This document shows positions 1 to 64,000 of a stretch of 64,000 nucleotides of DNA, in pieces. A program made the position numbers and the translations under genes. How positions within the stretch are numbered: the stretch's first letter is position 1; the number at the start of each line of letters is the position of its first letter. The DNA comes from an uncultured Planctomycetota bacterium. Its GTDB lineage: Bacteria; Planctomycetota; Planctomycetia; Isosphaerales; Isosphaeraceae. Location: the NCBI GenBank assembly GCA_963845755.1, contig CAWJTV010000026.1:96001-160000 (forward strand), written 5' to 3'. The notes under the pieces were generated by a model, which ran no database searches, was not told the DNA's origin, and worked only from the letters and a program-made list of their open reading frames with translations.

Positions 1-1591
1 TCGGGCAGCGCGATCCGGCACACCAGGACCTGGTCAAGGCATCCGACCTGCTGGGCCAGATCCCCGTCGGACCCGAGCGCGACCGGGAACTGGCAGCCGT
101 CCACCAGGCCCGCGCCCAGGTCTGCATCGACGAGAGTCGCCGGACCGAGGCCGTCGACGAGCTGCGGCGCGCGCTGGCGCGTACTCGACCCACTGCGGGA
201 TGCTTCCGTCGAGGTCCGCGATCGCCGTGCCTTCCACGTCCAGGAGGCCGACGCGCACTCCAGGCTGGCCCTCCAGCTTTCCTTCCTGAACCGCTTCGAT
301 GAGGCCCGCAAGGCCTTCCGACAGGCTCGTTCCTCGCTGGAGCGGCTCATCGCGACGGATCCCGACGAGTCTTTTCGATATCGGTTGTCCGCCCTCGAGC
401 ATAACGAGGCGCTCGCGGATATGCTCCAGACCGACTACGCCGCCGCCGCGGGGCACCTGGGCCGCGCCGTCCAGCTCCAGGACGAGCTCCGCAAATCCTG
501 CGCCGGACGTGGTCCACTACCGCCGGGACCAGGCCAACTCGCTCCAGGGGCTCTCTAGGGCCCTGGGACAACTGGGGAGGCTCGCCGAGGCCATCGAGGC
601 GAGCCGTCGGGCGATCGACCTCCTGGGGCACCTCGCCGCCGACTACCCGACCGTCCCGGAATACCGCTTCCTGCTGGCTGCGGCACACCACAACCTGGCT
701 GCCGCCTTCTACGATAACAGCCGCCTCGAATCCGCACGGGAGGAATACCGGCGCGCGATCGAAGCGATGGACGTGCTGATGCGGCGCGAGCCGACGAACC
801 CGGCCTATCTCCGCGACCTGGCCAACTCGCACATGTGGCTGGGAAATGTCGAGAAGAGGCTTCGAGAACCGGACGAAGCGGCCCGGGAGATTACCCGGGC
901 CCGCGACCTCTTCGCCGAGGCGGCCCGCCTACGCCCTGAGTCGCCCGAGTATCGCTTCAGCATCGCGGCAGCCGAGCACAACATGGCCGACGCCCTCGAG
1001 CACACCGGCCGTCTGGATCTGGCCGAGCAGGGATACCGGCAGTCTCAGCGGATCCTCACGGAGTTGTTCGCGCACGCCCCCGATAACGGGCTCTACGCCC
1101 GTGACCTGGCCAATTCCGGCGCCCACCTCGGCCGCAGCCTCCTGGCCCGGGGCCAGCGCTCGGGCGCCATCGTGGAGCTGACTCGGGCCCTGGAGCTCTG
1201 GGATGGGCTCCTCGCCCGGACGCCCCGCGATCCGGACGACGTCGAGAGTCGTGCCTGGACCCTGATCCTCCTCGGCCGGATCGATGAGGCCATCCAGGCC
1301 GCCGAAACGCTGGCCGACGGGAAGCATCCCTACGCGGCCGCCTGCATCCTGGCGTACCACCTGGCGCGACCGGGCCGCGACCCGTTCGCCGCCGCCCGGA
1401 TCCCCGAAGACCGGGGCGACGCCCTCGCCGATCGCGCCCTGCCTCTCCTCGCCCGGGCCGTCGCCCAGGGCGAGGCCACGCGCCAGCGCATCGAGGACGA
1501 CGAGCAACTCGACGCACTCCGCGCCCGCTTCCCGGCATTGTTCGACCTCCTGCTCGACCGCAACTTCCCGTCCGACCCGTTCGCCCACTGA
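1..1591 (+). CDS. TPR-repeat protein, C-terminal part (5' end outside window), two apparent frameshifts near 180 and 499; probably the tail of a planctomycete Ser/Thr kinase-TPR protein
   Basis: Helical TPR-like units (e.g. PEYRFLLAAAHHNLA, PAYLRDLANSHMWLG) read continuously across three frames. The end (PYAAACILA...LLDRNFPSDPFAH) is typical of planctomycete kinase-TPR proteins. Confidence 0.75.
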
Positions 1592-1846
1592 GAGTCTGTT
1601 CCCTAAGTCCCCTCCTGAGCCCCCGGATGGGGGCGGAAGCACGTAGCCAGGGGCGTGAGCCCCTGGACGCGGGGAGTTCCTCCGATCCGGGGAGCCCCGG
1701 AGGGGCGACAGACACCCTCTGGCCCTGAGGACGTCTGTCGCCCCTCCGGGGCTCGAACGAAGGGCGAGGGGGTCGCGGTCGATCGTCCAGGGGCTCACGC
1801 CCCTGGCTACGTCCGGTCGCCCCTCTGGGGCTCTTGGAACCGACTC
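1592..1846. mobile_element. 255-bp MITE with REP-like palindromic interior, TSD TGA
   Basis: Ends GAGTCTGTTCC / GGAACCGACTC (imperfect inverted repeat), flanked by TGA at 1589-1591 and 1847-1849. The interior has inverted pairs GTAGCCAGGGGCGTGAGCCCCTGG / CCAGGGGCTCACGCCCCTGGCTAC and AGCCCCGGAGGGGCGACAGAC / GTCTGTCGCCCCTCCGGGGCT. Confidence 0.75.
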
Positions 1847-2066
1847 TGAGCGGTTTCCCCGCGGTCTCAAGCGGTCGGCAGGAATTCAGTGACCCAGGGT
1901 CGGGATGTCGTCGGCTCCTGCCGAAGGGCCATCGGGGCTCGCAGGAAGGGAGGGAGCCGGCGGTTGCCCGTTACCGCAGACCCGGGAGTCTGCGGTAACG
2001 GACTGATCCGCTCGGGGTTCTTCGCTCGATAAGTCAGGCTTGGGCCGTAGGGCTGAGCGGGTAGGC

Positions 2067-2789
2067 TCAGGCACCCGAAGCCCTTCGTCGCCTCAAACCG
2101 CAGCCGATCAGGCCCAGCGCGGCCGTGCAGCCGAGCAACAGGCTCGAAGGCTCGGGGACGGACGCGGTCATGATCGTCCCCGAAAACGAGGTCTTCTGGT
2201 CAGAGTGGTTGGCAGTGAGTTGGGTGAGGCTCTCTGCCGGGAGAAATTGGAATGTGATCGAGACGACGCCACCACTGAAATTCGCGTCGTTGCGAACCTC
2301 AACCAGGTCGGCGTTTGTGCCGGTGTAGACGACATTCGACAGATTGATGGCCCCGGACACGTCAACCGTCCCGCCCGTCCCCACCGTGTCTATGTCCACG
2401 CCGGTGATCGTTGCGGTTAACGAATGCAGGGCGCCATCCGTGATCGTGAGGAGGCCGCCGCTCGTGGAGACCGGCGCCATCTGCAACGGACCGAGTGTAA
2501 CGATCGACGCCTTCGTATACGAGAACGTCCCGCCGATCGTCCCGTGAAGCCCGACAGAATCACCGACCCCGTTACTGGAGGTGATGTCGAAACCTTGACC
2601 CGATCCATTGTTATTGAATTCAAAGGTTGTCCCCGTCCCCGAGCCCTTGAATTCGACATTCGCCCCTACGTCAGAGGATATGTCCAGGGTCAGACCCGCT
2701 CGGGCATCCGGTCCGAAGCAGAGTCCGAGGAGGGCTGCCAGCGCCCAAGTCAGCGACTTCGTTCTTGCAATAGCGCAAAGATGTCTCAT
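2067..2789 (-). CDS. PEP-CTERM sorting-domain surface protein (240 aa)
   Basis: N-terminal signal peptide (…PDARAG), Gly/Ser/Thr-rich beta domain, C-terminal VPEPSSLLL + TM + RRRR. Confidence 0.9.
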   Translation of the reverse strand: MRHLCAIARTKSLTWALAALLGLCFGPDARAGLTLDISSDVGANVEFKGSGTGTTFEFNNNGSGQGFDITSSNGVGDSVGLHGTIGGTFSYTKASIVTLGPLQMAPVSTSGGLLTITDGALHSLTATITGVDIDTVGTGGTVDVSGAINLSNVVYTGTNADLVEVRNDANFSGGVVSITFQFLPAESLTQLTANHSDQKTSFSGTIMTASVPEPSSLLLGCTAALGLIGCGLRRRRASGA

Positions 2790-2992
2790 CTAGGTGGATC
2801 TACCTTTCTGGGGCCACGCCCCAGCTCTCGGCCTCCGATGTTCGGAGTTCGTATTGAGAGAGCCAGGTGGAGACCATGCCCGAACCGCACTCTATCGGGG
2901 ACACCGAACCGCAGCAAGCATGGTTGCAATAAAGGAGCGCCCGGATCGAGAAATGTTGAAATCGCAGGACAGAGTGTCGGCTTTCGGAAGCA

Positions 2993-3124
2993 TTAGTCCG
3001 TGTCGATCCGGCGGCGGACCCCGATTCGTGATTCGCCATTCCCGATTCCCGAATCATTCCCCGTTGGGAATCTGGAATCGCGAATCGGGAATCCCGATGG
3101 GGTTGCGGCCGAAGGTCGCGTTAG
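2993..3124 (-). repeat. CTAA-bounded hairpin/heptamer-repeat element, copy 1 (homologous to 44048-44202)
   Basis: The reverse complement starts CTAACGCGACCTTCGGCCGCAACC, continues through GATTCCC/GGAATCG heptamers and ends CTAA. It aligns with 44048-44150 over about 100 bp. Confidence 0.75.
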
Positions 3125-3347
3125 GTTGCCGGCCGGTCTCTTGGTGTGCCGTTGCTATGTCCTCCCGCGCGGCACACTGGACGGGTCCGGCGAATCGACG
3201 AGGCGGGAGTGTCGGCCGGCCCGGCCTGATGGCGGCTTGTAACCTTCGAATCAGCGACCGCCCGAACGCCGTTCGACCCCTTCGGCCGAGGTGGACACCG
3301 TCATCAACTGTCCGGCCTCGGCATTATTCCTCGACGGAGAGCGGGAC

Positions 3348-3437
3348 ATGACAACAACGAGGATCGTGATTGTTCTGCTGATCGCGATCTTGGGCGTCTT
3401 GCTGATACGATATGCCATGAAGCGGGGCGGCACATGA
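3348..3437 (+). CDS. Putative 29-aa single-TM small protein
   Basis: GGAG upstream. MTTTRIVIVLLIAILGVLLIRYAMKRGGT* has a hydrophobic core and basic tail. Confidence 0.4.
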   Translation: MTTTRIVIVLLIAILGVLLIRYAMKRGGT

Positions 3438-3571
3438 TCGGTCGAGATCCGTGGGTCTCGGCGCCATCCACCAGGCGGAGCCACAATGTTCCGAGTCGGC
3501 CGCCAGGGCGAGGGCATCGCCGCTGGGTCGTTTTGGGCGCTCTTACCAAAAGCGTGTCGGTACCAGGCTGA

Positions 3572-3985
3572 CTACCCGGGAGAAACCGGCGCCGCCTCGC
3601 TGTTCGGAGCCCGCTTGGCGGGATTACGCCCGGCGCGAGACGTGCGTCGCCACCGGGGGGCCGACCGGCCGACGTAACGGGGCTCGCCGCCTTGCTCATT
3701 CTCCTGGCCGTCGCCGAGGGAACCGGTCTGATCGGATCTGGACTTGACTTGCAGGAAGCTAGACCGCGACCTGATGAAGCCGGCGCCCGCCGTCAGACAC
3801 GCCAGGTTCGCCACGATGATCAAGGCCACCAGGATCGTCGTCGCTTCCGACTTGCCCCGCCGCAGCCACGAATAAACACATGCTGTCAGCGTGGCGATCA
3901 AGACCGCCAGGATCAACGCCCCGATGAGCGTTTCCGGCCCTAAATCCAGGAGCAGGTCGATCGTCAATCCGACCGGTTGGGGCAT
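3572..3985 (-). CDS. Hypothetical membrane protein (137 aa, two TM helices)
   Basis: RBS AAGGAG…GGAGG before the ATG at 3985. Two hydrophobic segments (ALILAVLIATLTACVYSWL; TILVALIIVANLACLTAG). Confidence 0.6.
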   Translation of the reverse strand: MPQPVGLTIDLLLDLGPETLIGALILAVLIATLTACVYSWLRRGKSEATTILVALIIVANLACLTAGAGFIRSRSSFLQVKSRSDQTGSLGDGQENEQGGEPRYVGRSAPRWRRTSRAGRNPAKRAPNSEAAPVSPG

Positions 3986-4010
3986 GCCTCCAACTCCTTC
4001 TTTCTTACTG

Positions 4011-4072
4011 GCTGTTTCAAAACGGGGACTGGCTCCGAGTCTTCGAGGTGCCTGTCCCCCTTTTGAAACAGC
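4011..4072. mobile_element. 62-bp miniature inverted-repeat element with REP-like core
   Basis: Perfect 12-bp IR GCTGTTTCAAAA / TTTTGAAACAGC enclosing GGGGACTGGCTCC…GGTGCCTGTCCCC. TSD not resolved. Confidence 0.6.
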
Positions 4073-4487
4073 TCCTTCATGCTGCGAGCGCGGTGGCGAG
4101 GCCGTAATGCTCCCCCGCTGAAAAAGCCACGTGCAGGGCGGCTTCGCTACCGTCCTTGCCGGAATACCTAATTCTCTCAGCGTCGTCCGCTCGCGCTGTG
4201 TCCCCAAAAAACCGTGTCGGCTCGGGCGGCGAGAATCGGAAATCGCTCCCGCAATCGCCGCGCAGCTCGTCGCGACGCGCCGTGGACCAGGAGAATGCGC
4301 CGGCATGGTGCCGGACGGCGGCGATCCTCCACCGATTACCCCACAAGAGGCAACGTGTCTCGCTCCGTTCCCCGCCGCATTCATATCGATGAACGTCGAA
4401 CACCTGTTAGAGCCGCCGCCTCGCCACGGGCAGGCTCCGCTCGTAATGCGGCGATCCCGGCCCGGTCCGCCGCTGAGGGCCACTCGA

Positions 4488-5510
4488 TCATGGGCCACCG
4501 AGGGCCTGGATTCGATCGGTCGCCGTCCTGGCCTCCGTCGTCCCCGGAAACTCCCTGGCGATCCTGCGATACCGGACAATCGACGCGTCAGGCTTGTCCG
4601 ACTTCTCCAGGTTCCGCGCGACGCGCAGCAGCATGGTCGCCCGGTTCGACTTCGGCGCCGGCTTGCGGGCCGCCTCGCGCAGGGTCGGCCCCGGAATAAT
4701 TCGTGGCAGCGCGATTTCCAGGCTTGAGACCGGGATCCTGACGAACTTGGCCAGCGTCCAGCCGATCCGGCCTTTCCAGGGGCCTTCGACGATCCGCAGT
4801 TCCGCGACGTCGCGATCGTCGATCTCGTGGCGTTTCACGACCCGCACCCCGGTCATCCACTCGAGGCTGGCGACCCGGCCGCTGGCGATCAGCTCATCCC
4901 TCGCGGCGTAATCCTTGGCCTCCATCGATTTGAGCAATTCCCGGAACGCGAAGTCATCCTCCGCGACCAGCGTCGGGGCGTGATCGCCCGTGCTCAGCGA
5001 TCCGAGCTTTCCGGGGGTAGGATCGGCGAATTCGTGCCGGATCGCAAGGGCGGGGGATCGGCCCAACTCGGGATTCGGCCCGTCGTGGTCCGCGAGGTAT
5101 GGGGCGGGAATCCAGCGGGGTTGCGGGAATCTCTCCGCGTAGACCGCGTCAAGGAACTTGATCCGGGCGAGCCCCCCGGAAACCTCGACGACCTCGACCT
5201 CCGTCCCATTCGCGATCGCTTCCATATTGTCGTGCCACAGCGCCCGGATGTGAGACGCGTCCCTTTCCCCGGCGGCGTCAAGGAACTCGCGATAGGCGGC
5301 CTCGTCGCGGAAGGCGGGAACACGGCCGTCGAGATCGTCGATCCGGCCGTTCGGCGCCCGGACCTTGACCCTGTCCCCCGGCTTCGGCAACTCCGCCGCG
5401 GGGTTGACATCGGCCTGGACAGCGGCCTTCACTGCGGGCATTCCCGGCGCCGAAGCCTTGGCTAGCGGGGCCGGGGCGACGAGAACCGAAGCGATCAACG
5501 CGGAGAGCAT
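4488..5510 (-). CDS. Secreted hypothetical protein (340 aa) with two related beta-rich domains and a C-terminal TPR-like helix pair
   Basis: GGGAG RBS, signal-like MLSALIASVLVAPAPLAKA, two similar units (…DEAAYREFLDAA…GTEVEVVE…; …DDFAFRELLKSM…TGVRVVK…), C-terminal RYRRIAREFPGTTEA. Confidence 0.65.
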   Translation of the reverse strand: MLSALIASVLVAPAPLAKASAPGMPAVKAAVQADVNPAAELPKPGDRVKVRAPNGRIDDLDGRVPAFRDEAAYREFLDAAGERDASHIRALWHDNMEAIANGTEVEVVEVSGGLARIKFLDAVYAERFPQPRWIPAPYLADHDGPNPELGRSPALAIRHEFADPTPGKLGSLSTGDHAPTLVAEDDFAFRELLKSMEAKDYAARDELIASGRVASLEWMTGVRVVKRHEIDDRDVAELRIVEGPWKGRIGWTLAKFVRIPVSSLEIALPRIIPGPTLREAARKPAPKSNRATMLLRVARNLEKSDKPDASIVRYRRIAREFPGTTEARTATDRIQALGGP

Positions 5511-5884
5511 CGGATCGACTCCCGTGGGCAAGATTCGGATCATGAGGGGATTCGTCCACTCTCTCGGAAGATTACCGATTCGGCGCCCGTGTCCACAAGC
5601 CAGTGCAAGAAGCCCTGACCAGACTTCTCCATCGCCTGGTCGGCAACCGCTCGGCACGCCCTGCCTACGCAGGGCCGCTCAGTCTATAGAGGGGAGGTCG
5701 GACGAGGGACACAGCACACTCCCAGCCCACCCAGCCGATATGTGTGCTGTCTCCGTTTTCTCGTCCGTCCCCGAGCGTCTCCTGTCTACCCCCTTTGATC
5801 TACGCCCCAATCGTTTCCGAGCTCTATACCACCGGCCTACCCGGCCAAACCATTCTCCGATAGGATGATCTCGGGAGGACTACC

Positions 5885-6085
5885 ATGACGACCACGAACC
5901 ATCCATCGAATACGCGAACGGACCTGGAATACGCGCTTCACCTGATCATGACGGGCCAGAAAGCCCCGGCGTTTGCGGCGCGCGTGCAAGCGCAGACGGA
6001 GAAGATCGCCGAAGACATCCAGAGAAAACACGGCATCCTGAACGTGGCCGTGGATCTGATCCGCGAAGTTCGTGACGAAGCATGA
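5885..6085 (+). CDS. Probable antitoxin (66 aa) of a VapBC-type pair
   Basis: GGAGG RBS. Its stop overlaps the ATG of the downstream PIN gene (ATGA); C-terminus AVDLIREVRDE. Confidence 0.65.
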   Translation: MTTTNHPSNTRTDLEYALHLIMTGQKAPAFAARVQAQTEKIAEDIQRKHGILNVAVDLIREVRDEA

Positions 6086-6739
6086 GATACGTCCTGGACA
6101 GCAACATCGGACTGGAATGGGTGCTGACCGAGGCCGACTCGGACAAGGCGCGGCGGCTGAGAAGCGAGTATCAGAACCAGGTTCACGAATTACTCGCTCC
6201 CGATGTGTTTCCTGTGGAGGTCGCGCACGCCCTTGCGAAAGCGGAGCGACGGGGAATTATTGACACTCCTCGCTCATCACCACCTCGGTTCGACAGAGTT
6301 CTCTACGCCAACGGCGTTGCACAGCAAAGCCCAGGGTCGCCGCAGGCGCACCCTGGGAACGTCGAGTCGCCACCGAGTTCCGGTTTCCCTCTCCTCCGGC
6401 GCACCCCAACGGGGTTTCCCCAGCCCGACGCTCCGGTTCGCCTGGGGAGGAAGTTCCCGACCCAGGGTGCGCCTGCGGCGAACCTGGGCTTTGCTCTTAA
6501 CGCCTTTGGCGTAAGGGTTGCCGCGGAATCCCGCTCGTCGGTTCATGAACCGAGTGGTGTTCGGCGAGAAGTGTCGAATTATTCCCCAGGGGGACGCGGA
6601 CCGGCTGTTGACGAACGTCCTCTCGACGCCACCATAACTGCATACATATCTGCCCTTGCTCAAGAGGGCACCCGACATCGCCTCCCCGGAACGCATCGGA
6701 GTTTATGATTGTCTTTACGTGGCTCTGGCGGAGCGGGAG
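6082..6739 (+). pseudogene. vapC: PIN-domain (VapC-like) toxin pseudogene
   Basis: MRYVLDSN…EVAHALAKAERRGII, then the MITE, then PQGDADRLLTNVLSTPP*LHTYLPLLKRA…IGVYDCLYVALAERE (PIN YD.LY.ALA motif). In-frame TAA at 6635-6637; 3' end truncated by IS66. Confidence 0.85.
6262..6575. mobile_element. 314-bp MITE (GACACT family) inserted in vapC, 8-bp TSD GAATTATT
   Basis: About 30-bp imperfect TIRs GACACTCCTCGCTCATCACCACCTCGGTTC / revcomp GACACTTCTCGCCGAACACCACTCGGTTC. TSD at 6254-6261 and 6576-6583. Removing the element restores the PIN reading frame. Confidence 0.9.
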
Positions 6740-8274
6740 GTATCCGTTCACACCCCTCGAACCTTTTGTACAGTCAGTTCGTATTACTGTATATGAACCC
6801 GCAGCCTCCGATCCCTGAACCCCTCTGGAACACCATACCGGCGGACGCCCAGGCTGCCCTTCGGGATGCCTGGAAATCGCTGGAGGATCGGATTGCCGAG
6901 TTGGAGGCCACGGTGCGCGATCTCCAAGCCCGGCTCCAACTCAATTCCACCAACTCGTCCAAGCCGCCTTCGTCCGACCCGATCGGCCTGAAGCGAAAGC
7001 CACCGACTCCGCCCTCTCCGCGAAAACGGGGTGGGCAGCCCGGCCATCGCAAGGCGTTTCGCGCCTTGGTCCCTCCCGAGAAACTCCGCTCCTCCCAGGA
7101 CTGCAAGCCCTGCGCCTGTCGGCGCTGTGGGCATGCGCTGCTCGGTGAGGACCCCAATCCCCGGATTCATCAGGTCGCCGAACTGCCCAAGATCGAGCCC
7201 CTGGTCGACGAATACCGGTTGCATCGCCTGGCGTGCCCGGATTGTGGGGAGACCACCTGCGGCACCCTGCCCGAGGGCGTTCCCACGGTCAGCTTTGGCC
7301 CCGACTTGCAGGCCACCTTGGCCACCTTGGCTGGGGCCTACCGCCTGAGCAAGCGGCAGATCCAGCAACTGGCCAGCGACCTGTTCGGGCTGTCGATCTC
7401 CACCGGGATGATCAGCAAGCTGGAGCGGCAGTCGGCTGGGGTGTTGGAGGCCCCCTACAACGAATTGGCCACCGCGGTCCACACGGCGGGGGTGATCCAC
7501 GCCGATGAGACCTCGTGGCGTCAGGAGCGGGGCAAGGTCTGGCTGTGGGCGACGGTCGCCGGGCTGATCACGGTCTTCACGATCGCCCGCAACCGTAATG
7601 CCCAGGTGGCCCAGGCCGTGCTGGGGACCCAAGAGGGCTCGATCGCGGTGACCGACCGGTTGGGCTCCTATGACTGGATCGTCGGGGCCAACCGACCGAT
7701 CTGCTGGAGTCATCTCCGCCGCGATTTCCAGGCGATGATCGACCGAGGCGGCGACGCCGAAGCGATCGGCAAGGCGCTGTTGCGACGGTCGGACCGGCTG
7801 TTCCGGTGGTGGCATCGCTACGCGGCCGAGAAAGTGGACTGGGGGCAGTTCCGCACGGCGATGGTCCGGTTGAGGCGCGAAGTCAAAGCGGCGCTGGAAG
7901 ACGGAGTGCGCTGCGAGTGCCCGCGAACGCGGGGGACCTGCGCCGAGATCCTGCGCGTCGAGGAGAGCCTGTGGACCTTCGCGCGGGTTCCGGGAGTGGC
8001 GCCGACCAACAATGCGGCGGAGCGGGCGGTACGGCACGCGGTGATCTGGCGTCGGATCCGCGGGGGTACCGACAGCGCGCAGGGAAGCCGGTTCGTGGAA
8101 CGAATGTTGACGGTGGTGGCCACGTGCCGCCAACAGGGGCGGAACGTGCTGGACTACCTCACATCCTGTTTCGCGGCGGCTCGAAGCGGCCAAGCGATCC
8201 CCTCCCTCTCGCCAGCGACTCCACCAAGGTTCAAAGCCGCTTGATTTCAGCTATCCCGCCCTATGAACCGGTAC
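6740..8274 (+). mobile_element. IS66-family element, single-ORF (ISBst12-like) type
   Basis: Ends GTATCCGTTCA … TGAACCGGTAC. The flanks do not share an 8-bp TSD. Confidence 0.8.
6793..8244 (+). CDS. IS66-family transposase (483 aa)
   Basis: NSSKPPSSD, GGQPGH, CxxC zinc fingers, HADET, CWSHLRRDF and TNNAAERAVR motifs. Confidence 0.95.
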   Translation: MNPQPPIPEPLWNTIPADAQAALRDAWKSLEDRIAELEATVRDLQARLQLNSTNSSKPPSSDPIGLKRKPPTPPSPRKRGGQPGHRKAFRALVPPEKLRSSQDCKPCACRRCGHALLGEDPNPRIHQVAELPKIEPLVDEYRLHRLACPDCGETTCGTLPEGVPTVSFGPDLQATLATLAGAYRLSKRQIQQLASDLFGLSISTGMISKLERQSAGVLEAPYNELATAVHTAGVIHADETSWRQERGKVWLWATVAGLITVFTIARNRNAQVAQAVLGTQEGSIAVTDRLGSYDWIVGANRPICWSHLRRDFQAMIDRGGDAEAIGKALLRRSDRLFRWWHRYAAEKVDWGQFRTAMVRLRREVKAALEDGVRCECPRTRGTCAEILRVEESLWTFARVPGVAPTNNAAERAVRHAVIWRRIRGGTDSAQGSRFVERMLTVVATCRQQGRNVLDYLTSCFAAARSGQAIPSLSPATPPRFKAA

Positions 8275-8633
8275 GATCGAGAACATCGGCTTATCATGAG
8301 CGGATTAAGGTGGTCCGAGCCAAGCTGCGCGGCGAGCGTCTACTCCTGCCCTTGACGGTAGCCCCGGACACCAGCCAACCGCGGGCGGCCATCAGGCGGC
8401 CTCGGCTTGGGCACTCTCTCCGTCCCCCAAGAGCCGCTCGCCCACCCTTGCACCGCCAACCCGACGCGGCTACGATGATCGTACGCCCAAGGCACGCTTT
8501 AACACTGGCTTAATGACGGATCACGTTATCAGCACTTCATTGGCCGGTTCTAGGTTCCCTCGCAAAGCCGGCGTCGCCGGGCAGGATTCCGGCGAGCGAA
8601 TTCAGCGGAAGACATCAAAGGGAGGCACGCACC

Positions 8634-9437
8634 ATGACCGCGCGAGATTCGGGCAAATCAATGGCGGGAATCAAGAGACAAGGTTTTCGCCTCATTATCG
8701 TGGGCTCGATCGTTGCGGCGTCGCTGTCGACGCTGGCAAGACCAGCAGCAGCACAACCACCGGGTGTCACGATCGATCAGCCAAGTCCTCCGACGCCGAT
8801 CATGTTGGAATACTTCGTTGATTCTGACAAGCCACGGACGGTAACGATCCCGGCGAACAGCAGCGCATTAGCGGCTGCCACGATAATTGAGATGGATTAC
8901 AACAAAGCCTTCGGACATGGCGCGGTGCTAACGGACGACACCGTGACGTTCCCCGGTCGGGTCGGTATTTCAGTGGATAATCCTACGCCCGGAGCAGCCT
9001 GGTCGCCCGATTACCTGACAATATCAACTGAAGATGTTACCCCTGCCCTAAAGGGGACGGCCAGTTTTGGACCTGAGGATGGCGACTCGCTAACATCCCC
9101 AGGCAGCTTCTCCTTCACTGGCCCCGCCGGTCTGAATGTGTCGTTCACTGCCGGGATCGGCACGACGGGCGCCGAACTGGCGAGCGAATTGGCGGCGCTG
9201 ATTAACGCGGCGGTTCCGTCTTACGCGGCGGTTGCAGACGGGTACCTAGTAAACTACACCATTCCTCAGGCCGGTACGATGGCGTTCTCACCCAGCGGCC
9301 AAGGGATCGTTTACGACCTGACCGCTGTGCCGGAGCCCTCCGCTCTGATCCTCTCGTGCACGGGCATCCTCGGTCTTTTTGTCTACGTGAGTTTTCTCAG
9401 TGCAAAGGGCCGCCTACGCATGTGGGACCGCACGTGA
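8634..9437 (+). CDS. PEP-CTERM sorting-domain surface protein (267 aa)
   Basis: GGAGG RBS, signal-like segment, C-terminal AVPEPSALIL + TM + basic tail. Confidence 0.8.
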   Translation: MTARDSGKSMAGIKRQGFRLIIVGSIVAASLSTLARPAAAQPPGVTIDQPSPPTPIMLEYFVDSDKPRTVTIPANSSALAAATIIEMDYNKAFGHGAVLTDDTVTFPGRVGISVDNPTPGAAWSPDYLTISTEDVTPALKGTASFGPEDGDSLTSPGSFSFTGPAGLNVSFTAGIGTTGAELASELAALINAAVPSYAAVADGYLVNYTIPQAGTMAFSPSGQGIVYDLTAVPEPSALILSCTGILGLFVYVSFLSAKGRLRMWDRT

Positions 9438-9535
9438 ATTTACGCGCTCCATCGGCGCGGTTTCTGAATGTCGTGCCGCCACTGTCCTGCCGTAATGCGG
9501 TCTGCATTCCGTTGCGAACCCCGTGACGCCGGACG

Positions 9536-10019
9536 CTATGCTCCCGTGCGCAGCACAAGATCGGGCTGGGGCTCGCCGGAACTTGTTGTGATGGTCACCG
9601 TATACGGCAATTGGACGCCCGTACCTGAACCAACTTCCGCCCCGGTGATGGTGACAAAATAATAGTGGCTGCGGTCTCCAGTGACAGTCGGGAGCGCGAC
9701 GGTGCCCTTCCCAGAGTTAGACGCATAGACATCCGCATCGCCGTATCCGCCATAAGGCTCGTCGCTTAGAGCGGCGGAAAAATTTGCAGATGAATCGCTC
9801 GATCCCGCCTGAACCGACACGTTGATCGACGCACCCTGGCCAACCGTGAAACGATAGGTGTCGCCAAGGGGGTCTACCGACGAAACGCTTGTGGAATTGG
9901 AGTACGTCCCCGCTGCATCACCCGTCAAGCTGGTAACGTAAACGGTTAAAAGACGGCGATCCTCCAAACTCTCGCCGCAGGGTCGGAAGCGTATCCGATC
10001 ACGCTGCTTACCAGAGACT
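9536..10019 (-). pseudogene. Truncated LEPR-XLL (planctomycete extracellular) protein; start region cut off by the IS3 element
   Basis: RIRFRPCGESLEDRRLLT matches the planctomycete RRLxxExLExRxLLA-type motif. A PPC-like domain (DTYRFTV…YYFVTI) follows, and the ORF stops abruptly after QPDLV. Confidence 0.7.
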
Positions 10020-10095
10020 TGAGGTGGACCCCTAAAACTGGACCACTCGGGATGTTAAACTGATCAGAGATCACTGTTCCATCCCGAGGAGCATC

Positions 10096-10386
10096 ATGAC
10101 AGGCACACGAACGCGACATCCGGCAGCCTTCCGGGCTCGGGTCGCTCTGGAGGCCGCCAAGCCGACCAAGACCCTGGCCGAGCTGTCCACGACCTTTCAC
10201 GTCCACTCGGTCCAGATCAGCCAGTGGAAGAAGCAACTCCTGGACGGGATCGAATCCCTCTTCCAGGACGGACGCCGCCGCGACCACGACGAGAGCCAGG
10301 CGATCCAGGCCGAGCTGTACGAGCAGATCGGCCGGCTCAAGATGGAGGTCGAGTGGTTGAAAAAAAAAGCTGCCCGCGGCGGCTGA
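10096..10386 (+). CDS. IS3 transposase OrfA (HTH)
   Basis: F.ARVALEA…TLAEL…F.VH..QISQWKKQ, ending in LKKK over an A9G run at 10360-10369. Confidence 0.9.
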   Translation: MTGTRTRHPAAFRARVALEAAKPTKTLAELSTTFHVHSVQISQWKKQLLDGIESLFQDGRRRDHDESQAIQAELYEQIGRLKMEVEWLKKKAARGG

Positions 10387-11236
10387 CCTCAAGCGGCCTC
10401 TGATCGATCCATCTCATAGTTATCTGAGCATCCGTAGACAATGCGAACTGCTGGGTCTCAACCGATCGAGCTACTATCTCCCACCGGCTGTCGAGTCGGA
10501 GGAGAACCTGCGCGTGATGCGGCTGATCGACGAGCAGTTCCTCAAAACCCCGTTCTACGGCAGCCGGCGGATGACGGCGATTTTGGAGCGTTCTGGGGAG
10601 ACGGTCAATCGCAAGCGGGTCCAGCGACTCATGGCTTTGATGGGCCTGGAGGCGCTCTTCCCCAGGCCACGGACCACCACCATCGCATCGGACGCGCGGG
10701 TCTACCCGTACTTGCTCCGCGATCGGGTGCTGACCCACGTCAACGAGGTCTGGAGTTCAGACATCACATATATTCCGATGCGTCATGGTTTCATGTACCT
10801 GACGGCGGTGATCGACTGGTTCAGCCGGTATGTGCTCTCGTGGCGGCTGTCGAATACCCTGGAGGGGCGATTCTGCCTGGAGGCCCTCGACGAGGCGTTG
10901 TCGCTGGGCCGGCCGGAGATCTTCAACACCGACCAGGGGTCCCAGTTCACGGCGCAGGAGTACACCAGCCGCCTGGAGGAGGCCGGGATCGCGGTGAGCC
11001 GGGACGGTCGGGGGCGGGCGTTGGACAACGTGTTCGTGGAGCGGCTGTGGAGGAGTGTAAAATACGAAGACATATACATCAAAGAGTATGAACGAGTTCC
11101 AGAGCTAGAGTCGGGCTTGAGGTCCTACTTCTGGTTCTACGATGAGGAGCGTCCCCATCAATCACTCGATTACCGGACCCCAGGCGAGGTCCATCGGGCC
11201 GGGTTAAACGGAGGGCTGAAGGGGGAAAAGCCTTAA
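10370..11236 (+). CDS. IS3 transposase OrfB (rve integrase core), joined to OrfA by a frameshift at A9G
   Basis: LSIRRQCELLGLNRSSYY, WSSDITYIP, FNTDQGSQFT, DNVFVERLWRSVKYE. Confidence 0.9.
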   Translation: MPAAADLKRPLIDPSHSYLSIRRQCELLGLNRSSYYLPPAVESEENLRVMRLIDEQFLKTPFYGSRRMTAILERSGETVNRKRVQRLMALMGLEALFPRPRTTTIASDARVYPYLLRDRVLTHVNEVWSSDITYIPMRHGFMYLTAVIDWFSRYVLSWRLSNTLEGRFCLEALDEALSLGRPEIFNTDQGSQFTAQEYTSRLEEAGIAVSRDGRGRALDNVFVERLWRSVKYEDIYIKEYERVPELESGLRSYFWFYDEERPHQSLDYRTPGEVHRAGLNGGLKGEKP

Positions 11237-11526
11237 CAAATGCAGGTGGCCTGAGTGGTCCACCTTTTGGGGTCCACTATAACTCTCGAAGGTCATCTCC
11301 TCTTCGGCGGTCAAGCGGATCTTGCCGTCAACCGCATTGAGCACCCAAAGGAAGAACCCGAAGTGGCGACAAGAGAGAGCCTTCCAGAGTAACCACGCCA
11401 TGAGCATTCGGGCTCGCCGCTCGCCGGCGTCTTCACTCCCGCCGTCGAGCCAGGCCCGGAGTCTGTGAGCGAGCATGGTCGGCGATGGGCGATCCGTCGG
11501 CTTCATGACGATCCCCCGGTATTGAG

Positions 11527-12312
11527 TTGAGCGATCTGTTGCTGATGAGCCAGGTTGATTTGCAGGGCAGGAACGGCGAGCCGGCGCACTATGGCGTGGG
11601 AATCGCCCTGCACGGCTATGGGATCATCCCCGACCGCCGCAGGGCGAAGCTCGCCCTCGCCGACGAAGCGGGGCGTGAGTTCATCGTGGAGGCCCACGCC
11701 CTCGCGCCGAACGCGAAAATCACGTGGGTGCCCGTCTTCAAAGAACCGCCGTTGTTCCGCCAGAGGGCCGGTGAGTCTTGCTGGTACACTTACCTGCCGG
11801 AGGCACGCACCGTGTATTGTGCCTTCCGCGGATACAATGGCCTGGGCAAGCACTCGGCCGGCCTGTTCAAGCTGGTCGGCGAGCAACACCCCATCAAGTT
11901 AGTCATCGACATGCGCGAAAATGGGGGCGGCGATTACACGGTGGGCCTGCGCCATTTGGTCCATCCCGTTCGCGAACTGCCCGACATCAACCGCAAAGGC
12001 CATTTGTATATCCTGATTGGTCCGCAGACGTTCTCGGCCGCCATGTCCAATGCCGCCCACTTCCGCACCCAGACGGCCGCTCTTCTGATTGGTCAACCGA
12101 TCGGCGAAAAGCCCAATAGCTACCAGGAGAGCCGACGGACCAAGCTGCCCAACTCGCAATGGAATCTCTGCTATTCGGTCCGCTATTACAAATTTGTCGA
12201 GGGCGGCGAGAACCTCATTCGGCCCGATCGCGAGATCATCCCGTCGTGGGAAGAATACAAGGATGGCCGCGACCCCGTACTGGAATGGGTCTTGAAGCAG
12301 GAGGCCCAGTAG
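11527..12312 (+). pseudogene. Peptidase S41-like C-terminal fragment (5' truncated)
   Basis: VIDMRENGGGD, TFSAAMSNA and GEKPNSY motifs. No credible start or signal peptide. Confidence 0.6.
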
Positions 12313-12465
12313 AGATTCGCTGGACGCGTTCATCGTAGGATGCCCGCTCCTCCTCCCGCGTCAATCTGGTCAGGTTCGCTCGCCTCGACTAAACTCAGGC
12401 ACGTGCACTAGCCCCGACTGAGATCATGCCCAGATCATCTCGCTATGCCGTGTGCGCAACTCTAG

Positions 12466-14516
12466 CCTATGTTTGGGGTGACGCAGCCGGGGCCGGCTGG
12501 TCCTGTGCGTAAAAAACCGCTATTTTTCCAGGCTTTTCGCTTGGGTTGTGGTCTCGCTGGCCCCAAAAGCGTAGTGACAACTCTACGCGGGAACTTCCAA
12601 TTGAATCCCGATCAATCACCTTGATTTCGCCAGAATCTGTCGTGATAATGATTGCGGTGCATCTCCGGACATCCCCTCGCCAGCGATGCCAGCAACCAGT
12701 CATGTATCCAAGAACCGTCAAAGTCCGCTCCCAGAACGGCACCGTCCACGAATACGTCCGCGTCGTCGAAGCTTACCGCGACGGCGGCAAGGTCAAGCAA
12801 CGTGTCGTCGCCGACCTCGGTCGCAAGGATCTCCTTGTCGCGCTGCTCCCCAAGCTCCGTCGGCTCCTCGACGGCGACGCCCCGTGCGACTCCGGCGATC
12901 CCGCCGACCCTCACGTGATCGATGCCTCTACCTGGGGGCCGATCCTCGTCGTTCGGGCCCTGTTCGACCAACTCGGCCTCTGGGCGATCCTCGACCAACA
13001 CCTCGGGCTCGCCAAGGGCGTCCCCTTCGCTGACCGCGCCTTCGTGCTCGTCGCCAACCGGCTGATCGCTCCGGCCAGTGAGCATGGCCTCGCCGGCTGG
13101 CTCGAGACCGATTTCGTCTGCGACCGCAAGGGTCGTCGCTTCGTCCCTCATTGGCACCACCGCCGACGGGTCCGCGTCCATCCCCGTCAGCTCGACGCCT
13201 GGTATCGCACCCTCGACCAGCTCCACGCGGCCAAAGATCGCATCGAAGTGGCCCTGTACCATCGCCTCCGCGATCTCTTCAGCTTCAAGCCCGAGTTGGT
13301 CCTCTACGATATGACCAGCACCGATTTCGAGGGCGCCGGCCCGCACGACTTCGCCCGGCACGGCTACAGCCGCGATGGCAAGCCGCAGAACGTCCAGGTG
13401 GTCGTCGGCGTGGTGATGGTCGCGGGCTGGCCGATCGCTCATCATGTCTGGGCGGGCAACCGCATCGACCATTCCACGGTCCAAGACGTCATTCGCGACT
13501 TGCGCCAGCGGTTCGCCTTCGGCCGGCTCGTCTTCGTCGGCGATCGGGGTATGGTCACCGATGAGAACATCGAGGCGATTACGAAAGATGAGCATGGGTT
13601 CCTGGTCGGGGTCAAGCGGCGGCGCAACGCCCAGCTCGACGGTTGGCTCGACGCCGTTGACGACACCCAGTGGGTCCGTTGCCCCGGGGGCATCAATACC
13701 CAGGAACGGAAGACCAACCCCCGGCGCACCCGTGCCCAGGAAGTCGCCTCCGGAGATCCCGACCTGCGCGTCATCGTCATCGACTCGGACGAGCGCCGCG
13801 GCTACGAGCAGGCCAAGCGGGAACAGGCGATGGAGCGAGCCCGCCAGCGCCTGGAGAAGCTCAAGGGGCGCGTCGCCGCGGGGGACTTGAAGCGGCCCGA
13901 GAAGATCGGGGCGGCCGTCGAGCGGATTATGCAGAAATATCACGGTTATCGCTACTTCGATTGGAAACTCAAGGATGGGACGCTGGAGATCACCGAGAGC
14001 GAGGCGCGGCTGGGGCGTGAGAAGAAGATCGAGGGAAAATATGTGATCATGACAAGTGAGAAAGGGCTGAGCGTGCTGGACGCGGTGGCGATGTACAAGG
14101 AATTGACCGAGGTCGAGAGCGGGTTCCGCCAACTCAAGGATGTGCTGGCGCTGCGGCCGATCTATCACCAGATCGAGATGCGAGTCAAGGCTCATATTTT
14201 TGTAGCGGCGTTGGCGTTGTTGGTTCAACGCCTGCTGGGCCGCCGGCTCAACGAGGCGGGGGTGGATCTGTCGCCGGCGCGGGCCATGCAAGCATTGGCG
14301 ACCGTGAGGCTGGTGACGTTCCGTCTGGAAGGCCAACCGGAGCGGCGTGGGCTGGCCGGCGGCTGTCCCGATGCCCGGATGGTGCTGAAGGCGCTGAAGC
14401 TGGTCGACCAACGCCCTCCGGCGCCGCCGGAGGGGGAGAATACGGCCATGTAGTGACTAATGGAAAATCCGACCCTTGCGCCGCAAGGACTTACGATGCG
14501 CCACCCCAAACATGGG
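12466..14516 (+). mobile_element. IS1634-family element, flanked by CTAG
   Basis: TIRs CCTATGTTTGGGGTGACGCA / revcomp CCCATGTTTGGGGTGGCGCA. CTAG at 12462-12465 and 14517-14520. Confidence 0.85.
12702..14453 (+). CDS. IS1634-family DDE transposase (583 aa)
   Basis: YVRVVEAYRDGGKVKQRVVADLGR N-terminus; LYDMTST, GYSRDGK, VGDRGM and VESGFRQLK…LRPIYH…AHIF motifs. Confidence 0.92.
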   Translation: MYPRTVKVRSQNGTVHEYVRVVEAYRDGGKVKQRVVADLGRKDLLVALLPKLRRLLDGDAPCDSGDPADPHVIDASTWGPILVVRALFDQLGLWAILDQHLGLAKGVPFADRAFVLVANRLIAPASEHGLAGWLETDFVCDRKGRRFVPHWHHRRRVRVHPRQLDAWYRTLDQLHAAKDRIEVALYHRLRDLFSFKPELVLYDMTSTDFEGAGPHDFARHGYSRDGKPQNVQVVVGVVMVAGWPIAHHVWAGNRIDHSTVQDVIRDLRQRFAFGRLVFVGDRGMVTDENIEAITKDEHGFLVGVKRRRNAQLDGWLDAVDDTQWVRCPGGINTQERKTNPRRTRAQEVASGDPDLRVIVIDSDERRGYEQAKREQAMERARQRLEKLKGRVAAGDLKRPEKIGAAVERIMQKYHGYRYFDWKLKDGTLEITESEARLGREKKIEGKYVIMTSEKGLSVLDAVAMYKELTEVESGFRQLKDVLALRPIYHQIEMRVKAHIFVAALALLVQRLLGRRLNEAGVDLSPARAMQALATVRLVTFRLEGQPERRGLAGGCPDARMVLKALKLVDQRPPAPPEGENTAM

Positions 14517-14520
14517 CTAG

Positions 14521-14808
14521 AGCGCATATCAGTTGCGTTGCGCACGCGATCGCTGCTGGGGAACTTCTCTGGCGGCCCGAAGGGTCGCGGGAACCCAGCC
14601 CGGGGTGGAACCCCGGGAACCGGTCCCACCGCGCCCCCCTCTTGCACCCTGGAGGGGTGCCGGAGGGCTCTCCTGCGGCCCTTCAGGCCGCCGGAGTTGC
14701 GAGTTGGCCGCACGGCCCCCGGGTTCCACCCGGGGCTGGGCTCCTGGCGGCCCTTCAAGCCGCCAGAAATCGTCTCTCCTCGTGTGCGCAACCCATCTGT
14801 GAAGCGCT
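14521..14808. mobile_element. 288-bp MITE with REP-like cargo, flanked by CTAG
   Basis: TIRs AGCGCATATCAGTTGCGTTGCGCACGCGA / revcomp AGCGCTTCACAGATGGGTTGCGCACACGA. CTAG at 14517-14520 and 14809-14812. Interior has CCCAGCCCGGGGTGGAACCCCGGG / CCCGGGTTCCACCCGGGGCTGGG. Confidence 0.75.
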
Positions 14809-14842
14809 CTAGGCGGAGCCCTGTTGACGCGGAGGTCCGGCG

Positions 14843-15163
14843 ATGGCCGAAAGCCGCTTGCAAAGACGGCTGGAGCGGTTGCCCCTGCGGGCTCAGTTGG
14901 CATTCGCGGCCCGTTGTGCCCGTCGCGTGCAGCCGCCGTCCACGAGGTTCTCGGACGGTCTCGGAAATCACGAGGCCCTCGAGCGGGCTATCCAGGTCGC
15001 CGAGCAGTTTGCCCGGGGGGATCGGGTGACGCAGGTCGAGGCCGCCTCCGCTTACGAGGGCGCCCGAGCCGCCGCCAGGTCAGCCTGGAACGCCGGCGAT
15101 CCTCCGTGCCCGAGACGCCGCCGCCTATGCGGCCCAGGCCGCCGGCCACGCCACCCGGGTTAA
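14843..15163 (+). pseudogene. Fragment of an Ala-rich helical protein (LPLRAQLAFAARCARRVQP motif)
   Basis: GGAGG RBS and a coding-like helical sequence that degenerates after about 85 aa. Confidence 0.45.
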
Positions 15164-15899
15164 TTAGTTTTTGACGTTACGGCGCCGCCGCCAGGCCAGG
15201 GCCGCCAAGCCGAATGCGCCGATGGCGAGCAGTGACAGGCTCGTGGGCTCGGGTACTGACGACAGAACCGTCAGGCCCTGAATCGAGGCGTCGCTGATCG
15301 AGACCCCGCCCGTGCTGGTCAAACGAAACTCGGTCAACGTCTCACCCATGAACGACGACGGGAGCACGATCTGCTGCTTGTCCAACCGGCTCTCTTGCCC
15401 AGGACCACCCCCTGAGCTGTAGACGTTGACCGTGGTCGTACCGTTGATGGTGTTTGTCCAGCCCCCGTAGAAATGATCGCGGACATCAACGTCGCCGATC
15501 AGGTCCTTCCGGTAGTAGGCCCCACCCGTGCCGAAGAACTCCAATTCCACGTACGACGTGGGACCAGGCTGGCCGTAGAACGTGTTGATCAGGGTATCGA
15601 CTTCCTGGGCATTCGCGATGTTCAAGGCAACGTCTAGCACGTGGGGGTAAGCCCCGGGGACGAACTCCGCGTTCCACGCGTTGTTGCCGCCAACCTTCTG
15701 GATGTTGAACGGCACCCCGCCCAGCGTCACCAGGCCCTCCGGGTAGCCCGCGGAACTTGGCTGGTAGTTCTGAATTCGGGCGTTGGCGTAGGGCGAAAGG
15801 TCCACCAGGACATAACCGGCCGACACCGGGCGGCCGGCGGCACAAGAACATGGCGAGAGTGGTCGCGGCAGTGAAGGCGAAGCTCGGTGCGAGTCTCAT
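15164..15899 (-). CDS. PEP-CTERM sorting-domain surface protein (frameshift near 15835 in the signal peptide)
   Basis: AGGAGG RBS + MRLAPSFAFTAATTLAMFLC in one frame; the mature domain and VPEPTSLSLLAIG…RRRR in another. Confidence 0.85.
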
Positions 15900-16076
15900 G
15901 GGTAATGACCTCCTAAAAGAGACCGGTAAGGACGGGCGATGTACGTTCGGACGACGATCGGGGCGCGACGCTCGGCGTGATGTCGCGCGGTATGGGCTGT
16001 GAGACCGGGCCCAACGGACCGACCCACCGTGAGGAAATCCGGCGCCAGCGGCTGAAATCGGACACAATCCCGCGGG

Positions 16077-16517
16077 CTAGAAGTCGGGGCGGGGCCCGAC
16101 CGCGAGCACGTCAGGCGTCATCAAAGCCCAGGTCTCACCCGACCGGCGCAGACGGACCTTGCGGCGAGGCGGTACCGGTATGGGCTCGCCCCCGCCTGGC
16201 GGGGCGAAAAGGGCGTCGAACGAGACGATCACATCGTCGCCCGACCGTTCGGAGCCGGTGACCAGGATCGCGCGGGGAGAACTGTCCAATCGGCGCCGCC
16301 TGGCGTGAAAGTCGGTGAACCGTTTGAGTGGTAACGCGGCCTTGACCTCGGGGTGGAGACGGGCGTACGCCGTGCGCCAATCGCCGCGAAGGAGGGCGGT
16401 TGCGTGTGATTCCAGGAACTCGACCGCCTTCGGTTCTCCCGGTTCAGCGGCCGGTTCTCCCGGTCCCGAGCAACCCGGTGGGGCGATCAGCAAAAGTAAC
16501 GGGACGAGGAGTCGCAT
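16077..16517 (-). CDS. Hypothetical lipoprotein-like protein (146 aa, NTF2-like appearance)
   Basis: MRLLVPLLLLIAPPGC, then A..FL.AL..GDW..AY..L. Lies downstream of a DUF1559 gene. Confidence 0.65.
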   Translation of the reverse strand: MRLLVPLLLLIAPPGCSGPGEPAAEPGEPKAVEFLESHATALLRGDWRTAYARLHPEVKAALPLKRFTDFHARRRRLDSSPRAILVTGSERSGDDVIVSFDALFAPPGGGEPIPVPPRRKVRLRRSGETWALMTPDVLAVGPRPDF

Positions 16518-16583
16518 GCGGGACACAGGTCACCTCGTTCAGGGCCAGGCCTGATGTGCGGGATCCGTGAGAAGGGGCTGGAC

Positions 16584-16611
16584 CCTCGCGGGTGGGGGGA
16601 CACCCGCGAGG
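16584..16611. terminator. GC-rich stem-loop between the DUF1559 and lipoprotein genes
   Basis: Perfect 11-bp stem CCTCGCGGGTG / CACCCGCGAGG. No U-tract, so it may be an mRNA-stabilising hairpin. Confidence 0.4.
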
Positions 16612-16644
16612 ATCACCGGCGCGGGGAATTCAACGCTCGGTTAA

Positions 16645-16973
16645 CACTACAACGCTAGCGATCAATCGAGGCCGAACTGACCCCCGTATCCGCACCCCTG
16701 AAAAAACAAGACTCGGCTGGGCATAAAGCGTTTAGTTCTTATAAATGGATATCATAAATTCATTCGAATTCGCCGTGTTTCAGTCGGACGTGTTCGACGA
16801 GAACCCCTATTTTTTCTAGGGTTCAATGTGGTCCTACTTTTGACACTCCTCGCCGAACACCACCACGGGAAGAAGGCGGCCCACTCTCGTTCCCACGCTC
16901 CGCGTGGGAACGAGGAGGCAACCGGCGGTGGTGTTGAGCGAGGAGTGTCCTACTTTCCGATAGCGTTGTAGTG
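16645..16973. mobile_element. Non-autonomous element with CACTACAACGCTA ends flanked by TTAA, containing a nested MITE
   Basis: Perfect 17-bp IR TTAACACTACAACGCTA (16641-16657) / TAGCGTTGTAGTGTTAA (16961-16977). AT-rich non-coding interior. Confidence 0.7.
16842..16949. mobile_element. 108-bp MITE (GACACT family), second copy, TSD CTACTTT(T/C)
   Basis: TIRs GACACTCCTCGCCGAACACCACC / GGTGGTGTTGAGCGAGGAGTGTC. 7/8 TSD match at 16834-16841 and 16950-16957. Internal hairpin CTCGTTCCCACGCTCCGCGTGGGAACGAG. Confidence 0.85.
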
Positions 16974-16977
16974 TTAA

Positions 16978-17972
16978 TCAGTAGTCCGAAGCCGAGACGA
17001 CCTCGACACCAGCTCGGGTTCCCAGGGCCGCCAAGACGTGCGCAGGTCGGTGCTCTCCTTGACGAACCTCACCGAGCCGTCGCCGAACGCGAAATTCGCG
17101 CCGCCGGGATGGTACGAGCCGAAACCCATGTAGCTTTGCGGACCTTGGAGTGGAGGCTGGGCTGGCGGATTCATCCTGTCGGCGAATGGCAATGGTGCGG
17201 TGTAAGGACGATTGATCCCGGCGATCGAGACGCGCTGCACGGATGCCTCCCAGGCCACAAACCAGTTGCCGATTCCGATGTTCCCGGGGCCACGCCCGAA
17301 CTCGCCGAGAAGCAAGGTGTTGGACGTCCCGTCCTGAAGTTCGACGAGCTTGACCGCGTGGAATTCGACCATGGCTCCGTTGTCACTCGCCGTGGAGGGA
17401 CCGGCACCTCCCCACGTATTGCCGAGCGCGATCTTGGTGCCCGCGCTGGCGACGTAGTTGGAGTCGGGGACGATGACGCCGGTCCGACCCGCCCCGTAGT
17501 CGGTCACCCCCAGGACTCCCATGCGGTCGCTCGGACAGACGAAGACGTTGACGAGAGTCCCCGCCACCGTCGTGTTGACGGGGACCGCGGCGACGTCGCC
17601 GAACCCATACGGCGAATAGAGATACGTAAAGTTGACCGCGTTGTAGAGCGAACCCTGCTCGAGCTGGGCGAGCATCAAGGTTCGGAACGTGTACAGCGCC
17701 CCATAGCCGCATCCGATGCAAGTCGGGTCACCGAGATACCGCACCGAATTAACGGGGAAGCTCCCGAGCTGGTCCTGGTACGAGTGCAGGGCGAGGGCCA
17801 TCTGCTTGAGGTTGTTGGTGCATTGGATCCGCCGCGCCGCCTCGCGGGCCGCCTGTACGGCGGGCAGCAGTAGGGCGATCAAGACGGCGATGATCGCGAT
17901 GACGATCAGCAGCTCGATGAGCGTGAATCCCACGGCTCGTGAGCGCGCCCGATTTGGCAGAGTGTGCAACAT
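16978..17972 (-). CDS. DUF1559 prepilin-type N-terminal cleavage/methylation protein (frameshift near 17038)
   Basis: [58 protein letters not shown]. The expected end ALGTRAGVEVVSASDY* lies in a shifted frame. Confidence 0.93.
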
Positions 17973-18216
17973 CGCAGGGTTCTCCGGTCATGTCATGGAT
18001 CTCACTTCCATAGCATGATCCGGAACAATCGTCGGAAACCTGACAGCGAGTTTTTCTTCGCGGTCGATCGATGCGGCCGCGGCTCGCGACTGTCTCGTCG
18101 TCGCGGTCGCGACCGGCGCAACGAGGAACCGAGGCCGATCATGCCGGTTGCCGCCAGCTCGTGGCACCGGTCTGGCCATTGCGATTCGAACCGAGGCTTC
18201 GTCGCCCCATTGGAGG

Positions 18217-21200
18217 TCACCAGCCGAGACCGAGTTTCGTGAGCTGCTTGTTGATCTCGACAAGGTCGAGGACCGAGACCGTGCCGTCCTTGCGCCCGAC
18301 GATCGCATGGCGGCCATCCGGGCTGAAGCTGAGCTGTCTGGCCTGGATATCCTGGACCATTCGCATGGCCGGCAGTCCCGTCGCAAGGTCGTAGAGAGCC
18401 AGCGCGGGCGGTTGATCCGGGGTAACCCCCATCGACCATCTTGCATCCGGGCTCAGACAGGCCATCGGTGCTTTGGTGACTCCGCGATATTCCAAGCTTG
18501 GGAGGCTGAACAGTGTGATCGCATCGTTCTCTACGTCCAGGGGCACCGCGAGTACCTTGACGCTCGGGTCGAAGAAGAAATGGGATCCCGTATCGAGTCT
18601 TCCGCCGCGCAATGGCCAGCCTCGCACCTGTTTACCGCTTCCACATTCGTAGACCTTAAACATTCGCTGCATCTTTCCCTGATGAGTCTCCAGGCCATCG
18701 ACCGCGAATACGGAACCGTTCGACGCGATCCGGATTCCATGGACGTGCCAGTTAAAGTCGTCGATCTCGGCCAACGGCCGGGTCGGCGTCGCGCTCAGGA
18801 GATCGTAGAGCCGGACCGTTCTGGGATACTTGTTAGCCGGAAACCGGTTCGACGGTTCGCCTTGACGACTCTTGGTCTCCTGACGAACCAGAAACAAGTG
18901 ATCGTCGCCAGAGAACGCCATGGAGTCACAGAGCCCTTCGGGTAGATTCCATCGGCCAATCATCCGGTGCCGTTCGATGTCCCAAAGCCTGACCTCGTGC
19001 CCAATTGAGCAGGCGAAGCGGCGGCCGCCGGGATCGAAGGCCATGCCGATGCTGTCCGCAAAAAGACCGACCGAGCCAGGCAACACGCCCAGCAGACGTC
19101 CGGAATCCCGTTCCCAAAGGCCGACATCCCACTCGTGACTCGCCGCCGCGACGAGGCGGCCGTCAGGAGAGAAAGCCGACCTGTCCACCACACCGCGAAG
19201 TCCATACAGCGTTCGGATACCGTGCCCGAGCTCCAGCTCGACGATTGTCCCGCCGGGCTCAGCCGCCTTGGGCGATATCTCAGAGCTGAATGCACAATGC
19301 CGGCCGTCCGGAGCAAACGAAACGGACTGGAAAAAGTCGCCGATGATCAGGTCCAGAAGGCCATTTCCCGTCGCAACGTCCCACAGCCTCGTCGGAGTGC
19401 GGCCTGCCGTGAGAAGTAATGCGCCATCGTCGCTGAAGTCCATCGCCCATACAGCGAATTCCGATCCGTGGCAGACGCTACGGGGCCGATTCTGGCGGAG
19501 GTCCCAGACAGTAACCAGCCCGCTCGACTCCGCCACGGCGAGAAGCCACGGAGCGACCGAGTCATCCTCGTGCCAGACTGGGTCACGGCCAAAGGCCAGG
19601 CAGGATACGGGGCAACGACCCACGCGGAAGGGAGAGAGTCGCTTGCCATCCGGCATGGTCCAGACCGTGATCTCGCCCGTGTCGTCCCAGGCCGCCAGGA
19701 GTCGGCCGTCGGGAGAGAGGACGAGATCCTGGGTTGCCTTGTGTTCGAGGATCTTGATCGGCTGTTCGGATGCGGCGTCCCAGACGACGATGCTCGTCTT
19801 ACCGTCCCCCTCGGGAACAACCACCTCTTTCTCCCGGTGGGCCGGACAGGCCATGGCGGCGAGCCGCGAGCCGTTGCGGGAAAGGGTCAGGGCTGGGAGG
19901 GCCGAGGTCCCAGCCAGGGGAGAACGGAACGCGCGGATCTCGTTTCCCGACTTGACGTCATACAAATGAAGTCGAGCGGGATCGTTACGGTCCCCTGACA
20001 ACTGGAGTGGTGTCCCATCGGGCCGGAAGGCGGGAACTCCGCCTCCCAGATCGCGCTCGACGAGAGTCCGATGGGTCGTGCGCTCCCACAGCATCGTCCG
20101 CGACCAACGCGAACCTTGTTCGGTAGCTTCGGTTCGGACGATGAGGAGATGTTGGGAACTGGGATCAAATTCCAGCACCCCGCTTCCTCCGGGGAGGGAC
20201 TTCTCCATGTGGGAATCGATCCCTTCCAGCGCAGCGGCGGCGTGGCTCTGAAGCTGAAGATCGGCCACGGTGCTGGCACCTCGCAGGGAGCGGATGTGCT
20301 GCCAGGACTCCTGGAACCACTCTTGCTTGCGGATCGGCCCGCGAAGCCGGGGCAGCGCGAGGATCTTTTGCTCGCGCTGCGCTGCTTCGAGCTGGGCCTT
20401 CGTCAACTGGGCCTGCTGCTCGGTCACCTGAAATTTGACTTTGTTCGTCTCGGCCTCGGCACGGGCATTGTGCAGATTGAGTTGATTGACGTGAGCGGTG
20501 TACGCGGTGCCCAGACCGCCAATCAGAAGGAAGGCCAGTACCAGGCCGGCCGCGGCGGGCCGCCGTCGAGACCAGAAACCGAGCCGTCGCAGCCCGACCC
20601 GGATCCAGCCCAGGAAGCGGTTGGTCTTGCGGCGAATGGCAGCCTCGCCAGCCGCGGTCGGGCGGATTTCCAACCAGCGATGGAGATCGTCGGCCAGAGC
20701 ATGGGCCGTCGGATAGCGATCCTCCGGATCCTTTTCCAGGGCCTTCAGACAGACCGCCGTGAGCTCCCGCGGAAATGAGGCCACGATCCGGCGCGGTGGA
20801 TGGGGCGGCTCGGTCAGGATTTGCTCGACCCTGGCGAATGGGCGGCGGAGGGTCAGCAGCTCGTACAGTGTCGCGCCCAGCCCCCAGACATCGGTGCGAT
20901 GGTCGATCGCCGGGGGCGGGTCGACATCGGGTGGGCGCCGCGACGGGGGCACCTGCTCCGGGGCCCAGTACAGCGGTGTACCCACTCCCACGGTCGGCCC
21001 GCCCGGGTCCGTCGTCCCGTTCGATTCCGCGATCGCGGGCGAATTCGCGACCTCGCCCAGGAAATGGGCCAGGCCGAAGTCGAGCACCCAGGGGTGCCCC
21101 TGGCGCTCGACCAGGATGTTCGCCGGCTTCAGGTCGCGGTGGATGACTCCGGCCTGGTGGGCGTGATCCACGGCCTCGGCGACGTCGGCCATCAGTGCGG

Positions 21201-21903
21201 CGACCCGACGGTGGTAGTCGCGCGGGACGTGAAGGGGCGCGGGACGACCGTTCTCCGACTCGACCACGTCCGGATGTCGGGGTCCCTCGACCACGGTCAT
21301 CGCCCGGCTGGCGTGCTCCTTCACCTCCTCGGCCGAGGCCTCGTCGACGAGCTGCTCGAACGTCGAGGCCGACGGCGGTGACGCGGACGCCGATGGCCAT
21401 GTCGAGGCCGTCTTGATGAGGGCACGGAGCGAGGGGCCATGGATCCTGGGCATCGAGAAATAGAGGAGCTGGGCCTCCTGGCCGGTGGCGTAGATGGGCA
21501 CGATGTTCGTGTGATGCAGCCGCGCCAGCGTCCGGCGCTCGCGGTCGAAGCGGTCCAGGAGATGCGGGTCGGCGGTCCGGCCAAACTTGATCGTCTTGAC
21601 CGCGACGACGCGATGAAGCTCGTCCTCCTCGGCTTCGTAGAGCTTCCCCATGCCGCCGACGGCCAGGACCCGGCGGATCCGATACGGCCCTAACCGCTCC
21701 GGGTCGCGCAGGCCGCGCAGGTTCTTGAACCCGGTGGCCAGGGCGCCGAACTCATCGGCCCGCGCGGGATCGCTGGCGATGGCCCGCGCCAGCAGATTCG
21801 CGATGGTGTCTTCGTCGCGCGCGTTGTCAAGCTCTTCGAGGAACCGGCCAATCACGGCATCGTGGCTTCTCGTCGTCTGCGACGAGGTCTGCGAGTCTTT
21901 CAT
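18217..21903 (-). CDS. Ser/Thr protein kinase with TM helix and C-terminal WD40 beta-propeller (1228 aa)
   Basis: GGMGKLY, VAVK, HRDLKPANIL, DFGLA, APE and DVWGLG motifs; TM near aa 450-470; repeated AFSPDG…VRLWD units. Confidence 0.95.
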   Translation of the reverse strand: MKDSQTSSQTTRSHDAVIGRFLEELDNARDEDTIANLLARAIASDPARADEFGALATGFKNLRGLRDPERLGPYRIRRVLAVGGMGKLYEAEEDELHRVVAVKTIKFGRTADPHLLDRFDRERRTLARLHHTNIVPIYATGQEAQLLYFSMPRIHGPSLRALIKTASTWPSASASPPSASTFEQLVDEASAEEVKEHASRAMTVVEGPRHPDVVESENGRPAPLHVPRDYHRRVAALMADVAEAVDHAHQAGVIHRDLKPANILVERQGHPWVLDFGLAHFLGEVANSPAIAESNGTTDPGGPTVGVGTPLYWAPEQVPPSRRPPDVDPPPAIDHRTDVWGLGATLYELLTLRRPFARVEQILTEPPHPPRRIVASFPRELTAVCLKALEKDPEDRYPTAHALADDLHRWLEIRPTAAGEAAIRRKTNRFLGWIRVGLRRLGFWSRRRPAAAGLVLAFLLIGGLGTAYTAHVNQLNLHNARAEAETNKVKFQVTEQQAQLTKAQLEAAQREQKILALPRLRGPIRKQEWFQESWQHIRSLRGASTVADLQLQSHAAAALEGIDSHMEKSLPGGSGVLEFDPSSQHLLIVRTEATEQGSRWSRTMLWERTTHRTLVERDLGGGVPAFRPDGTPLQLSGDRNDPARLHLYDVKSGNEIRAFRSPLAGTSALPALTLSRNGSRLAAMACPAHREKEVVVPEGDGKTSIVVWDAASEQPIKILEHKATQDLVLSPDGRLLAAWDDTGEITVWTMPDGKRLSPFRVGRCPVSCLAFGRDPVWHEDDSVAPWLLAVAESSGLVTVWDLRQNRPRSVCHGSEFAVWAMDFSDDGALLLTAGRTPTRLWDVATGNGLLDLIIGDFFQSVSFAPDGRHCAFSSEISPKAAEPGGTIVELELGHGIRTLYGLRGVVDRSAFSPDGRLVAAASHEWDVGLWERDSGRLLGVLPGSVGLFADSIGMAFDPGGRRFACSIGHEVRLWDIERHRMIGRWNLPEGLCDSMAFSGDDHLFLVRQETKSRQGEPSNRFPANKYPRTVRLYDLLSATPTRPLAEIDDFNWHVHGIRIASNGSVFAVDGLETHQGKMQRMFKVYECGSGKQVRGWPLRGGRLDTGSHFFFDPSVKVLAVPLDVENDAITLFSLPSLEYRGVTKAPMACLSPDARWSMGVTPDQPPALALYDLATGLPAMRMVQDIQARQLSFSPDGRHAIVGRKDGTVSVLDLVEINKQLTKLGLGW

Positions 21904-22508
21904 GGCAGCCCGCCCTCCGTCTCGTCCCCATCGGGCTTAATCAATTTGACCAGGAGCTTGTGCAACGCACGGTGGTAGCGCTGGGTGACCGTGTTCTCCG
22001 TCTCGCCGAGGACGTTTCCGATCTCGGGAAAGGTCAGATCATCGAAGACTCGCATGGTGATGATCTCAAGGTCGCGGGGCTTCAGTTCGGCCATGGCGCG
22101 GCGCAAGAGTGCGGCTTCCTCCCGGCGGATTGCGGCTCCGCTGGGTGTGGTCTGCGACCGGACGAGTCCGATGACGACCTCGGCCACGGAGTCGTCGGGC
22201 AAGGAGATTTCCCGCTCGAGGCTACGGGTGGGCCCGAGTGCCTTGCGGATCTCATCCTGGACCTGGTTGTGTACGATCCCGTAGAGCCAACAGAAGTGAC
22301 TCTCCGGCGCCGGGGGCCGTGCGACCCACTGTGATCGAGCCCGTACAAACGAGGCCTGGAGCACATCCTCGACATCGATACGTGCGGCCAGTTGGTGACC
22401 GATCAGCCGACGCACCATGCCGGAGAGCTTGAGCTCATGCTCCGAGAAGAGCCGCGCCAGCGCGGTCTCGTCGTTACCAGGAGACGCCGATTGACCGTTG
22501 CCATCCAC
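21900..22508 (-). CDS. ECF sigma-70 factor, planctomycete kinase-associated type
   Basis: EDVLQASF, FCWL..I, TTPSGAAIRREE and region-4 LTFPEIGNVLG…RYHRAL. Stop overlaps the kinase start (ATGA). GTG start at 22508 inferred from an RBS. Confidence 0.9.
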   Translation of the reverse strand: MDGNGQSASPGNDETALARLFSEHELKLSGMVRRLIGHQLAARIDVEDVLQASFVRARSQWVARPPAPESHFCWLYGIVHNQVQDEIRKALGPTRSLEREISLPDDSVAEVVIGLVRSQTTPSGAAIRREEAALLRRAMAELKPRDLEIITMRVFDDLTFPEIGNVLGETENTVTQRYHRALHKLLVKLIKPDGDETEGGLP

Positions 22509-23478
22509 AGCCGATCTCTCCGAGGCCCGATGATAATTTGGTATCGCCTTCCATCTTATCCGGACCTCGGGCGCGAAACCTGACAAAGCCACAAAGGCTC
22601 AAGCGGGGAATCTGGTGATAAGCCGTGCGAGGGCCTTCGGTCGGAGGTGGGCCGCGATCCTCCCTGGTGTCCAGAAAGTCTTTGCGATCCCCTCGACCAC
22701 TACACCCATGATACGATGCACAAAGACCGGATTCCCGTTCGTGGGGCTGAACAGCTCCTCAACAGAACTGGCGATCAGACTCGACGCGAAGCACGGCCGT
22801 GTCGTTTCGGCCACAAACGATTTCAGGGCAAGGTGTTCCGATCAAGTAGCCGAGGGCTGTACGCCGCCAAGTGTTATCCAGGTTTAACCAGGCCGCAATC
22901 CCCAGGCCTTTCTTTTTTCTTGATTTTTCTATCTCCCGCCGCGGTTGAGAGTTCGGGAGCCGAGAAGCCCGATTTAGCGACTAGGTGCATTAACGGTTTT
23001 AAAAAGCTACGGCATACTAATAATAAGGACTACGCAAGACTCCATCAAGCGCGAGCCAGGCCCATCAGAAACCCAGGACGCCAGCAAACTTGACCATTTC
23101 GCCTTCCACAACCACAGGTTGCCGGTCCGGAGACGGGACCGCTCCCTTTCGGCATGCGTTCGTCCTGAAGTCGTTTCAACTTAGAAAGATGGGAGATGGC
23201 GGCCCGCCGAAATGTAGTACAAAGTGTGCCCGTTCGTGCCACCCTCCGATGATACGGAATACATCGATTCTGCGGATCGTCCGCAATAATCACGTCCTGA
23301 CGGCTGCCTCGTCGTCGTATGGCACCCTCTCATCCCCCCCCGCACAGGTGCCTTGCCCCACCCCGATCGCTCCGTTACATTATTGTTTAACACCCATCGA
23401 GAATGGGAAGACCGTCCAGGAAGGCAAGGGACCGAAGCGGGTCTGGCCTCGACGCGACGCGAGAGGAAGGGTTCGATC

Positions 23479-24836
23479 ATGCTGACCTTGTGGGGACCGG
23501 GTGGAGGCACGCGGTATTGCGACGGCCAGTCGCGACGGTCGTTCCTCAAGATCGGCGGGCTGGCGATGGGGGGGCTGGGTCTTCCCGGGCTGCTCCAGGC
23601 CGAGGCGCGGGGAGCCGGCGGCAGTCCGTCGCGGGCTGCGGGGTCGCCGCACAAGTCGGTGATCATGATCTACCTCTCGGGAGGCGCCGCGCACCAGGAT
23701 ACCTTCGACCTCAAGCCCGACGCCCCCGACGGCATCCGCGGCGAGTTCAAGCCGATCGCGACCCGCGTGCCGGGCGTGCAGATCAGCGAGATGCTGCCCC
23801 GGATCGCCGGCGTCATGGACAAGGTCGCCGTGATCCGGTCGATCGTCGGCCTGCGCGACGAGCACTCGAGCTTCCAGAACGTCACCGGCTACACGATGGG
23901 CCAGAGTCAGCGCGAGGGGAGGCCCAGTTTCGGCTCGGTGATCGCCCGGACGCAAGGGGCGGCCGATCCCGTCGTGCCGCCGTTCATCGACCTGTTCCCG
24001 GTCATGCAGCATAAGCCGTACAACAGCCCGGGGCCCGGGTTCCTCGGCCCTCTCTACAGGGCCGCGCGGATGGAAGGAGACGACCTGGCGCTCTTGAAGC
24101 CTCCGGTGGACGTCGCGCCCCCTCGGTTCGACCGCCGCCGCGCATTGCTCGGCCAGTTCGACCAGTTCCGCCGCCGGATCGACAACGCCGAGACCGGCGG
24201 CATGGACGACGTCTATCGTCGGGCGTTCGAGGTCCTGACCTCGGACAAGGTCGCCCGGGCGCTGGACGTCAGCCGCGAGGATCCCCGGTTGCGCGACCGC
24301 TACGGCATCGGCTCGAAGCAGCCGCTGGGCGACGCCGCGCCGATGTGGAACGACCAGTTCCTGATCGCCCGCCGATTAGTCGAGGCCGGGCGCGGTGCGT
24401 CACGGTCGCCTACGGCTTCTGGGACACCCACGGCGGCAACTTCCCCTGGCTCCGCCAGTATCTACCGCTGTTCGACCGGGGCGTCTCGGCGCTGGTCGAG
24501 GACATCCACCTCCGCGGGCTCGACCGCGACGTCACCGTGGTCGTCTGGGGCGAATTCGGCCGCACGCCCAAGATCAACAAGGACGGCGGCCGCGACCACT
24601 GGTCCCGGGTCAACTCGGCCCTCCTGTTCGGCGGCGGCATGAAGGTTGGCCAGGTCATCGGCTCGACCGACAAGCTCGGCGGCTCGGCCGCCAGCCGGCC
24701 GGTCCCCTATCAGGACGTCCTGGCCACCATTTACCACAACCTCGGCATCGATCCCCACGCCTTCATCCAGGACAAGGCTAACCGGCCGGTCCCCATCCTC
24801 CCCGGGACCGCCGAACCGATCCACGAGGTCGTCTAG
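23479..24836 (+). CDS. DUF1501 domain protein (frameshift near 24390)
   Basis: SRRSFLKIG, KSVIMIYLSGG..HQDTFDLKP, ARRLVEAG, WDTH, WGEFGRTP and GRDHW motifs. Confidence 0.93.
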
Positions 24837-24863
24837 TCCAGGAGTCGGTGGCGGGATCGAGGA

Positions 24864-26045
24864 TCACGCCGCCTGGAGCCACCGTCGGATGCGGCCCAGC
24901 TCGTCGTTCCAGCCGTTGCCGATCCGGCGGAGCAGATACGCTTCGAACAAGAGGTCCAGGGACTCGCTCAGATGGCGAAGGCTGTCGATCCGCGCGATCC
25001 GCTGTTCGTGCCGCGAAAGGCCCGCATCCTCGGGCTTCGGGAGTGCGGCCCCGGTGACGGCCAGGGTCTCGGCCTGGAGCGTCAGCTCGTACTGGGCGCC
25101 GTGGCGCACCAGGATCATGCCGGCCTTGCGCGGCAGCTTGCCGGCCTGGAGGGCACGGAAGGCCTCGGGGAGTCGGGTCGGAGCGTCGTCGGTCAACTGG
25201 TCGCGGCCGGTCTCGCCGCGCGGGCAGTCGAGCGTCAAGGTCTTGGCCAGCATGACCGTGATCTCCGAGCCGTCGGAGAGCTTGACCGTCTCGCCGTCGT
25301 TCTGGAGGACGTGCCAGATCCAGACGAGGAACTCGTTGCCCAGGTAGTCGAGGCTGGTGGGGTCGTCCCCGGCCCAGGCGACGGAGGACACGACCCCGAC
25401 CGGCTGACCGGCCACGGCGATCGGGCCGGAATCGAAGATCGCGAGCCCGCGATCCGGGTCGGTCGGATCGCCGGGAGCCAGCCCTCTCGCCAGATTGCCG
25501 GCGGTGATCGGCTCCAGCGGTCGGTCGAAGGTCTCGCGGAACAGCGCCTGGAGCCGTTCCAGGACGCTCGCACTGGTGGCGCCCACATAGAGGGTCTGGT
25601 TCTGGCCGTCCCAGAGGACCGGGTAATGATTATGACGCCGGTATCGGCCATCGGCCGCCTCGGCCAGGGCCCGTTCCTTGGCGGCCTCCTTGGCTTCCTC
25701 GCGCTGGGCCTTGGTGGCGACGCCGCTGGGGTTGAGCTGGGCCCGGGCCTCGATCTCGATCTGGGTGTAAGCCTTGAGGATCGCGCCGGGGACCTTGTCG
25801 CTGTCGATCCGGATGGCCAGGTGAGCGGCGTCGTGGATGAGGTTCTTTTCCCGATCGATGGTCAGGTCGAGCACGTGATCGCCGCCGGCCCAACCGGTGA
25901 CGATCCCATCCGCCGGATCGCCCGAGCCATGCCGCCCGAGCAACTGCTGGCGTGCCTGCTCCAGGACCTCGTCGCCGAACGGAAGCGGCGACGGCCCGCC
26001 GACCCGATACCGCGTGAACGTGACGCGACCGCTCAAGAACGCCAT
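24864..26045 (-). CDS. RdgC-like hypothetical protein (393 aa)
   Basis: MAFLSGRVTFTRYRV, GW..G, RIDSDKVP, LGNEFLVWIW and EA.RALQAGKLP recall RdgC-like recombination-associated proteins (recognition from memory). Confidence 0.6.
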   Translation of the reverse strand: MAFLSGRVTFTRYRVGGPSPLPFGDEVLEQARQQLLGRHGSGDPADGIVTGWAGGDHVLDLTIDREKNLIHDAAHLAIRIDSDKVPGAILKAYTQIEIEARAQLNPSGVATKAQREEAKEAAKERALAEAADGRYRRHNHYPVLWDGQNQTLYVGATSASVLERLQALFRETFDRPLEPITAGNLARGLAPGDPTDPDRGLAIFDSGPIAVAGQPVGVVSSVAWAGDDPTSLDYLGNEFLVWIWHVLQNDGETVKLSDGSEITVMLAKTLTLDCPRGETGRDQLTDDAPTRLPEAFRALQAGKLPRKAGMILVRHGAQYELTLQAETLAVTGAALPKPEDAGLSRHEQRIARIDSLRHLSESLDLLFEAYLLRRIGNGWNDELGRIRRWLQAA

Positions 26046-26206
26046 GATTCGCTCTCCTCCCGAAGTCTCTCGCCTGCGCAACCGCCAGCACGCCGGTGAC
26101 GGGCCACGGTCCGGACCCCTATTCCATCGGGCTGACCCGACCCGGTTCTCCAGCCCTGATGCCGGCCGCGACGCCCCGACCCTGAGCGATGCCGACATCC
26201 TGCCAA

Positions 26207-26702
26207 TCACGAGAAGTTGACGAATTGGAGCGGGTATTCCGGCCCATTCTCCTTGAGGTGGGCGATCACGGCCTGCAAATCATCGATCTTCTTGGCGGTA
26301 ACCCGGAGCTTGTTCTCCATGATCTGGGCCTGGACCTTGATCTTGAGCTGCTTGATCTCCTTGATCAGCTTGCGCGTCGTCGCTCTCGATGCCGGTGTGC
26401 AGGGTCACGACCTCGCGCACCGTGTCGTGGGTGGCATCCTCGATCTTCCCGCGCACGACCGCCCCGACCGGGACGCCCCGGCGGGCCATCTTTTCCTTGA
26501 GGATCTGGAGGACCGTCTCGAGCTGTCCCTTGTGATCGGCGAGGATCGTCAGGGCGTTGTCCTTCTTGTTGAACTCGATCGAGGCATGCGTCCCCTTGAA
26601 ATCGAAGCGGACGGCCAGCTCGTGCTGGGCCTGGACGACGGCGTTGTGCATCTCCGCGTGGTTGATCTCGCTGACGACGTCGAATGCGTGATTATCGGCC
26701 AT
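26207..26702 (-). CDS. yajQ: YajQ-family nucleotide/c-di-GMP-binding protein (frameshift near 26373)
   Basis: [15 protein letters not shown]...RFDFKG, GI..DDA.KLIKEIK..K.KVQAQI…RVT.KK.DDLQ…LQFVNF. Confidence 0.9.
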
Positions 26703-26894
26703 GGTGCAAAGCTCCTCGTTATTGTGAAGGAATCTTACCATCTTCCCGGATCGATGCCGGTCGCGGCAAGCTCCCCGCGGCCTGCCCCGCGACGCGATTC
26801 CCAAGAATCTTGAGGGTCCTTCCCGTGCTCGACGTCACTCCGATACGATCGTGACGGGAACCTGTCCTTGTCCTTTCAGCGCAAAGGAGTCACC

Positions 26895-28081
26895 ATGTCG
26901 GAATTCTCTCGACGAATGTTCATCGGTTCGGCCGCCGTCACCGCGAGCCTGATCGGGCGAGATGCGGGCGCCGACGCCGCCGATCAGACGGATTTCGCCT
27001 TCAAGAACAACGTCCCCGATGAATTACTCGCCGGCCACGAGCTGCCGACCTTCAAGTTCGAGATGGAGAAATCGGTGGCGGGCAAGGTCGTGGGGGGAAC
27101 AACGCGCGCGAGGCGACGGTCAAGCAGTTGCCGATCTCCAAGGGGCTCGCCGGGGTCTCGATGCGGCTGGAGCCCGGCGGCCTCCGCGAACTGCACTGGC
27201 ACGCCACCGCCGCCGAGTGGGCATTCGTCGTCGAGGGACGCGTCCGGACGACGGTCATCGATCCGGCGGGGAACTCCGAGACGAACGACTTCGGGCCCGG
27301 CGACATCTGGTACTTCCCGCGCGGTTACGGCCATGCGATCCAAGGGATGGGACCGGGGACCGCCCACTTCATCCTGATCTTCGACAACGGGTATTTCTCC
27401 GAGTTCGGCACGTTCAGCGTGACCGACTGGATCGGCCACTCGCCCCCGGAGCTGGTGGCGAAGAACCTCGGCCTGCCGCCAGACGTGGTCCAGAAGCTGC
27501 CCAAATACGAGGTCTACTTCGGCCGGGGGCCCGTGCCGCCCGAGGCGCAGGCGCTCCCGCTGGGCGGCAACCTCAAGTCGCCGCCGCTGACCCATAAGTT
27601 CGAGATGCTCAAGCAGGAACCGCACTCGATCCAGAAGGGCGGCCGGGAGTGGCGGGTCGGGGCCGACAAGTTTCCGGTCTCGGCGACCGTCACCGGCGTG
27701 GTCCTCGAACTCGAGCCGGGCGGGCTCCGCGAGCTGCACTGGCACCCCACCTCCGACGAGTGGCAGTACGTGCTTTCGGGAAAAGTCCACGTCACGATGT
27801 TCGGCTCTCACTCCCGATATCGGATCGAGACGCTCGAAAAAGGGGACGCCGGCTACATCCCGCAAGGCTACGGCCACTCGGTCGAGAACGCCAGCGACAC
27901 CGAGAAGGCCCGCGTCCTGATCGGCTTCAATACGGGGCACTACGAAGCGATCGACCTGTCCAGTTGGCTCGCCGGCAACCCGAAGCATATCCTGGCGAAC
28001 AATTTTCAGACCTCGGAGTCCGTCGTTGACCAATTCCCCCACGATCGGGTCTTCATCGCGCCGAAGGGTGGCCCTTCCTGA
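26895..28081 (+). CDS. Tat-exported bicupin, oxalate decarboxylase (OxdC) family (frameshift near 27100)
   Basis: SRRMFIG Tat motif; two RELHWH….EW Mn-binding motifs; lid segment GYFSEFGTF. Confidence 0.88.
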
Positions 28082-28432
28082 GAGGCCGAGTGCCATGGAA
28101 TCTTCGGGAGTCCTCTCCGTAAGATCCCTGCGCCGTATACGCATCCGGAGAATCCTCGATCCAAGATTCCACATTGCCGATTCTCACCGGAGATGAATTC
28201 GGTGTGTTGGAATCTTGAATATTAAATTCTTCGTTGGTGCGGTCTCTCAGGTGGATATTTCCCCGGCCGACGATTCTGCATCCAATTCGAACTCGACACC
28301 AGGGGTCAATTAAATCTCAGATTTTATATCAAATCGGGGGATTGCCCTCTTGCGAACCGCTCGCGAGATGGTAGTTATTAAGCTTTGGATCAAGGTGGTC
28401 TCATCCTTCTCTCTCTCCGGAGGTCACAGATC

Positions 28433-29569
28433 ATGCGCGCGACGTGGCGTCGAATCGGTCGGGGTTTCACCCTGATCGAGCTGCTGGTGGTCATCGCGAT
28501 CATCGCGGTCCTGATTGCGTTGCTCTTGCCAGCGGTCCAGGCGGCCCGCGAGGCGGCCCGCCGGGCTCAGTGCACCAACAACCTGAAGCAACTCGGGCTA
28601 GCGGTGCATAACTATCATTCAACGTATAATACCATCCCCGCTGAAGACATGTGGATGGGTGCGACCAGGGGCAGCGGCGCGGGCGGGGGGAGCTGGGGGT
28701 GGAATGCCAGTTGGCCGGTCTGCCTCCTGCCCAACATCGAACAGTCGCCGCTCTATAACGCCTACAACCAGGATTGGACGCCGGATTTCCCCCAGAACTC
28801 GACCGTGGTTTACACGGCCCTGACGGTCCTGCTCTGCCCTTCGGACAACCAGAAAGCACGCCCCAACAACCCCTGGGCGCCGATGAGCTATCACGGCAAC
28901 CAAGGCGGCCCGGGAATCATCCGGCAATGGAGCGGCACCTTCGAAACCCCGTTCACCTGCTCGACCACCAATCAGATCCCGATCAACGGCTGGCCCGTCG
29001 GCACCTGCTGGTGGGGCTCGGACAGCAATCTCGCGTACTTCGGCCTGGAAGGCGTCACGGACGGCAGCTCGAACACCGCACTGTTCAGCGAGCTGCTGCT
29101 CGGCGCCTCGACGTCCGACCCGCAACCGCTCATCTCCTCCAATACGGCCAAGCGGGGTGTTTACTTGCCAGGCGCGTTGAATCCCAATTACCAGACCGGC
29201 AACCAGGCGTTGGCGATCACGAACATCCAGATCTGCAATAGCCAGCCGGGGACGACGGCGGGCAACACCAGTTGGTTGCTGGGGTTCTCCTGGGCGATGG
29301 GATACCCCTGGCACGGCGCCGTCAACCGGTATGACCATTACAACACGCCCAACAAGTACACCTGCATCGTCGCAGCCGAGACGACCGGCAGCGGCGAATG
29401 GGGAGGAGCCGCCGGACTGGTGACGGCCACCAGTAACCATCCTGGCGGGGTCAATGTCTGCTTCACCGACGGCTCGGTCCGTTTCGTGAAGGACTCGGTC
29501 CAGCCGCAGACCTGGTGGGCCATCGGCACGAGGAACGGCGGCGAGACCGTCAGTTCCGACTCGTACTGA
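28433..29569 (+). CDS. DUF1559 prepilin-type protein
   Basis: [71 protein letters not shown]. Confidence 0.96.
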
Positions 29570-29997
29570 GGCCAGTGGCCCTCATCGAGACCGCAGACTT
29601 AGCCGACGGATGACTTCCAGATTCCGAATCCTTCCGATCTCCCCGGTTTCGGTTCATTCGGGATCTGGACGTCCGGCCTTGCGGATCATCTGGGTTTGGC
29701 TCGGAACCGAGGATGTTGCTGATCCACCCCCCGAACCGCTCGGGTACGGATTTCCGATCTTCCGCCGATGTCGGCCGAGAGGCTTTGCCTCATCGACCGA
29801 GATCTGGAATCACCTTCCATCAAAAAGACCATGGGGTCGGTGCAGCCCATCATCCATCTTGGGGTTGCGGTGGGTTGCACGCATTCGACCAAGACCGTCT
29901 GGTTCGCGGCGTCTGCGGGTGATGCTGGTGTCACGATCCGTCGAGACGATTCCGGCCGGATTCTGTCGTATCTTCATTGAGACTGGAGACCTTCCTG

Positions 29998-30234
29998 ATG
30001 AAACGCATCCTGTTGAGTGGACTGAGCGTCGCTTTTCTGATGGGTGTCGTGGGCTGCGGAGGTGGAGGAATGGATGCGGGAACGCCCAGTGACCTGACAC
30101 CGGGCGTGAAAATCGATCCCAACCTGACGAGCCCGAGCGGAAAGTTTGGCGTCAAGGCCGCCCAGACCGCGTCTAACAAGTCGCAACAGGCGCAGTCCGC
30201 TCCAGGTGGCGAGGCGCCGGCTGAACCGAAATGA
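29998..30234 (+). CDS. Small lipoprotein (78 aa)
   Basis: GGAG RBS; MKRILLSGLSVAFLMGVVGC lipobox; follows a DUF1559 gene. Confidence 0.75.
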   Translation: MKRILLSGLSVAFLMGVVGCGGGGMDAGTPSDLTPGVKIDPNLTSPSGKFGVKAAQTASNKSQQAQSAPGGEAPAEPK

Positions 30235-30327
30235 GGTGAGGCCGGCGGGCGGCTTCGAGGAGTCGAAAACGGGTGTCCAAGGGAAGGTCGGCGTCGGGGC
30301 CGACCTCTCCAGATGGCCAACGAATGG

Positions 30328-32670
30328 TCACGAGGCGGGGGTTGTCAGCGGACGACGGGGCAGTGTCTCGTAGGAGCCGGCCCCCTCCGTCACCACGACC
30401 GTTCGGTCGGCGGGAATCTTGCGGAACACCTGATGGCTCCGGCTTGCCGGCCAGGTCACTTCGACGGCTTCGGCCGTCTCCGCCTGGTCGAGTCCGATGT
30501 GCTGCACGAAGCTGTTGCCGCCATAGCTGGACCCGGAGCTCACCTCGCGGTAGATCGATCGCATCTTCCCATCACGATCCTTGACGTCGACCCGCAGCCG
30601 GGCACCGATGGCCGCGCGATTGGTCGTGACGCCGACGAGCTTCAGATCCAGCCAGTGGCGCCCATGACCCGGGTTCTGGAAGAGGACGTTGTGCGCCCGG
30701 TCGCCCGGCGCCGCGCCGCCCATCTCCTCGAACAGATCGAGATCTCCGTCGGCGTCCCAGTCGGCGAAGGAGACGCCGTGTCCCTTCTGGAGGTGCGCCG
30801 TTCCCGACGACACGCTGATGTCCGCGAACCGGAGTCCGCCGACATTCTTGAGCATCACGTTCGGGGTCAGGGTGGAGTAGTTCGGCCGCCCGGTCCCGAA
30901 ATAGACATCAAGATAGCCGTCATTGTCGATGTCGCCGAAGTTCGAGCCCATGGTCAGGGACACGCGGCCGAGCCCGACCTCGTCGGTCACGTCGCGGAAG
31001 CCCGCATCCCCCAGGTTCTTGTAGAGGCGCGGGCGCTCGCCCTCGTGCGGCCGGCCGAGCCCATCGGCGATCACATCGTAGAGGTAGCCGCGAAAGGCGG
31101 CGACGAACAGGTCGAGCCGCCCATCGTTGTCGTAGTCCCAGAACCAGCACGAGAAGCTGTCCTGCGGCTCGGTGACGCCGAGCTCGGGGGCCACGTCGGT
31201 GAAGGTGCCGTCGCCGTTGTTGCGGTAGAGGCGATTCGCCGAGGTCATGTTGGAGACATAGAGGTCGGGCCAGCCGTCGCCATCGTAATCGCCCCACGCG
31301 GCGCCCTTGCCGAAGCGGTCGTTCCGGACGCCTGCGCGCTCGGCGACGTCGGTGAAAGTGCCGTCGCGGTTGTTGTGATAGAGCCGGCCGCTGTTGCGGG
31401 AGTCGGGAGGCCCCGAGATGTGCTGTTCGCCCACCACGTAGAGGTCCACGAACCCATCATGATCGAAGTCGCCCCACACGCCCGCCTGCGACTGGATTGG
31501 TGTTGCCAGACCCGCGGCGGCGGTCACGTCCTTGAAGGTACCCTCACCCTGGTTTCGCAGGAGCGAGAGCGGGTAGGGAGCCTCCCATCCACCGCGGATC
31601 AGCAGGATGTCGAGTCGCCCGTCGTTGTCGAAGTCGGCGTGGCTGGCGTTGGCGGCCAGATCCTGCCCGGCCAGCCCGGCCGCAGGGCCGCGGTCCTCGA
31701 ACCGGTCGCCTCGATTGACGAACAGCGCAGCATCCAGGTCGCAGTCGGCCGAGCAGACGAAGATGTCCGCCCGGCCGTCGCCATCGAAATCGTCGAAGAG
31801 GCTCCCGCCGAACATATTCGGGCCCCTCGTCTCGAGCCCGACCTGCGGCGCGACGTTGCGAAACTGGCCGATGTCGAGCGCGGAGGCAAACAGCTCCGGC
31901 GGCAAGCGAAACCTGGCCGGGATCCCCTCGGGGTATTCGCCCAGGGTCCTGGCGGCGATCCCCAGGAGCCATCGGGCTCCGAGATCCTCGGGCCGTTGGT
32001 TCAGATACGCCGTGAAGTGGGCCATCGCCTCCCGCGAGCCGGACGTCTGCTGATGCCGCGCCTCGGGGGCGATCGGGAAGATGCAGCTCGACGGGCCGAT
32101 GCAGGCGACACAGTTCTCGACCTCGCCCCGCCGGAGCGCCGCCACACCGCGGAGTGCAACCAGGTTCGCCTTCAAGTCCGCCGGGATGTCCGGGTTTTCC
32201 GTCGCCGCCTTGTCGAGCCAGTTCGATGCGTCCGGGAACCGGCCCTCGTACATGAAGAGCATGCCGATCTTCGCCTGAAGCGTGGCCCGGCGCAAGTCGT
32301 GGCCGGCCCGTCCGGCGGGGAGTTGATCGAATCGCGCCAACTGCCCCAGGAGGACGGTGCGGCCCCACTCGGCCCGCCCGCGGACGGCCGCTCGGATCTG
32401 ATCGAGCGAGCCCCGATCTTCGATCGTCGGGGTCAGACTGCCGGCCAACTGGTAGCCGCTGTCATCGAGGAACCTGGCGCTGACCAGCGGGGCCACCTGC
32501 GACGCAACATCGCGGGCCCGATTCGGCGTCGCGGCAGTCCTCGGAGCGAGCCGCGCCAGCGTCCTTCGGTAATCGTCGAGAAGGCCCGGGCGGGTCAAGG
32601 CTACGGCCGCCACCCCGGCGATCACCACAATCGCCAACCCCACCAGCGCAACGCGGAGCACCACTTTCAT
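30328..32670 (-). CDS. CRTAC1-family protein (FG-GAP/VCBS repeats + ASPIC/UnbV)
   Basis: Repeated DFDNDG.LD motifs; RRGEVENC…SSCIFPI; C-terminal NRAAIGAR…HIGL..A…V.WP. Confidence 0.93.
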   Translation of the reverse strand: MKVVLRVALVGLAIVVIAGVAAVALTRPGLLDDYRRTLARLAPRTAATPNRARDVASQVAPLVSARFLDDSGYQLAGSLTPTIEDRGSLDQIRAAVRGRAEWGRTVLLGQLARFDQLPAGRAGHDLRRATLQAKIGMLFMYEGRFPDASNWLDKAATENPDIPADLKANLVALRGVAALRRGEVENCVACIGPSSCIFPIAPEARHQQTSGSREAMAHFTAYLNQRPEDLGARWLLGIAARTLGEYPEGIPARFRLPPELFASALDIGQFRNVAPQVGLETRGPNMFGGSLFDDFDGDGRADIFVCSADCDLDAALFVNRGDRFEDRGPAAGLAGQDLAANASHADFDNDGRLDILLIRGGWEAPYPLSLLRNQGEGTFKDVTAAAGLATPIQSQAGVWGDFDHDGFVDLYVVGEQHISGPPDSRNSGRLYHNNRDGTFTDVAERAGVRNDRFGKGAAWGDYDGDGWPDLYVSNMTSANRLYRNNGDGTFTDVAPELGVTEPQDSFSCWFWDYDNDGRLDLFVAAFRGYLYDVIADGLGRPHEGERPRLYKNLGDAGFRDVTDEVGLGRVSLTMGSNFGDIDNDGYLDVYFGTGRPNYSTLTPNVMLKNVGGLRFADISVSSGTAHLQKGHGVSFADWDADGDLDLFEEMGGAAPGDRAHNVLFQNPGHGRHWLDLKLVGVTTNRAAIGARLRVDVKDRDGKMRSIYREVSSGSSYGGNSFVQHIGLDQAETAEAVEVTWPASRSHQVFRKIPADRTVVVTEGAGSYETLPRRPLTTPAS

Positions 32671-32697
32671 CGAAAGAATCCTTCTCTTTTCAGGGAC

Positions 32698-34606
32698 TCA
32701 ACCAGGATTCCCCATCCGCGAGCTGGAACTTGATAGCGGTTCGGCTCGACCGGACCCTTCGCGGATGAGGAAACCGGTCCCCGCGGGCAGGTCGGAGTAT
32801 TCATCCACCTGTCCCGACGGCCATCGAATCGTCACGCGGCGGGCGACCTCGGCTTCCCCAATCCCGATCAGCAGGCGAGGGTCGTGGGCGGACGCGAGAC
32901 TCGCTCCCCCCTTGCGCTGTCGGTAGATGGTCCGATTCCCGGCCTCGACCTCGACGCGGGCGCCGATCGCATCGCGATTGCTGCGCGTTCCCTCCAGCCG
33001 GAGGCGAATCCAATGATGGCGCGTCGGGGTGTCATTGCGCAGCAAGGCCGGTGCCTTGTCCTTGTGGTTGATGACCAGATCGATGTCGCCGTCGTCGTCG
33101 AGATCACCCTGGGCGAGTCCGCGCCCCACGTGGTCGGAATCGAAGTAAGAGCCGGCCTTCCGGGTTGCGAGCTGAAACCCCGACCCGTTGAGGTTTCGGT
33201 GCAGCAAGGCCGGCTCCGCGTACGGGGTGTCCAGGCCCAGCATCTCCAGGTTGTCGTTAACGTGGCCGTTGGCGACGAAACAGTCGGGCCAGCCGTCGTT
33301 GTCGAAGTCGGCCAGGGCACAGCCCCATCCCACCCAGAGCACGCTGTCGTGGTACAGGCCGCTGACGCGCGTCCGTTCTTCGAACAGGCCCCCACCCAGG
33401 TTGGCGAACATCGCGACGCCCTCATACCAGAAATTGGTGACGAACAGGTCGGGCCGCCCGTCACCATTGACGTCCTCGGCATCGACGCCCATCCCCGCGC
33501 GCCTGCCCGTTCGGGCCATAGCCCGCACCCGAGGATTCCGTCACGTCCTGGAACCGGCCATGGCCTTGGTTGAGGAAGACAAAATTAGGACACATGTCGT
33601 TGGCAACATAAAGGTCGATCCGGCCGTCATCATCGAGGTCCGCGGCGACCACGCCGAGGCCGCGGCCATCCGTGCGGCCGATGCCGGCGGCCTCGCTCAC
33701 GTCGGTGAAGGTCCGGTCGCCGTTGTTTCGGTACAGGACGTGCCGGGCCGGCGGAATCGATTTGGGCGAGCAGTAGATCCGTTGCTTCGGCGGCGGGTCC
33801 TTCATCAAGGGGGAAGGGGCTGCATCGCAGTATCGATCGTCGTCCGGGAGCTTCCAGGAGCCATAATTGGCCACGTAAAGGTCCAGGTCGCCGTCGTTGT
33901 CATAATCGAGGAACGCCCCGGCCGACGACCAACCCGGCCGGTCGATCCCGGCCGACCGGCTGATGTCCGCGAAGGTGCCGTCGCCCCGGTTAAGATACAG
34001 GACGTTCGATCCATAGTTGCACAAGAAGACATCCGGATCGCCGTCGTTATCGATGTCACCGACCACGATCCCATGGCAAAACCCGGAGTAACCCAGACCG
34101 GAAGCCTGAGTCGCGTCCTGGAACCGATTATCGCCGAGGTTCCGGAAGAGCCGATTCGGGCCGGTTTGAGCCTTGCCCGCCGGCAGGAAGGTCATGGTCG
34201 CGAAATACAGGTCGAGCTTGCCATCGTTGTCGAAGTCGAACATGGCCACGCCGGACCCGTAAGCCGTGGGGAAGTGCTTGGCCTCGCTCATCCCCGAAAC
34301 ATGCACGAAATCGATACCGGACTCCCCGGCGATCTCGGTGAATCGGAAGGGACTGACCGGCACCCGAGCGGTCCAGTTTGCCCGCACCCCGCCCAGGTCC
34401 TCCGGCGGAGGCAAGGAGATGCCCTTGGTGGAATCCACGGATGAAAGGGGCATGGACTCAGGAAAGGACCGGAATCCCAGCTCGACCGCATAAGCGATCA
34501 GCAGCACACCGAGGGCGGCCCCGGCGAGTCGGGGAACCTTGACGCCCGGCAACGGCACGGTCGTGACCGACTTGTCGAGACGTCGAGGCCAGATCATCCC
34601 CAGCAC
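32698..34606 (-). CDS. Second CRTAC1-family protein (frameshift near 33505)
   Basis: GSGVAMFDFDNDG, GRGLGVVAADLDDDG, AGMGVDAEDV, NRDAIGARV and HDPRLLIGIG motifs. Confidence 0.9.
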
Positions 34607-34611
34607 CCCTT

Positions 34612-34684
34612 GGAAGGCTGAAGGCTGAAGGATGAGTCAGAACCGGTTTTATTCAGCTTTCAGCCTTCAGACTTCAGCCCTTCC
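34612..34684. repeat. Inverted heptamer tandem arrays (GAAGGCT)n … (TTCAGCC)n
   Basis: Read directly from the sequence; lies between divergent genes. Confidence 0.75.
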
Positions 34685-34704
34685 CCCTGCTCCAGTCTAC
34701 CGTT

Positions 34705-36095
34705 ATGCTGGATTTCTCGCACCGGGGTCTTGCGGCTTTCTTGATCCGACGAGGAAACGAAACCGGGGAGGAGCCGCGCGTCTTGAGGAACGAATCACGT
34801 CGAGTACATCGGGGTCGCTCCTCGTGGACGACGGTTTGCTGGCTGCTCGGCGCCGCGATGAGTCTGGCCCTGGTCGGGTGGGCGATCGCTTCGGTTCGAG
34901 AGTCCCGGGCGGTCGAGCGCGACGCGGAGGCCGCCCGCGCCGCAATGTCGTCCGGTCGGTCGGCCGCGGCTCGCGAGCCGTTGCACCGATGGCTCCGCGC
35001 GCGGCCGAGGTCGGCCGAGGCCCACGCCCTGATGGCGGAGCTGGCCCTGGCCGAGAACGACCTCGGCCGGGTGAAGCCGGAGTACAACGAGGCGCGATCG
35101 CTCGGCTATCCGGACGCGAAGCTCGAGCGGCTGATGGCGATCTGGCTGGCCCGGATTGGCCGGTTCTCCGAGGCCGAGCCGGTCCTCACCCTCCTCTTCA
35201 GCGAGCAGGCGGGATCGGACCCCGCGGTCGACGAGGCATTGGCCCGGGTCTACCTCAAGACCTATCGACTGGCCCGCGCCAAGGCCGCCATCCGCCGCTG
35301 GATCGAGGACGCGCCCACCGACGGGCGGCCCTTCCTCTGGCTGACGGAAATCGATCGACGCACCGACGTCGACAATCCGGAATCCTGGGAACGCCACTAT
35401 CGCGAAGCCCTCCGGCGCGATCCCGAGCTCGACCCGGCCCGACACGGCCTGGCGGAATCGCTCCGGAGGGTCCATCGTAACGAAGAAGCGGCCCAGGAAT
35501 ATGCGTTCTATCTGGCCCGTCATCCGGATGACCCGGCCGCCCTGGCGGGCGCCGGCCTCAATGCGCTGGAGCTGGGCAATCTCTCCGAGGCGACCCGCTT
35601 GCTGGATCACGCCCTGGGCCTGGCGCCGACCGAACGAGCCGCTCTCAGGGGTCGAGCCGAGGTTGACATGCAGCGTGGCGAGCTGTCCTCGGCCGCGCGC
35701 CGGCTCGACCAGGCCATCCAGGCGGATCCGTTCGATGATGAGCTTCTCCACATTCGGAGCCAGGTGCGCAGCCGGCTGGGCGACTCCGCCGCGCGCGCGG
35801 CGACCGTGAGGCGTTCGAGCGCTTGAAGAAGGATCAGGCGGTGCTCCTCCAGTTGCGCGGCCGTCTCCTGGACCATCCCGATGACAGCGACACCCGGTTG
35901 AAGGTCGCGGCGTGGATGCTCGCGCATGGTCGCGACGAAGCCGGTTTGGAATGGGCGATGGCGATCCTGGCGAACCATCCGAGCCACGTTCCGACCTGCC
36001 GGTTCCTGGCCGACTATTACGCCAGGCGTCCCGACGGCGCGGGACTGGCCAACCACTATCGGCTCAAGGCCGACGCCCAGGAGCCGGTTCGTTAG
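34705..36095 (+). CDS. Membrane-anchored TPR protein (frameshift near 35800; start may be the TTG near 34783)
   Basis: N-terminal TM, multiple TPR helices, C-terminal G..W….L…P.H….FLADYY…G..GLANHYR. Confidence 0.85.
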
Positions 36096-36116
36096 CGGCC
36101 GCACGTGCCGGGTCTC

Positions 36117-36944
36117 CTACCAATGCATGACATACCCGCCATCGACGTTGATCGTCTGGCCGGTGATATTGCGTGCCTGGCTCGAGGCGAGGAAGACGGC
36201 CATGGCGGCGATGTCTTCGGGTTGCTGCCAGCGGTTCAGGGGGACGAGCTTCCGGATCTTGTCGGCGGACCAGGTTTCATAAGAAGGCCGGCCGGATTCG
36301 GGCTGTTCCCTGGCCCAGGCTTCGTACACCGATCGGTTGAGCGGGGTCTGGACCATGCCGGGGCAGAGCGTATTGACCCGCACGCCGTGAGGCGCCAGGT
36401 CCTTGGCGGCGCACTGGGCGAAGTTGATGACCGCGGCCTTGGCGGCGCTGTACGGCGGGTCGGTCTGCGAGCCGATCTGACCGGCGACGGAGGAGAGGAA
36501 GAGAATCGAGGGCGAGGTCGAGAGGGGGGAGCCGGCTGCCTCGTCCTCGTGGGTGGCCTCGGCCATCGCCGGGGCGAACGCATGCGCCACGTGGACGGCT
36601 CCGATCAGATTGACCTGGAGCACCCGTTCCCAGTCGGCGGGCTCGAGCTTCCAGAAGGGAAAGCCAAACTTGCCCGAGCCCAGCCCGACGGCGAAGACGA
36701 CGTGGTCGCAACGTCCGAAGTGGTTCGCGACATCCTCGGCCGCGCGGCGGACCGCGGCAAAGTCGGTGACGTCGGCGATCAGCCCCGTCGCACCGATCGA
36801 TCCGGCGAGATCCCGGACGGTCGGGTCGCGGTCGACGGCCGCCACGCGCGCCGACTCGGCGGCGAAGGCGCGCGCGATCGCCGCCCCGATCCCCCGAGCG
36901 GCCCCGAAGACCGCCACTACGTTCCCCGCCAGGCCCAGTTCCAC
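36117..36944 (-). CDS. SDR-family NAD(P)-dependent oxidoreductase (275 aa)
   Basis: GAARGIG, SSVAG, YSAAK, VRVNTLCPG, ITGQTINVDGG. GTG start with AGGGAG RBS. Confidence 0.93.
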   Translation of the reverse strand: MELGLAGNVVAVFGAARGIGAAIARAFAAESARVAAVDRDPTVRDLAGSIGATGLIADVTDFAAVRRAAEDVANHFGRCDHVVFAVGLGSGKFGFPFWKLEPADWERVLQVNLIGAVHVAHAFAPAMAEATHEDEAAGSPLSTSPSILFLSSVAGQIGSQTDPPYSAAKAAVINFAQCAAKDLAPHGVRVNTLCPGMVQTPLNRSVYEAWAREQPESGRPSYETWSADKIRKLVPLNRWQQPEDIAAMAVFLASSQARNITGQTINVDGGYVMHW

Positions 36945-36975
36945 GATCGGCTCCCTGGGGATCCCCGCGCCTTGG

Positions 36976-37274
36976 TTATTTCCCGCCCTGACGGCCGGCT
37001 TGCTGGTTCCCACGGCCGATATCGACCATGCGATCCCGCGTCGAACCCTCCGCGTTCCGGGCCTGTGCGCTCTCACTGCGCCTCGCGGGCCTGCTCGGAA
37101 GTCAGCGCCTCCCGCCGACGCTTTGCGGGACCGACCCTTTCCCTTGCCTTTCCCCTTGCCTTTTCCGTGAACGGTCAACCCGGCCTCATCAGGCCCCGCT
37201 GTTCCTAATTTCGCCTGTTCCTGCTGCTCCGGCGGGAGCGCATCGGTCAGCTTGAATCGTCCAAATCCGGCCAT
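36976..37274 (-). CDS. Small basic Gly/Lys-rich protein (about 99 aa; frameshift near 37083)
   Basis: GGAG RBS; MAGFGRFKLTD…HGKGKGKGKGKGRSRK, then in the shifted frame RSESAQARNAEGSTRDRMVDIGRGNQQAGRQGGK* with a clean stop before the SDR RBS. Confidence 0.6.
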
Positions 37275-37475
37275 GGGCGTGATCTCCGGGGAGGTTGTGC
37301 TTCCAGTCCTGTGATTAGTAGACCGAAAACGCGCCCGGTTTTCACTAGCAAGTTCGCTCGGTACCTCAGTTTTATGATAGACTGTCGGCCGGCCGCTTGT
37401 CCTGTATCGGTCGCTCCATGCCGGCCGGTTGGTGTGCCCCCCTGCCCTGCTCTCTTCCATCCCCGGAGGTCCGTC

Positions 37476-38255
37476 ATGCCGCTGGAATCCGAATCGGAAT
37501 CGGGATTGTCCACCCGCCGCGACTTCGCCCGCAACGCCGTGCAAACGCTGACCGCCGTCGTCTTGATCGAGGGGCTCTGGTCGCGCCGGCTGCTCGGGGA
37601 CGACGTCCGGCCCATCATCGACGACTGGTTCAAGGAGCTGGATTCGATCACCCGGGACGTGCACGAACACCGGGTCAAGGATGTCGCATTCCAGAAGTCG
37701 CTGGAGCAGCTCTACCAGCGGGTGGACCTGGCCTCCCTCTTGAAATCGATCGACTTCGACCGGATCACGGCCGATGTGAGCATCCCGAAAAAAGGGGCCC
37801 AGAGCCTGCCCGTCAGCTTCTCTCACGTCGCCGGGCTGCCGGGCAAGGTGGCGTTCGGCGGGCAGATCTTCGCCATGAGCAAGGGGCGATCCGTCGTGCC
37901 GCACGGCCACAACAACATGACGACCGGTTTCCTCGTCATCAAGGGGAAATTCCGAGGCCGGCACTACGATCGCATCGAAGACCACAAGGACCATTACATC
38001 ATCCGCCCGACGATCGACCGCAGCTTCCAGCCCGGCGAGTTCTCGACGATCTCTGACCACAAGGACAACATCCACTGGTTCACCGCCGAGGGCGAGACCG
38101 GATTCATCTTCAACATCCATGTGGTGGAGACCGACCCGACGAACCCCAACCGCCCCGGCCGCGTTTATGTCGACCCGGTCGGCGAGAAGCTCGCGGGCGG
38201 CCTGATCAAGGCGCCGAAGATCACGTATGGCAAGGTGAATCAGCTCTATGGGTAA
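37476..38255 (+). CDS. Tat-exported cupin-like (cysteine dioxygenase-like) protein
   Basis: GGAGG RBS; STRRDF Tat motif; PHGHNNM…NIHWF His-rich cupin motifs. Confidence 0.75.
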   Translation: MPLESESESGLSTRRDFARNAVQTLTAVVLIEGLWSRRLLGDDVRPIIDDWFKELDSITRDVHEHRVKDVAFQKSLEQLYQRVDLASLLKSIDFDRITADVSIPKKGAQSLPVSFSHVAGLPGKVAFGGQIFAMSKGRSVVPHGHNNMTTGFLVIKGKFRGRHYDRIEDHKDHYIIRPTIDRSFQPGEFSTISDHKDNIHWFTAEGETGFIFNIHVVETDPTNPNRPGRVYVDPVGEKLAGGLIKAPKITYGKVNQLYG

Positions 38256-38309
38256 GGGGATGGAATCGGCGGGGCATTCCCGCCTGGAGATCGGTTGACG
38301 TATTGCTGA

Positions 38310-38411
38310 AGGGGTGTACGAGAAGCCCCCGTAGGATGGGTCGAAGGCCGCAACGCGGCTTGAGGCCCACCGAGTTCCCACAAGCGTCCGGCGACCTTCT
38401 CGTACACCCAT
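38310..38411. mobile_element. 102-bp MITE with a GTAG-type REP inside, TSD TGA
   Basis: TIRs AGGGGTGTACGAGAAG / revcomp ATGGGTGTACGAGAAG. TGA at 38307-38309 and 38412-38414. Interior GTAGGATGGGTCGAAGGCCGCAACGCGGCTTGAGGCCCACC. Confidence 0.8.
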
Positions 38412-38573
38412 TGAGACTTGACACTCGACTCTCGGGACGGTGAGTCAAGCGGCAAGGGGGCCGGTGCACCAGCCGCTCGAAGAAACCGCAACGGCGTGGA
38501 CCCAGCCCAGTGCGGCGGGCAATTGAGCGATTCCTCCCGTGGTCTCGGAGTTTGTGAAAGAATCGGGAAAACC

Positions 38574-38659
38574 ATTCAAGATTCAAAATTCAATGAACGC
38601 AAAGATCTGCTTTGCGACGACCTGCATCTATCTTGAATTTTGCATTTGTCATTTTGAAT
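38574..38659. repeat. Inverted heptamer tandem arrays (ATTCAAN)3 … (TTTGAAT-like)4
   Basis: Read directly from the sequence; AT-rich island between convergent genes. Confidence 0.7.
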
Positions 38660-38677
38660 CAATTCTTTCACAGCCTC

Positions 38678-39226
38678 TCAGTCTTCCCGGACCACGTCAC
38701 ACATTTCGGAGCACTCGCGTGCCCGCCGAATCTGCACGGTGCGGTCGTATGCATCCCTGACCGCCTCTCGCGCCTTGGTCCAGGGCATCGAGCTCTCCTT
38801 GCTCGCCTCCCAATCCCGTTGCAAGTGCTCATCCATCAAGTCGATGCCCGCGTCGCCGTACTTCGCCTCTGCCAGAGCTCCGTAGCGAAACGCCGGAAAG
38901 AAATCTTCATATTTGTCGCCCGCTCTGGCGTACGGGCGCGACATGAAGTGATCGCGAAGCCAGTTGTCCTCGGTCGTCGGGTCGATCAACTCGCCGACAC
39001 CCTTGCCGGCATAGCCTCCGACGACGGCACCGACAGCCGCGCCAACAGCCGTGGCGACAGGCCCGGCGACCGAGCCGACGGCCAGGCCGCTGACCGCTCC
39101 GGCCACGGCGGCTCCGATACCCGTCTCGATCGGGTGCGAGCCCGGTGCGTCGGTGATCGGGTCCGGATTGCGGCTGCCCTTGGGCGGCAGGTCTACTTTC
39201 TTTTCGGGATGGGTCACGGTTGCCAT
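38678..39226 (-). CDS. Glycine-zipper hypothetical protein (182 aa)
   Basis: NPDPITDAPGSHPIETGIGA, a GxxxG zipper, EDNWLR..F.SRPY…PAFRYG and W.KAREAVRDAYDR. Confidence 0.85.
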   Translation of the reverse strand: MATVTHPEKKVDLPPKGSRNPDPITDAPGSHPIETGIGAAVAGAVSGLAVGSVAGPVATAVGAAVGAVVGGYAGKGVGELIDPTTEDNWLRDHFMSRPYARAGDKYEDFFPAFRYGALAEAKYGDAGIDLMDEHLQRDWEASKESSMPWTKAREAVRDAYDRTVQIRRARECSEMCDVVRED

Positions 39227-39625
39227 GATGATTCTCCCGTAGAAAGAAGTCTATCGATCGAGCCGGCCGGCGACATATGCCGGGCGGGTTATTCCCGTTT
39301 ATCTCTCGCAAACCGCTTGCCGATCGGTAAGAAAAATGTGAAGGGAGGTCGGAGGCGACCTTTCCTGTTGCCGCTTTTCATGAGATCAGGGATCCCGGGA
39401 GGTGAAATCGTGCGGGACGGTTCGCGGAAGAAAAGAATGGTTGCATGTCACCGGGGAAGGAGAGTTTAAATGTCCGAATTCTCAAGGTCAACCCCGACGG
39501 CGGGACGCCAGAAAGCCGACCGTTGGGCGGCTCGGCCCCCCATCGCGAGTGCGACCGGTGAGGGAGTCCATGCGGAGTGGATTTGCCGAATGCGATGCCC
39601 TGCCTGGCTCGAAGCCGTTCCTACC

Positions 39626-40243
39626 TCAACATGAATCGTCCCGCTGCACGGCCCGAACTTCGTCATCGGAACGAACCGCCTTGAGGATAGCTGCTGCCGA
39701 TTCCCGTCCAAATCGTTTCTGCGTTCGGCGGACGATCGGATAGCCAAGCTGGCTCAGGAACGTATTCGGTCGGGAAAACGCCAGGATGTCGTACCACACG
39801 CTGTTGTCGGCCTGATCCCACTCGATCAAGAATCGCTCCTCGCCTCTACCGGCATGATCGGGCAACGTGCCATAAGCCAGGCCGAACCGACTGATCGGCC
39901 CCGACTCATCCACGACGTAGACGATCTTGCAGGCATTGAGCCACCACAGGCCGAGGGCACGGGCCAGGATGGCCACAACCTCCCCGGCCTGGATCGGCGT
40001 CTCCGGCGACCATGCCTCCAGCCAGCCCAGGTCGAACTGCCTCCACTGCTGCAATGCGGCTCGTGCGGCCTGGAAGACCGGCCCGCCTTCGCCCAGCTTG
40101 ATGCGAGTCCGATCCACGACGAAACCGGCTGGAAGCTGATCGGCCGTCGCTCCGACTGCCGAATAACTGAAGTCCCGCTTGGCCTGCGCATTCTGGAATC
40201 GGCGGATGGACTCGGCAGACGGTTTTCGCAACGACACCATCAT
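39626..40243 (-). CDS. DUF1990-family protein
   Basis: FSY..VGAT, LG.G…F..A..AL..W..F, AYGTLPDH…GEERF and VWYDI.AFSRP motifs. Confidence 0.88.
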   Translation of the reverse strand: MMVSLRKPSAESIRRFQNAQAKRDFSYSAVGATADQLPAGFVVDRTRIKLGEGGPVFQAARAALQQWRQFDLGWLEAWSPETPIQAGEVVAILARALGLWWLNACKIVYVVDESGPISRFGLAYGTLPDHAGRGEERFLIEWDQADNSVWYDILAFSRPNTFLSQLGYPIVRRTQKRFGRESAAAILKAVRSDDEVRAVQRDDSC

Positions 40244-40448
40244 CACCCTCGATCCTCGCCCGCCCGCAGTCAAGCCTGTGTTGTAGTGCGATCCACAGGA
40301 AAATGCCCTTGTCGCATCTTATCCGCAAAGCAAGCCACTTCCCTGTTCCGTAGGGTGTTCTGTGAGCACCGAATCGGGCCAGGCACCGGGATCGGCGCTG
40401 CACAGAGCACCCTACTGGCCCGTGCGCATCTCCGGCGTGATGCGCGCT

Positions 40449-40625
40449 AACCCGGTTTCGAGCCGCCGGCGAGCGCAGTTCCTTCAATGGCTCGGAGATC
40501 TCCAGGAGGCTCGCGTTGATCTGCCGCAGAGTCGCCCGAGGGGTGGTCAAGTTGAGCAGCACGGTACAGATCGCCGCAAATGTCAGGGCGACGACCGAGA
40601 GAGCAATCAGGAGTGTGCCCTTCAT
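40449..40625 (-). pseudogene. Fragment of a membrane protein C-terminus
   Basis: TM helix followed by RATLRQINASLLEISEPLKELR. No clean start or stop. Confidence 0.3.
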
Positions 40626-40669
40626 GAGCCCGAGGTCATGCGCGTCCCGGAGAGTCTCGACCACCCCAT

Positions 40670-41125
40670 CTACCGGGCCCGCCGGAGCTGGCCGAGCAGG
40701 CTGTTCACTTCGTCGTGGACCTCCGGGGTCTGGCGGATGATCAGGGCCGGCGGCATGGGCCAGGGGACGATCGCGCCGACGGGCCGGGCCTCGTCGAGTC
40801 CCTGGCCCCGGGCGCGCCGTGCCCGGCGTTGCCGGCGCTTTTCCAGGGTCTGGCGGATTGATTGCTTGAAAGCCTCGCTGGGCTCGCGCCGGGGCTCCTG
40901 GGCCTTGGCCGGAGCCTGGGCCTGGGCTTTCGGAGCCCCGGCCTTGGCGTCTTTCTTGGCCATAGCTGGCTTGCCCGGTTCCCGGCCTTTCGGCGCCGGC
41001 GCCTGCTCCTGTTGTGGCCGAGCGGTTTGGGCTTGCACCGACTCCCCCGGACCGAATGCCGCATAAAATGGCAGAATGGCGAAGAGCCATCTTGCTGACC
41101 TCGTCCGTCGTGGTAGGCTGTCCAT
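40670..41125 (-). CDS. Hypothetical secreted low-complexity protein (151 aa)
   Basis: AGGAGGA RBS; signal-like segment; C-terminal ALIIRQTPEVHDEVNSLLGQLRR resembles a secretin N-domain motif. Confidence 0.6.
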   Translation of the reverse strand: MDSLPRRTRSARWLFAILPFYAAFGPGESVQAQTARPQQEQAPAPKGREPGKPAMAKKDAKAGAPKAQAQAPAKAQEPRREPSEAFKQSIRQTLEKRRQRRARRARGQGLDEARPVGAIVPWPMPPALIIRQTPEVHDEVNSLLGQLRRAR

Positions 41126-41379
41126 GGGTTGGCTCCTCCTGATGATGCGATCGCCTGGCCGGTGGGCGGGGATGTCGCGGCGGGCCCGTGATCGGATGAG
41201 CCGGGGCGCGGTGCGGTCGAGCGGACCGGACCGGCGCGTTGTGCGTATCGTCTCCATATCTTAACATTAATCGGGCACAGGGAATACTCGGGCAAAGTGG
41301 CCGGTGGGGTTTGGCAGCCCTACGGCATGCCTCGCGCCTCAGGGAGACGCCTGGTCTTGTAGGCGATGGGAGCCCCAAG

Positions 41380-43968
41380 GTGATCGCAATCGGAACGACG
41401 CTCAACCAGAGGTTCCTTCTGGAGAAGGAGTTGGGCCATGGCGGCATGGGGGCCGTCTACTCGGCCACCGACCAGGTCTTGCAGCGCAACGTCGCCATCA
41501 AGGTCCTCAAGGAGCGCAGCGGCGAGGAGGTCGGCAAGAAGCTGAGGTTGGAGGCCCAGATCGCCGCCCGGCTGCTGCACGACAACGTGGTGCGCATCTA
41601 TGATTTCGGGATGGCCGATGAGACGTATTACCTCGTCATGGAGGCGGTGACCGGGAGCAGTTACACCAAGCGGTGGCGGCACTTGACCCTGGAGGACCGG
41701 CTGCGGATCCTGGCCCAGGTGGCCGATGCGCTGGACTATGCCCATCATCAAGGGGTCGTTCATCGGGACGTCAAGCCGGCAAACGTGTTGTTGACGTCTG
41801 TCGATGCACCCAAGCTGTCCGACTTCGGGCTGTCGATCCTCGCCGAGGAGGGGGACCATTCGGGGGTGGTTCGGGGAACACCCCTGTACATGAGCCCGGA
41901 GCAGACCAAGGGGAGGCCGGTCGACTTCCGGACCGACCTGTACTCGCTGGGGGTGATGATCTACGAGTCGGTGGTCGGGGTCGCACCGTTCACGGGCTCG
42001 TCGCTGGCGATCATGGCACAACACGCCTCTTCGGATCCGGAGCCGCCCCGGGGGCGCAACCCCTGGATCTCCGAGGACCTGGAAGCCTTGATCCTGTCGA
42101 TGCTGGCCAAGCGGCCCGCGGCCCGTCCGCGGTCCGGGGGGGTAGCGGCCGAGGCGCTGCGCCAGGAGGTCGATCGGGTGGGCCGCGAGCGCCAGGCCGC
42201 GGCCTCGACGATCACGGGCGGGACAGCGACCCGGTCGGGCAGCTTCGGTCCCACGACGCCGATGTCCAGTCAGGCCCGATCCACGGTCGGGTCGGTCGAT
42301 GAGCTGGAATCGGGTATGGTGCTGCCGACGGCCGCGTCATCGGGGGCGCCGGCCGGTGGGAAGACCGATCCGATCTCCACGAGTCCGGCGACGCCATCGC
42401 GGGCGGTCGCCTCGAGTCTGGCCGCGACCTCGCAGTCCGGGGCGGGAGCCGCGTCGCGGTCGTGGTCGGTCGCGGTCTCGGTGGCCAGTAGCGGTGGGCT
42501 CACTGCGATGGTCCGGTCGCCCTTGTTCCGGAAGATGCTGGAGGTCGTGCTGGCCGATCCGATCCCGTTGACCCCCGAGGAACGTTATCTCCACGGCCAC
42601 TATCTGGCCTATCTCCTGAGCGGCTCGCGGCGGCAAGGGTTCCTGTTGCGCCGGCCCCTGGAGCCCCGCAACGCCGATCGCGCGCGACTCTTGCTGGGCC
42701 TGACCTACGCACTGCTCTGCCCGGAGAGCGAGGAGGGGATCCGGGATGCGGCCGCCCTGCTGGATCAGCAGATCGACGTCCGCCCCGCCCTCTCGCCGGT
42801 CGTCGTGGCCAAGTATCTGGCCAACCGCGAGACGCCGTCCCAGCGCAAGGTCTTCCGTCAGACGCGCAAGGCCATCGGCCAGGCCAGCGCCTATGCCCAG
42901 AAGCACATGATCGACGCCAAGGGCGTGCTCAATCCCGGCCTGATGCCCCAGCGCCTGGAGGACCTCCACCACATCGCGCCGCCTCGCACCGAGGTCGACG
43001 ACGTCCTGGTCGAGCGCTGGAACCGGGTCACCGAGGTTTGGCGGAACGAGCCGACTTTTCGCCAGGCCGTGCTCTGCTACGCCACCACCAAGGCCCATCG
43101 GGACGCCGCCAGCTCGGCCCTGTGGCCCGAGGTCGTCTATCCCCTGATCGAGCGCGCTCGTTGGCATCGCCGGATCCGCTCCCGTACCGAGGCCGTCTGG
43201 GACTACCTCTGCGCCAACGTGATCCGCGTGCCCGACGCCGGCGTCCAACTCGACCGGGCGATGAGCCGCGTCGTCCCGGCCCCGCTGGCCGCCCAGCTCG
43301 AAGACTCGCTGGAACTGCTCATCGAGAGCCCTCGGCTCGACGATGACGATGCCGATCCGTTCGCCCCGGTCGAGGAGGCCGACCGCCTGGCCGCCTCGAT
43401 CAGCGTCAGCCATGCCAGTATGGCCGAGATCGCCGCCGAGTCGGGCGGCTCCGACAAGGGCAAGATGCTGGTCCGCCTGGTCGAGCCCGACCCGCTCCGG
43501 TTCGTCCAGGGGGAACTCCACGAGCTCTGGAAGGAGGCGCTCACCGCGCTCCAGCAGCCGAACCAGGCCCGACCCGGCGCCAAGGCGGCCACCCATCGGA
43601 ACGTCCCCGTCGGGCCCTACCGCCTGGTTGTGATCCCCTCCATCCGCGGCCGAGCCGCCGGCCAGATCGCCATCCAGGGCATGGTCAACAAACAGATCGA
43701 GATCACCACCCCCACCGTCCGCACCAAGGGCTCCGGCGGCAAACCCCTCCTGGCCATCTGGGTCTACCGCGATCATAGCCTCGTCATCGCCTATCTCGAC
43801 TTCATGAATACCGAACGTTATATCTTCTGGCATGCCCCCAAGAGCCACCAGCTCAACTTCGATGGGGCCGGCGATCTCAACCACGAGCTCTTCTCCCTCG
43901 GCATGGAAGTCCCCGACCAGGTCGACAAGGCCCTGTCGCGATGGTTCAAGCCTAAGAAGACGGTCTAA
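41380..43968 (+). CDS. Soluble Ser/Thr protein kinase with an unrecognised C-terminal domain
   Basis: LGHGGMGAVY, VAIK, HRDVKPANVL, DFGL, GTPLYMSPE and DLYSLG motifs; Ser/Thr/Ala linker; about 480-aa globular tail without a TM. Confidence 0.92.
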   Translation: MIAIGTTLNQRFLLEKELGHGGMGAVYSATDQVLQRNVAIKVLKERSGEEVGKKLRLEAQIAARLLHDNVVRIYDFGMADETYYLVMEAVTGSSYTKRWRHLTLEDRLRILAQVADALDYAHHQGVVHRDVKPANVLLTSVDAPKLSDFGLSILAEEGDHSGVVRGTPLYMSPEQTKGRPVDFRTDLYSLGVMIYESVVGVAPFTGSSLAIMAQHASSDPEPPRGRNPWISEDLEALILSMLAKRPAARPRSGGVAAEALRQEVDRVGRERQAAASTITGGTATRSGSFGPTTPMSSQARSTVGSVDELESGMVLPTAASSGAPAGGKTDPISTSPATPSRAVASSLAATSQSGAGAASRSWSVAVSVASSGGLTAMVRSPLFRKMLEVVLADPIPLTPEERYLHGHYLAYLLSGSRRQGFLLRRPLEPRNADRARLLLGLTYALLCPESEEGIRDAAALLDQQIDVRPALSPVVVAKYLANRETPSQRKVFRQTRKAIGQASAYAQKHMIDAKGVLNPGLMPQRLEDLHHIAPPRTEVDDVLVERWNRVTEVWRNEPTFRQAVLCYATTKAHRDAASSALWPEVVYPLIERARWHRRIRSRTEAVWDYLCANVIRVPDAGVQLDRAMSRVVPAPLAAQLEDSLELLIESPRLDDDDADPFAPVEEADRLAASISVSHASMAEIAAESGGSDKGKMLVRLVEPDPLRFVQGELHELWKEALTALQQPNQARPGAKAATHRNVPVGPYRLVVIPSIRGRAAGQIAIQGMVNKQIEITTPTVRTKGSGGKPLLAIWVYRDHSLVIAYLDFMNTERYIFWHAPKSHQLNFDGAGDLNHELFSLGMEVPDQVDKALSRWFKPKKTV

Positions 43969-44047
43969 CGCCAGAGGAAGGGCAGGGTTGCAACGGACCG
44001 TTCACCCCAGTATCGCTCGTCGGAATACCGTTCTCGGCCCATCACGC

Positions 44048-44202
44048 CTAACGCGGCCTTCGGCTGCAACCCAATCGGGATTCCCGATTCGAGATTCCGG
44101 ATTCCCGAAGGGGAATGATCCGGGAATCCGGAATCGCGAATCCGGAATTCGGAATCCCCAGATGCGCGCAGGGCGCAGGGATCCTACGGAGGAAAACTCT
44201 AA
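44048..44202 (+). repeat. CTAA-bounded hairpin/heptamer-repeat element, copy 2
   Basis: CTAACGCGGCCTTCGGCTGCAACC + (GATTCCC/GGAATCC)n, with CTAA at 44199-44202. Confidence 0.75.
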
Positions 44203-44304
44203 ATATCCCATCCTCGCAACTCGGCTTCCACTAAAGTACGGGCATTGCGGTTCTCGAAACATTCAATGTTCGTTAAGATCCGCGCCGATCGACCAGGCTT
44301 GGCG

Positions 44305-45963
44305 ATGTCGGAGAGAAGCATGAGCAATCCGGATACCTCCCGGCTGCGTCCGGCGGGGCTTGAGGCGGGAGGTTGGGCACGGCTGGAGCGTGCCTGGTGG
44401 GTGGCCCTGATCGCGACGATGGCGATCTTCTCGGCATTCCCGCTGGCTAACCTGCTCCTGGGCCTGTCGACGAAGGACTATACGCTCTGGTACCAGGTGG
44501 GCCAGGCGGTGCGGCAGGGGTTGGATGTCTATCCTCGGCCCGAGACCGGCCGGCTCTTTCCGTTCATGTATCCCCCCTCGGCCGCGGCGATGCTCGGGGT
44601 GCTGAGCCTGCTGGGCGCGACCGGGACGCTGATCGCCCTGGTGTTGGCCACCTCGGCGTCGTGGCTGACCGCGATCGGGCTCTCGGTCTGGCTGGCGATG
44701 GGGAAGAGTTCGCGGCGGCACCCGCTGGTCCTGATGGTGCCCTCGCTGTCGGTCATCGTGCTGATCCATAACACCTACTTGCTGGGCCAGCCGAACCTGC
44801 TGTTGCTGGCGCTGGTGCTGGGCGCGTTCGCCTGCCTCCGCCTGGGCCGGGAGATCGCCGCTGGCGCCCTGGTGGCCACGGCGGCGGCGATCAAGGCGTT
44901 CCCGATCCTGATCCTCGGCTATCTGGTCTACCGCCGGATGTGGAAGGCGACGGCCGCCACCGTGGTGGCCCTGGCCGCCTGGCTGTTGATCGCCCCGCTG
45001 CCGTTCCGGACCCCCGCCCAGACCGTCGACGACCTGGTGGTCTGGAGCAAGGGGATGATCTTCACCTACAACACGCACGGGATCGCCCAGCGCCCGCTCC
45101 GGTCGTACAGCTACAAGAACCAGTCGATCATGGCCGTGATGCACCGCCTGCTGCGGGACGTGCCGGCGGACGGCGAATCCGTCCTGTCCCGGCGGATGCG
45201 AGCCGGCCAGCTCGGTTCCCGGTCGGTCCAGGGGTTGCCGCCGCTGGATCCGACGACCGATCTGCTCAGCTACCTGAAGCCGCACCAGCACGCCGGCAAG
45301 CCGGCCCGAACCACGGGCGTGGGGACGACGGCCGCAAGTGTTGGCGGGGGCGCGAGTGCCGATCCCGTCGATGACGGATCGACCGTGTCCGGGCCGGCCG
45401 CGCGATGGGACGCGGAGATCCAGGGCGCCGAGCACGCGCTGCGATCCGCGTGGAGGGTGAACCTCCTCGACCTGGACTTCCGGACGGTGACCGCGATCAC
45501 GATGGCGGTCATGTTGGGTCTCTGCCTGTTCTTCATGGCCACGATGCCGCCGCGCCGTCGCCGCACCGATGAGACGGACGCCCTCGAATTCGCGATGGTC
45601 ACCCTGCTGACCGTGATCTTCTCCCCGTTGTCGTTCAATTATGCCTACGTCTGGCTACTCTACCCGACCACCCTGGCTTTGCACCGGGTCACGAACGAGC
45701 CGGCCACCGCGCCGCGGCACCGGTTCAAGGTCGCCTGGCTGGCCGCGGTGCTGCTGATCCCCGCCCTGGCCATCCCCATGCCGCAACTCGCCCAGGCCTG
45801 CGGCAACCTGTTCGTCCCGGCCTTGCTCCTGACCTTCGGCCTGGGTGCGATGCTCCGCGCGGCGGGGCGTCGCCCCGATCCGGCCGAGGTCCCACCGCCC
45901 CACCTTCGCGAGCACGATCATCGTGGTTCTCGAACCGAGGTTGCGAGTCTGCCTTATTCGTAG
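44305..45963 (+). CDS. GT87/DUF2029-like polytopic membrane glycosyltransferase (start uncertain, 44305 or 44320)
   Basis: KDY..WY, FMYPP, GQPNLLLL, AAAIKAFP and NQSI motifs; about 10 TM helices. Confidence 0.85.
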   Translation: MSERSMSNPDTSRLRPAGLEAGGWARLERAWWVALIATMAIFSAFPLANLLLGLSTKDYTLWYQVGQAVRQGLDVYPRPETGRLFPFMYPPSAAAMLGVLSLLGATGTLIALVLATSASWLTAIGLSVWLAMGKSSRRHPLVLMVPSLSVIVLIHNTYLLGQPNLLLLALVLGAFACLRLGREIAAGALVATAAAIKAFPILILGYLVYRRMWKATAATVVALAAWLLIAPLPFRTPAQTVDDLVVWSKGMIFTYNTHGIAQRPLRSYSYKNQSIMAVMHRLLRDVPADGESVLSRRMRAGQLGSRSVQGLPPLDPTTDLLSYLKPHQHAGKPARTTGVGTTAASVGGGASADPVDDGSTVSGPAARWDAEIQGAEHALRSAWRVNLLDLDFRTVTAITMAVMLGLCLFFMATMPPRRRRTDETDALEFAMVTLLTVIFSPLSFNYAYVWLLYPTTLALHRVTNEPATAPRHRFKVAWLAAVLLIPALAIPMPQLAQACGNLFVPALLLTFGLGAMLRAAGRRPDPAEVPPPHLREHDHRGSRTEVASLPYS

Positions 45964-46340
45964 CGGAGCCGGCCGAGTCGGTGGGTCTCGCCGGGCCAGA
46001 ATGTCAGACGACCGGGGGCAAAGGTTCGGTACAGTCTCTTTCGTTTTTTCTTCATATCCAGATTTTTCTGTTTGACGTGGCCCATGAGCCTCATTTTCTA
46101 AGTATATATCCGACTTTCAGTGCTATGGCGGCCAGCGGGGTGCGGAGCCGAGCGGTAGCTCGTTCTTGCCCGCCGAGACGCGGTTTAGTTCAATAGACTT
46201 TATCGGGCAGATAGCATCGGTCAGTGCCCTGGGACACCAACCCCGGATCCTGCGACGCCGGCAAATACGGAAACGATTGTGGGACACTCGCCAATCCGAA
46301 CGAGTCACACGTTCGGGCGCATGAAGAGGTTGATTTGAAC

Positions 46341-46769
46341 ATGGGGACGGAAGTAGTCGGAGCGGATCTCGACGGCCTTGATCTTAAATTCCATCATGTG
46401 GGCATTGCTTGCCGCGACCTCGACGTGGAGATGGGCCCCTGGCTCATGATGGGGTACCAGGTCGAGGGGGATGATTTCGTCGATCCGATCAAGGGCGTTC
46501 ACGGGAGATTTCGCTCCGGACAGTCGCCCCGGCTGGAACTGCTCGCCGCGCTGCCCGGTAGCCGCGTGCTCGATCCCTGGTTGAAGACGAGGGCGAGATT
46601 CTACCACCTGGCGTATGAGACACCGGTCCTTCAACAAGTGGTCTCGACGATGCTCGCCCGTGATGCGATTCTCGCCGTCGAACCGGTCGTGTCGGTCGCG
46701 TTTCCGGGGCGAAGGATCGCGTTCCTGATGCTTCCCACAATGTTACTGATTGAGTTGATCGGGCCATGA
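46341..46769 (+). CDS. VOC/glyoxalase-family protein (methylmalonyl-CoA epimerase-like)
   Basis: FHHVGIAC, LELL, YHLAYET, VAFPGRRIAF…LIELI metal-binding pattern. Confidence 0.85.
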   Translation: MGTEVVGADLDGLDLKFHHVGIACRDLDVEMGPWLMMGYQVEGDDFVDPIKGVHGRFRSGQSPRLELLAALPGSRVLDPWLKTRARFYHLAYETPVLQQVVSTMLARDAILAVEPVVSVAFPGRRIAFLMLPTMLLIELIGP

Positions 46770-47056
46770 GTGCGGACCAGGGCTCGTTCGCGCGGTAATC
46801 CACCGATCCTACGACGAAGAATCAGGACAGCCTGGCTGTAAGCCGAATCGCTTGATCTGGTCAAGGATTTCGGCGTTGGTTTTCGACCGGTTTGCATGTT
46901 CTTGCGCGGGAACACCCAGTGGGATCGCCCTGCATTCCTGCGGCTTCCCGGCCGAGGCGCGGCCGCAGCCGATGTGGAGCGTCAACGAAGACGGTCGGGG
47001 CCGAGAGCGTGGCGGCCGCTGGGCTGGGTGGTCCGGCTTACCCGCCTGGCATGGGA

Positions 47057-48151
47057 TCACTTCTCGGAGGGCGGATGGCGGGGCTTGCGATGATCGATTC
47101 GGTCGAGGATCTTCTTCACTTGCGCGGCGACGAACGTCGTGAATTGCCTCGCCCCCATTGAGTTCAGATGGTTGGGGTCAACGAAACACCCGGGATCGTA
47201 GAGCAAGACTTCGGGGCGGTCAACGATCACATGGGAATTCTTGGATTCCAGCTCCTCGGCCCAGGCTCGGAGCTCCGCGGGGTGTTCCGCGGCCTCGCCC
47301 GGGAACGGTGTGAGCCGGATCAGCACGCCGACGCCGTGATCGGCAGTCACCCGCATCAATGTGGAAAACTCCGTCTTGAAGTCCTCAGAGACCTTGAACA
47401 GGTCGCGAGTGTTGACTTTGTCGCGAGGCGGTAACGAGAACCGCCTTCGTTCCGGAGCGGCCCAGAAGCCCCGCTCTTTCGTGACGGCGTCTTCCAAGGT
47501 GCGGAACGTCTCGCCGCCGCGGGCGGGAATCGGCTCGAGGGCGAAGCGGTCGAACCCACCGACCAGCAGACCATACGTGTACTTGAAGCCCTGGCGAACG
47601 TGATACAAGAACGAGTTGTGAGGACGCATATCTTCGGTCCCCGGCCCGTAACACCAGAGGAATCGGGACTTGACGTCCCGCTCTTCCGGGGGCCAGGACT
47701 CGATGCTGCCGGGATTGAGCGCCGTCGGCAGGATGCACACAACGAGCAAGCGGGGTTTCGGATGGTAGCGGAGGTAGGCATCGGTGATCTGGGTGATCCC
47801 ACGGATACCGATCAGGCCCACACCACCGAGATTGTAAGCCTTGAGGCCGGTCTCTCGCTCGAACTGCGACGTCCGCACGTCACAGCGGAGGCTGCTGTCG
47901 CCCACGAAGACGACGTCGTTGTCCTCGCGGGAGTCCATGGCGTAGGTCATGCAATAGCTGCTGAACGCCTCGTATTCATTGGGCGTCCGGTAATTGCGAA
48001 GGAACGTCCTCTCATTATCATAGCGCTTGCCGATGACGTACATCGGTGGGAAAACGATCGAAGCTGTCGCGGCCACGATCCCTAGGACGACGAAGGCAGG
48101 CGCGATTCGCCCCCAATCGCGGCGACGTTCTGTGGGTGCGGGCACGGTCAA
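47057..48151 (-). CDS. Membrane-anchored SGNH-like acyltransferase (DltD/AlgJ/DUF1574-like)
   Basis: N-terminal TM, VVFVGDSS (block I), YNLG, and DPNHLN (DxxH). The TTG start overlaps the MBOAT stop (inferred). Confidence 0.75.
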   Translation of the reverse strand: MTVPAPTERRRDWGRIAPAFVVLGIVAATASIVFPPMYVIGKRYDNERTFLRNYRTPNEYEAFSSYCMTYAMDSREDNDVVFVGDSSLRCDVRTSQFERETGLKAYNLGGVGLIGIRGITQITDAYLRYHPKPRLLVVCILPTALNPGSIESWPPEERDVKSRFLWCYGPGTEDMRPHNSFLYHVRQGFKYTYGLLVGGFDRFALEPIPARGGETFRTLEDAVTKERGFWAAPERRRFSLPPRDKVNTRDLFKVSEDFKTEFSTLMRVTADHGVGVLIRLTPFPGEAAEHPAELRAWAEELESKNSHVIVDRPEVLLYDPGCFVDPNHLNSMGARQFTTFVAAQVKKILDRIDHRKPRHPPSEK

Positions 48152-49623
48152 TACCTCATGTAGGCGATCTCCGGTTCCTTCTCGAGGGCCCAGAGAGAAA
48201 TGAGCATGATCGCGACGAACAGCGTCTTGACGAGGAGGGTCACATAGAGCGATCCGGTGCGCGCCCCGACTCGCTGCCCGACCTGGTCGAGGCGCGAGAG
48301 TATGGCGTCTCGGTACCAGGCGGCCAGGAGCAGGATGGGGACGAGCACCGCGATCCCCACCCCGAAAAGGCCGAGGTGTGGCGGCGCCGAGGTCACTGAC
48401 CCGGACAGGAGAGACCGTCCCACCATCGACAGGATCCGCAGCGCACCCTGCACGCCCGAGGAGAAGAAGACGAACGCGAAACCGACAAAATGCAGCGTGA
48501 CCACGACGGCCACCCAGTGGATCAATGGGTTCTTCTCGTACCTCTTGTAACGCTCGCGGCCGAGCCAGGATCGGAGCGTGTCCCCATAGATACGATTCGT
48601 GGCCGCACCGAGCCCGTGAATCGCCCCGAATACCGCGAAACCCGGCGTCGATCCATGCCACACCCCCGACAGGAACAAGGAGAAGAACAGGAGCCCGTAT
48701 CCGAGCTGCTTGCTTTGCCCGCGGAACCTCTCGACGCAGAATTTGTAGGAAGCCATGAACACGTAATCGCGAATCCAGATCGAAAGGCTGATATGCCAGC
48801 GGTTCCAGTAATCGATGACATTCCGCGAGAGGTAGGGCCGATTGAAGTTCTCGGGGAGGGTCAGGCCGATCAGCCTGGCCGCGGCGACGACGATGTCGGT
48901 GTAGCCGGAAAAATTGAGGTACATGAAGACCGGATAGGCATAGAAAAAAACCGCGAATTGGGGGAGGACCTCGACCCGTGGGTCGGACAGGAGTTGCGAC
49001 CGGCTCTTTTCAAACAGGTCCCAGGCGATGGGCGCGAGCAGCCCAACCTTGATCATGCCGGTCAGCAGCCTGTTCCAGGAGATGAGGGTATCTCGGCCAT
49101 CCCACGGCGGCAACTCCCGGGCGGTCCAGTACTCGTGGAAATCGTTGTACCGCTGGATGGGACCGGCCGTGATCGTGAAGCAAAGCAACTGGTAGTTGGC
49201 GTAGCTGGCGAACGTGAACGGGGCCAGTTGTCCTTGCGATTGATCGACGACCACGTGGATGAACTTGAACAGCATGTACGAGATGCCGATCACCTCGGGT
49301 ACCACGCGCCATGCCGCCTCCGGCAGCATCCACTCGACGAACGTGTACCGCTTCAGGAACAGGAAGCCCACGATCACGAGAGCGATGGTCGCGGGGACGA
49401 GCCCAGGGCGGGGCCGGTCCCGCACCAGGCGAAGGGCGAGGTAGGTCGCGCCGACGAAGAGGGCCAGGCACGCCGCGCTCCGCTTGTTCGGCACCACGGC
49501 GGCGAGAAAGGACAGGTTGGCGGCGGCCAGGATCGACTGTCGTAGGCCCAGCCGGTGCAGCAAGGGTATGACGATGGCCAGGACGGCGCAAAATACGAGA
49601 AATTCGATTGAACACGTATTCAT
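48148..49623 (-). CDS. MBOAT O-acyltransferase (DltB/AlgI-like, 491 aa)
   Basis: GISY, AGPIQRY, NFSGYTDI, ENFNRPY, WNRWHISLS.W.RDYVF and GVWHG motifs; C-terminus …EPEIAYMRY. Confidence 0.93.
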   Translation of the reverse strand: MNTCSIEFLVFCAVLAIVIPLLHRLGLRQSILAAANLSFLAAVVPNKRSAACLALFVGATYLALRLVRDRPRPGLVPATIALVIVGFLFLKRYTFVEWMLPEAAWRVVPEVIGISYMLFKFIHVVVDQSQGQLAPFTFASYANYQLLCFTITAGPIQRYNDFHEYWTARELPPWDGRDTLISWNRLLTGMIKVGLLAPIAWDLFEKSRSQLLSDPRVEVLPQFAVFFYAYPVFMYLNFSGYTDIVVAAARLIGLTLPENFNRPYLSRNVIDYWNRWHISLSIWIRDYVFMASYKFCVERFRGQSKQLGYGLLFFSLFLSGVWHGSTPGFAVFGAIHGLGAATNRIYGDTLRSWLGRERYKRYEKNPLIHWVAVVVTLHFVGFAFVFFSSGVQGALRILSMVGRSLLSGSVTSAPPHLGLFGVGIAVLVPILLLAAWYRDAILSRLDQVGQRVGARTGSLYVTLLVKTLFVAIMLISLWALEKEPEIAYMRY

Positions 49624-49630
49624 TATTAGA

Positions 49631-49885
49631 TTATGTCTTGCCCGCTTTCGCCTCGATGAACCGCAACAGGGTACCGACGTTCTCGCCCGGCTCCTTCATC
49701 CGCGAGATCTCGGCCGTGGCGAACTTGATGCCCAGGCCGTGCTCGAGGGCGACGATCAGGTCGATGTGCGCCAGCGAGTCCCAGTCGTCGATGTCGTCGG
49801 CCGTCATGTCGTCGCGCAGGTTGATCGAGGGGTCGTTGAAGACCTCCCGGAAGATCTTCTGGACGGTCGCTCTGACGTCATTCAC
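49631..49885 (-). CDS. Acyl carrier protein (84 aa)
   Basis: DWDSLAHIDL phosphopantetheine site; overlaps the fkbH stop. Confidence 0.92.
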   Translation of the reverse strand: MNDVRATVQKIFREVFNDPSINLRDDMTADDIDDWDSLAHIDLIVALEHGLGIKFATAEISRMKEPGENVGTLLRFIEAKAGKT

Positions 49886-51810
49886 GCGACACCTCCCGCT
49901 CGATGAAATGGTCCAGGGATTTCAGCAACGGATCGACGGACAGCGACCACAGGGTACAATCGCCGTCCGTGCCGGTCTGTTCGAACGCAAGGCGAGCGAA
50001 ATGGTCCTTGACCATACCGTTCTTCGCCGTCGGGATATAGGTCCCCAGGATCCTCGGGCGCCCCTCCCGGCGTGCCAGCTCCACGAGCTCGTTCCTCGCG
50101 AAGTGCTCGACGCCCCGCTGGAGCACCCGACAACTCATCACCCAGGTGTCGACCATCATCGCCTCTTCGCGCTTCTGGACGAGGATCACGCCGATCAGGC
50201 CGTTGTCCCCCAAGGTATCCTTGAGGCTGAACGTGAGCGTCAGCCAATCGGGCGAACGGGAGATCTCACGCATCTGGGCTGGCGTATAGCGGCGAGTGGT
50301 CAGATTGAACTGGTTGGATTTATTGACGAGCTGGGTCGCCCGTTCGAGGTTCAGTTCATTCACGCTCTCAACCTTCATCCGCATGCCCAGGGACGCCAGG
50401 AACGAGTTCAGATCGGTGGCGCGCGAGGCCAGCTCCTTGCGCTGGGCATTCTCGGCATAATAGCGTGATCGGGCCGTATCTTCGCGGGTGAACGCGACGG
50501 TCTCGAAATAGCGGTGCAAGGCCAGGGCCTGGGTGTAGCCCGCGGCGTCTTCCGGCATGTCCGGCACGGCCACTTCCGGCACGAACTGCCGCGCAATCGC
50601 CCGCTCGACCGGGTTATCGTCGACGAACACGAACGAGTCGAGCTTGAGCTCGAGTCGGTCGGCGATGGTTCGCAGATTGTCCGCCTTGTTCTCCCAGTTG
50701 GCGACGAAGCAGGAGAAGTCGGACATCTGAAGGATCATGTCCGATCGGATATCGAACGGCTCACGCGCGTTGGCATCATCGTTCTTGGAACAGACCGCCA
50801 GGAGGATTCCCCGTCGCTGGAGTTCCTTGACGTACTTCTGAAATGCGAGGAATGCCTCGCCTTCGCCCGAACCCTGACCCAGGCGGATCCCGCCAGCCCC
50901 GAGGTCGCCGATGACCCCCCCCCAGAGCGTGTTGTCCAGGTCCAGGACGAGGACCTTCTTGCTCTTGCCGACCACGGCCCGCACCAGGCTGAATACGCTG
51001 TGCGCAGTAGGAGACGAGGCACTCCGCGCCGCAGGGCATCTTGAACTCGAGGTAGAATCGAGGATCGAACCAGCTTCGTGCCCCGGCCTCGGCCGCCAAT
51101 CCCTGCAAGTCATGGAGCACGACATAGGCCGGGGCGCGCTCCGCCATCATCCTGTTCAGTCGCTCGAGGTAGTGTTCTCGGGCCGCAGGGGATCGAAGCC
51201 GGTAATGCCCCATCACGCTGCCCGGGGCAACCTCGAAGTTATTCTGGATCAGGGTCGCATTCCACCTGGCATTGGCCGACTCCCAGAGCAGGGACCAGTC
51301 GTCGAGTTCTTCGGACGCGATCCGGGAGACCGCCTGTTCGTCCATCTCGATGGAGGGAAGCCTCGACACATCCCGGGCGCCGGTCGCCAGGAACAGGACT
51401 TGAGGTTGGAACGAATCGAGCCCCGAGCCGGGCGTGAGGATCTCCTGGCGGAAAAGGCCGTAGTCCCCCTCATAGATCTCGACGGCGATTCCTTCGGATG
51501 CCAGGAAGACCTCGATGAATTGGCAGAGCTGAGTGGTGGTCGGCCCCCCGAGAATGGCCAGCCGCAGGGCGTTGCCCCGGCCCTCGGCCGGCTTCCGGGA
51601 TTGAAGGAACCGACGAAGCTTCATCAATGATGAGTAATCGAGGAGCGGACTGACCGCGCGCCCGGCCCAGACCCGGGCTGCCTCGGCCCCCTCGACTTCG
51701 GCTAACGACTTCAGCGACTGGAGGAATCCCGTGAACTTCTGATGCCTTGAGGATGTGTCGGCATTCAAGTAGGACTGGAGCAGTTCAGTCCGTTGCGGAT
51801 CGTCGGTCAT
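49878..51810 (-). CDS. fkbH: FkbH-like glyceryl-ACP phosphatase/transferase (HAD-IIIC + GNAT; frameshift near 51005)
   Basis: VLVLDLDNTLWGG, SKN, FVDDNPVE, QLVNKSNQFNLT, D..GDNG and MSCRV (catalytic Cys) motifs. Confidence 0.92.
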
Positions 51811-52645
51811 CACCTTGCCTCAGCCCAGATTTGGAGCGTGTGGTTGGAATTGAGTCCAGTCATTCGGTGTGATGAAGCCAGAGGGTTAACGTCCAGAACC
51901 CACTGCCGGGGTCCTCGCGAGGCGTCGATCGTTGAGCGGTGCGGGCTGTGGCCGATTCCGTGAAGCCCACCTTCGTCGATTTCGCAAGCACAGGAGTTCA
52001 CCACGAGGACCGTGGCTTCCAAACGTGGCAAGGAAGCGTACGATGTCCCCTGGTTTTCCCGCTATTCCCCTATGTGATCTTCGGCCGCTGGTTCGCAACG
52101 TCGGACAGGAGGGGGAGAGCTCGCTCGCGTCCGATCAACCTCGGGCTCGACACAACCAATCTAGGCCACGTTTGTGATCGACTACAATCTTAGCTTGAGC
52201 CACTGCGGCATTGTCAAGGGATTTGGCGGAATGCAGCCGTTCCGCAACACGGCGGAATCTGGGCAGCCGGGATGGGTTCAAGCTAACCTCTTGTCCTGGT
52301 TCCTCTATCGAAGAATCTCGCCAGGACTTGAGGGGATCGTTTAACGGGCCGGGATCCGAGAGGGCCGCCGCTCGACACTCGCCCGGCCGGCAAAAACGAC
52401 CCATTCCACCCGAATTGTCCAGGCTTGGGCGCCGCAATCTCGGTGTACTGTCTCATAACATGTCAAATCGTGGGCACAGGTTTTGGGGTCGATTCCGAGG
52501 TTGGGGACACCATCCTACGCCCCTTTCGTGGATGCATCCCCGTTTCGCGCACCTTGACACTCTGGCATTGCCTTTTTCCCGGCTTTGGCCAACAATGCCG
52601 CCTCCTTCCAGGCGAGGCATCCAGCGCGAGGGAACGCGGCTGCGA

Positions 52646-52737
52646 GCGGTGGTCCGTGGTGAGTCGTCGGTCGTTGCCGGGAGAACGATGACCCGGCCGG
52701 GACCTGGTCTTCCAAGACCACTGACCATGGACCCCTG
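52646..52737. repeat. Degenerate inverted heptamer arrays (GGTCCGT-like … GACCACT-like)
   Basis: 7-nt periodicity on both arms, just upstream of the Mur-ligase-like gene. Confidence 0.5.
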
Positions 52738-52764
52738 CAAACCAAGGCAAGGAGGCCTTAGCTG

Positions 52765-54390
52765 ATGGCGCGCTGGTTCGTTGACCGTCTGCCCCAGCAG
52801 GGGATCCCTTCGGTGAGCTTGCGGAAATTGCTCCCGGAGGCCCGGTTCGTCGGCTGCGCGGACTGGGAAGTCTCCGGCTGCAGCGACGATCATCGCCGGC
52901 TCGACCCGGGCCAGGTGTTCGTCGCGGTCCGCGGGGCGCGGCCGGGTTACGACGGGCATGGCTTCGTGCTCGAGGCACTCGACCGGGGCGCGGCCGGCGT
53001 GGTGGTCGAGCACCCCTGCGCCGGCGCCGGCCGGCTCCAGGTTGTCGTGCCGGACGCCATGGCGGCGCACGCGCGGATCTGCCAGGCCCTGGCCGGCGAC
53101 CCGTCGCAGCAGTTGGTCACCGTCGGGGTGACCGGGAGCTTCGGCCGGACGATCACCGCCCTGATGATCCGTTCGATCTTCGAAGCCGCCGGGCAGCGGA
53201 CCGGCCTGCTCGGTGCGCTGGGCTTCACCAACGGGACGACCGCCCGAGCCCTCGGAGTTGGCCTGGATCCCCGGATCTCGACCGGAAGACCGAGCCTGGG
53301 CGGGGGCCGCTCGGCCGCCTGCGGTTCGTCCCGAGCGTTCATCCCCGGCGCGGCCGGCCTGGCGGCTTTGATGTCCGAGATGGTCGAGGGGGGATGCAAG
53401 GCGGGCGTCCTGGAGGTCTCCGCCGAGTCGATGAGCCACCGGAGCTTCGAGGGGATCGGCTTCCACGCGGCGGTCGTGACCGACGTGGGTGCGCCACGCG
53501 GATATCCCGCGGACGTGGTGCTCCAGCGGCGCCGGGCCAAGGCCAGGCTGATCCGGAGCGTCGTTCCCGAGGGCGTGGTGGTGATCAACGCCGACGACCC
53601 GAATGCCGAGATCCTCGGCGGTGTGAACCTCGATGCGCGCCGGGTCGCCTTCGCGATGGAGCCCATGGCCCGGCCGGACCGCGACGTGGACGTCTCGGCT
53701 CGACTGATCCAGGTTGACGGGTCGGGGACGCGGATGGTCCTCCAGGGCTTCGACCGCGAGGCCCTATTGCAGTTGCCCCTGGTCGGCCCGAGGGCGGCGG
53801 CCTGTGCCCTGGCCGCGGCGGCCCTGGCCCGGGCACTGGAGATCGACCGGGCCGCGGTCATCGACGGGCTGGAGGCCGTCCGGTCGGTGGCCGGGCACCT
53901 CGAGGCGGTCGTCGAGGGCCAGGACTTCGACGTCCGCGTCGACGCATCGGCCAGCTCGGCGGCACTCGAGGAAGCCTTGGCCGCCGTCCGGGCCGTGGGG
54001 GCCGGACAGGTCCATTGCGTCCTCAGCGCCGAGGGATGCAGCGACCGCACCGAACGGCGGCGGCTGGCCGAGGCCGCCGAGGCCGGGGCCGATCGTGTCG
54101 TCCTCACCATCAGTAATCCTCGCACCGAAGACCCCAACCAGATCCTCGACGACGTCCTGGCCGGTTTCCGACGCCCGGGCAAAGTCCGCGTCGAGCCCGA
54201 CCGTCGCCGTGCCATCGAGGCCGCCCTGGCCGATGCTCGCACCGGTGATGCCGTCCTGATCGCCGGCAAGGGCCGCCACACCTTCCAGATCCTCGCCGAT
54301 CGCGTCATCCCCTTTGACGACGCCCTGATTGCCCGAGAATGGCTCCGCCACCACACCCGCCCCGCCGCTCCCGCCCAGCGATCGGCGTGA
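52765..54390 (+). CDS. MurE-like Mur ligase family protein with degenerate catalytic motifs (541 aa)
   Basis: AAGGAGG RBS. The three-domain MurE layout is recognisable (FVAVRG..DGH, NPRTEDP, AGKG), but the P-loop reads GSFGRT. Confidence 0.85.
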   Translation: MARWFVDRLPQQGIPSVSLRKLLPEARFVGCADWEVSGCSDDHRRLDPGQVFVAVRGARPGYDGHGFVLEALDRGAAGVVVEHPCAGAGRLQVVVPDAMAAHARICQALAGDPSQQLVTVGVTGSFGRTITALMIRSIFEAAGQRTGLLGALGFTNGTTARALGVGLDPRISTGRPSLGGGRSAACGSSRAFIPGAAGLAALMSEMVEGGCKAGVLEVSAESMSHRSFEGIGFHAAVVTDVGAPRGYPADVVLQRRRAKARLIRSVVPEGVVVINADDPNAEILGGVNLDARRVAFAMEPMARPDRDVDVSARLIQVDGSGTRMVLQGFDREALLQLPLVGPRAAACALAAAALARALEIDRAAVIDGLEAVRSVAGHLEAVVEGQDFDVRVDASASSAALEEALAAVRAVGAGQVHCVLSAEGCSDRTERRRLAEAAEAGADRVVLTISNPRTEDPNQILDDVLAGFRRPGKVRVEPDRRRAIEAALADARTGDAVLIAGKGRHTFQILADRVIPFDDALIAREWLRHHTRPAAPAQRSA

Positions 54391-54806
54391 GTCCCGATCG
54401 GGCCGGCGGACGGGCATCTCCGTGCAAACCTCGCTCCCTGAGCTATCCTTGTAATGTCAGCGTCTCGCCCTGCCGGCCGCCAGTCCGACCAAACGCTAGC
54501 CGCTTTTTCAGGAAACCTGATCTTGCAAGCCATTCTCTTGCTAGAGGATAGGGCGACCGTTCCGTGAGTGAGTGGGGACGGTGCCAATCCCGATGTCGCG
54601 GACCCGTGCTGACGGTATCCGAATGATGCTCTGTTGCATCGTGGCCTGAATCTCGCGAACAAATTGGCGGGCTCGTGCGTCTGAAGGAAATCGTAGATCG
54701 TGTCGGTGGTGTCGCTTTCCTTCAGAAACGCGAGTCAAGGATTGGGAATGTGGGACGAATCACCAGTAACAACGCGAACCGACATCGACAGCGAAATTGA
54801 ACCGGA

Positions 54807-55124
54807 ATGAGCGAGGAGCGCACGATGATTTCCACACGCGCGAAGCCGATACGGCGGATGTCCCGCCCGCACTTTGAAGTCGAGGCCCGCCACGATCCGG
54901 CCGGCCTCAGCGCCACACTCCGCGATCTGGCCGCGAGCGCCCATCGTGCCGTCCGTGCGGCGCAGGCGGAGAGTCCTTCGGACCATTCGCAGCAGGAGTT
55001 GGTCGAGCTGCATGCGCGGATCGTCCAGCTTCAACGGAACCTACAGGCTCAGTCCCTCGACGGCTTGGTCCCGTACGTCTCAGCCCTTCGCCAGGAGGTC
55101 GCGTCCTTGGTCCTTCGTCCTTAA
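54807..55124 (+). CDS. Hypothetical helical protein (105 aa)
   Basis: Amphipathic helical composition; converges on the anti-sigma gene. Confidence 0.5.
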   Translation: MSEERTMISTRAKPIRRMSRPHFEVEARHDPAGLSATLRDLAASAHRAVRAAQAESPSDHSQQELVELHARIVQLQRNLQAQSLDGLVPYVSALRQEVASLVLRP

Positions 55125-55151
55125 TTCGTGCTCGGTCCTGGGTTCCAAAGA

Positions 55152-55673
55152 CTATTCCGATCCGAGCAAGTGCTGGCTCGATTGGAGGATCCGGTGCTGG
55201 CGGGTCTTGGAGGCCTTGGCGGTGGCAGCCGCCTGGGATTGGACCTTCAGGTCGGCGAGGTTAGCCTGGCAAAAGGGGCATTCCACGACGTCAAGGTGGA
55301 ATTGTAGGTAGGCGGCCAGCGCGGGATCGAGGGCCTCGAGCAGGTAGCTTCCGAGTTGCTGGCGGCTGGGGCAGGTCAAGCGGGCGCGATGCCAGATGGC
55401 GCCCAGGGTGTGGATCTGGCCGTCGGCGCGGTTCTGCCGAACGTCCTCCAGTTGGGCACGGAGCTCGGCCGAGTCGCGGAGGGCTTTCTCCACCCGCGCC
55501 GAGTCCTCGGGACTGAGGGCGTCGGCCAGGTAGTTGCGGAGCAGGGAATCGTCGATCGGAGCGGGCGGAGCGGCCGGCTCACGCGGGTGGTGGTCGCGGT
55601 CGCCATGGCCGCGCAGGACTGGCCCGACGACCGGGTCGGGCGCAGGCTTCTTGCTGCTGACGTCACCCCTCAT
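55152..55673 (-). CDS. Soluble zinc-finger anti-sigma-like protein (173 aa)
   Basis: Two ZAS-like units: LRNYLADAL….ARVE, and CPSRQQLGSYL…HLDVVECPFC. No TM; lies 2 nt downstream of the ECF gene. Confidence 0.75.
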   Translation of the reverse strand: MRGDVSSKKPAPDPVVGPVLRGHGDRDHHPREPAAPPAPIDDSLLRNYLADALSPEDSARVEKALRDSAELRAQLEDVRQNRADGQIHTLGAIWHRARLTCPSRQQLGSYLLEALDPALAAYLQFHLDVVECPFCQANLADLKVQSQAAATAKASKTRQHRILQSSQHLLGSE

Positions 55674-55675
55674 GG

Positions 55676-56305
55676 TCAACCTCCACCGAACTCGTCGAGG
55701 GAGAGCCCGGCGCGGCGGGCCATCTCTTTGAGCCGGGCGATCGTCTGGAATTTGTAGCTGGCCACGGCCTGCTCGGTGATTTCGAGGTATTTGGCGACGT
55801 CCTTGTTCGCCCAACCCTTGACGACGAGCAGCTCCATGCAGCGGAGCCGGTCGTAGTCGCCGCGGGCGAGCCACTCGCGGACGAGCTGGCCCATGGCCTC
55901 GGTCAGCAACCGCTCCTCGGCCTTGCGACGCTCGCCGCTCCGCGCGATGCTGGACGCCGCGCGACCATCGCCGGGCACCTCCTCGAGCGGACGGCCGTGG
56001 TCGTCCGAACCGAACTGATCGATCGGCCGCCGGCCTTGCTTGCGCAGGTGGTCGGTCAACTTGTGCGCGGCGATCGAGAACAGGTAGGCTTCCATGTCCC
56101 GCTTCTCATCGTAATGCGGCAGGCTGGTCAGGAAGCCGATGAATGTCTCCTGGACGACGTCCTCGCTGGCCGCACGGTCGCGGAGCCGGCTGTCCACGAA
56201 GGCTAGCAGCCGCCCTTCGAATCGCTCGATGAGCTGACGCCACGCCTCGGCGTCGCCCGCGCGCACTTGCCGGACCAGAAGGGCATCAGTCTCTGTGGCT
56301 GACAT
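55676..56305 (-). CDS. ECF sigma-70 factor (209 aa)
   Basis: D..LV…GD..AW..L, SEDVVQETF, YLFSIA….DHLR and region-4 NKDVAKYLEITEQAV. Confidence 0.92.
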   Translation of the reverse strand: MSATETDALLVRQVRAGDAEAWRQLIERFEGRLLAFVDSRLRDRAASEDVVQETFIGFLTSLPHYDEKRDMEAYLFSIAAHKLTDHLRKQGRRPIDQFGSDDHGRPLEEVPGDGRAASSIARSGERRKAEERLLTEAMGQLVREWLARGDYDRLRCMELLVVKGWANKDVAKYLEITEQAVASYKFQTIARLKEMARRAGLSLDEFGGG

Positions 56306-56422
56306 CGGTTCGATCTGCCCCGGGAACGGAAAAGGTCACGGATGGGATCGTCGCATCGGTCTTCCGCGATCATCGGTCAATTGTAAACCCTTCCCGGGAC
56401 GTTTGCCTATCCTTCTCAAAAC

Positions 56423-56905
56423 TCAGACCGGCTGCGTTGCCGTCCCTTCCTCCGTTGCGGCATGAAGGCTGAGTTCGAGTGCGGGCTCGGGCTCAGGCCA
56501 ATGGGCCAGGCGATACGACCGGAAAAACCAGATGCTCAGCGGAGCAAAGGCCACCAACAATATCGCCCAGATCAGCTTATCGTTCCGGCCAGGGAAGTCA
56601 TCGTCCCGCAGGCCCATCAGGAGGACGAACTCGTTACGCCAGTTCCGGACGAACCAGGCTAAAACAAGCAGTGAGATGAGAGTGAAGATCATGATCCTCT
56701 CATAACGCCACTCGAACACCATCAACACAAAGGCCGCCAGAGCCACTCCAGTCATCATCTGCCAGAGATTGAACTGGAACGGCCACAAGCGCTGGCCGAT
56801 GCGCCGGAGCCCCTCAAGGGAGACGACCGGACCCAGGCCGAAGATCACGGCCAAGGTCCCCACCACCAGAGCCGGCAGGACCAGAAAGAGTGCGAGTGTT
56901 TCCAT
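56423..56905 (-). CDS. Hypothetical membrane protein (160 aa) with a PLD-N-terminal-like end
   Basis: Four hydrophobic segments; NDKLIWAILLVAFAPL motif. Confidence 0.7.
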   Translation of the reverse strand: METLALFLVLPALVVGTLAVIFGLGPVVSLEGLRRIGQRLWPFQFNLWQMMTGVALAAFVLMVFEWRYERIMIFTLISLLVLAWFVRNWRNEFVLLMGLRDDDFPGRNDKLIWAILLVAFAPLSIWFFRSYRLAHWPEPEPALELSLHAATEEGTATQPV

Positions 56906-56932
56906 GGATCGTCACCCTCGGCGATTGGCGGT

Positions 56933-57916
56933 TCACGCCACCATGTTGTAGAGGATCACCCCCGCGGCGCCGACGCCCGCGGCGGCCAGCATCCGGAGCC
57001 GGTTGGTGTAATAGCCCTTGGTCGCCTCGTCGGCCCGGATGTAACCGGAGATCACCCCCAGGCAGATCAGGACGAACGCGAGGGTGCCGCCCAGCGAGAC
57101 CAGCCGGTGCTGGACCAGCTCGCGGGTGTAGACTTCCACCAGTGCCTCGCGGCGCCGTGGGGAGAAGTCCGCTTTCAACTCGGCCACATACCACGGGCCG
57201 TAGTCCTTCTCCTTCAGAGTGAGTCTGTCATCGGGGCGGACCTGCGTCTCCAGGATCATGGCCTGGACCATGGGAGCCGGGGGTGTCCAGGAATCGGGGA
57301 CCTCGGGACCGAGCCACTCGACGACCTTCCGTTGCAATGCGCGGCCGGCATCGGCCTTGGCGCGCTTCTCGCTCGCGCTGACCTGCCCCTCGACCACCAC
57401 GGTAGTCGGGGTCGGGCCTGCGGCGGTGACCTGCGGGGTATGCGATGTCAACCGCGCCGGGACGGGCGGTCGCGCCTTGGCGCTCGTCACCCGTGTACCG
57501 GGAACGATCGGGACCGGGATCCCCTCGGCGTCCTCGCGAGCGAGGGCGGGCGGAGCCGGCGGTGGGGGCGGCAGGGGCGGCTGTGGGCGGCCATCGGCGA
57601 GCGCTTCGTGGTACACCTGCCGGACCTCGTCGGTCACCTCGGTCAACGCGTGGCGGATTTCCTGACGCGCCTCCCGAACCGCCTGGCGGACCTCGTGGCG
57701 CGCCTCATCCACGGCGCGCCCGGCCTCGGCCAGCACCTGTTGCGTCTGGCGGCGCGCCTCCGCGACCTGGCCCGCGGCCGGGCCGTCATGGGGAGGTCTC
57801 GGCCCATGCCATCGCATCGGGGGCGGAGGCTGAACCGCGTGTCTCGGATGGTGGTTTGACCTGACGACCCAGGCCACCAGCAGCACCAGGAAGAGCGCGA
57901 CGAAGAATCGTTTCAT
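56933..57916 (-). CDS. Hypothetical membrane protein (327 aa)
   Basis: N-terminal TM, coiled-coil and Pro-rich linker, C-terminal two TMs flanking GYIRADEATKGYYTNRLR. Confidence 0.75.
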   Translation of the reverse strand: MKRFFVALFLVLLVAWVVRSNHHPRHAVQPPPPMRWHGPRPPHDGPAAGQVAEARRQTQQVLAEAGRAVDEARHEVRQAVREARQEIRHALTEVTDEVRQVYHEALADGRPQPPLPPPPPAPPALAREDAEGIPVPIVPGTRVTSAKARPPVPARLTSHTPQVTAAGPTPTTVVVEGQVSASEKRAKADAGRALQRKVVEWLGPEVPDSWTPPAPMVQAMILETQVRPDDRLTLKEKDYGPWYVAELKADFSPRRREALVEVYTRELVQHRLVSLGGTLAFVLICLGVISGYIRADEATKGYYTNRLRMLAAAGVGAAGVILYNMVA

Positions 57917-58046
57917 CTTCGGAGTCCAATCCCGTAGTGGTGGGCGACTTGTGGTGAGGGGGGTCCCGACGAAAGTCACAAACTCTCGCGGATTGACGCG
58001 TCTTGGTCTTTGCTGCCCACTCGCCACCTGCCACTCACGACACAAT

Positions 58047-60027
58047 TCAAGCCAAGCGTTTCTGCTTCCCCGACGCCTTGACGTACCGAGCATACAGCGA
58101 GGCCGCCTCGTTCCAGGGGCTGACGACCTGGACGGCGGCGGCCATCATGGCCGCGACGGCGATGCCATCGGGCCGGTCGAATGGCCAGAGCCCCATGAGG
58201 GCGGTCGCCAGTAGCCCGGTCCACAAGATCGGCATGATGCGGAACCGCGAGGTGCGATCCCGGGCCGTGAGGGACGAGGAGCCGGCCATGAGCCCATATA
58301 CGATCGCGAAGAAGGTCCACAAGTAGCCGACGGCGCTGCTGCCATCGAGCTGGCCCAGGGCGGCTTTCTGGGAGTACATATTGATGCGGTTCGAATCCGT
58401 GGAAATGCAATCCCATCGCCATGGCGATCGTGGCGGCGGCGGTGAGGAACCCCACACCCAGGCCGAAGACTCGGCGCTGGGCTCTTGGCAGCGCGCGAGC
58501 CTCGAAGACCTTGTTGTAGATCAAGGAGGTCCAGGTCCCCAGCAGCGCCGTGCCATAGAGGAACGCCAATTCCTGGGGCTGCCGCGACGGATCGATGCCC
58601 AGCACGGCGGTGGCCGGAATGGCCAGCAAGGCCAGGACCGGGGCGGCCCAGAGCATGGAGCTGGCCAGCTCGGCGAATCGGACCCGCTTGCTGGGCAACG
58701 GCGGCGGCTCCGGCGGCGGCACGGGTGCCTTGGGAGGCGCCTTCGCGACCGCCCGTCGCACGGGCGCCGCACCCCTCCCGGCCGCGGCCTGGGCCGCTGC
58801 GGGATAGATCGGCACGCCCGGGGCCCGGCCCGGCCGCGCGACCGGAGCCTGGTAGACGGCCTGCTGGACGTTGGCACCCCCGGGACGAGGCGAGCCGTTG
58901 CGGGCCGGAGTCGGCTTCCGTAAGGCCCGCAACCGCTGGGCCAGGTTCAGGCCGCGGGCTCGGGGCGGACGCGTCTCGGGGCCGATGTAGAACACCGGCT
59001 CCTCGGCCTCGATCCGCAGGATCTCCTCCTCCGGCTGGCTCCCCGGACGTCCCCCACCGCCCTTCTTGCCCTCGCCGATGATCCGGACCTCGGGCTCGCG
59101 CGGCGCGTCCTCCGGCGGCAGCAGGTCGACGACCCGGCTCGACCGCTGGTTCGGGTCCTTGGCCAGCGCCTTGGACACGATCGACCGGTAGGGCTCGGCC
59201 AGCATGGAGATGTCCGGCCGCGAGGTCAGGTGCTTCATCAGCACCTCGTTGACCGTCTCCCCCTCGAATGGGACCCGGCCCGTGAGCATCTCGTACAGGA
59301 TCACGCCCATGGCGTAGATGTCGATCGGCTTGTTGTACTTGCCCGAGCCGATCTCGGGTGCCATGTAGTGGCAGGTCCCGATGCTCTCGGAGTGCTCGGT
59401 CCCCTGGCTGGGCGTGATTAGCTTGGCCAGTCCGTAGTCGCCGATCTTGACGATCCCCTCTTCCATGAACAGATTCGCCGGCTTCAGGTCGCGATGCACG
59501 ATCCCGTGGTCGTGGAGGTAAGCGACCCCCTCGACCAGCCCCCGCAACCATCGGCGGACTTCCGGCAACGGCATCCCGCCCGGATATTGCTTCAGGACGC
59601 TGGCCAGGCTGGGGCCGGCCACGTACTCCATCACGACGAACGTGTCGCCGGCATCGCTGGCCTTCATGTCGAAGATCGTCAGCAAGTTCGGGCACTTCAG
59701 GTTCATGCACTGCTGCACGCCCCGCCGTTCGACCTCGAGGTTGCGGAGGATCAGCTTCAGCGCGACTTCCTTGCCGGAATCCGAGGTGGCGTAATAAACC
59801 TCGCCGAAGCCCCCGCGCCCGATGGCCCGCTTGATGGTGTAGCCATCCAGGGGCCGCGAGCCCGAGCCGAAGGTGTAGCGTCCGTTTGATTGCGAGGGAT
59901 TGGCTTGACGCATGTCTGGAAATCCCGGCCCTGAGGGCCCCGATCCCGATTGGTCTTTGGGCTCGTAAATGACCGTCTCGTCCATGGGCGATTCGACGTC
60001 AGGCGTGTCTTCGGCCATTGCGTTCAT
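58047..60027 (-). CDS. Ser/Thr protein kinase with a C-terminal multi-TM domain (frameshift near 58382)
   Basis: IGRGGFGEVY, VALK, HRDLKPAN, DYGL, GTCHYMAPE and DIYAMG motifs; Pro/Ala linker; about 6 TM helices across the frameshift. Confidence 0.92.
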
Positions 60028-60047
60028 CGCTCGGGCAGCTCCGCCAT

Positions 60048-60105
60048 GTAGGTCAGGCTTTCCAGCCTGACGTTCGATCCCGTCAGGCTGGAAAGCCTGA
60101 CCTAC
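60048..60105. repeat. GTAG-type REP doublet (perfect 25-bp inverted pair)
   Basis: GTAGGTCAGGCTTTCCAGCCTGACG … CGTCAGGCTGGAAAGCCTGACCTAC. Confidence 0.85.
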
Positions 60106-60107
60106 GG

Positions 60108-61836
60108 TTATACAGTCTGGCTTCCCAGAGGCTCCAGGCTGAACGAAAAACCGTCACCGAGGACGCTGGAATGCAAGGTCAGAGGTGCACGGGCCGCACA
60201 AGTTCGGCCGTCAACATCAAAGGCGCCGGCCGCGCGGCACCAGAGCGCACCGGCCTGGCGATAGAGAACGACCGGCTCCTTGAGGGCCGGGGCCGGGATG
60301 TGCGCCTGGGCCGCCTCACCCACGATGCAGGTCTCGGCCATGAGGAGCACGCCATCGACGGCCAGGGGCAGACGATGCCGGCTGACGATCGCCAGCCGCG
60401 CCGTGGCACTGACCGGGCTGGGCTGGCGGAATTCCAGCTCGACCGTCGAGCCCAGGCGGATGACGTCGCCGTCGCGGAGGACGACCTGGTCGACCACGGG
60501 CTTGCCGTTGACGAACGAGGCCTGATGGGCCTGGAGCAGATAGCTCTCGCCATTGCGGAGGAGCGTGGCGTGGCTGCGCGACAGGTCGCCCATCAAGGGG
60601 ATATCGGCATGGCTGTCGGCGCCGGCCCGGCCGAGGACGATGCGATCGTCCATGCAGACGAGGTAGCCGCCGACGCCGTCGACCCAGAGCAGGAATCGGC
60701 CCTTGGGTCCGGCAGCCTCGACCCGCGCCACGGGCCGAGCGGGGGGGATCGGGACGCGGGGCACGGCGACCGGCCGGACCGGCCGTTCCGGCAAGGGACG
60801 GCGAGCGGCCGCCCGTGCGGGAGGGGGAGCGTCGCTGCCGAGCCAGACGATGCCCTCGGCCTCCCCGACCGCGCCGGCTTGGGCCGCCCGGGGTTCGGAG
60901 CCCGAGTCGGGACCTTGGAGGTCCAGCAAGAAACGCTGGACCCTGCGGATATTCCAGCCGGTCCGTTCGGCGATCTCCGCCGTGGAATACCCCTGTTGGC
61001 GGAGCTGGATGATCGTGCGTTCCGACTCGTCGGCCCGATCCACGATCCCCTCGTTGAGCGGTGCGGCGGCCTGGGCCACACGGGCGCCCGGGCCGGCCAT
61101 TGACCGGCAGCGGCCGGCCCGATCGCGGCGATCTGCTGCCAGGCGCGAGACCGCGCCTGACGGGCCGCCGGATGCTCGGGGACGATCGCCAGTAGCAACT
61201 CAGCCGCCGACAGGATCGCCGGCCACTTCCCGTCCGAGAGCGCGGTGTACAGCGCCTCGACCTTCGGCGCGGCCGACTTCTGGCGGTTTTCCAGCTCCGT
61301 CTTGGCCCCGGCCACCGCCTGCTGGGCACCGACGGCGCCGGCCCCGCTGGCCATCCGCTCCGCCCGGTCGAGCTGTTCCTGCGCCCGCCCGAACTCGCCG
61401 CGACGGCCTTCGGCCAGCGCGTTCTGCCAGGCCTCGGCGATCTCCCGCGCCCGGCGCAAGGCCGGTCCGCTGATCTTGTGCCGCGCCAGGTCCTCGATCC
61501 GCTCCAGCGCCTTGGCCGGCTCGCCGGCATCGAGGTCGGCCCGGACCTCCTCGGCCACGCGGTCGGCCAGGTTCAGCCGCGCCGCGGCCAGGGAATCGGG
61601 GGCTGCCCCCATCCGCTCGGCCAGGTCCAGGTCCTCGACGGCCCCGCCCAGGTCGTCGACCGCGCCGCGGCGGGTAGCCCCGCGATCAAGTCCAGGGCCA
61701 GACGGTTGCGGAACTGAACGGCATGATGATGATCCGCGACGTCGGGACGGCTGGCCAGGGCATACGCCTCCTCGAACCGCCCCACCCGCGCGGCTTCCTC
61801 GGCTTGCCGCAATACGATGCGCCAATGACCCAACAT
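60108..61836 (-). CDS. TPR-like + HTH + FHA-domain protein (frameshifts near 61680 and 61085)
   Basis: Helical N-terminus (LRQAEEAAR.GR.EEA); QLRQQGYSTAEIAERTG HTH; FHA motifs LGR…DLSRSHA…VNG…LRDGDVIRLG. Confidence 0.85.
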
Positions 61837-62107
61837 GGTTGATTCGCCGCCCGGATTGACCATGGGGATTTCAATCTCGATTCAATCGTTCCGATGGTTT
61901 TGAGCTGCTCCCGGCGTGGTGGCCGGGAAAAACCGCCTATCGACATCTCCGGGAAAACCGACGGCTGATTCGATCGCCGTCCCCCCCTCCTCCCCCCTCC
62001 GGTTCGGAGATTTGGGGAGGGTTCGGAGAGGCGGAACGGAGCGATCGAAACGATGGGTGCTCGATGATCGAGCACCCTTGTGCCGAGGGGAACGGGCCCG
62101 GATCCCA

Positions 62108-62919
62108 TCACAGGCTCTTGTCGCCCGCCTTGGGCGCGGAGGACGGGCCGAACGCCTCGTCGATCTCCTTCACCACGTCGCGGGACGGATCCACGAAGGG
62201 GGCGGTCCCGTCCAGGTCGCCGTATCGGGCTTCGATCTCGGCCCGCTTGGTCATGACGTCCAGCCGCTGTTCCAGCTCGGAGACCGTCTGCTTGGCACGG
62301 GACAGGGCGCTGCTGTCGAAGTGGAATTCGTTCTTGGCGTTGGTGGCCTCGATCATCTGGAGCCGGGCCTCGACCTGGGCCAGCCGGGCCAGCAGGAGGG
62401 ACTTCGCTTCCTTGATGCTGTCGAGCTGGTTCCGGGCCGCTTCGATGGTCTTGTGCTTCGCCTTCAGCACTTCCTGCTTCTCCTTGAGGATCCCCGTGCT
62501 GTAATCGTAGTGATCCTTGCGGTTGGCGAGCTGGCAGGTGATCTCGTCCGGCGTGTAGAGGCTGTGTCCGGTCAGCCGCACGTCGCCGCTCTTGACCTTG
62601 TCCCGCAGCGACAGGATCGCAACCTTCTCCTTCTCCAGGTTCGCCGAGAGGACGCCGATCTCCTTCTCCAGGTTCGTGGCCTCGACGATGGCCCGCGCCA
62701 GAGTCTCCTTGTTCTCGTCGAACGCCGGCTGCAAGCTGGCGATCTCGGTCCGCGCCCGCTCGATCTCGAACCGCGGATCGATCGAATCCTTGGCCGTCTG
62801 CCGCACCTTGCAGAAGGCCGTCTTGATGTAACTCGGAGCGGATGTGCCGAACACCAGGAACAACGTCCCCGCGCCGACGCCGCGCCCAGCAACCCCTTCT
62901 TCACCATTGAGCACACCAT
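62108..62919 (-). CDS. PspA/IM30-like coiled-coil protein with hydrophobic N-terminus (frameshift near 62878)
   Basis: AGGAG RBS; MVKKGLLGAA-GAGTLFLVFG; then K..IDP..E…long coiled coil…K.LL.AR…F….L.R….V.ELE. This pattern resembles PspA (recognised by eye). Confidence 0.7.
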
Positions 62920-63453
62920 GCTGAGTTCTCCTGTTTGCCCGGAACCCCTGATCTCTTGCTTTCCAACCGCTCCCAGCGAGCAGGCCGGGAGAATCGTTGT
63001 TTTGGAATCTCGATTCAACCGTGCCACACAGGTTCTTCGGGGGCGTGCGGCCAATATTATCGAGTTTGGTCCGATCCCAAACGGTCAGCATACATCGGCA
63101 CGTGCCGAGCGGAACAGAGGGCATTCCCGAAAGTGCGGAGCGGCCGCCGAGCGTCGTCCGGGCGCGAGCATCCCGTAGGCTTCCAGGATGCCTTTCCAGG
63201 CCGTCTCGGGATGCCTTGTCTCTCCATGCGAGCTTGATCTCGGCCTGGCTGCTTGCCGCCTCTCGATCCAAGCATCTCTCCATCCCATCACGGCTTCTCG
63301 ACGTCATTTTGGCGGCTCGTTCGTGATTCCGAGTGCAGAGCAAAGGGACCTTAGTGATTGTGGGGATTGAGGTTATTCTGTCGATTCTTCTGATCGGTCT
63401 GCCTCTCCTGGTCTTGCATGGCAATCGATACATTTTACCCAAACATCTCATTT

Positions 63454-63572
63454 TTGGCTTCGTTTCGTCGATTTCTCGATGGTCGGATACCGTGGTTGGC
63501 TTCGTTTCGTCGATTTCTCGTCGCCTTTGGCCGCCATCAAGCCCCGGTTGGCTTCGTTTCGTCGGTTTCGCG
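63454..63572. repeat. Three 25-bp direct repeats TTGGCTTCGTTTCGTCG(A/G)TTTC(T/G)CG with 17- and 27-bp spacers
   Basis: Copies at 63454-63478, 63496-63520 and 63548-63572. Confidence 0.8.
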
Positions 63573-64000
63573 TCGGCCGTTTTGAACGCTCCAACTCCTC
63601 CCACCTCAACCTCCTTTTGCATCCAACCATTTATTTTTTCGACTTTTTCGCGCACCCCGAACGCTATTGGGATTTCCCGACATCATTGATTATACACACT
63701 TTTGCGGGCTCGGCACCTGGGTCCCGAGATTTTCCTGAGATGGGCCGAGGTAATTCTGACGACGAGCGGCTCCCAGCGCCGGGAGGCCGTTGGCGGAGCG
63801 CGGACTTCTGTGAAGTGAACATGGGTCTCGTGGGACAGGATTCGGACCAATCGCCACGTCCATCCTCGCGGCCAGCGGTTCGTCGTGGAGTCTGGGATCA
63901 ACGGCGGGCGTGCGCGCATCCCGGCATCGTCCCGGTTTCCCGTCTGGGCACCGATGGCGACGGCCGACCTGTTGACGCCATTTACGGATGATCCGTGGCG

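Follow-up and report, generated by a model that had tools for sequence, protein, structure and literature searches.

A putative FkbH-fed MBOAT operon for O-acylation of an envelope polymer in a soil planctomycete

The Dlt pathway (DltA, DltC, DltB, DltX and DltD) carries out the D-alanylation of teichoic acids. PatA/PatB and other acetyl-CoA-dependent pairs of an MBOAT and an SGNH protein carry out O-acetylation, of alginate, cellulose or a secondary cell wall polymer. As described in the available part of PMC12148441, PatA-type systems work without a carrier protein and with an acyl-CoA donor; the same source defines the F-x-Y-x-x-F acyl-shuttle motif and the His to Tyr to Ser relay, and hexapeptides of this type have so far been tied there to polymer acylation. 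FkbH-family loaders, such as FkbH and OzmB of the methoxymalonyl-ACP and tetronate pathways, convert 1,3-bisphosphoglycerate to glyceryl-ACP (PMC9057759 and PMC7489565, in the portions available). In Campylobacter jejuni, the FkbH-domain gene cj1302 lies in the flagellar glycosylation locus, and dimethylglyceric acid is found on pseudaminic acid (PMC7099621). The accessible text of PMC7099621 does not tie cj1302 to this modification and names no MBOAT or SGNH partner for it. We found no description of an FkbH-fed MBOAT in the searchable literature.

The operon analyzed here combines elements of these systems. As in Dlt, tightly coupled genes encode a small carrier protein that would feed an MBOAT and an SGNH-fold protein, anchored in the membrane, that would complete the transfer on the outer side, but an FkbH-type HAD/thiol transferase takes the place of the adenylating DltA as loader, and the cargo would therefore be a glycolysis-derived hydroxy acid rather than D-alanine. 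A further difference from Dlt is that the organism, a diderm planctomycete, is not known to have teichoic acid. The locus resembles PatA-type systems in the C terminus of its MBOAT and in its separate SGNH partner, and differs from them in that its MBOAT gene shows translational coupling with the genes of a carrier protein and that carrier's loader. It resembles the FkbH/OzmB pathways in its loader, which adjoins a stand-alone acyl carrier protein (ACP), whereas the consumer of that ACP would be an MBOAT. With C. jejuni it shares an FkbH-domain gene at a glycan-decoration locus (here a putative one) in a Gram-negative bacterium, and glycerate-derived acyl groups occur on glycans there; the decorated target in C. 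jejuni is, however, a nucleotide-sugar-derived flagellin glycan (PMC7099621, as far as its available text goes).

Layout of the operon and its loader

Four co-directional minus-strand genes lie tightly packed in the window (the whole 64,000-nucleotide stretch of DNA that was analyzed), with an 8-nt overlap between FkbH and ACP, a 7-nt gap between ACP and MBOAT, and a 2-nt gap between MBOAT and SGNH. The operon and its neighbors comprise the following features:

51813..49878, minus strand: FkbH-type loader, whole gene, in two frames (A and B) in the window as given
51007..51813, minus strand: FkbH N-terminal part, frame A (Pfam PF21211 FkbH_N, 1.2e-13)
51006..51006, no strand assigned: extra base splitting the FkbH frame (ortholog comparison and short-read contig)
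49878..51005, minus strand: FkbH core, frame B, HAD-IIIC phosphatase and thiol transferase domain (TIGR01686, 4.4e-89)
49631..49885, minus strand: 84-aa acyl carrier protein, GTG start, D-S-L motif
48148..49623, minus strand: DltB-like MBOAT, 491 aa (PF03062, 6.1e-15)
48151..48168, minus strand: C-terminal hexapeptide I-A-Y-M-R-Y of the MBOAT (Tyr488), matching the F-x-Y-x-x-F acyl-shuttle motif
47057..48145, minus strand: membrane-anchored SGNH-fold partner, 362 aa, GTG start (predicted fold and motifs)
44245..45963, plus strand: GT87-family membrane glycosyltransferase, convergent neighbor (PF09594, 2.9e-19)
46224..46769, plus strand: VOC (Glyoxalase_4) protein, convergent neighbor (PF13669, 3.7e-12)
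52765..54390, plus strand: MurE peptidoglycan ligase, divergent upstream neighbor (TIGR01085, 265.8 bits, cut-off 257.3)

The initial annotation had described four coupled minus-strand genes at this place, convergent GT87 and VOC genes downstream, and no PKS or NRPS in the window, all of which agree with our results (no PKS or NRPS among 47 large ORFs in the Pfam scan). Neither a FabH-like tetronate enzyme nor FkbI/K/G-type tailoring genes, which accompany the loader in the FkbH/OzmB pathways, were found in the window.

The FkbH core scores well above its family cut-off (NCBIfam TIGR01686, 298.8 bits, cut-off 146.65) and also matches the HAD-IIIC model TIGR01681 (4.7e−19) and PDB 3slr (7.6e−56). 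Seven aligned FkbH proteins share the complete set of HAD motifs and one invariant cysteine, that of S-C-R (invariant residues D62, D64, T66, S113, K147, D169, D170 and S331-C332-R333). At about 640 aa, the loader is longer than OzmB (366 aa) and carries, as does PDB 3slr, an extra FkbH_N domain, matched by Pfam at residues 84 to 274 of the 345-aa frame-A ORF. The gene's identity as FkbH stands, but its frame is split at position 51006 into open frames A (51813..50776) and B (51125..49878), which the initial annotation did not note. In the orthologs L011 and L014, FkbH is uninterrupted in one frame, and by comparison the window needs one base fewer just after a Tyr codon. A 163-nt short-read contig (public run X1, depth 4.5) lacks one base at 51006, shows no other difference from the window and restores the frame, which makes an assembly error the probable origin of the break. 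This contig is single, of low depth and possibly from the same sample as the window. A second gene in the window appears to be split likewise, and frame breaks are also present in related loci of long-read MAGs.

The ACP carries its predicted phosphopantetheine serine in the D-S-L motif (Ser37, codon 49775-49777). All of its NCBIfam matches are below cut-off (DltC model, 1.5e−4; ACP models, 2.5e−3), and its nearest solved relative is 2lml, a "putative acyl carrier protein" (5.4e−14; DltC chains, 0.04 to 0.16).

The MBOAT and its SGNH partner

Among solved structures, the MBOAT is nearest to DltB (8jem/6bug, 1.7e−34, with the catalytic-His motif W-H-x-S-L-S aligned), and it matches the DltB model TIGR04091 over residues 8 to 389 (1.9e−53) at 182 bits, far under the equivalog cut-off of 375. 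By this motif, the catalytic residue is His277 (codon 48793-48795). Beyond the DltB-like part, the protein continues for 102 aa at its C terminus; this extension adds two helices (hydrophobic stretches 413 to 443 and 456 to 482) and ends in the shuttle hexapeptide, as in PatA-type enzymes, except that the last residue is Tyr instead of Phe. H277, H323 and Y488 are invariant among 14 MBOAT sequences, and a hydrophobic-x-Y-x-x-F hexapeptide is found at the C terminus in 17 of 21 tblastn rows for related MBOATs. No DltX microprotein was found for this system. Given the PatA-like C-terminal helices and motif on the MBOAT itself and the lack of a separate DltX, the system is, judged by its sequence, a hybrid of a Dlt-type carrier donor and a PatA-type shuttle, and the initial annotation's picture of Dlt logic with FkbH in place of DltA is too simple.

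The SGNH partner has one N-terminal membrane helix (residues 12 to 39), Ser84 in a G-D-S motif, and Asp323 and His326 in a D-x-x-H motif; in 25 sequences, S84 is invariant, and G82, D83 and H326 are kept in at least 90%. A 534-aa ORF reading of the gene was rejected as over-extended, as it overlaps the MBOAT, in favor of the 362-aa protein. The partner has no Pfam or NCBIfam match, including to the DltD model. Its AlphaFold model (pLDDT, 87.4) has its highest-Z solved counterparts among small esterases and lipases, such as TesA and PAF acetylhydrolase (Z 14.7, rmsd 3.2, 179 residues aligned), while DltD aligns over the largest number of its residues (6pfx, Z 12.6, 238 aligned; 3bma, Z 12.3, 244 aligned; VIA-align for all values), and PatB appears only at rank 18 of the Foldseek list. 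The predicted complex of the MBOAT and the SGNH protein reaches an ipSAE of 0.78 (best of three controls, 0.00). Of 157 solved complexes, 116 attain this mark, against 2 of 215 mismatched pairs; likeness to solved Dlt complexes may be the cause of the pass. Contacts agree between model runs in at least 92% of cases, with a partner pLDDT of at least 81, and the SGNH anchor is predicted to pack against the MBOAT helix leading to the shuttle motif.

Proposed acyl transfer and related loci

We propose that the operon is best explained as a system for carrier-protein-dependent O-acylation of an envelope polymer. FkbH would convert 1,3-bisphosphoglycerate into a phosphoglyceryl thioester on its conserved Cys, its HAD domain would strip the phosphate, and D-glycerate would pass to the Ser37 phosphopantetheine of the ACP; this chemistry is established for the FkbH family and would apply here by analogy. 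Glyceryl-ACP would then dock on the cytoplasmic face of the MBOAT, where His277 would move the acyl group to Tyr488 of the enzyme's own motif on the periplasmic side, and Ser84 of the SGNH protein would take it and esterify a glycan hydroxyl in the periplasm or at the cell surface. We consider this complete route, from 1,3-bisphosphoglycerate through His277, Tyr488 and Ser84 to a periplasmic glycan, reasonably probable. The analysis shows the identities of the genes, their motifs, the fold, a supported model of the MBOAT-SGNH complex and a conserved gene order; from these we infer that the acyl group is glyceryl, that Tyr488 relays it, and what kind of acceptor receives it. If the proposal is true, the system is a cousin of Dlt that moves a glycolysis-derived three-carbon acid across the inner membrane onto an envelope sugar polymer in a soil planctomycete. 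The Dlt-like logic of the initial annotation (loader, carrier, MBOAT and anchored SGNH protein, with FkbH replacing DltA and an extracytoplasmic acceptor) is favored by family scores, motifs, fold, the predicted complex and recurrent synteny, although not in its simple Dlt form.

That synteny, which the initial annotation had put forward as a check, is partial: 8 of 34 related loci hold all four of FkbH, ACP, MBOAT and SGNH, and the SGNH gene occurs without FkbH in the other 26. Of 301 Planctomycetota genomes sampled, three have a close MBOAT, and in all three an FkbH gene is found on that MBOAT's strand no more than 3.4 kb away; a genome of Bdellovibrionota carries a similar MBOAT but lacks FkbH. 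In L003 and L008, the MBOAT-SGNH pairs closest to the one here (52 to 57% identity), FkbH and ACP do not adjoin, and their genomes hold FkbH-ACP-MBOAT sets at other sites. The window's own GT87 and VOC genes are found beside none of the 34 loci by sequence (tblastn), but their classes recur: VOC proteins in two other FkbH-ACP clusters, and GT-C glycosyltransferases flanking four of six assessable full-cassette contexts. As acceptor, the likeliest candidate is a glycan that a GT-C glycosyltransferase builds or decorates, for example, the adjoining GT87, a possible acceptor-building enzyme with a weak match to a mannosyltransferase model (1.4e−8).

The transferred group could differ from plain D-glycerate if enzymes outside the four genes first altered glyceryl-ACP, for instance through C2 epimerization by the VOC neighbor, a possible acyl-thioester epimerase, or through a change of the acyl to lactyl or a different three-carbon group. 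VOC proteins do recur with FkbH and ACP, in the window, in L046 (order MT-VOC-MT-FkbH-ACP-NAT) and in L052, where one directly follows an FkbH paralog in G504 and is 34% identical over 128 aa to the window VOC. Other cassettes contain an SDR just upstream of FkbH (L004 and L005) or MaoC (L033), and L046 also holds MaoC, a methyltransferase and an SDR; therefore, the acyl group of the family need not be plain glycerate. For the window we nevertheless regard such alteration as unlikely, if plausible, given that its four coupled genes include no tailoring gene, and that its VOC lies on the opposite strand, is not conserved beside the cassette and is far below the cut-off of the methylmalonyl-CoA epimerase model (25 bits versus 115). 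Peptidoglycan as the acceptor, with PatA/PatB-like O-acylation of the glycan strands in which a glycerate-derived group on a carrier replaces acetyl-CoA, would suit the PatA-type MBOAT with its fused shuttle motif and the peptidoglycan genes that adjoin in three contexts: MurE here, FtsW/RodA immediately upstream in L010, L011 and L014, and, in L023, murC-murB-ddl as the genes that follow the MBOAT-SGNH pair without interruption. We judge it improbable, as this association was noticed post hoc, no such genes were found beside 19 other annotated loci or L003, L008, L009, L016, L031 and L036, the GT-C neighbors indicate another glycan, and the SGNH partner aligns over more residues with DltD than with PatB.

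The MBOAT superfamily includes lipid acyltransferases, and the MBOAT could in principle acylate a membrane lipid or small molecule, with the SGNH protein as an esterase or remodeler, a role in line with its top-Z folds and with the CDP-alcohol phosphatidyltransferase genes in the vicinity of L032 and L035, two SGNH paralogs that stand alone. Against this very improbable use of the acyl-ACP stand DltB as the closest solved protein, the polymer-linked shuttle hexapeptide, the predicted placement of the SGNH anchor, and the recurrent GT-C neighbors of full cassettes. We hold it equally improbable that the locus is decaying, in which case a real FkbH frameshift would leave the operon without acyl-ACP in this organism: the extra base is present in the window and contradicted by one contig only, but that contig lacks exactly the base predicted from the orthologs, both parts of FkbH are open apart from this break and keep every catalytic motif, the ACP, MBOAT and SGNH genes are intact, a second window gene looks similarly split, and frame breaks occur in the related long-read loci. 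Returning to the window as a whole, the Pfam scan also detected DUF1559/N_methyl and DUF1501 proteins, in keeping with a planctomycete host.

Operon architecture and the FkbH loader

Four minus-strand reading frames lie head to tail in the order FkbH, carrier, MBOAT, and SGNH-fold partner.

Features of the operon and its surroundings (window position, strand, description)
51813..49878, minus, FkbH-type gene (TIGR01686 and FkbH_N matches)
49885..49631, minus, carrier protein gene, 84 codons, GTG start, overlapping the FkbH stop by 8 nt
49623..48148, minus, MBOAT gene, 491 codons, after a 7-nt gap
48145..47057, minus, SGNH-fold partner gene, 362 codons, GTG start, after a 2-nt gap
41239-43968, Ser/Thr protein kinase gene just before the GT87 gene

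The four coupled genes described in the initial annotation are borne out, with one flaw added, an indel in the FkbH gene. Pfam and NCBIfam family scans named three of the four proteins, and the SGNH-fold partner has no match in either collection. The same scans detected no AMP-binding (DltA-type adenylating) protein in the operon, where FkbH occupies the loader position. Counts from promoter (3 versus 1.3 ± 1.1 in shuffles) and terminator (5 versus 4.1 ± 2.2) scans were not above the shuffled level. A 534-aa ORF starting at 48661 was rejected as the partner gene, being an over-extension into the MBOAT gene. The 184-aa ORF at 52211-52765 was treated as non-coding because it has no family match and an Arg/Pro/Gly-rich translation, and the SDR at 36117-38411, which is 9 kb off and outside the operon, was not counted as a tailoring gene. 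The window also contains an insertion-sequence cluster at 6709-14453, with an IS66 transposase (6709-8244), an rve integrase (10514-11236), and a DDE_Tnp_1 transposase (12546-14453).

The C-terminal part of the loader matches TIGR01686 (4.4e-89, 298.8 bits against a cut-off of 146.65; 299.4 bits for the same region in a genome-wide search) and the HAD-IIIC model (4.7e-19), and its N-terminal part matches Pfam FkbH_N (1.2e-13). We aligned it with six other FkbH proteins (from the related loci L011 and L014, two from genome G020, one from genome G204, and the second copy of the window's own genome). The HAD motifs D-x-D-x-T, Ser, Lys, and D-D (D62, D64, T66, S113, K147, D169, and D170) are invariant across all seven, as is S331-C332-R333 with its single cysteine, which we take to be the acyl-enzyme nucleophile. 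The repaired protein would have about 640 aa, including an extra FkbH_N domain of the kind found in the uncharacterized Bacteroides protein of PDB entry 3slr (7.6e-56). The 366-aa OzmB is described in a review as converting 1,3-bisphosphoglycerate to phosphoglyceryl-S-enzyme, then glyceryl-S-enzyme, and finally glyceryl-ACP (PMC9057759), and a tetronate paper gives the same FkbH-family chemistry for Mad7/Mad14 (PMC7489565).

The FkbH gene of the window is split over two frames with a 350-nt overlap, whereas its L011 and L014 orthologs hold the same stretch in one frame. Compared with these orthologs, the window has one extra base directly after a Tyr codon, at 51006. When contigs (Logan) of four public soil-metagenome runs (X1 to X4) were placed on 50400-51600, position 51006 was covered by X1 alone; the X1 contig (163 nt, depth 4.5) lacks exactly one base at 51006 and otherwise has 0 differences. 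Because of the ortholog frames and the X1 contig, we read the break as most likely an assembly indel, on thin support from one low-depth contig that perhaps derives from the same sample. Comparable frame breaks occur in several related long-read MAG loci. A second apparently split gene of the window, formed by overlapping minus-strand FG-GAP ORFs at 33461-34606 and 32698-33528, the latter ending in UnbV_ASPIC, would likewise fit indel errors in the assembly.

Carrier, MBOAT, and SGNH-fold partner

The Dlt loader is the adenylating DltA, whereas the window's loader is FkbH. The window's carrier has a putative phosphopantetheine serine (residue 37, in a D-S-L motif) and scores weakly against the DltC model (1.5e-4, 21.7 bits against a cut-off of 68). 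Its matches to ACP models reach 2.5e-3, and its best solved relative is 2lml, a "putative acyl carrier protein" (5.4e-14, versus 0.04-0.16 for DltC chains).

The MBOAT (PF03062, 6.1e-15) is homologous to DltB without being an equivalog (TIGR04091, 1.9e-53, 182.1 bits, below the equivalog cut-off of 375). Its residues 111-389 align to solved DltB (8jem and 6bug, 1.7e-34) with W-H-x-S-L-S in register and the catalytic His kept. The last 102 aa (residues 390-491) extend past the DltB model and include hydrophobic helices at 413-443 and 456-482, followed by a terminal I-A-Y-M-R-Y. Among related MBOATs, 17 of 21 tblastn rows have a terminal hydrophobic-x-Y-x-x-F; the other four (L008, L018, L027, and L033) are incomplete at the end or frame-broken. 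His277, His323, and Tyr488 are invariant in a 14-sequence alignment that includes a 25%-identical member from G020. One metagenome contig encodes a 558-aa protein (P0023) in which an MBOAT end reading I-A-Y-M-R-F continues into a partner start with no stop; this gene call may be an error or a read-through fusion and, if real, would place the Tyr motif internally.

The Dlt relay is outlined in a 2025 mechanistic paper: DltB moves D-alanine from DltC to the Tyr of a C-terminal F-x-Y-x-x-F on DltX and on to the DltD serine (PMC12148441). In acetyl-CoA-dependent MBOATs such as PatA, according to the same paper, the hexapeptide is fused to the MBOAT via two extra helices, and MBOAT/SGNH pathways other than Dlt are said there to be without a carrier protein (PMC12148441). 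The window carries the Tyr motif at the MBOAT C terminus, whereas Dlt carries its shuttle on DltX, and no DltX-like small ORF (membrane helix plus Tyr motif) was found upstream of FkbH. With PatA, the window's MBOAT shares the two extra helices and a hexapeptide of the F-x-Y-x-x-F type; PatA-type pairs, however, use an acyl-CoA donor and no carrier, whereas this MBOAT is coupled to a carrier and a loader (7-nt gap and 8-nt overlap, respectively). The fused motif and the lack of a DltX-like ORF upstream of FkbH suggest that a Dlt-type donor would here be combined with a PatA-type shuttle. The cassette is an MBOAT-SGNH system that is a member of neither the Dlt nor the PatA/PatB type.

The partner has a single N-terminal helix (12-39), and from the R-R-R that precedes it we infer that the body of the protein should face the periplasm. 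Ser84, in a G-D-S motif, is invariant in 25 aligned relatives; near the C terminus lies D-x-x-H, whose His326 is conserved at 90% or more and whose Asp323 occurs in most rows. The alignment contains no conserved block III G-x-N-D stretch (oxyanion-hole Asn). An AlphaFold model (pLDDT 87.4, pTM 0.84) has the SGNH fold and resembles PAF acetylhydrolase 1wab (Z 14.7, rmsd 3.2, 179 aligned residues). The longest alignments are with DltD (6pfx, Z 12.6 over 238 residues; 3bma, Z 12.3 over 244 residues), with which the partner also shares the N-terminal anchor, although it has no sequence-model match. PatB is also among the Foldseek matches, and the partner's atlas look-alikes, which serve as leads, are all clusters of "hypothetical protein."

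The complex of MBOAT and partner, predicted from our own alignments, yielded ipSAE values of 0.78, 0.79, and 0.78, versus 0.00 for the best of three controls; of the 157 solved complexes 116 attain this mark, as do 2 of the 215 mismatched pairs. Agreement among runs was at least 92% of contacts, and the partner pLDDT was at least 81. In the model, partner helix 10-35 packs against MBOAT helix 1 (6-21) and against the final helix (460-481), the one that runs into the Tyr motif, and partner residues 52 and 183-191 contact MBOAT residues 171-183 and 251. The prediction supports binding of the two proteins, although the pass may partly reflect likeness, because Dlt complexes have already been solved.

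The initial annotation had proposed a Dlt-like operon, with FkbH in DltA's place, that puts a glyceryl group onto a surface glycan. The Dlt-like part of this proposal remains the best explanation and is refined here to a relay with the shuttle fused to the MBOAT, while the glyceryl cargo and the glycan acceptor keep the standing of presumptions. By analogy, FkbH would load glycerate from 1,3-bisphosphoglycerate onto the carrier, and the acyl group would pass from His277 to Tyr488 and then to Ser84. We regard this chain as a whole, with its presumed cargo and acceptor, as fairly probable.

MBOAT-SGNH pairs are a general bacterial route to polymer esterification outside the membrane, and Dlt is a target for sensitizing Gram-positive pathogens. 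To our knowledge, Dlt is the sole carrier-protein-fed example that has been studied. This operon, like its relatives, would run counter to the carrier-free rule for non-Dlt MBOAT/SGNH pathways, and our search of the open-access literature and bioRxiv turned up no account of an MBOAT fed by FkbH. The combination of a loader drawing on glycolysis with a Dlt-type donor and a fused Tyr shuttle of the PatA type would point to an unstudied class of hydroxy-acyl envelope decorations in diderm bacteria and bear on the composition of planctomycete envelopes. The four proteins also form a small testable system, in which the carrier is expected to gain 88 Da and Tyr488 and Ser84 are expected to be trappable as acyl intermediates.

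Distribution of the cassette and its components

The partner family is of modest size. A word-indexed search gave 35 proteins; in an exhaustive search of 1.84 billion representatives, the counts at E thresholds of 1e-30, 1e-10, and 1e-3 were 157, 544, and 3425, respectively. A scan of species genomes for the partner gave 34 loci, of which almost all belong to Planctomycetales or Planctomycetaceae MAGs. The initial annotation had called for a search for the four genes in synteny. By tblastn, FkbH, ACP, MBOAT, and partner occur together at eight of the 34 loci (L004, L005, L010, L011, L014, L017, L033, and L018, the last from a Pseudobdellovibrionaceae MAG with FkbH cut by the contig end), whereas 12 loci have MBOAT and partner without FkbH or ACP and 14 have the partner alone. 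Neither FkbH nor ACP adjoins the two closest MBOAT-partner pairs (L003 and L008), and an ACP-FkbH-MBOAT set lies elsewhere in their genomes. One locus in the genome of L008 (L053, G508:C130:30000-41232) encodes a GDSL protein, ACP, FkbH, and two MBOATs.

Genomes of relatives each contain 4-12 paralogs of the partner, together with 1-3 FkbH genes. In the window's genome, the partner gene and the close MBOAT are each single, five further MBOAT matches are distant, and there is a second FkbH-like gene. This last gene (768 aa, 169.7 bits; positions 6948-11746 of L045, G000:C29:414500-434000) sits beside a PMT_2 GT-C glycosyltransferase, and no ACP or MBOAT was found near it. Among 301 evenly sampled Planctomycetota genomes, 32 had FkbH above the cut-off, and a close MBOAT (E ≤ 1e-40) was present in three (G000, G020, and G204, the first being the window's own), each time with FkbH at most 3.4 kb away on the same strand. 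Two of 201 Bdellovibrionota genomes have a close MBOAT: that of L018 and one without FkbH. For the 359-aa protein that follows the MBOAT in the G020 cassette (L046), no homology to the partner family was detected, because profile comparison gave a probability of 11%.

Other neighbors of SGNH paralogs were also recorded. A Ser/Thr protein kinase gene is directly beside a paralog in six loci (L024, L025, L027, L031, L032, and L035), an adjacency that may be chance because planctomycetes have many kinases. An Sfp-type phosphopantetheinyl transferase gene (L013, 4874-5644, minus strand) is 3 kb from a lone paralog. Genes for a serine recombinase and for a RepB partition protein (L029, 15653-18089) lie 2-5 kb from an SGNH-SGNH-MBOAT set, a hint that some copies are on mobile DNA.

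Neighboring genes and the candidate cargo and acceptor

Used as tblastn queries, the window's GT87, VOC, 184-aa ORF, and MurE had 0 matches at the 34 related loci, and a second round (FtsW, MurC, MurB, Ddl, YfhO, and PMT_2 queries) matched only the source loci and close kin. Although the window's GT87, VOC, and MurE sequences do not recur, their classes do.

Neighbor classes by context
GT-C, GT87: window
GT-C, YfhO-like: L010, L011, L014, L017
GT-C, PMT_2: L004; L046
Peptidoglycan, MurE: window
Peptidoglycan, FtsW/RodA: L010, L011, L014
Peptidoglycan, murC-murB-ddl: L023

GT-C glycosyltransferases, here GT87, PMT_2, and YfhO enzymes that presumably use lipid-linked sugars outside the membrane, flank full cassettes in four of six assessable contexts. 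None was found at L033 or L047 or beside the 25 annotated loci without FkbH, and L018 is too short for assessment. Peptidoglycan genes are immediate neighbors in three contexts and absent elsewhere, a pattern that was spotted post hoc. We put forward, as a long shot, that an FkbH-fed, carrier-dependent relay of planctomycetes places a glycerate-derived ester on peptidoglycan, or on a periplasmic glycan that GT-C enzymes build and that is linked to wall growth, and that the 4-12 SGNH paralogs of the relatives share the donor over several acceptors. With peptidoglycan as the target, the ester would represent a wall modification of a new chemical kind, and its acylation would be the first of peptidoglycan to be fed by a carrier protein.

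SDR, MaoC, and methyltransferase tailoring genes lie beside some cassettes. Because the window's operon contains none of them, plain glycerate is the simplest cargo there. The nearest published hint to an FkbH-linked glycan decoration comes from Campylobacter, whose flagellar glycosylation locus contains the fkbH-domain gene cj1302 and whose glycans carry dimethylglyceric acid (PMC7099621).

VOC proteins also occur in two other FkbH-ACP clusters (L046, 48-6656, and L052, 3983-8688, both plus strand), which end in an N-acyltransferase, not an MBOAT; the L052 VOC is 34% identical to that of the window. These clusters represent a second kind of FkbH-ACP cassette, with an Antibiotic_NAT-type N-acyltransferase and VOC; a Wzx flippase and two methyltransferases are also present in L046, and a DUF4910/M28-like protein in L052. 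They look like cassettes that would N-acylate an amino sugar, the acyl group coming from a glycerate-derived acid.
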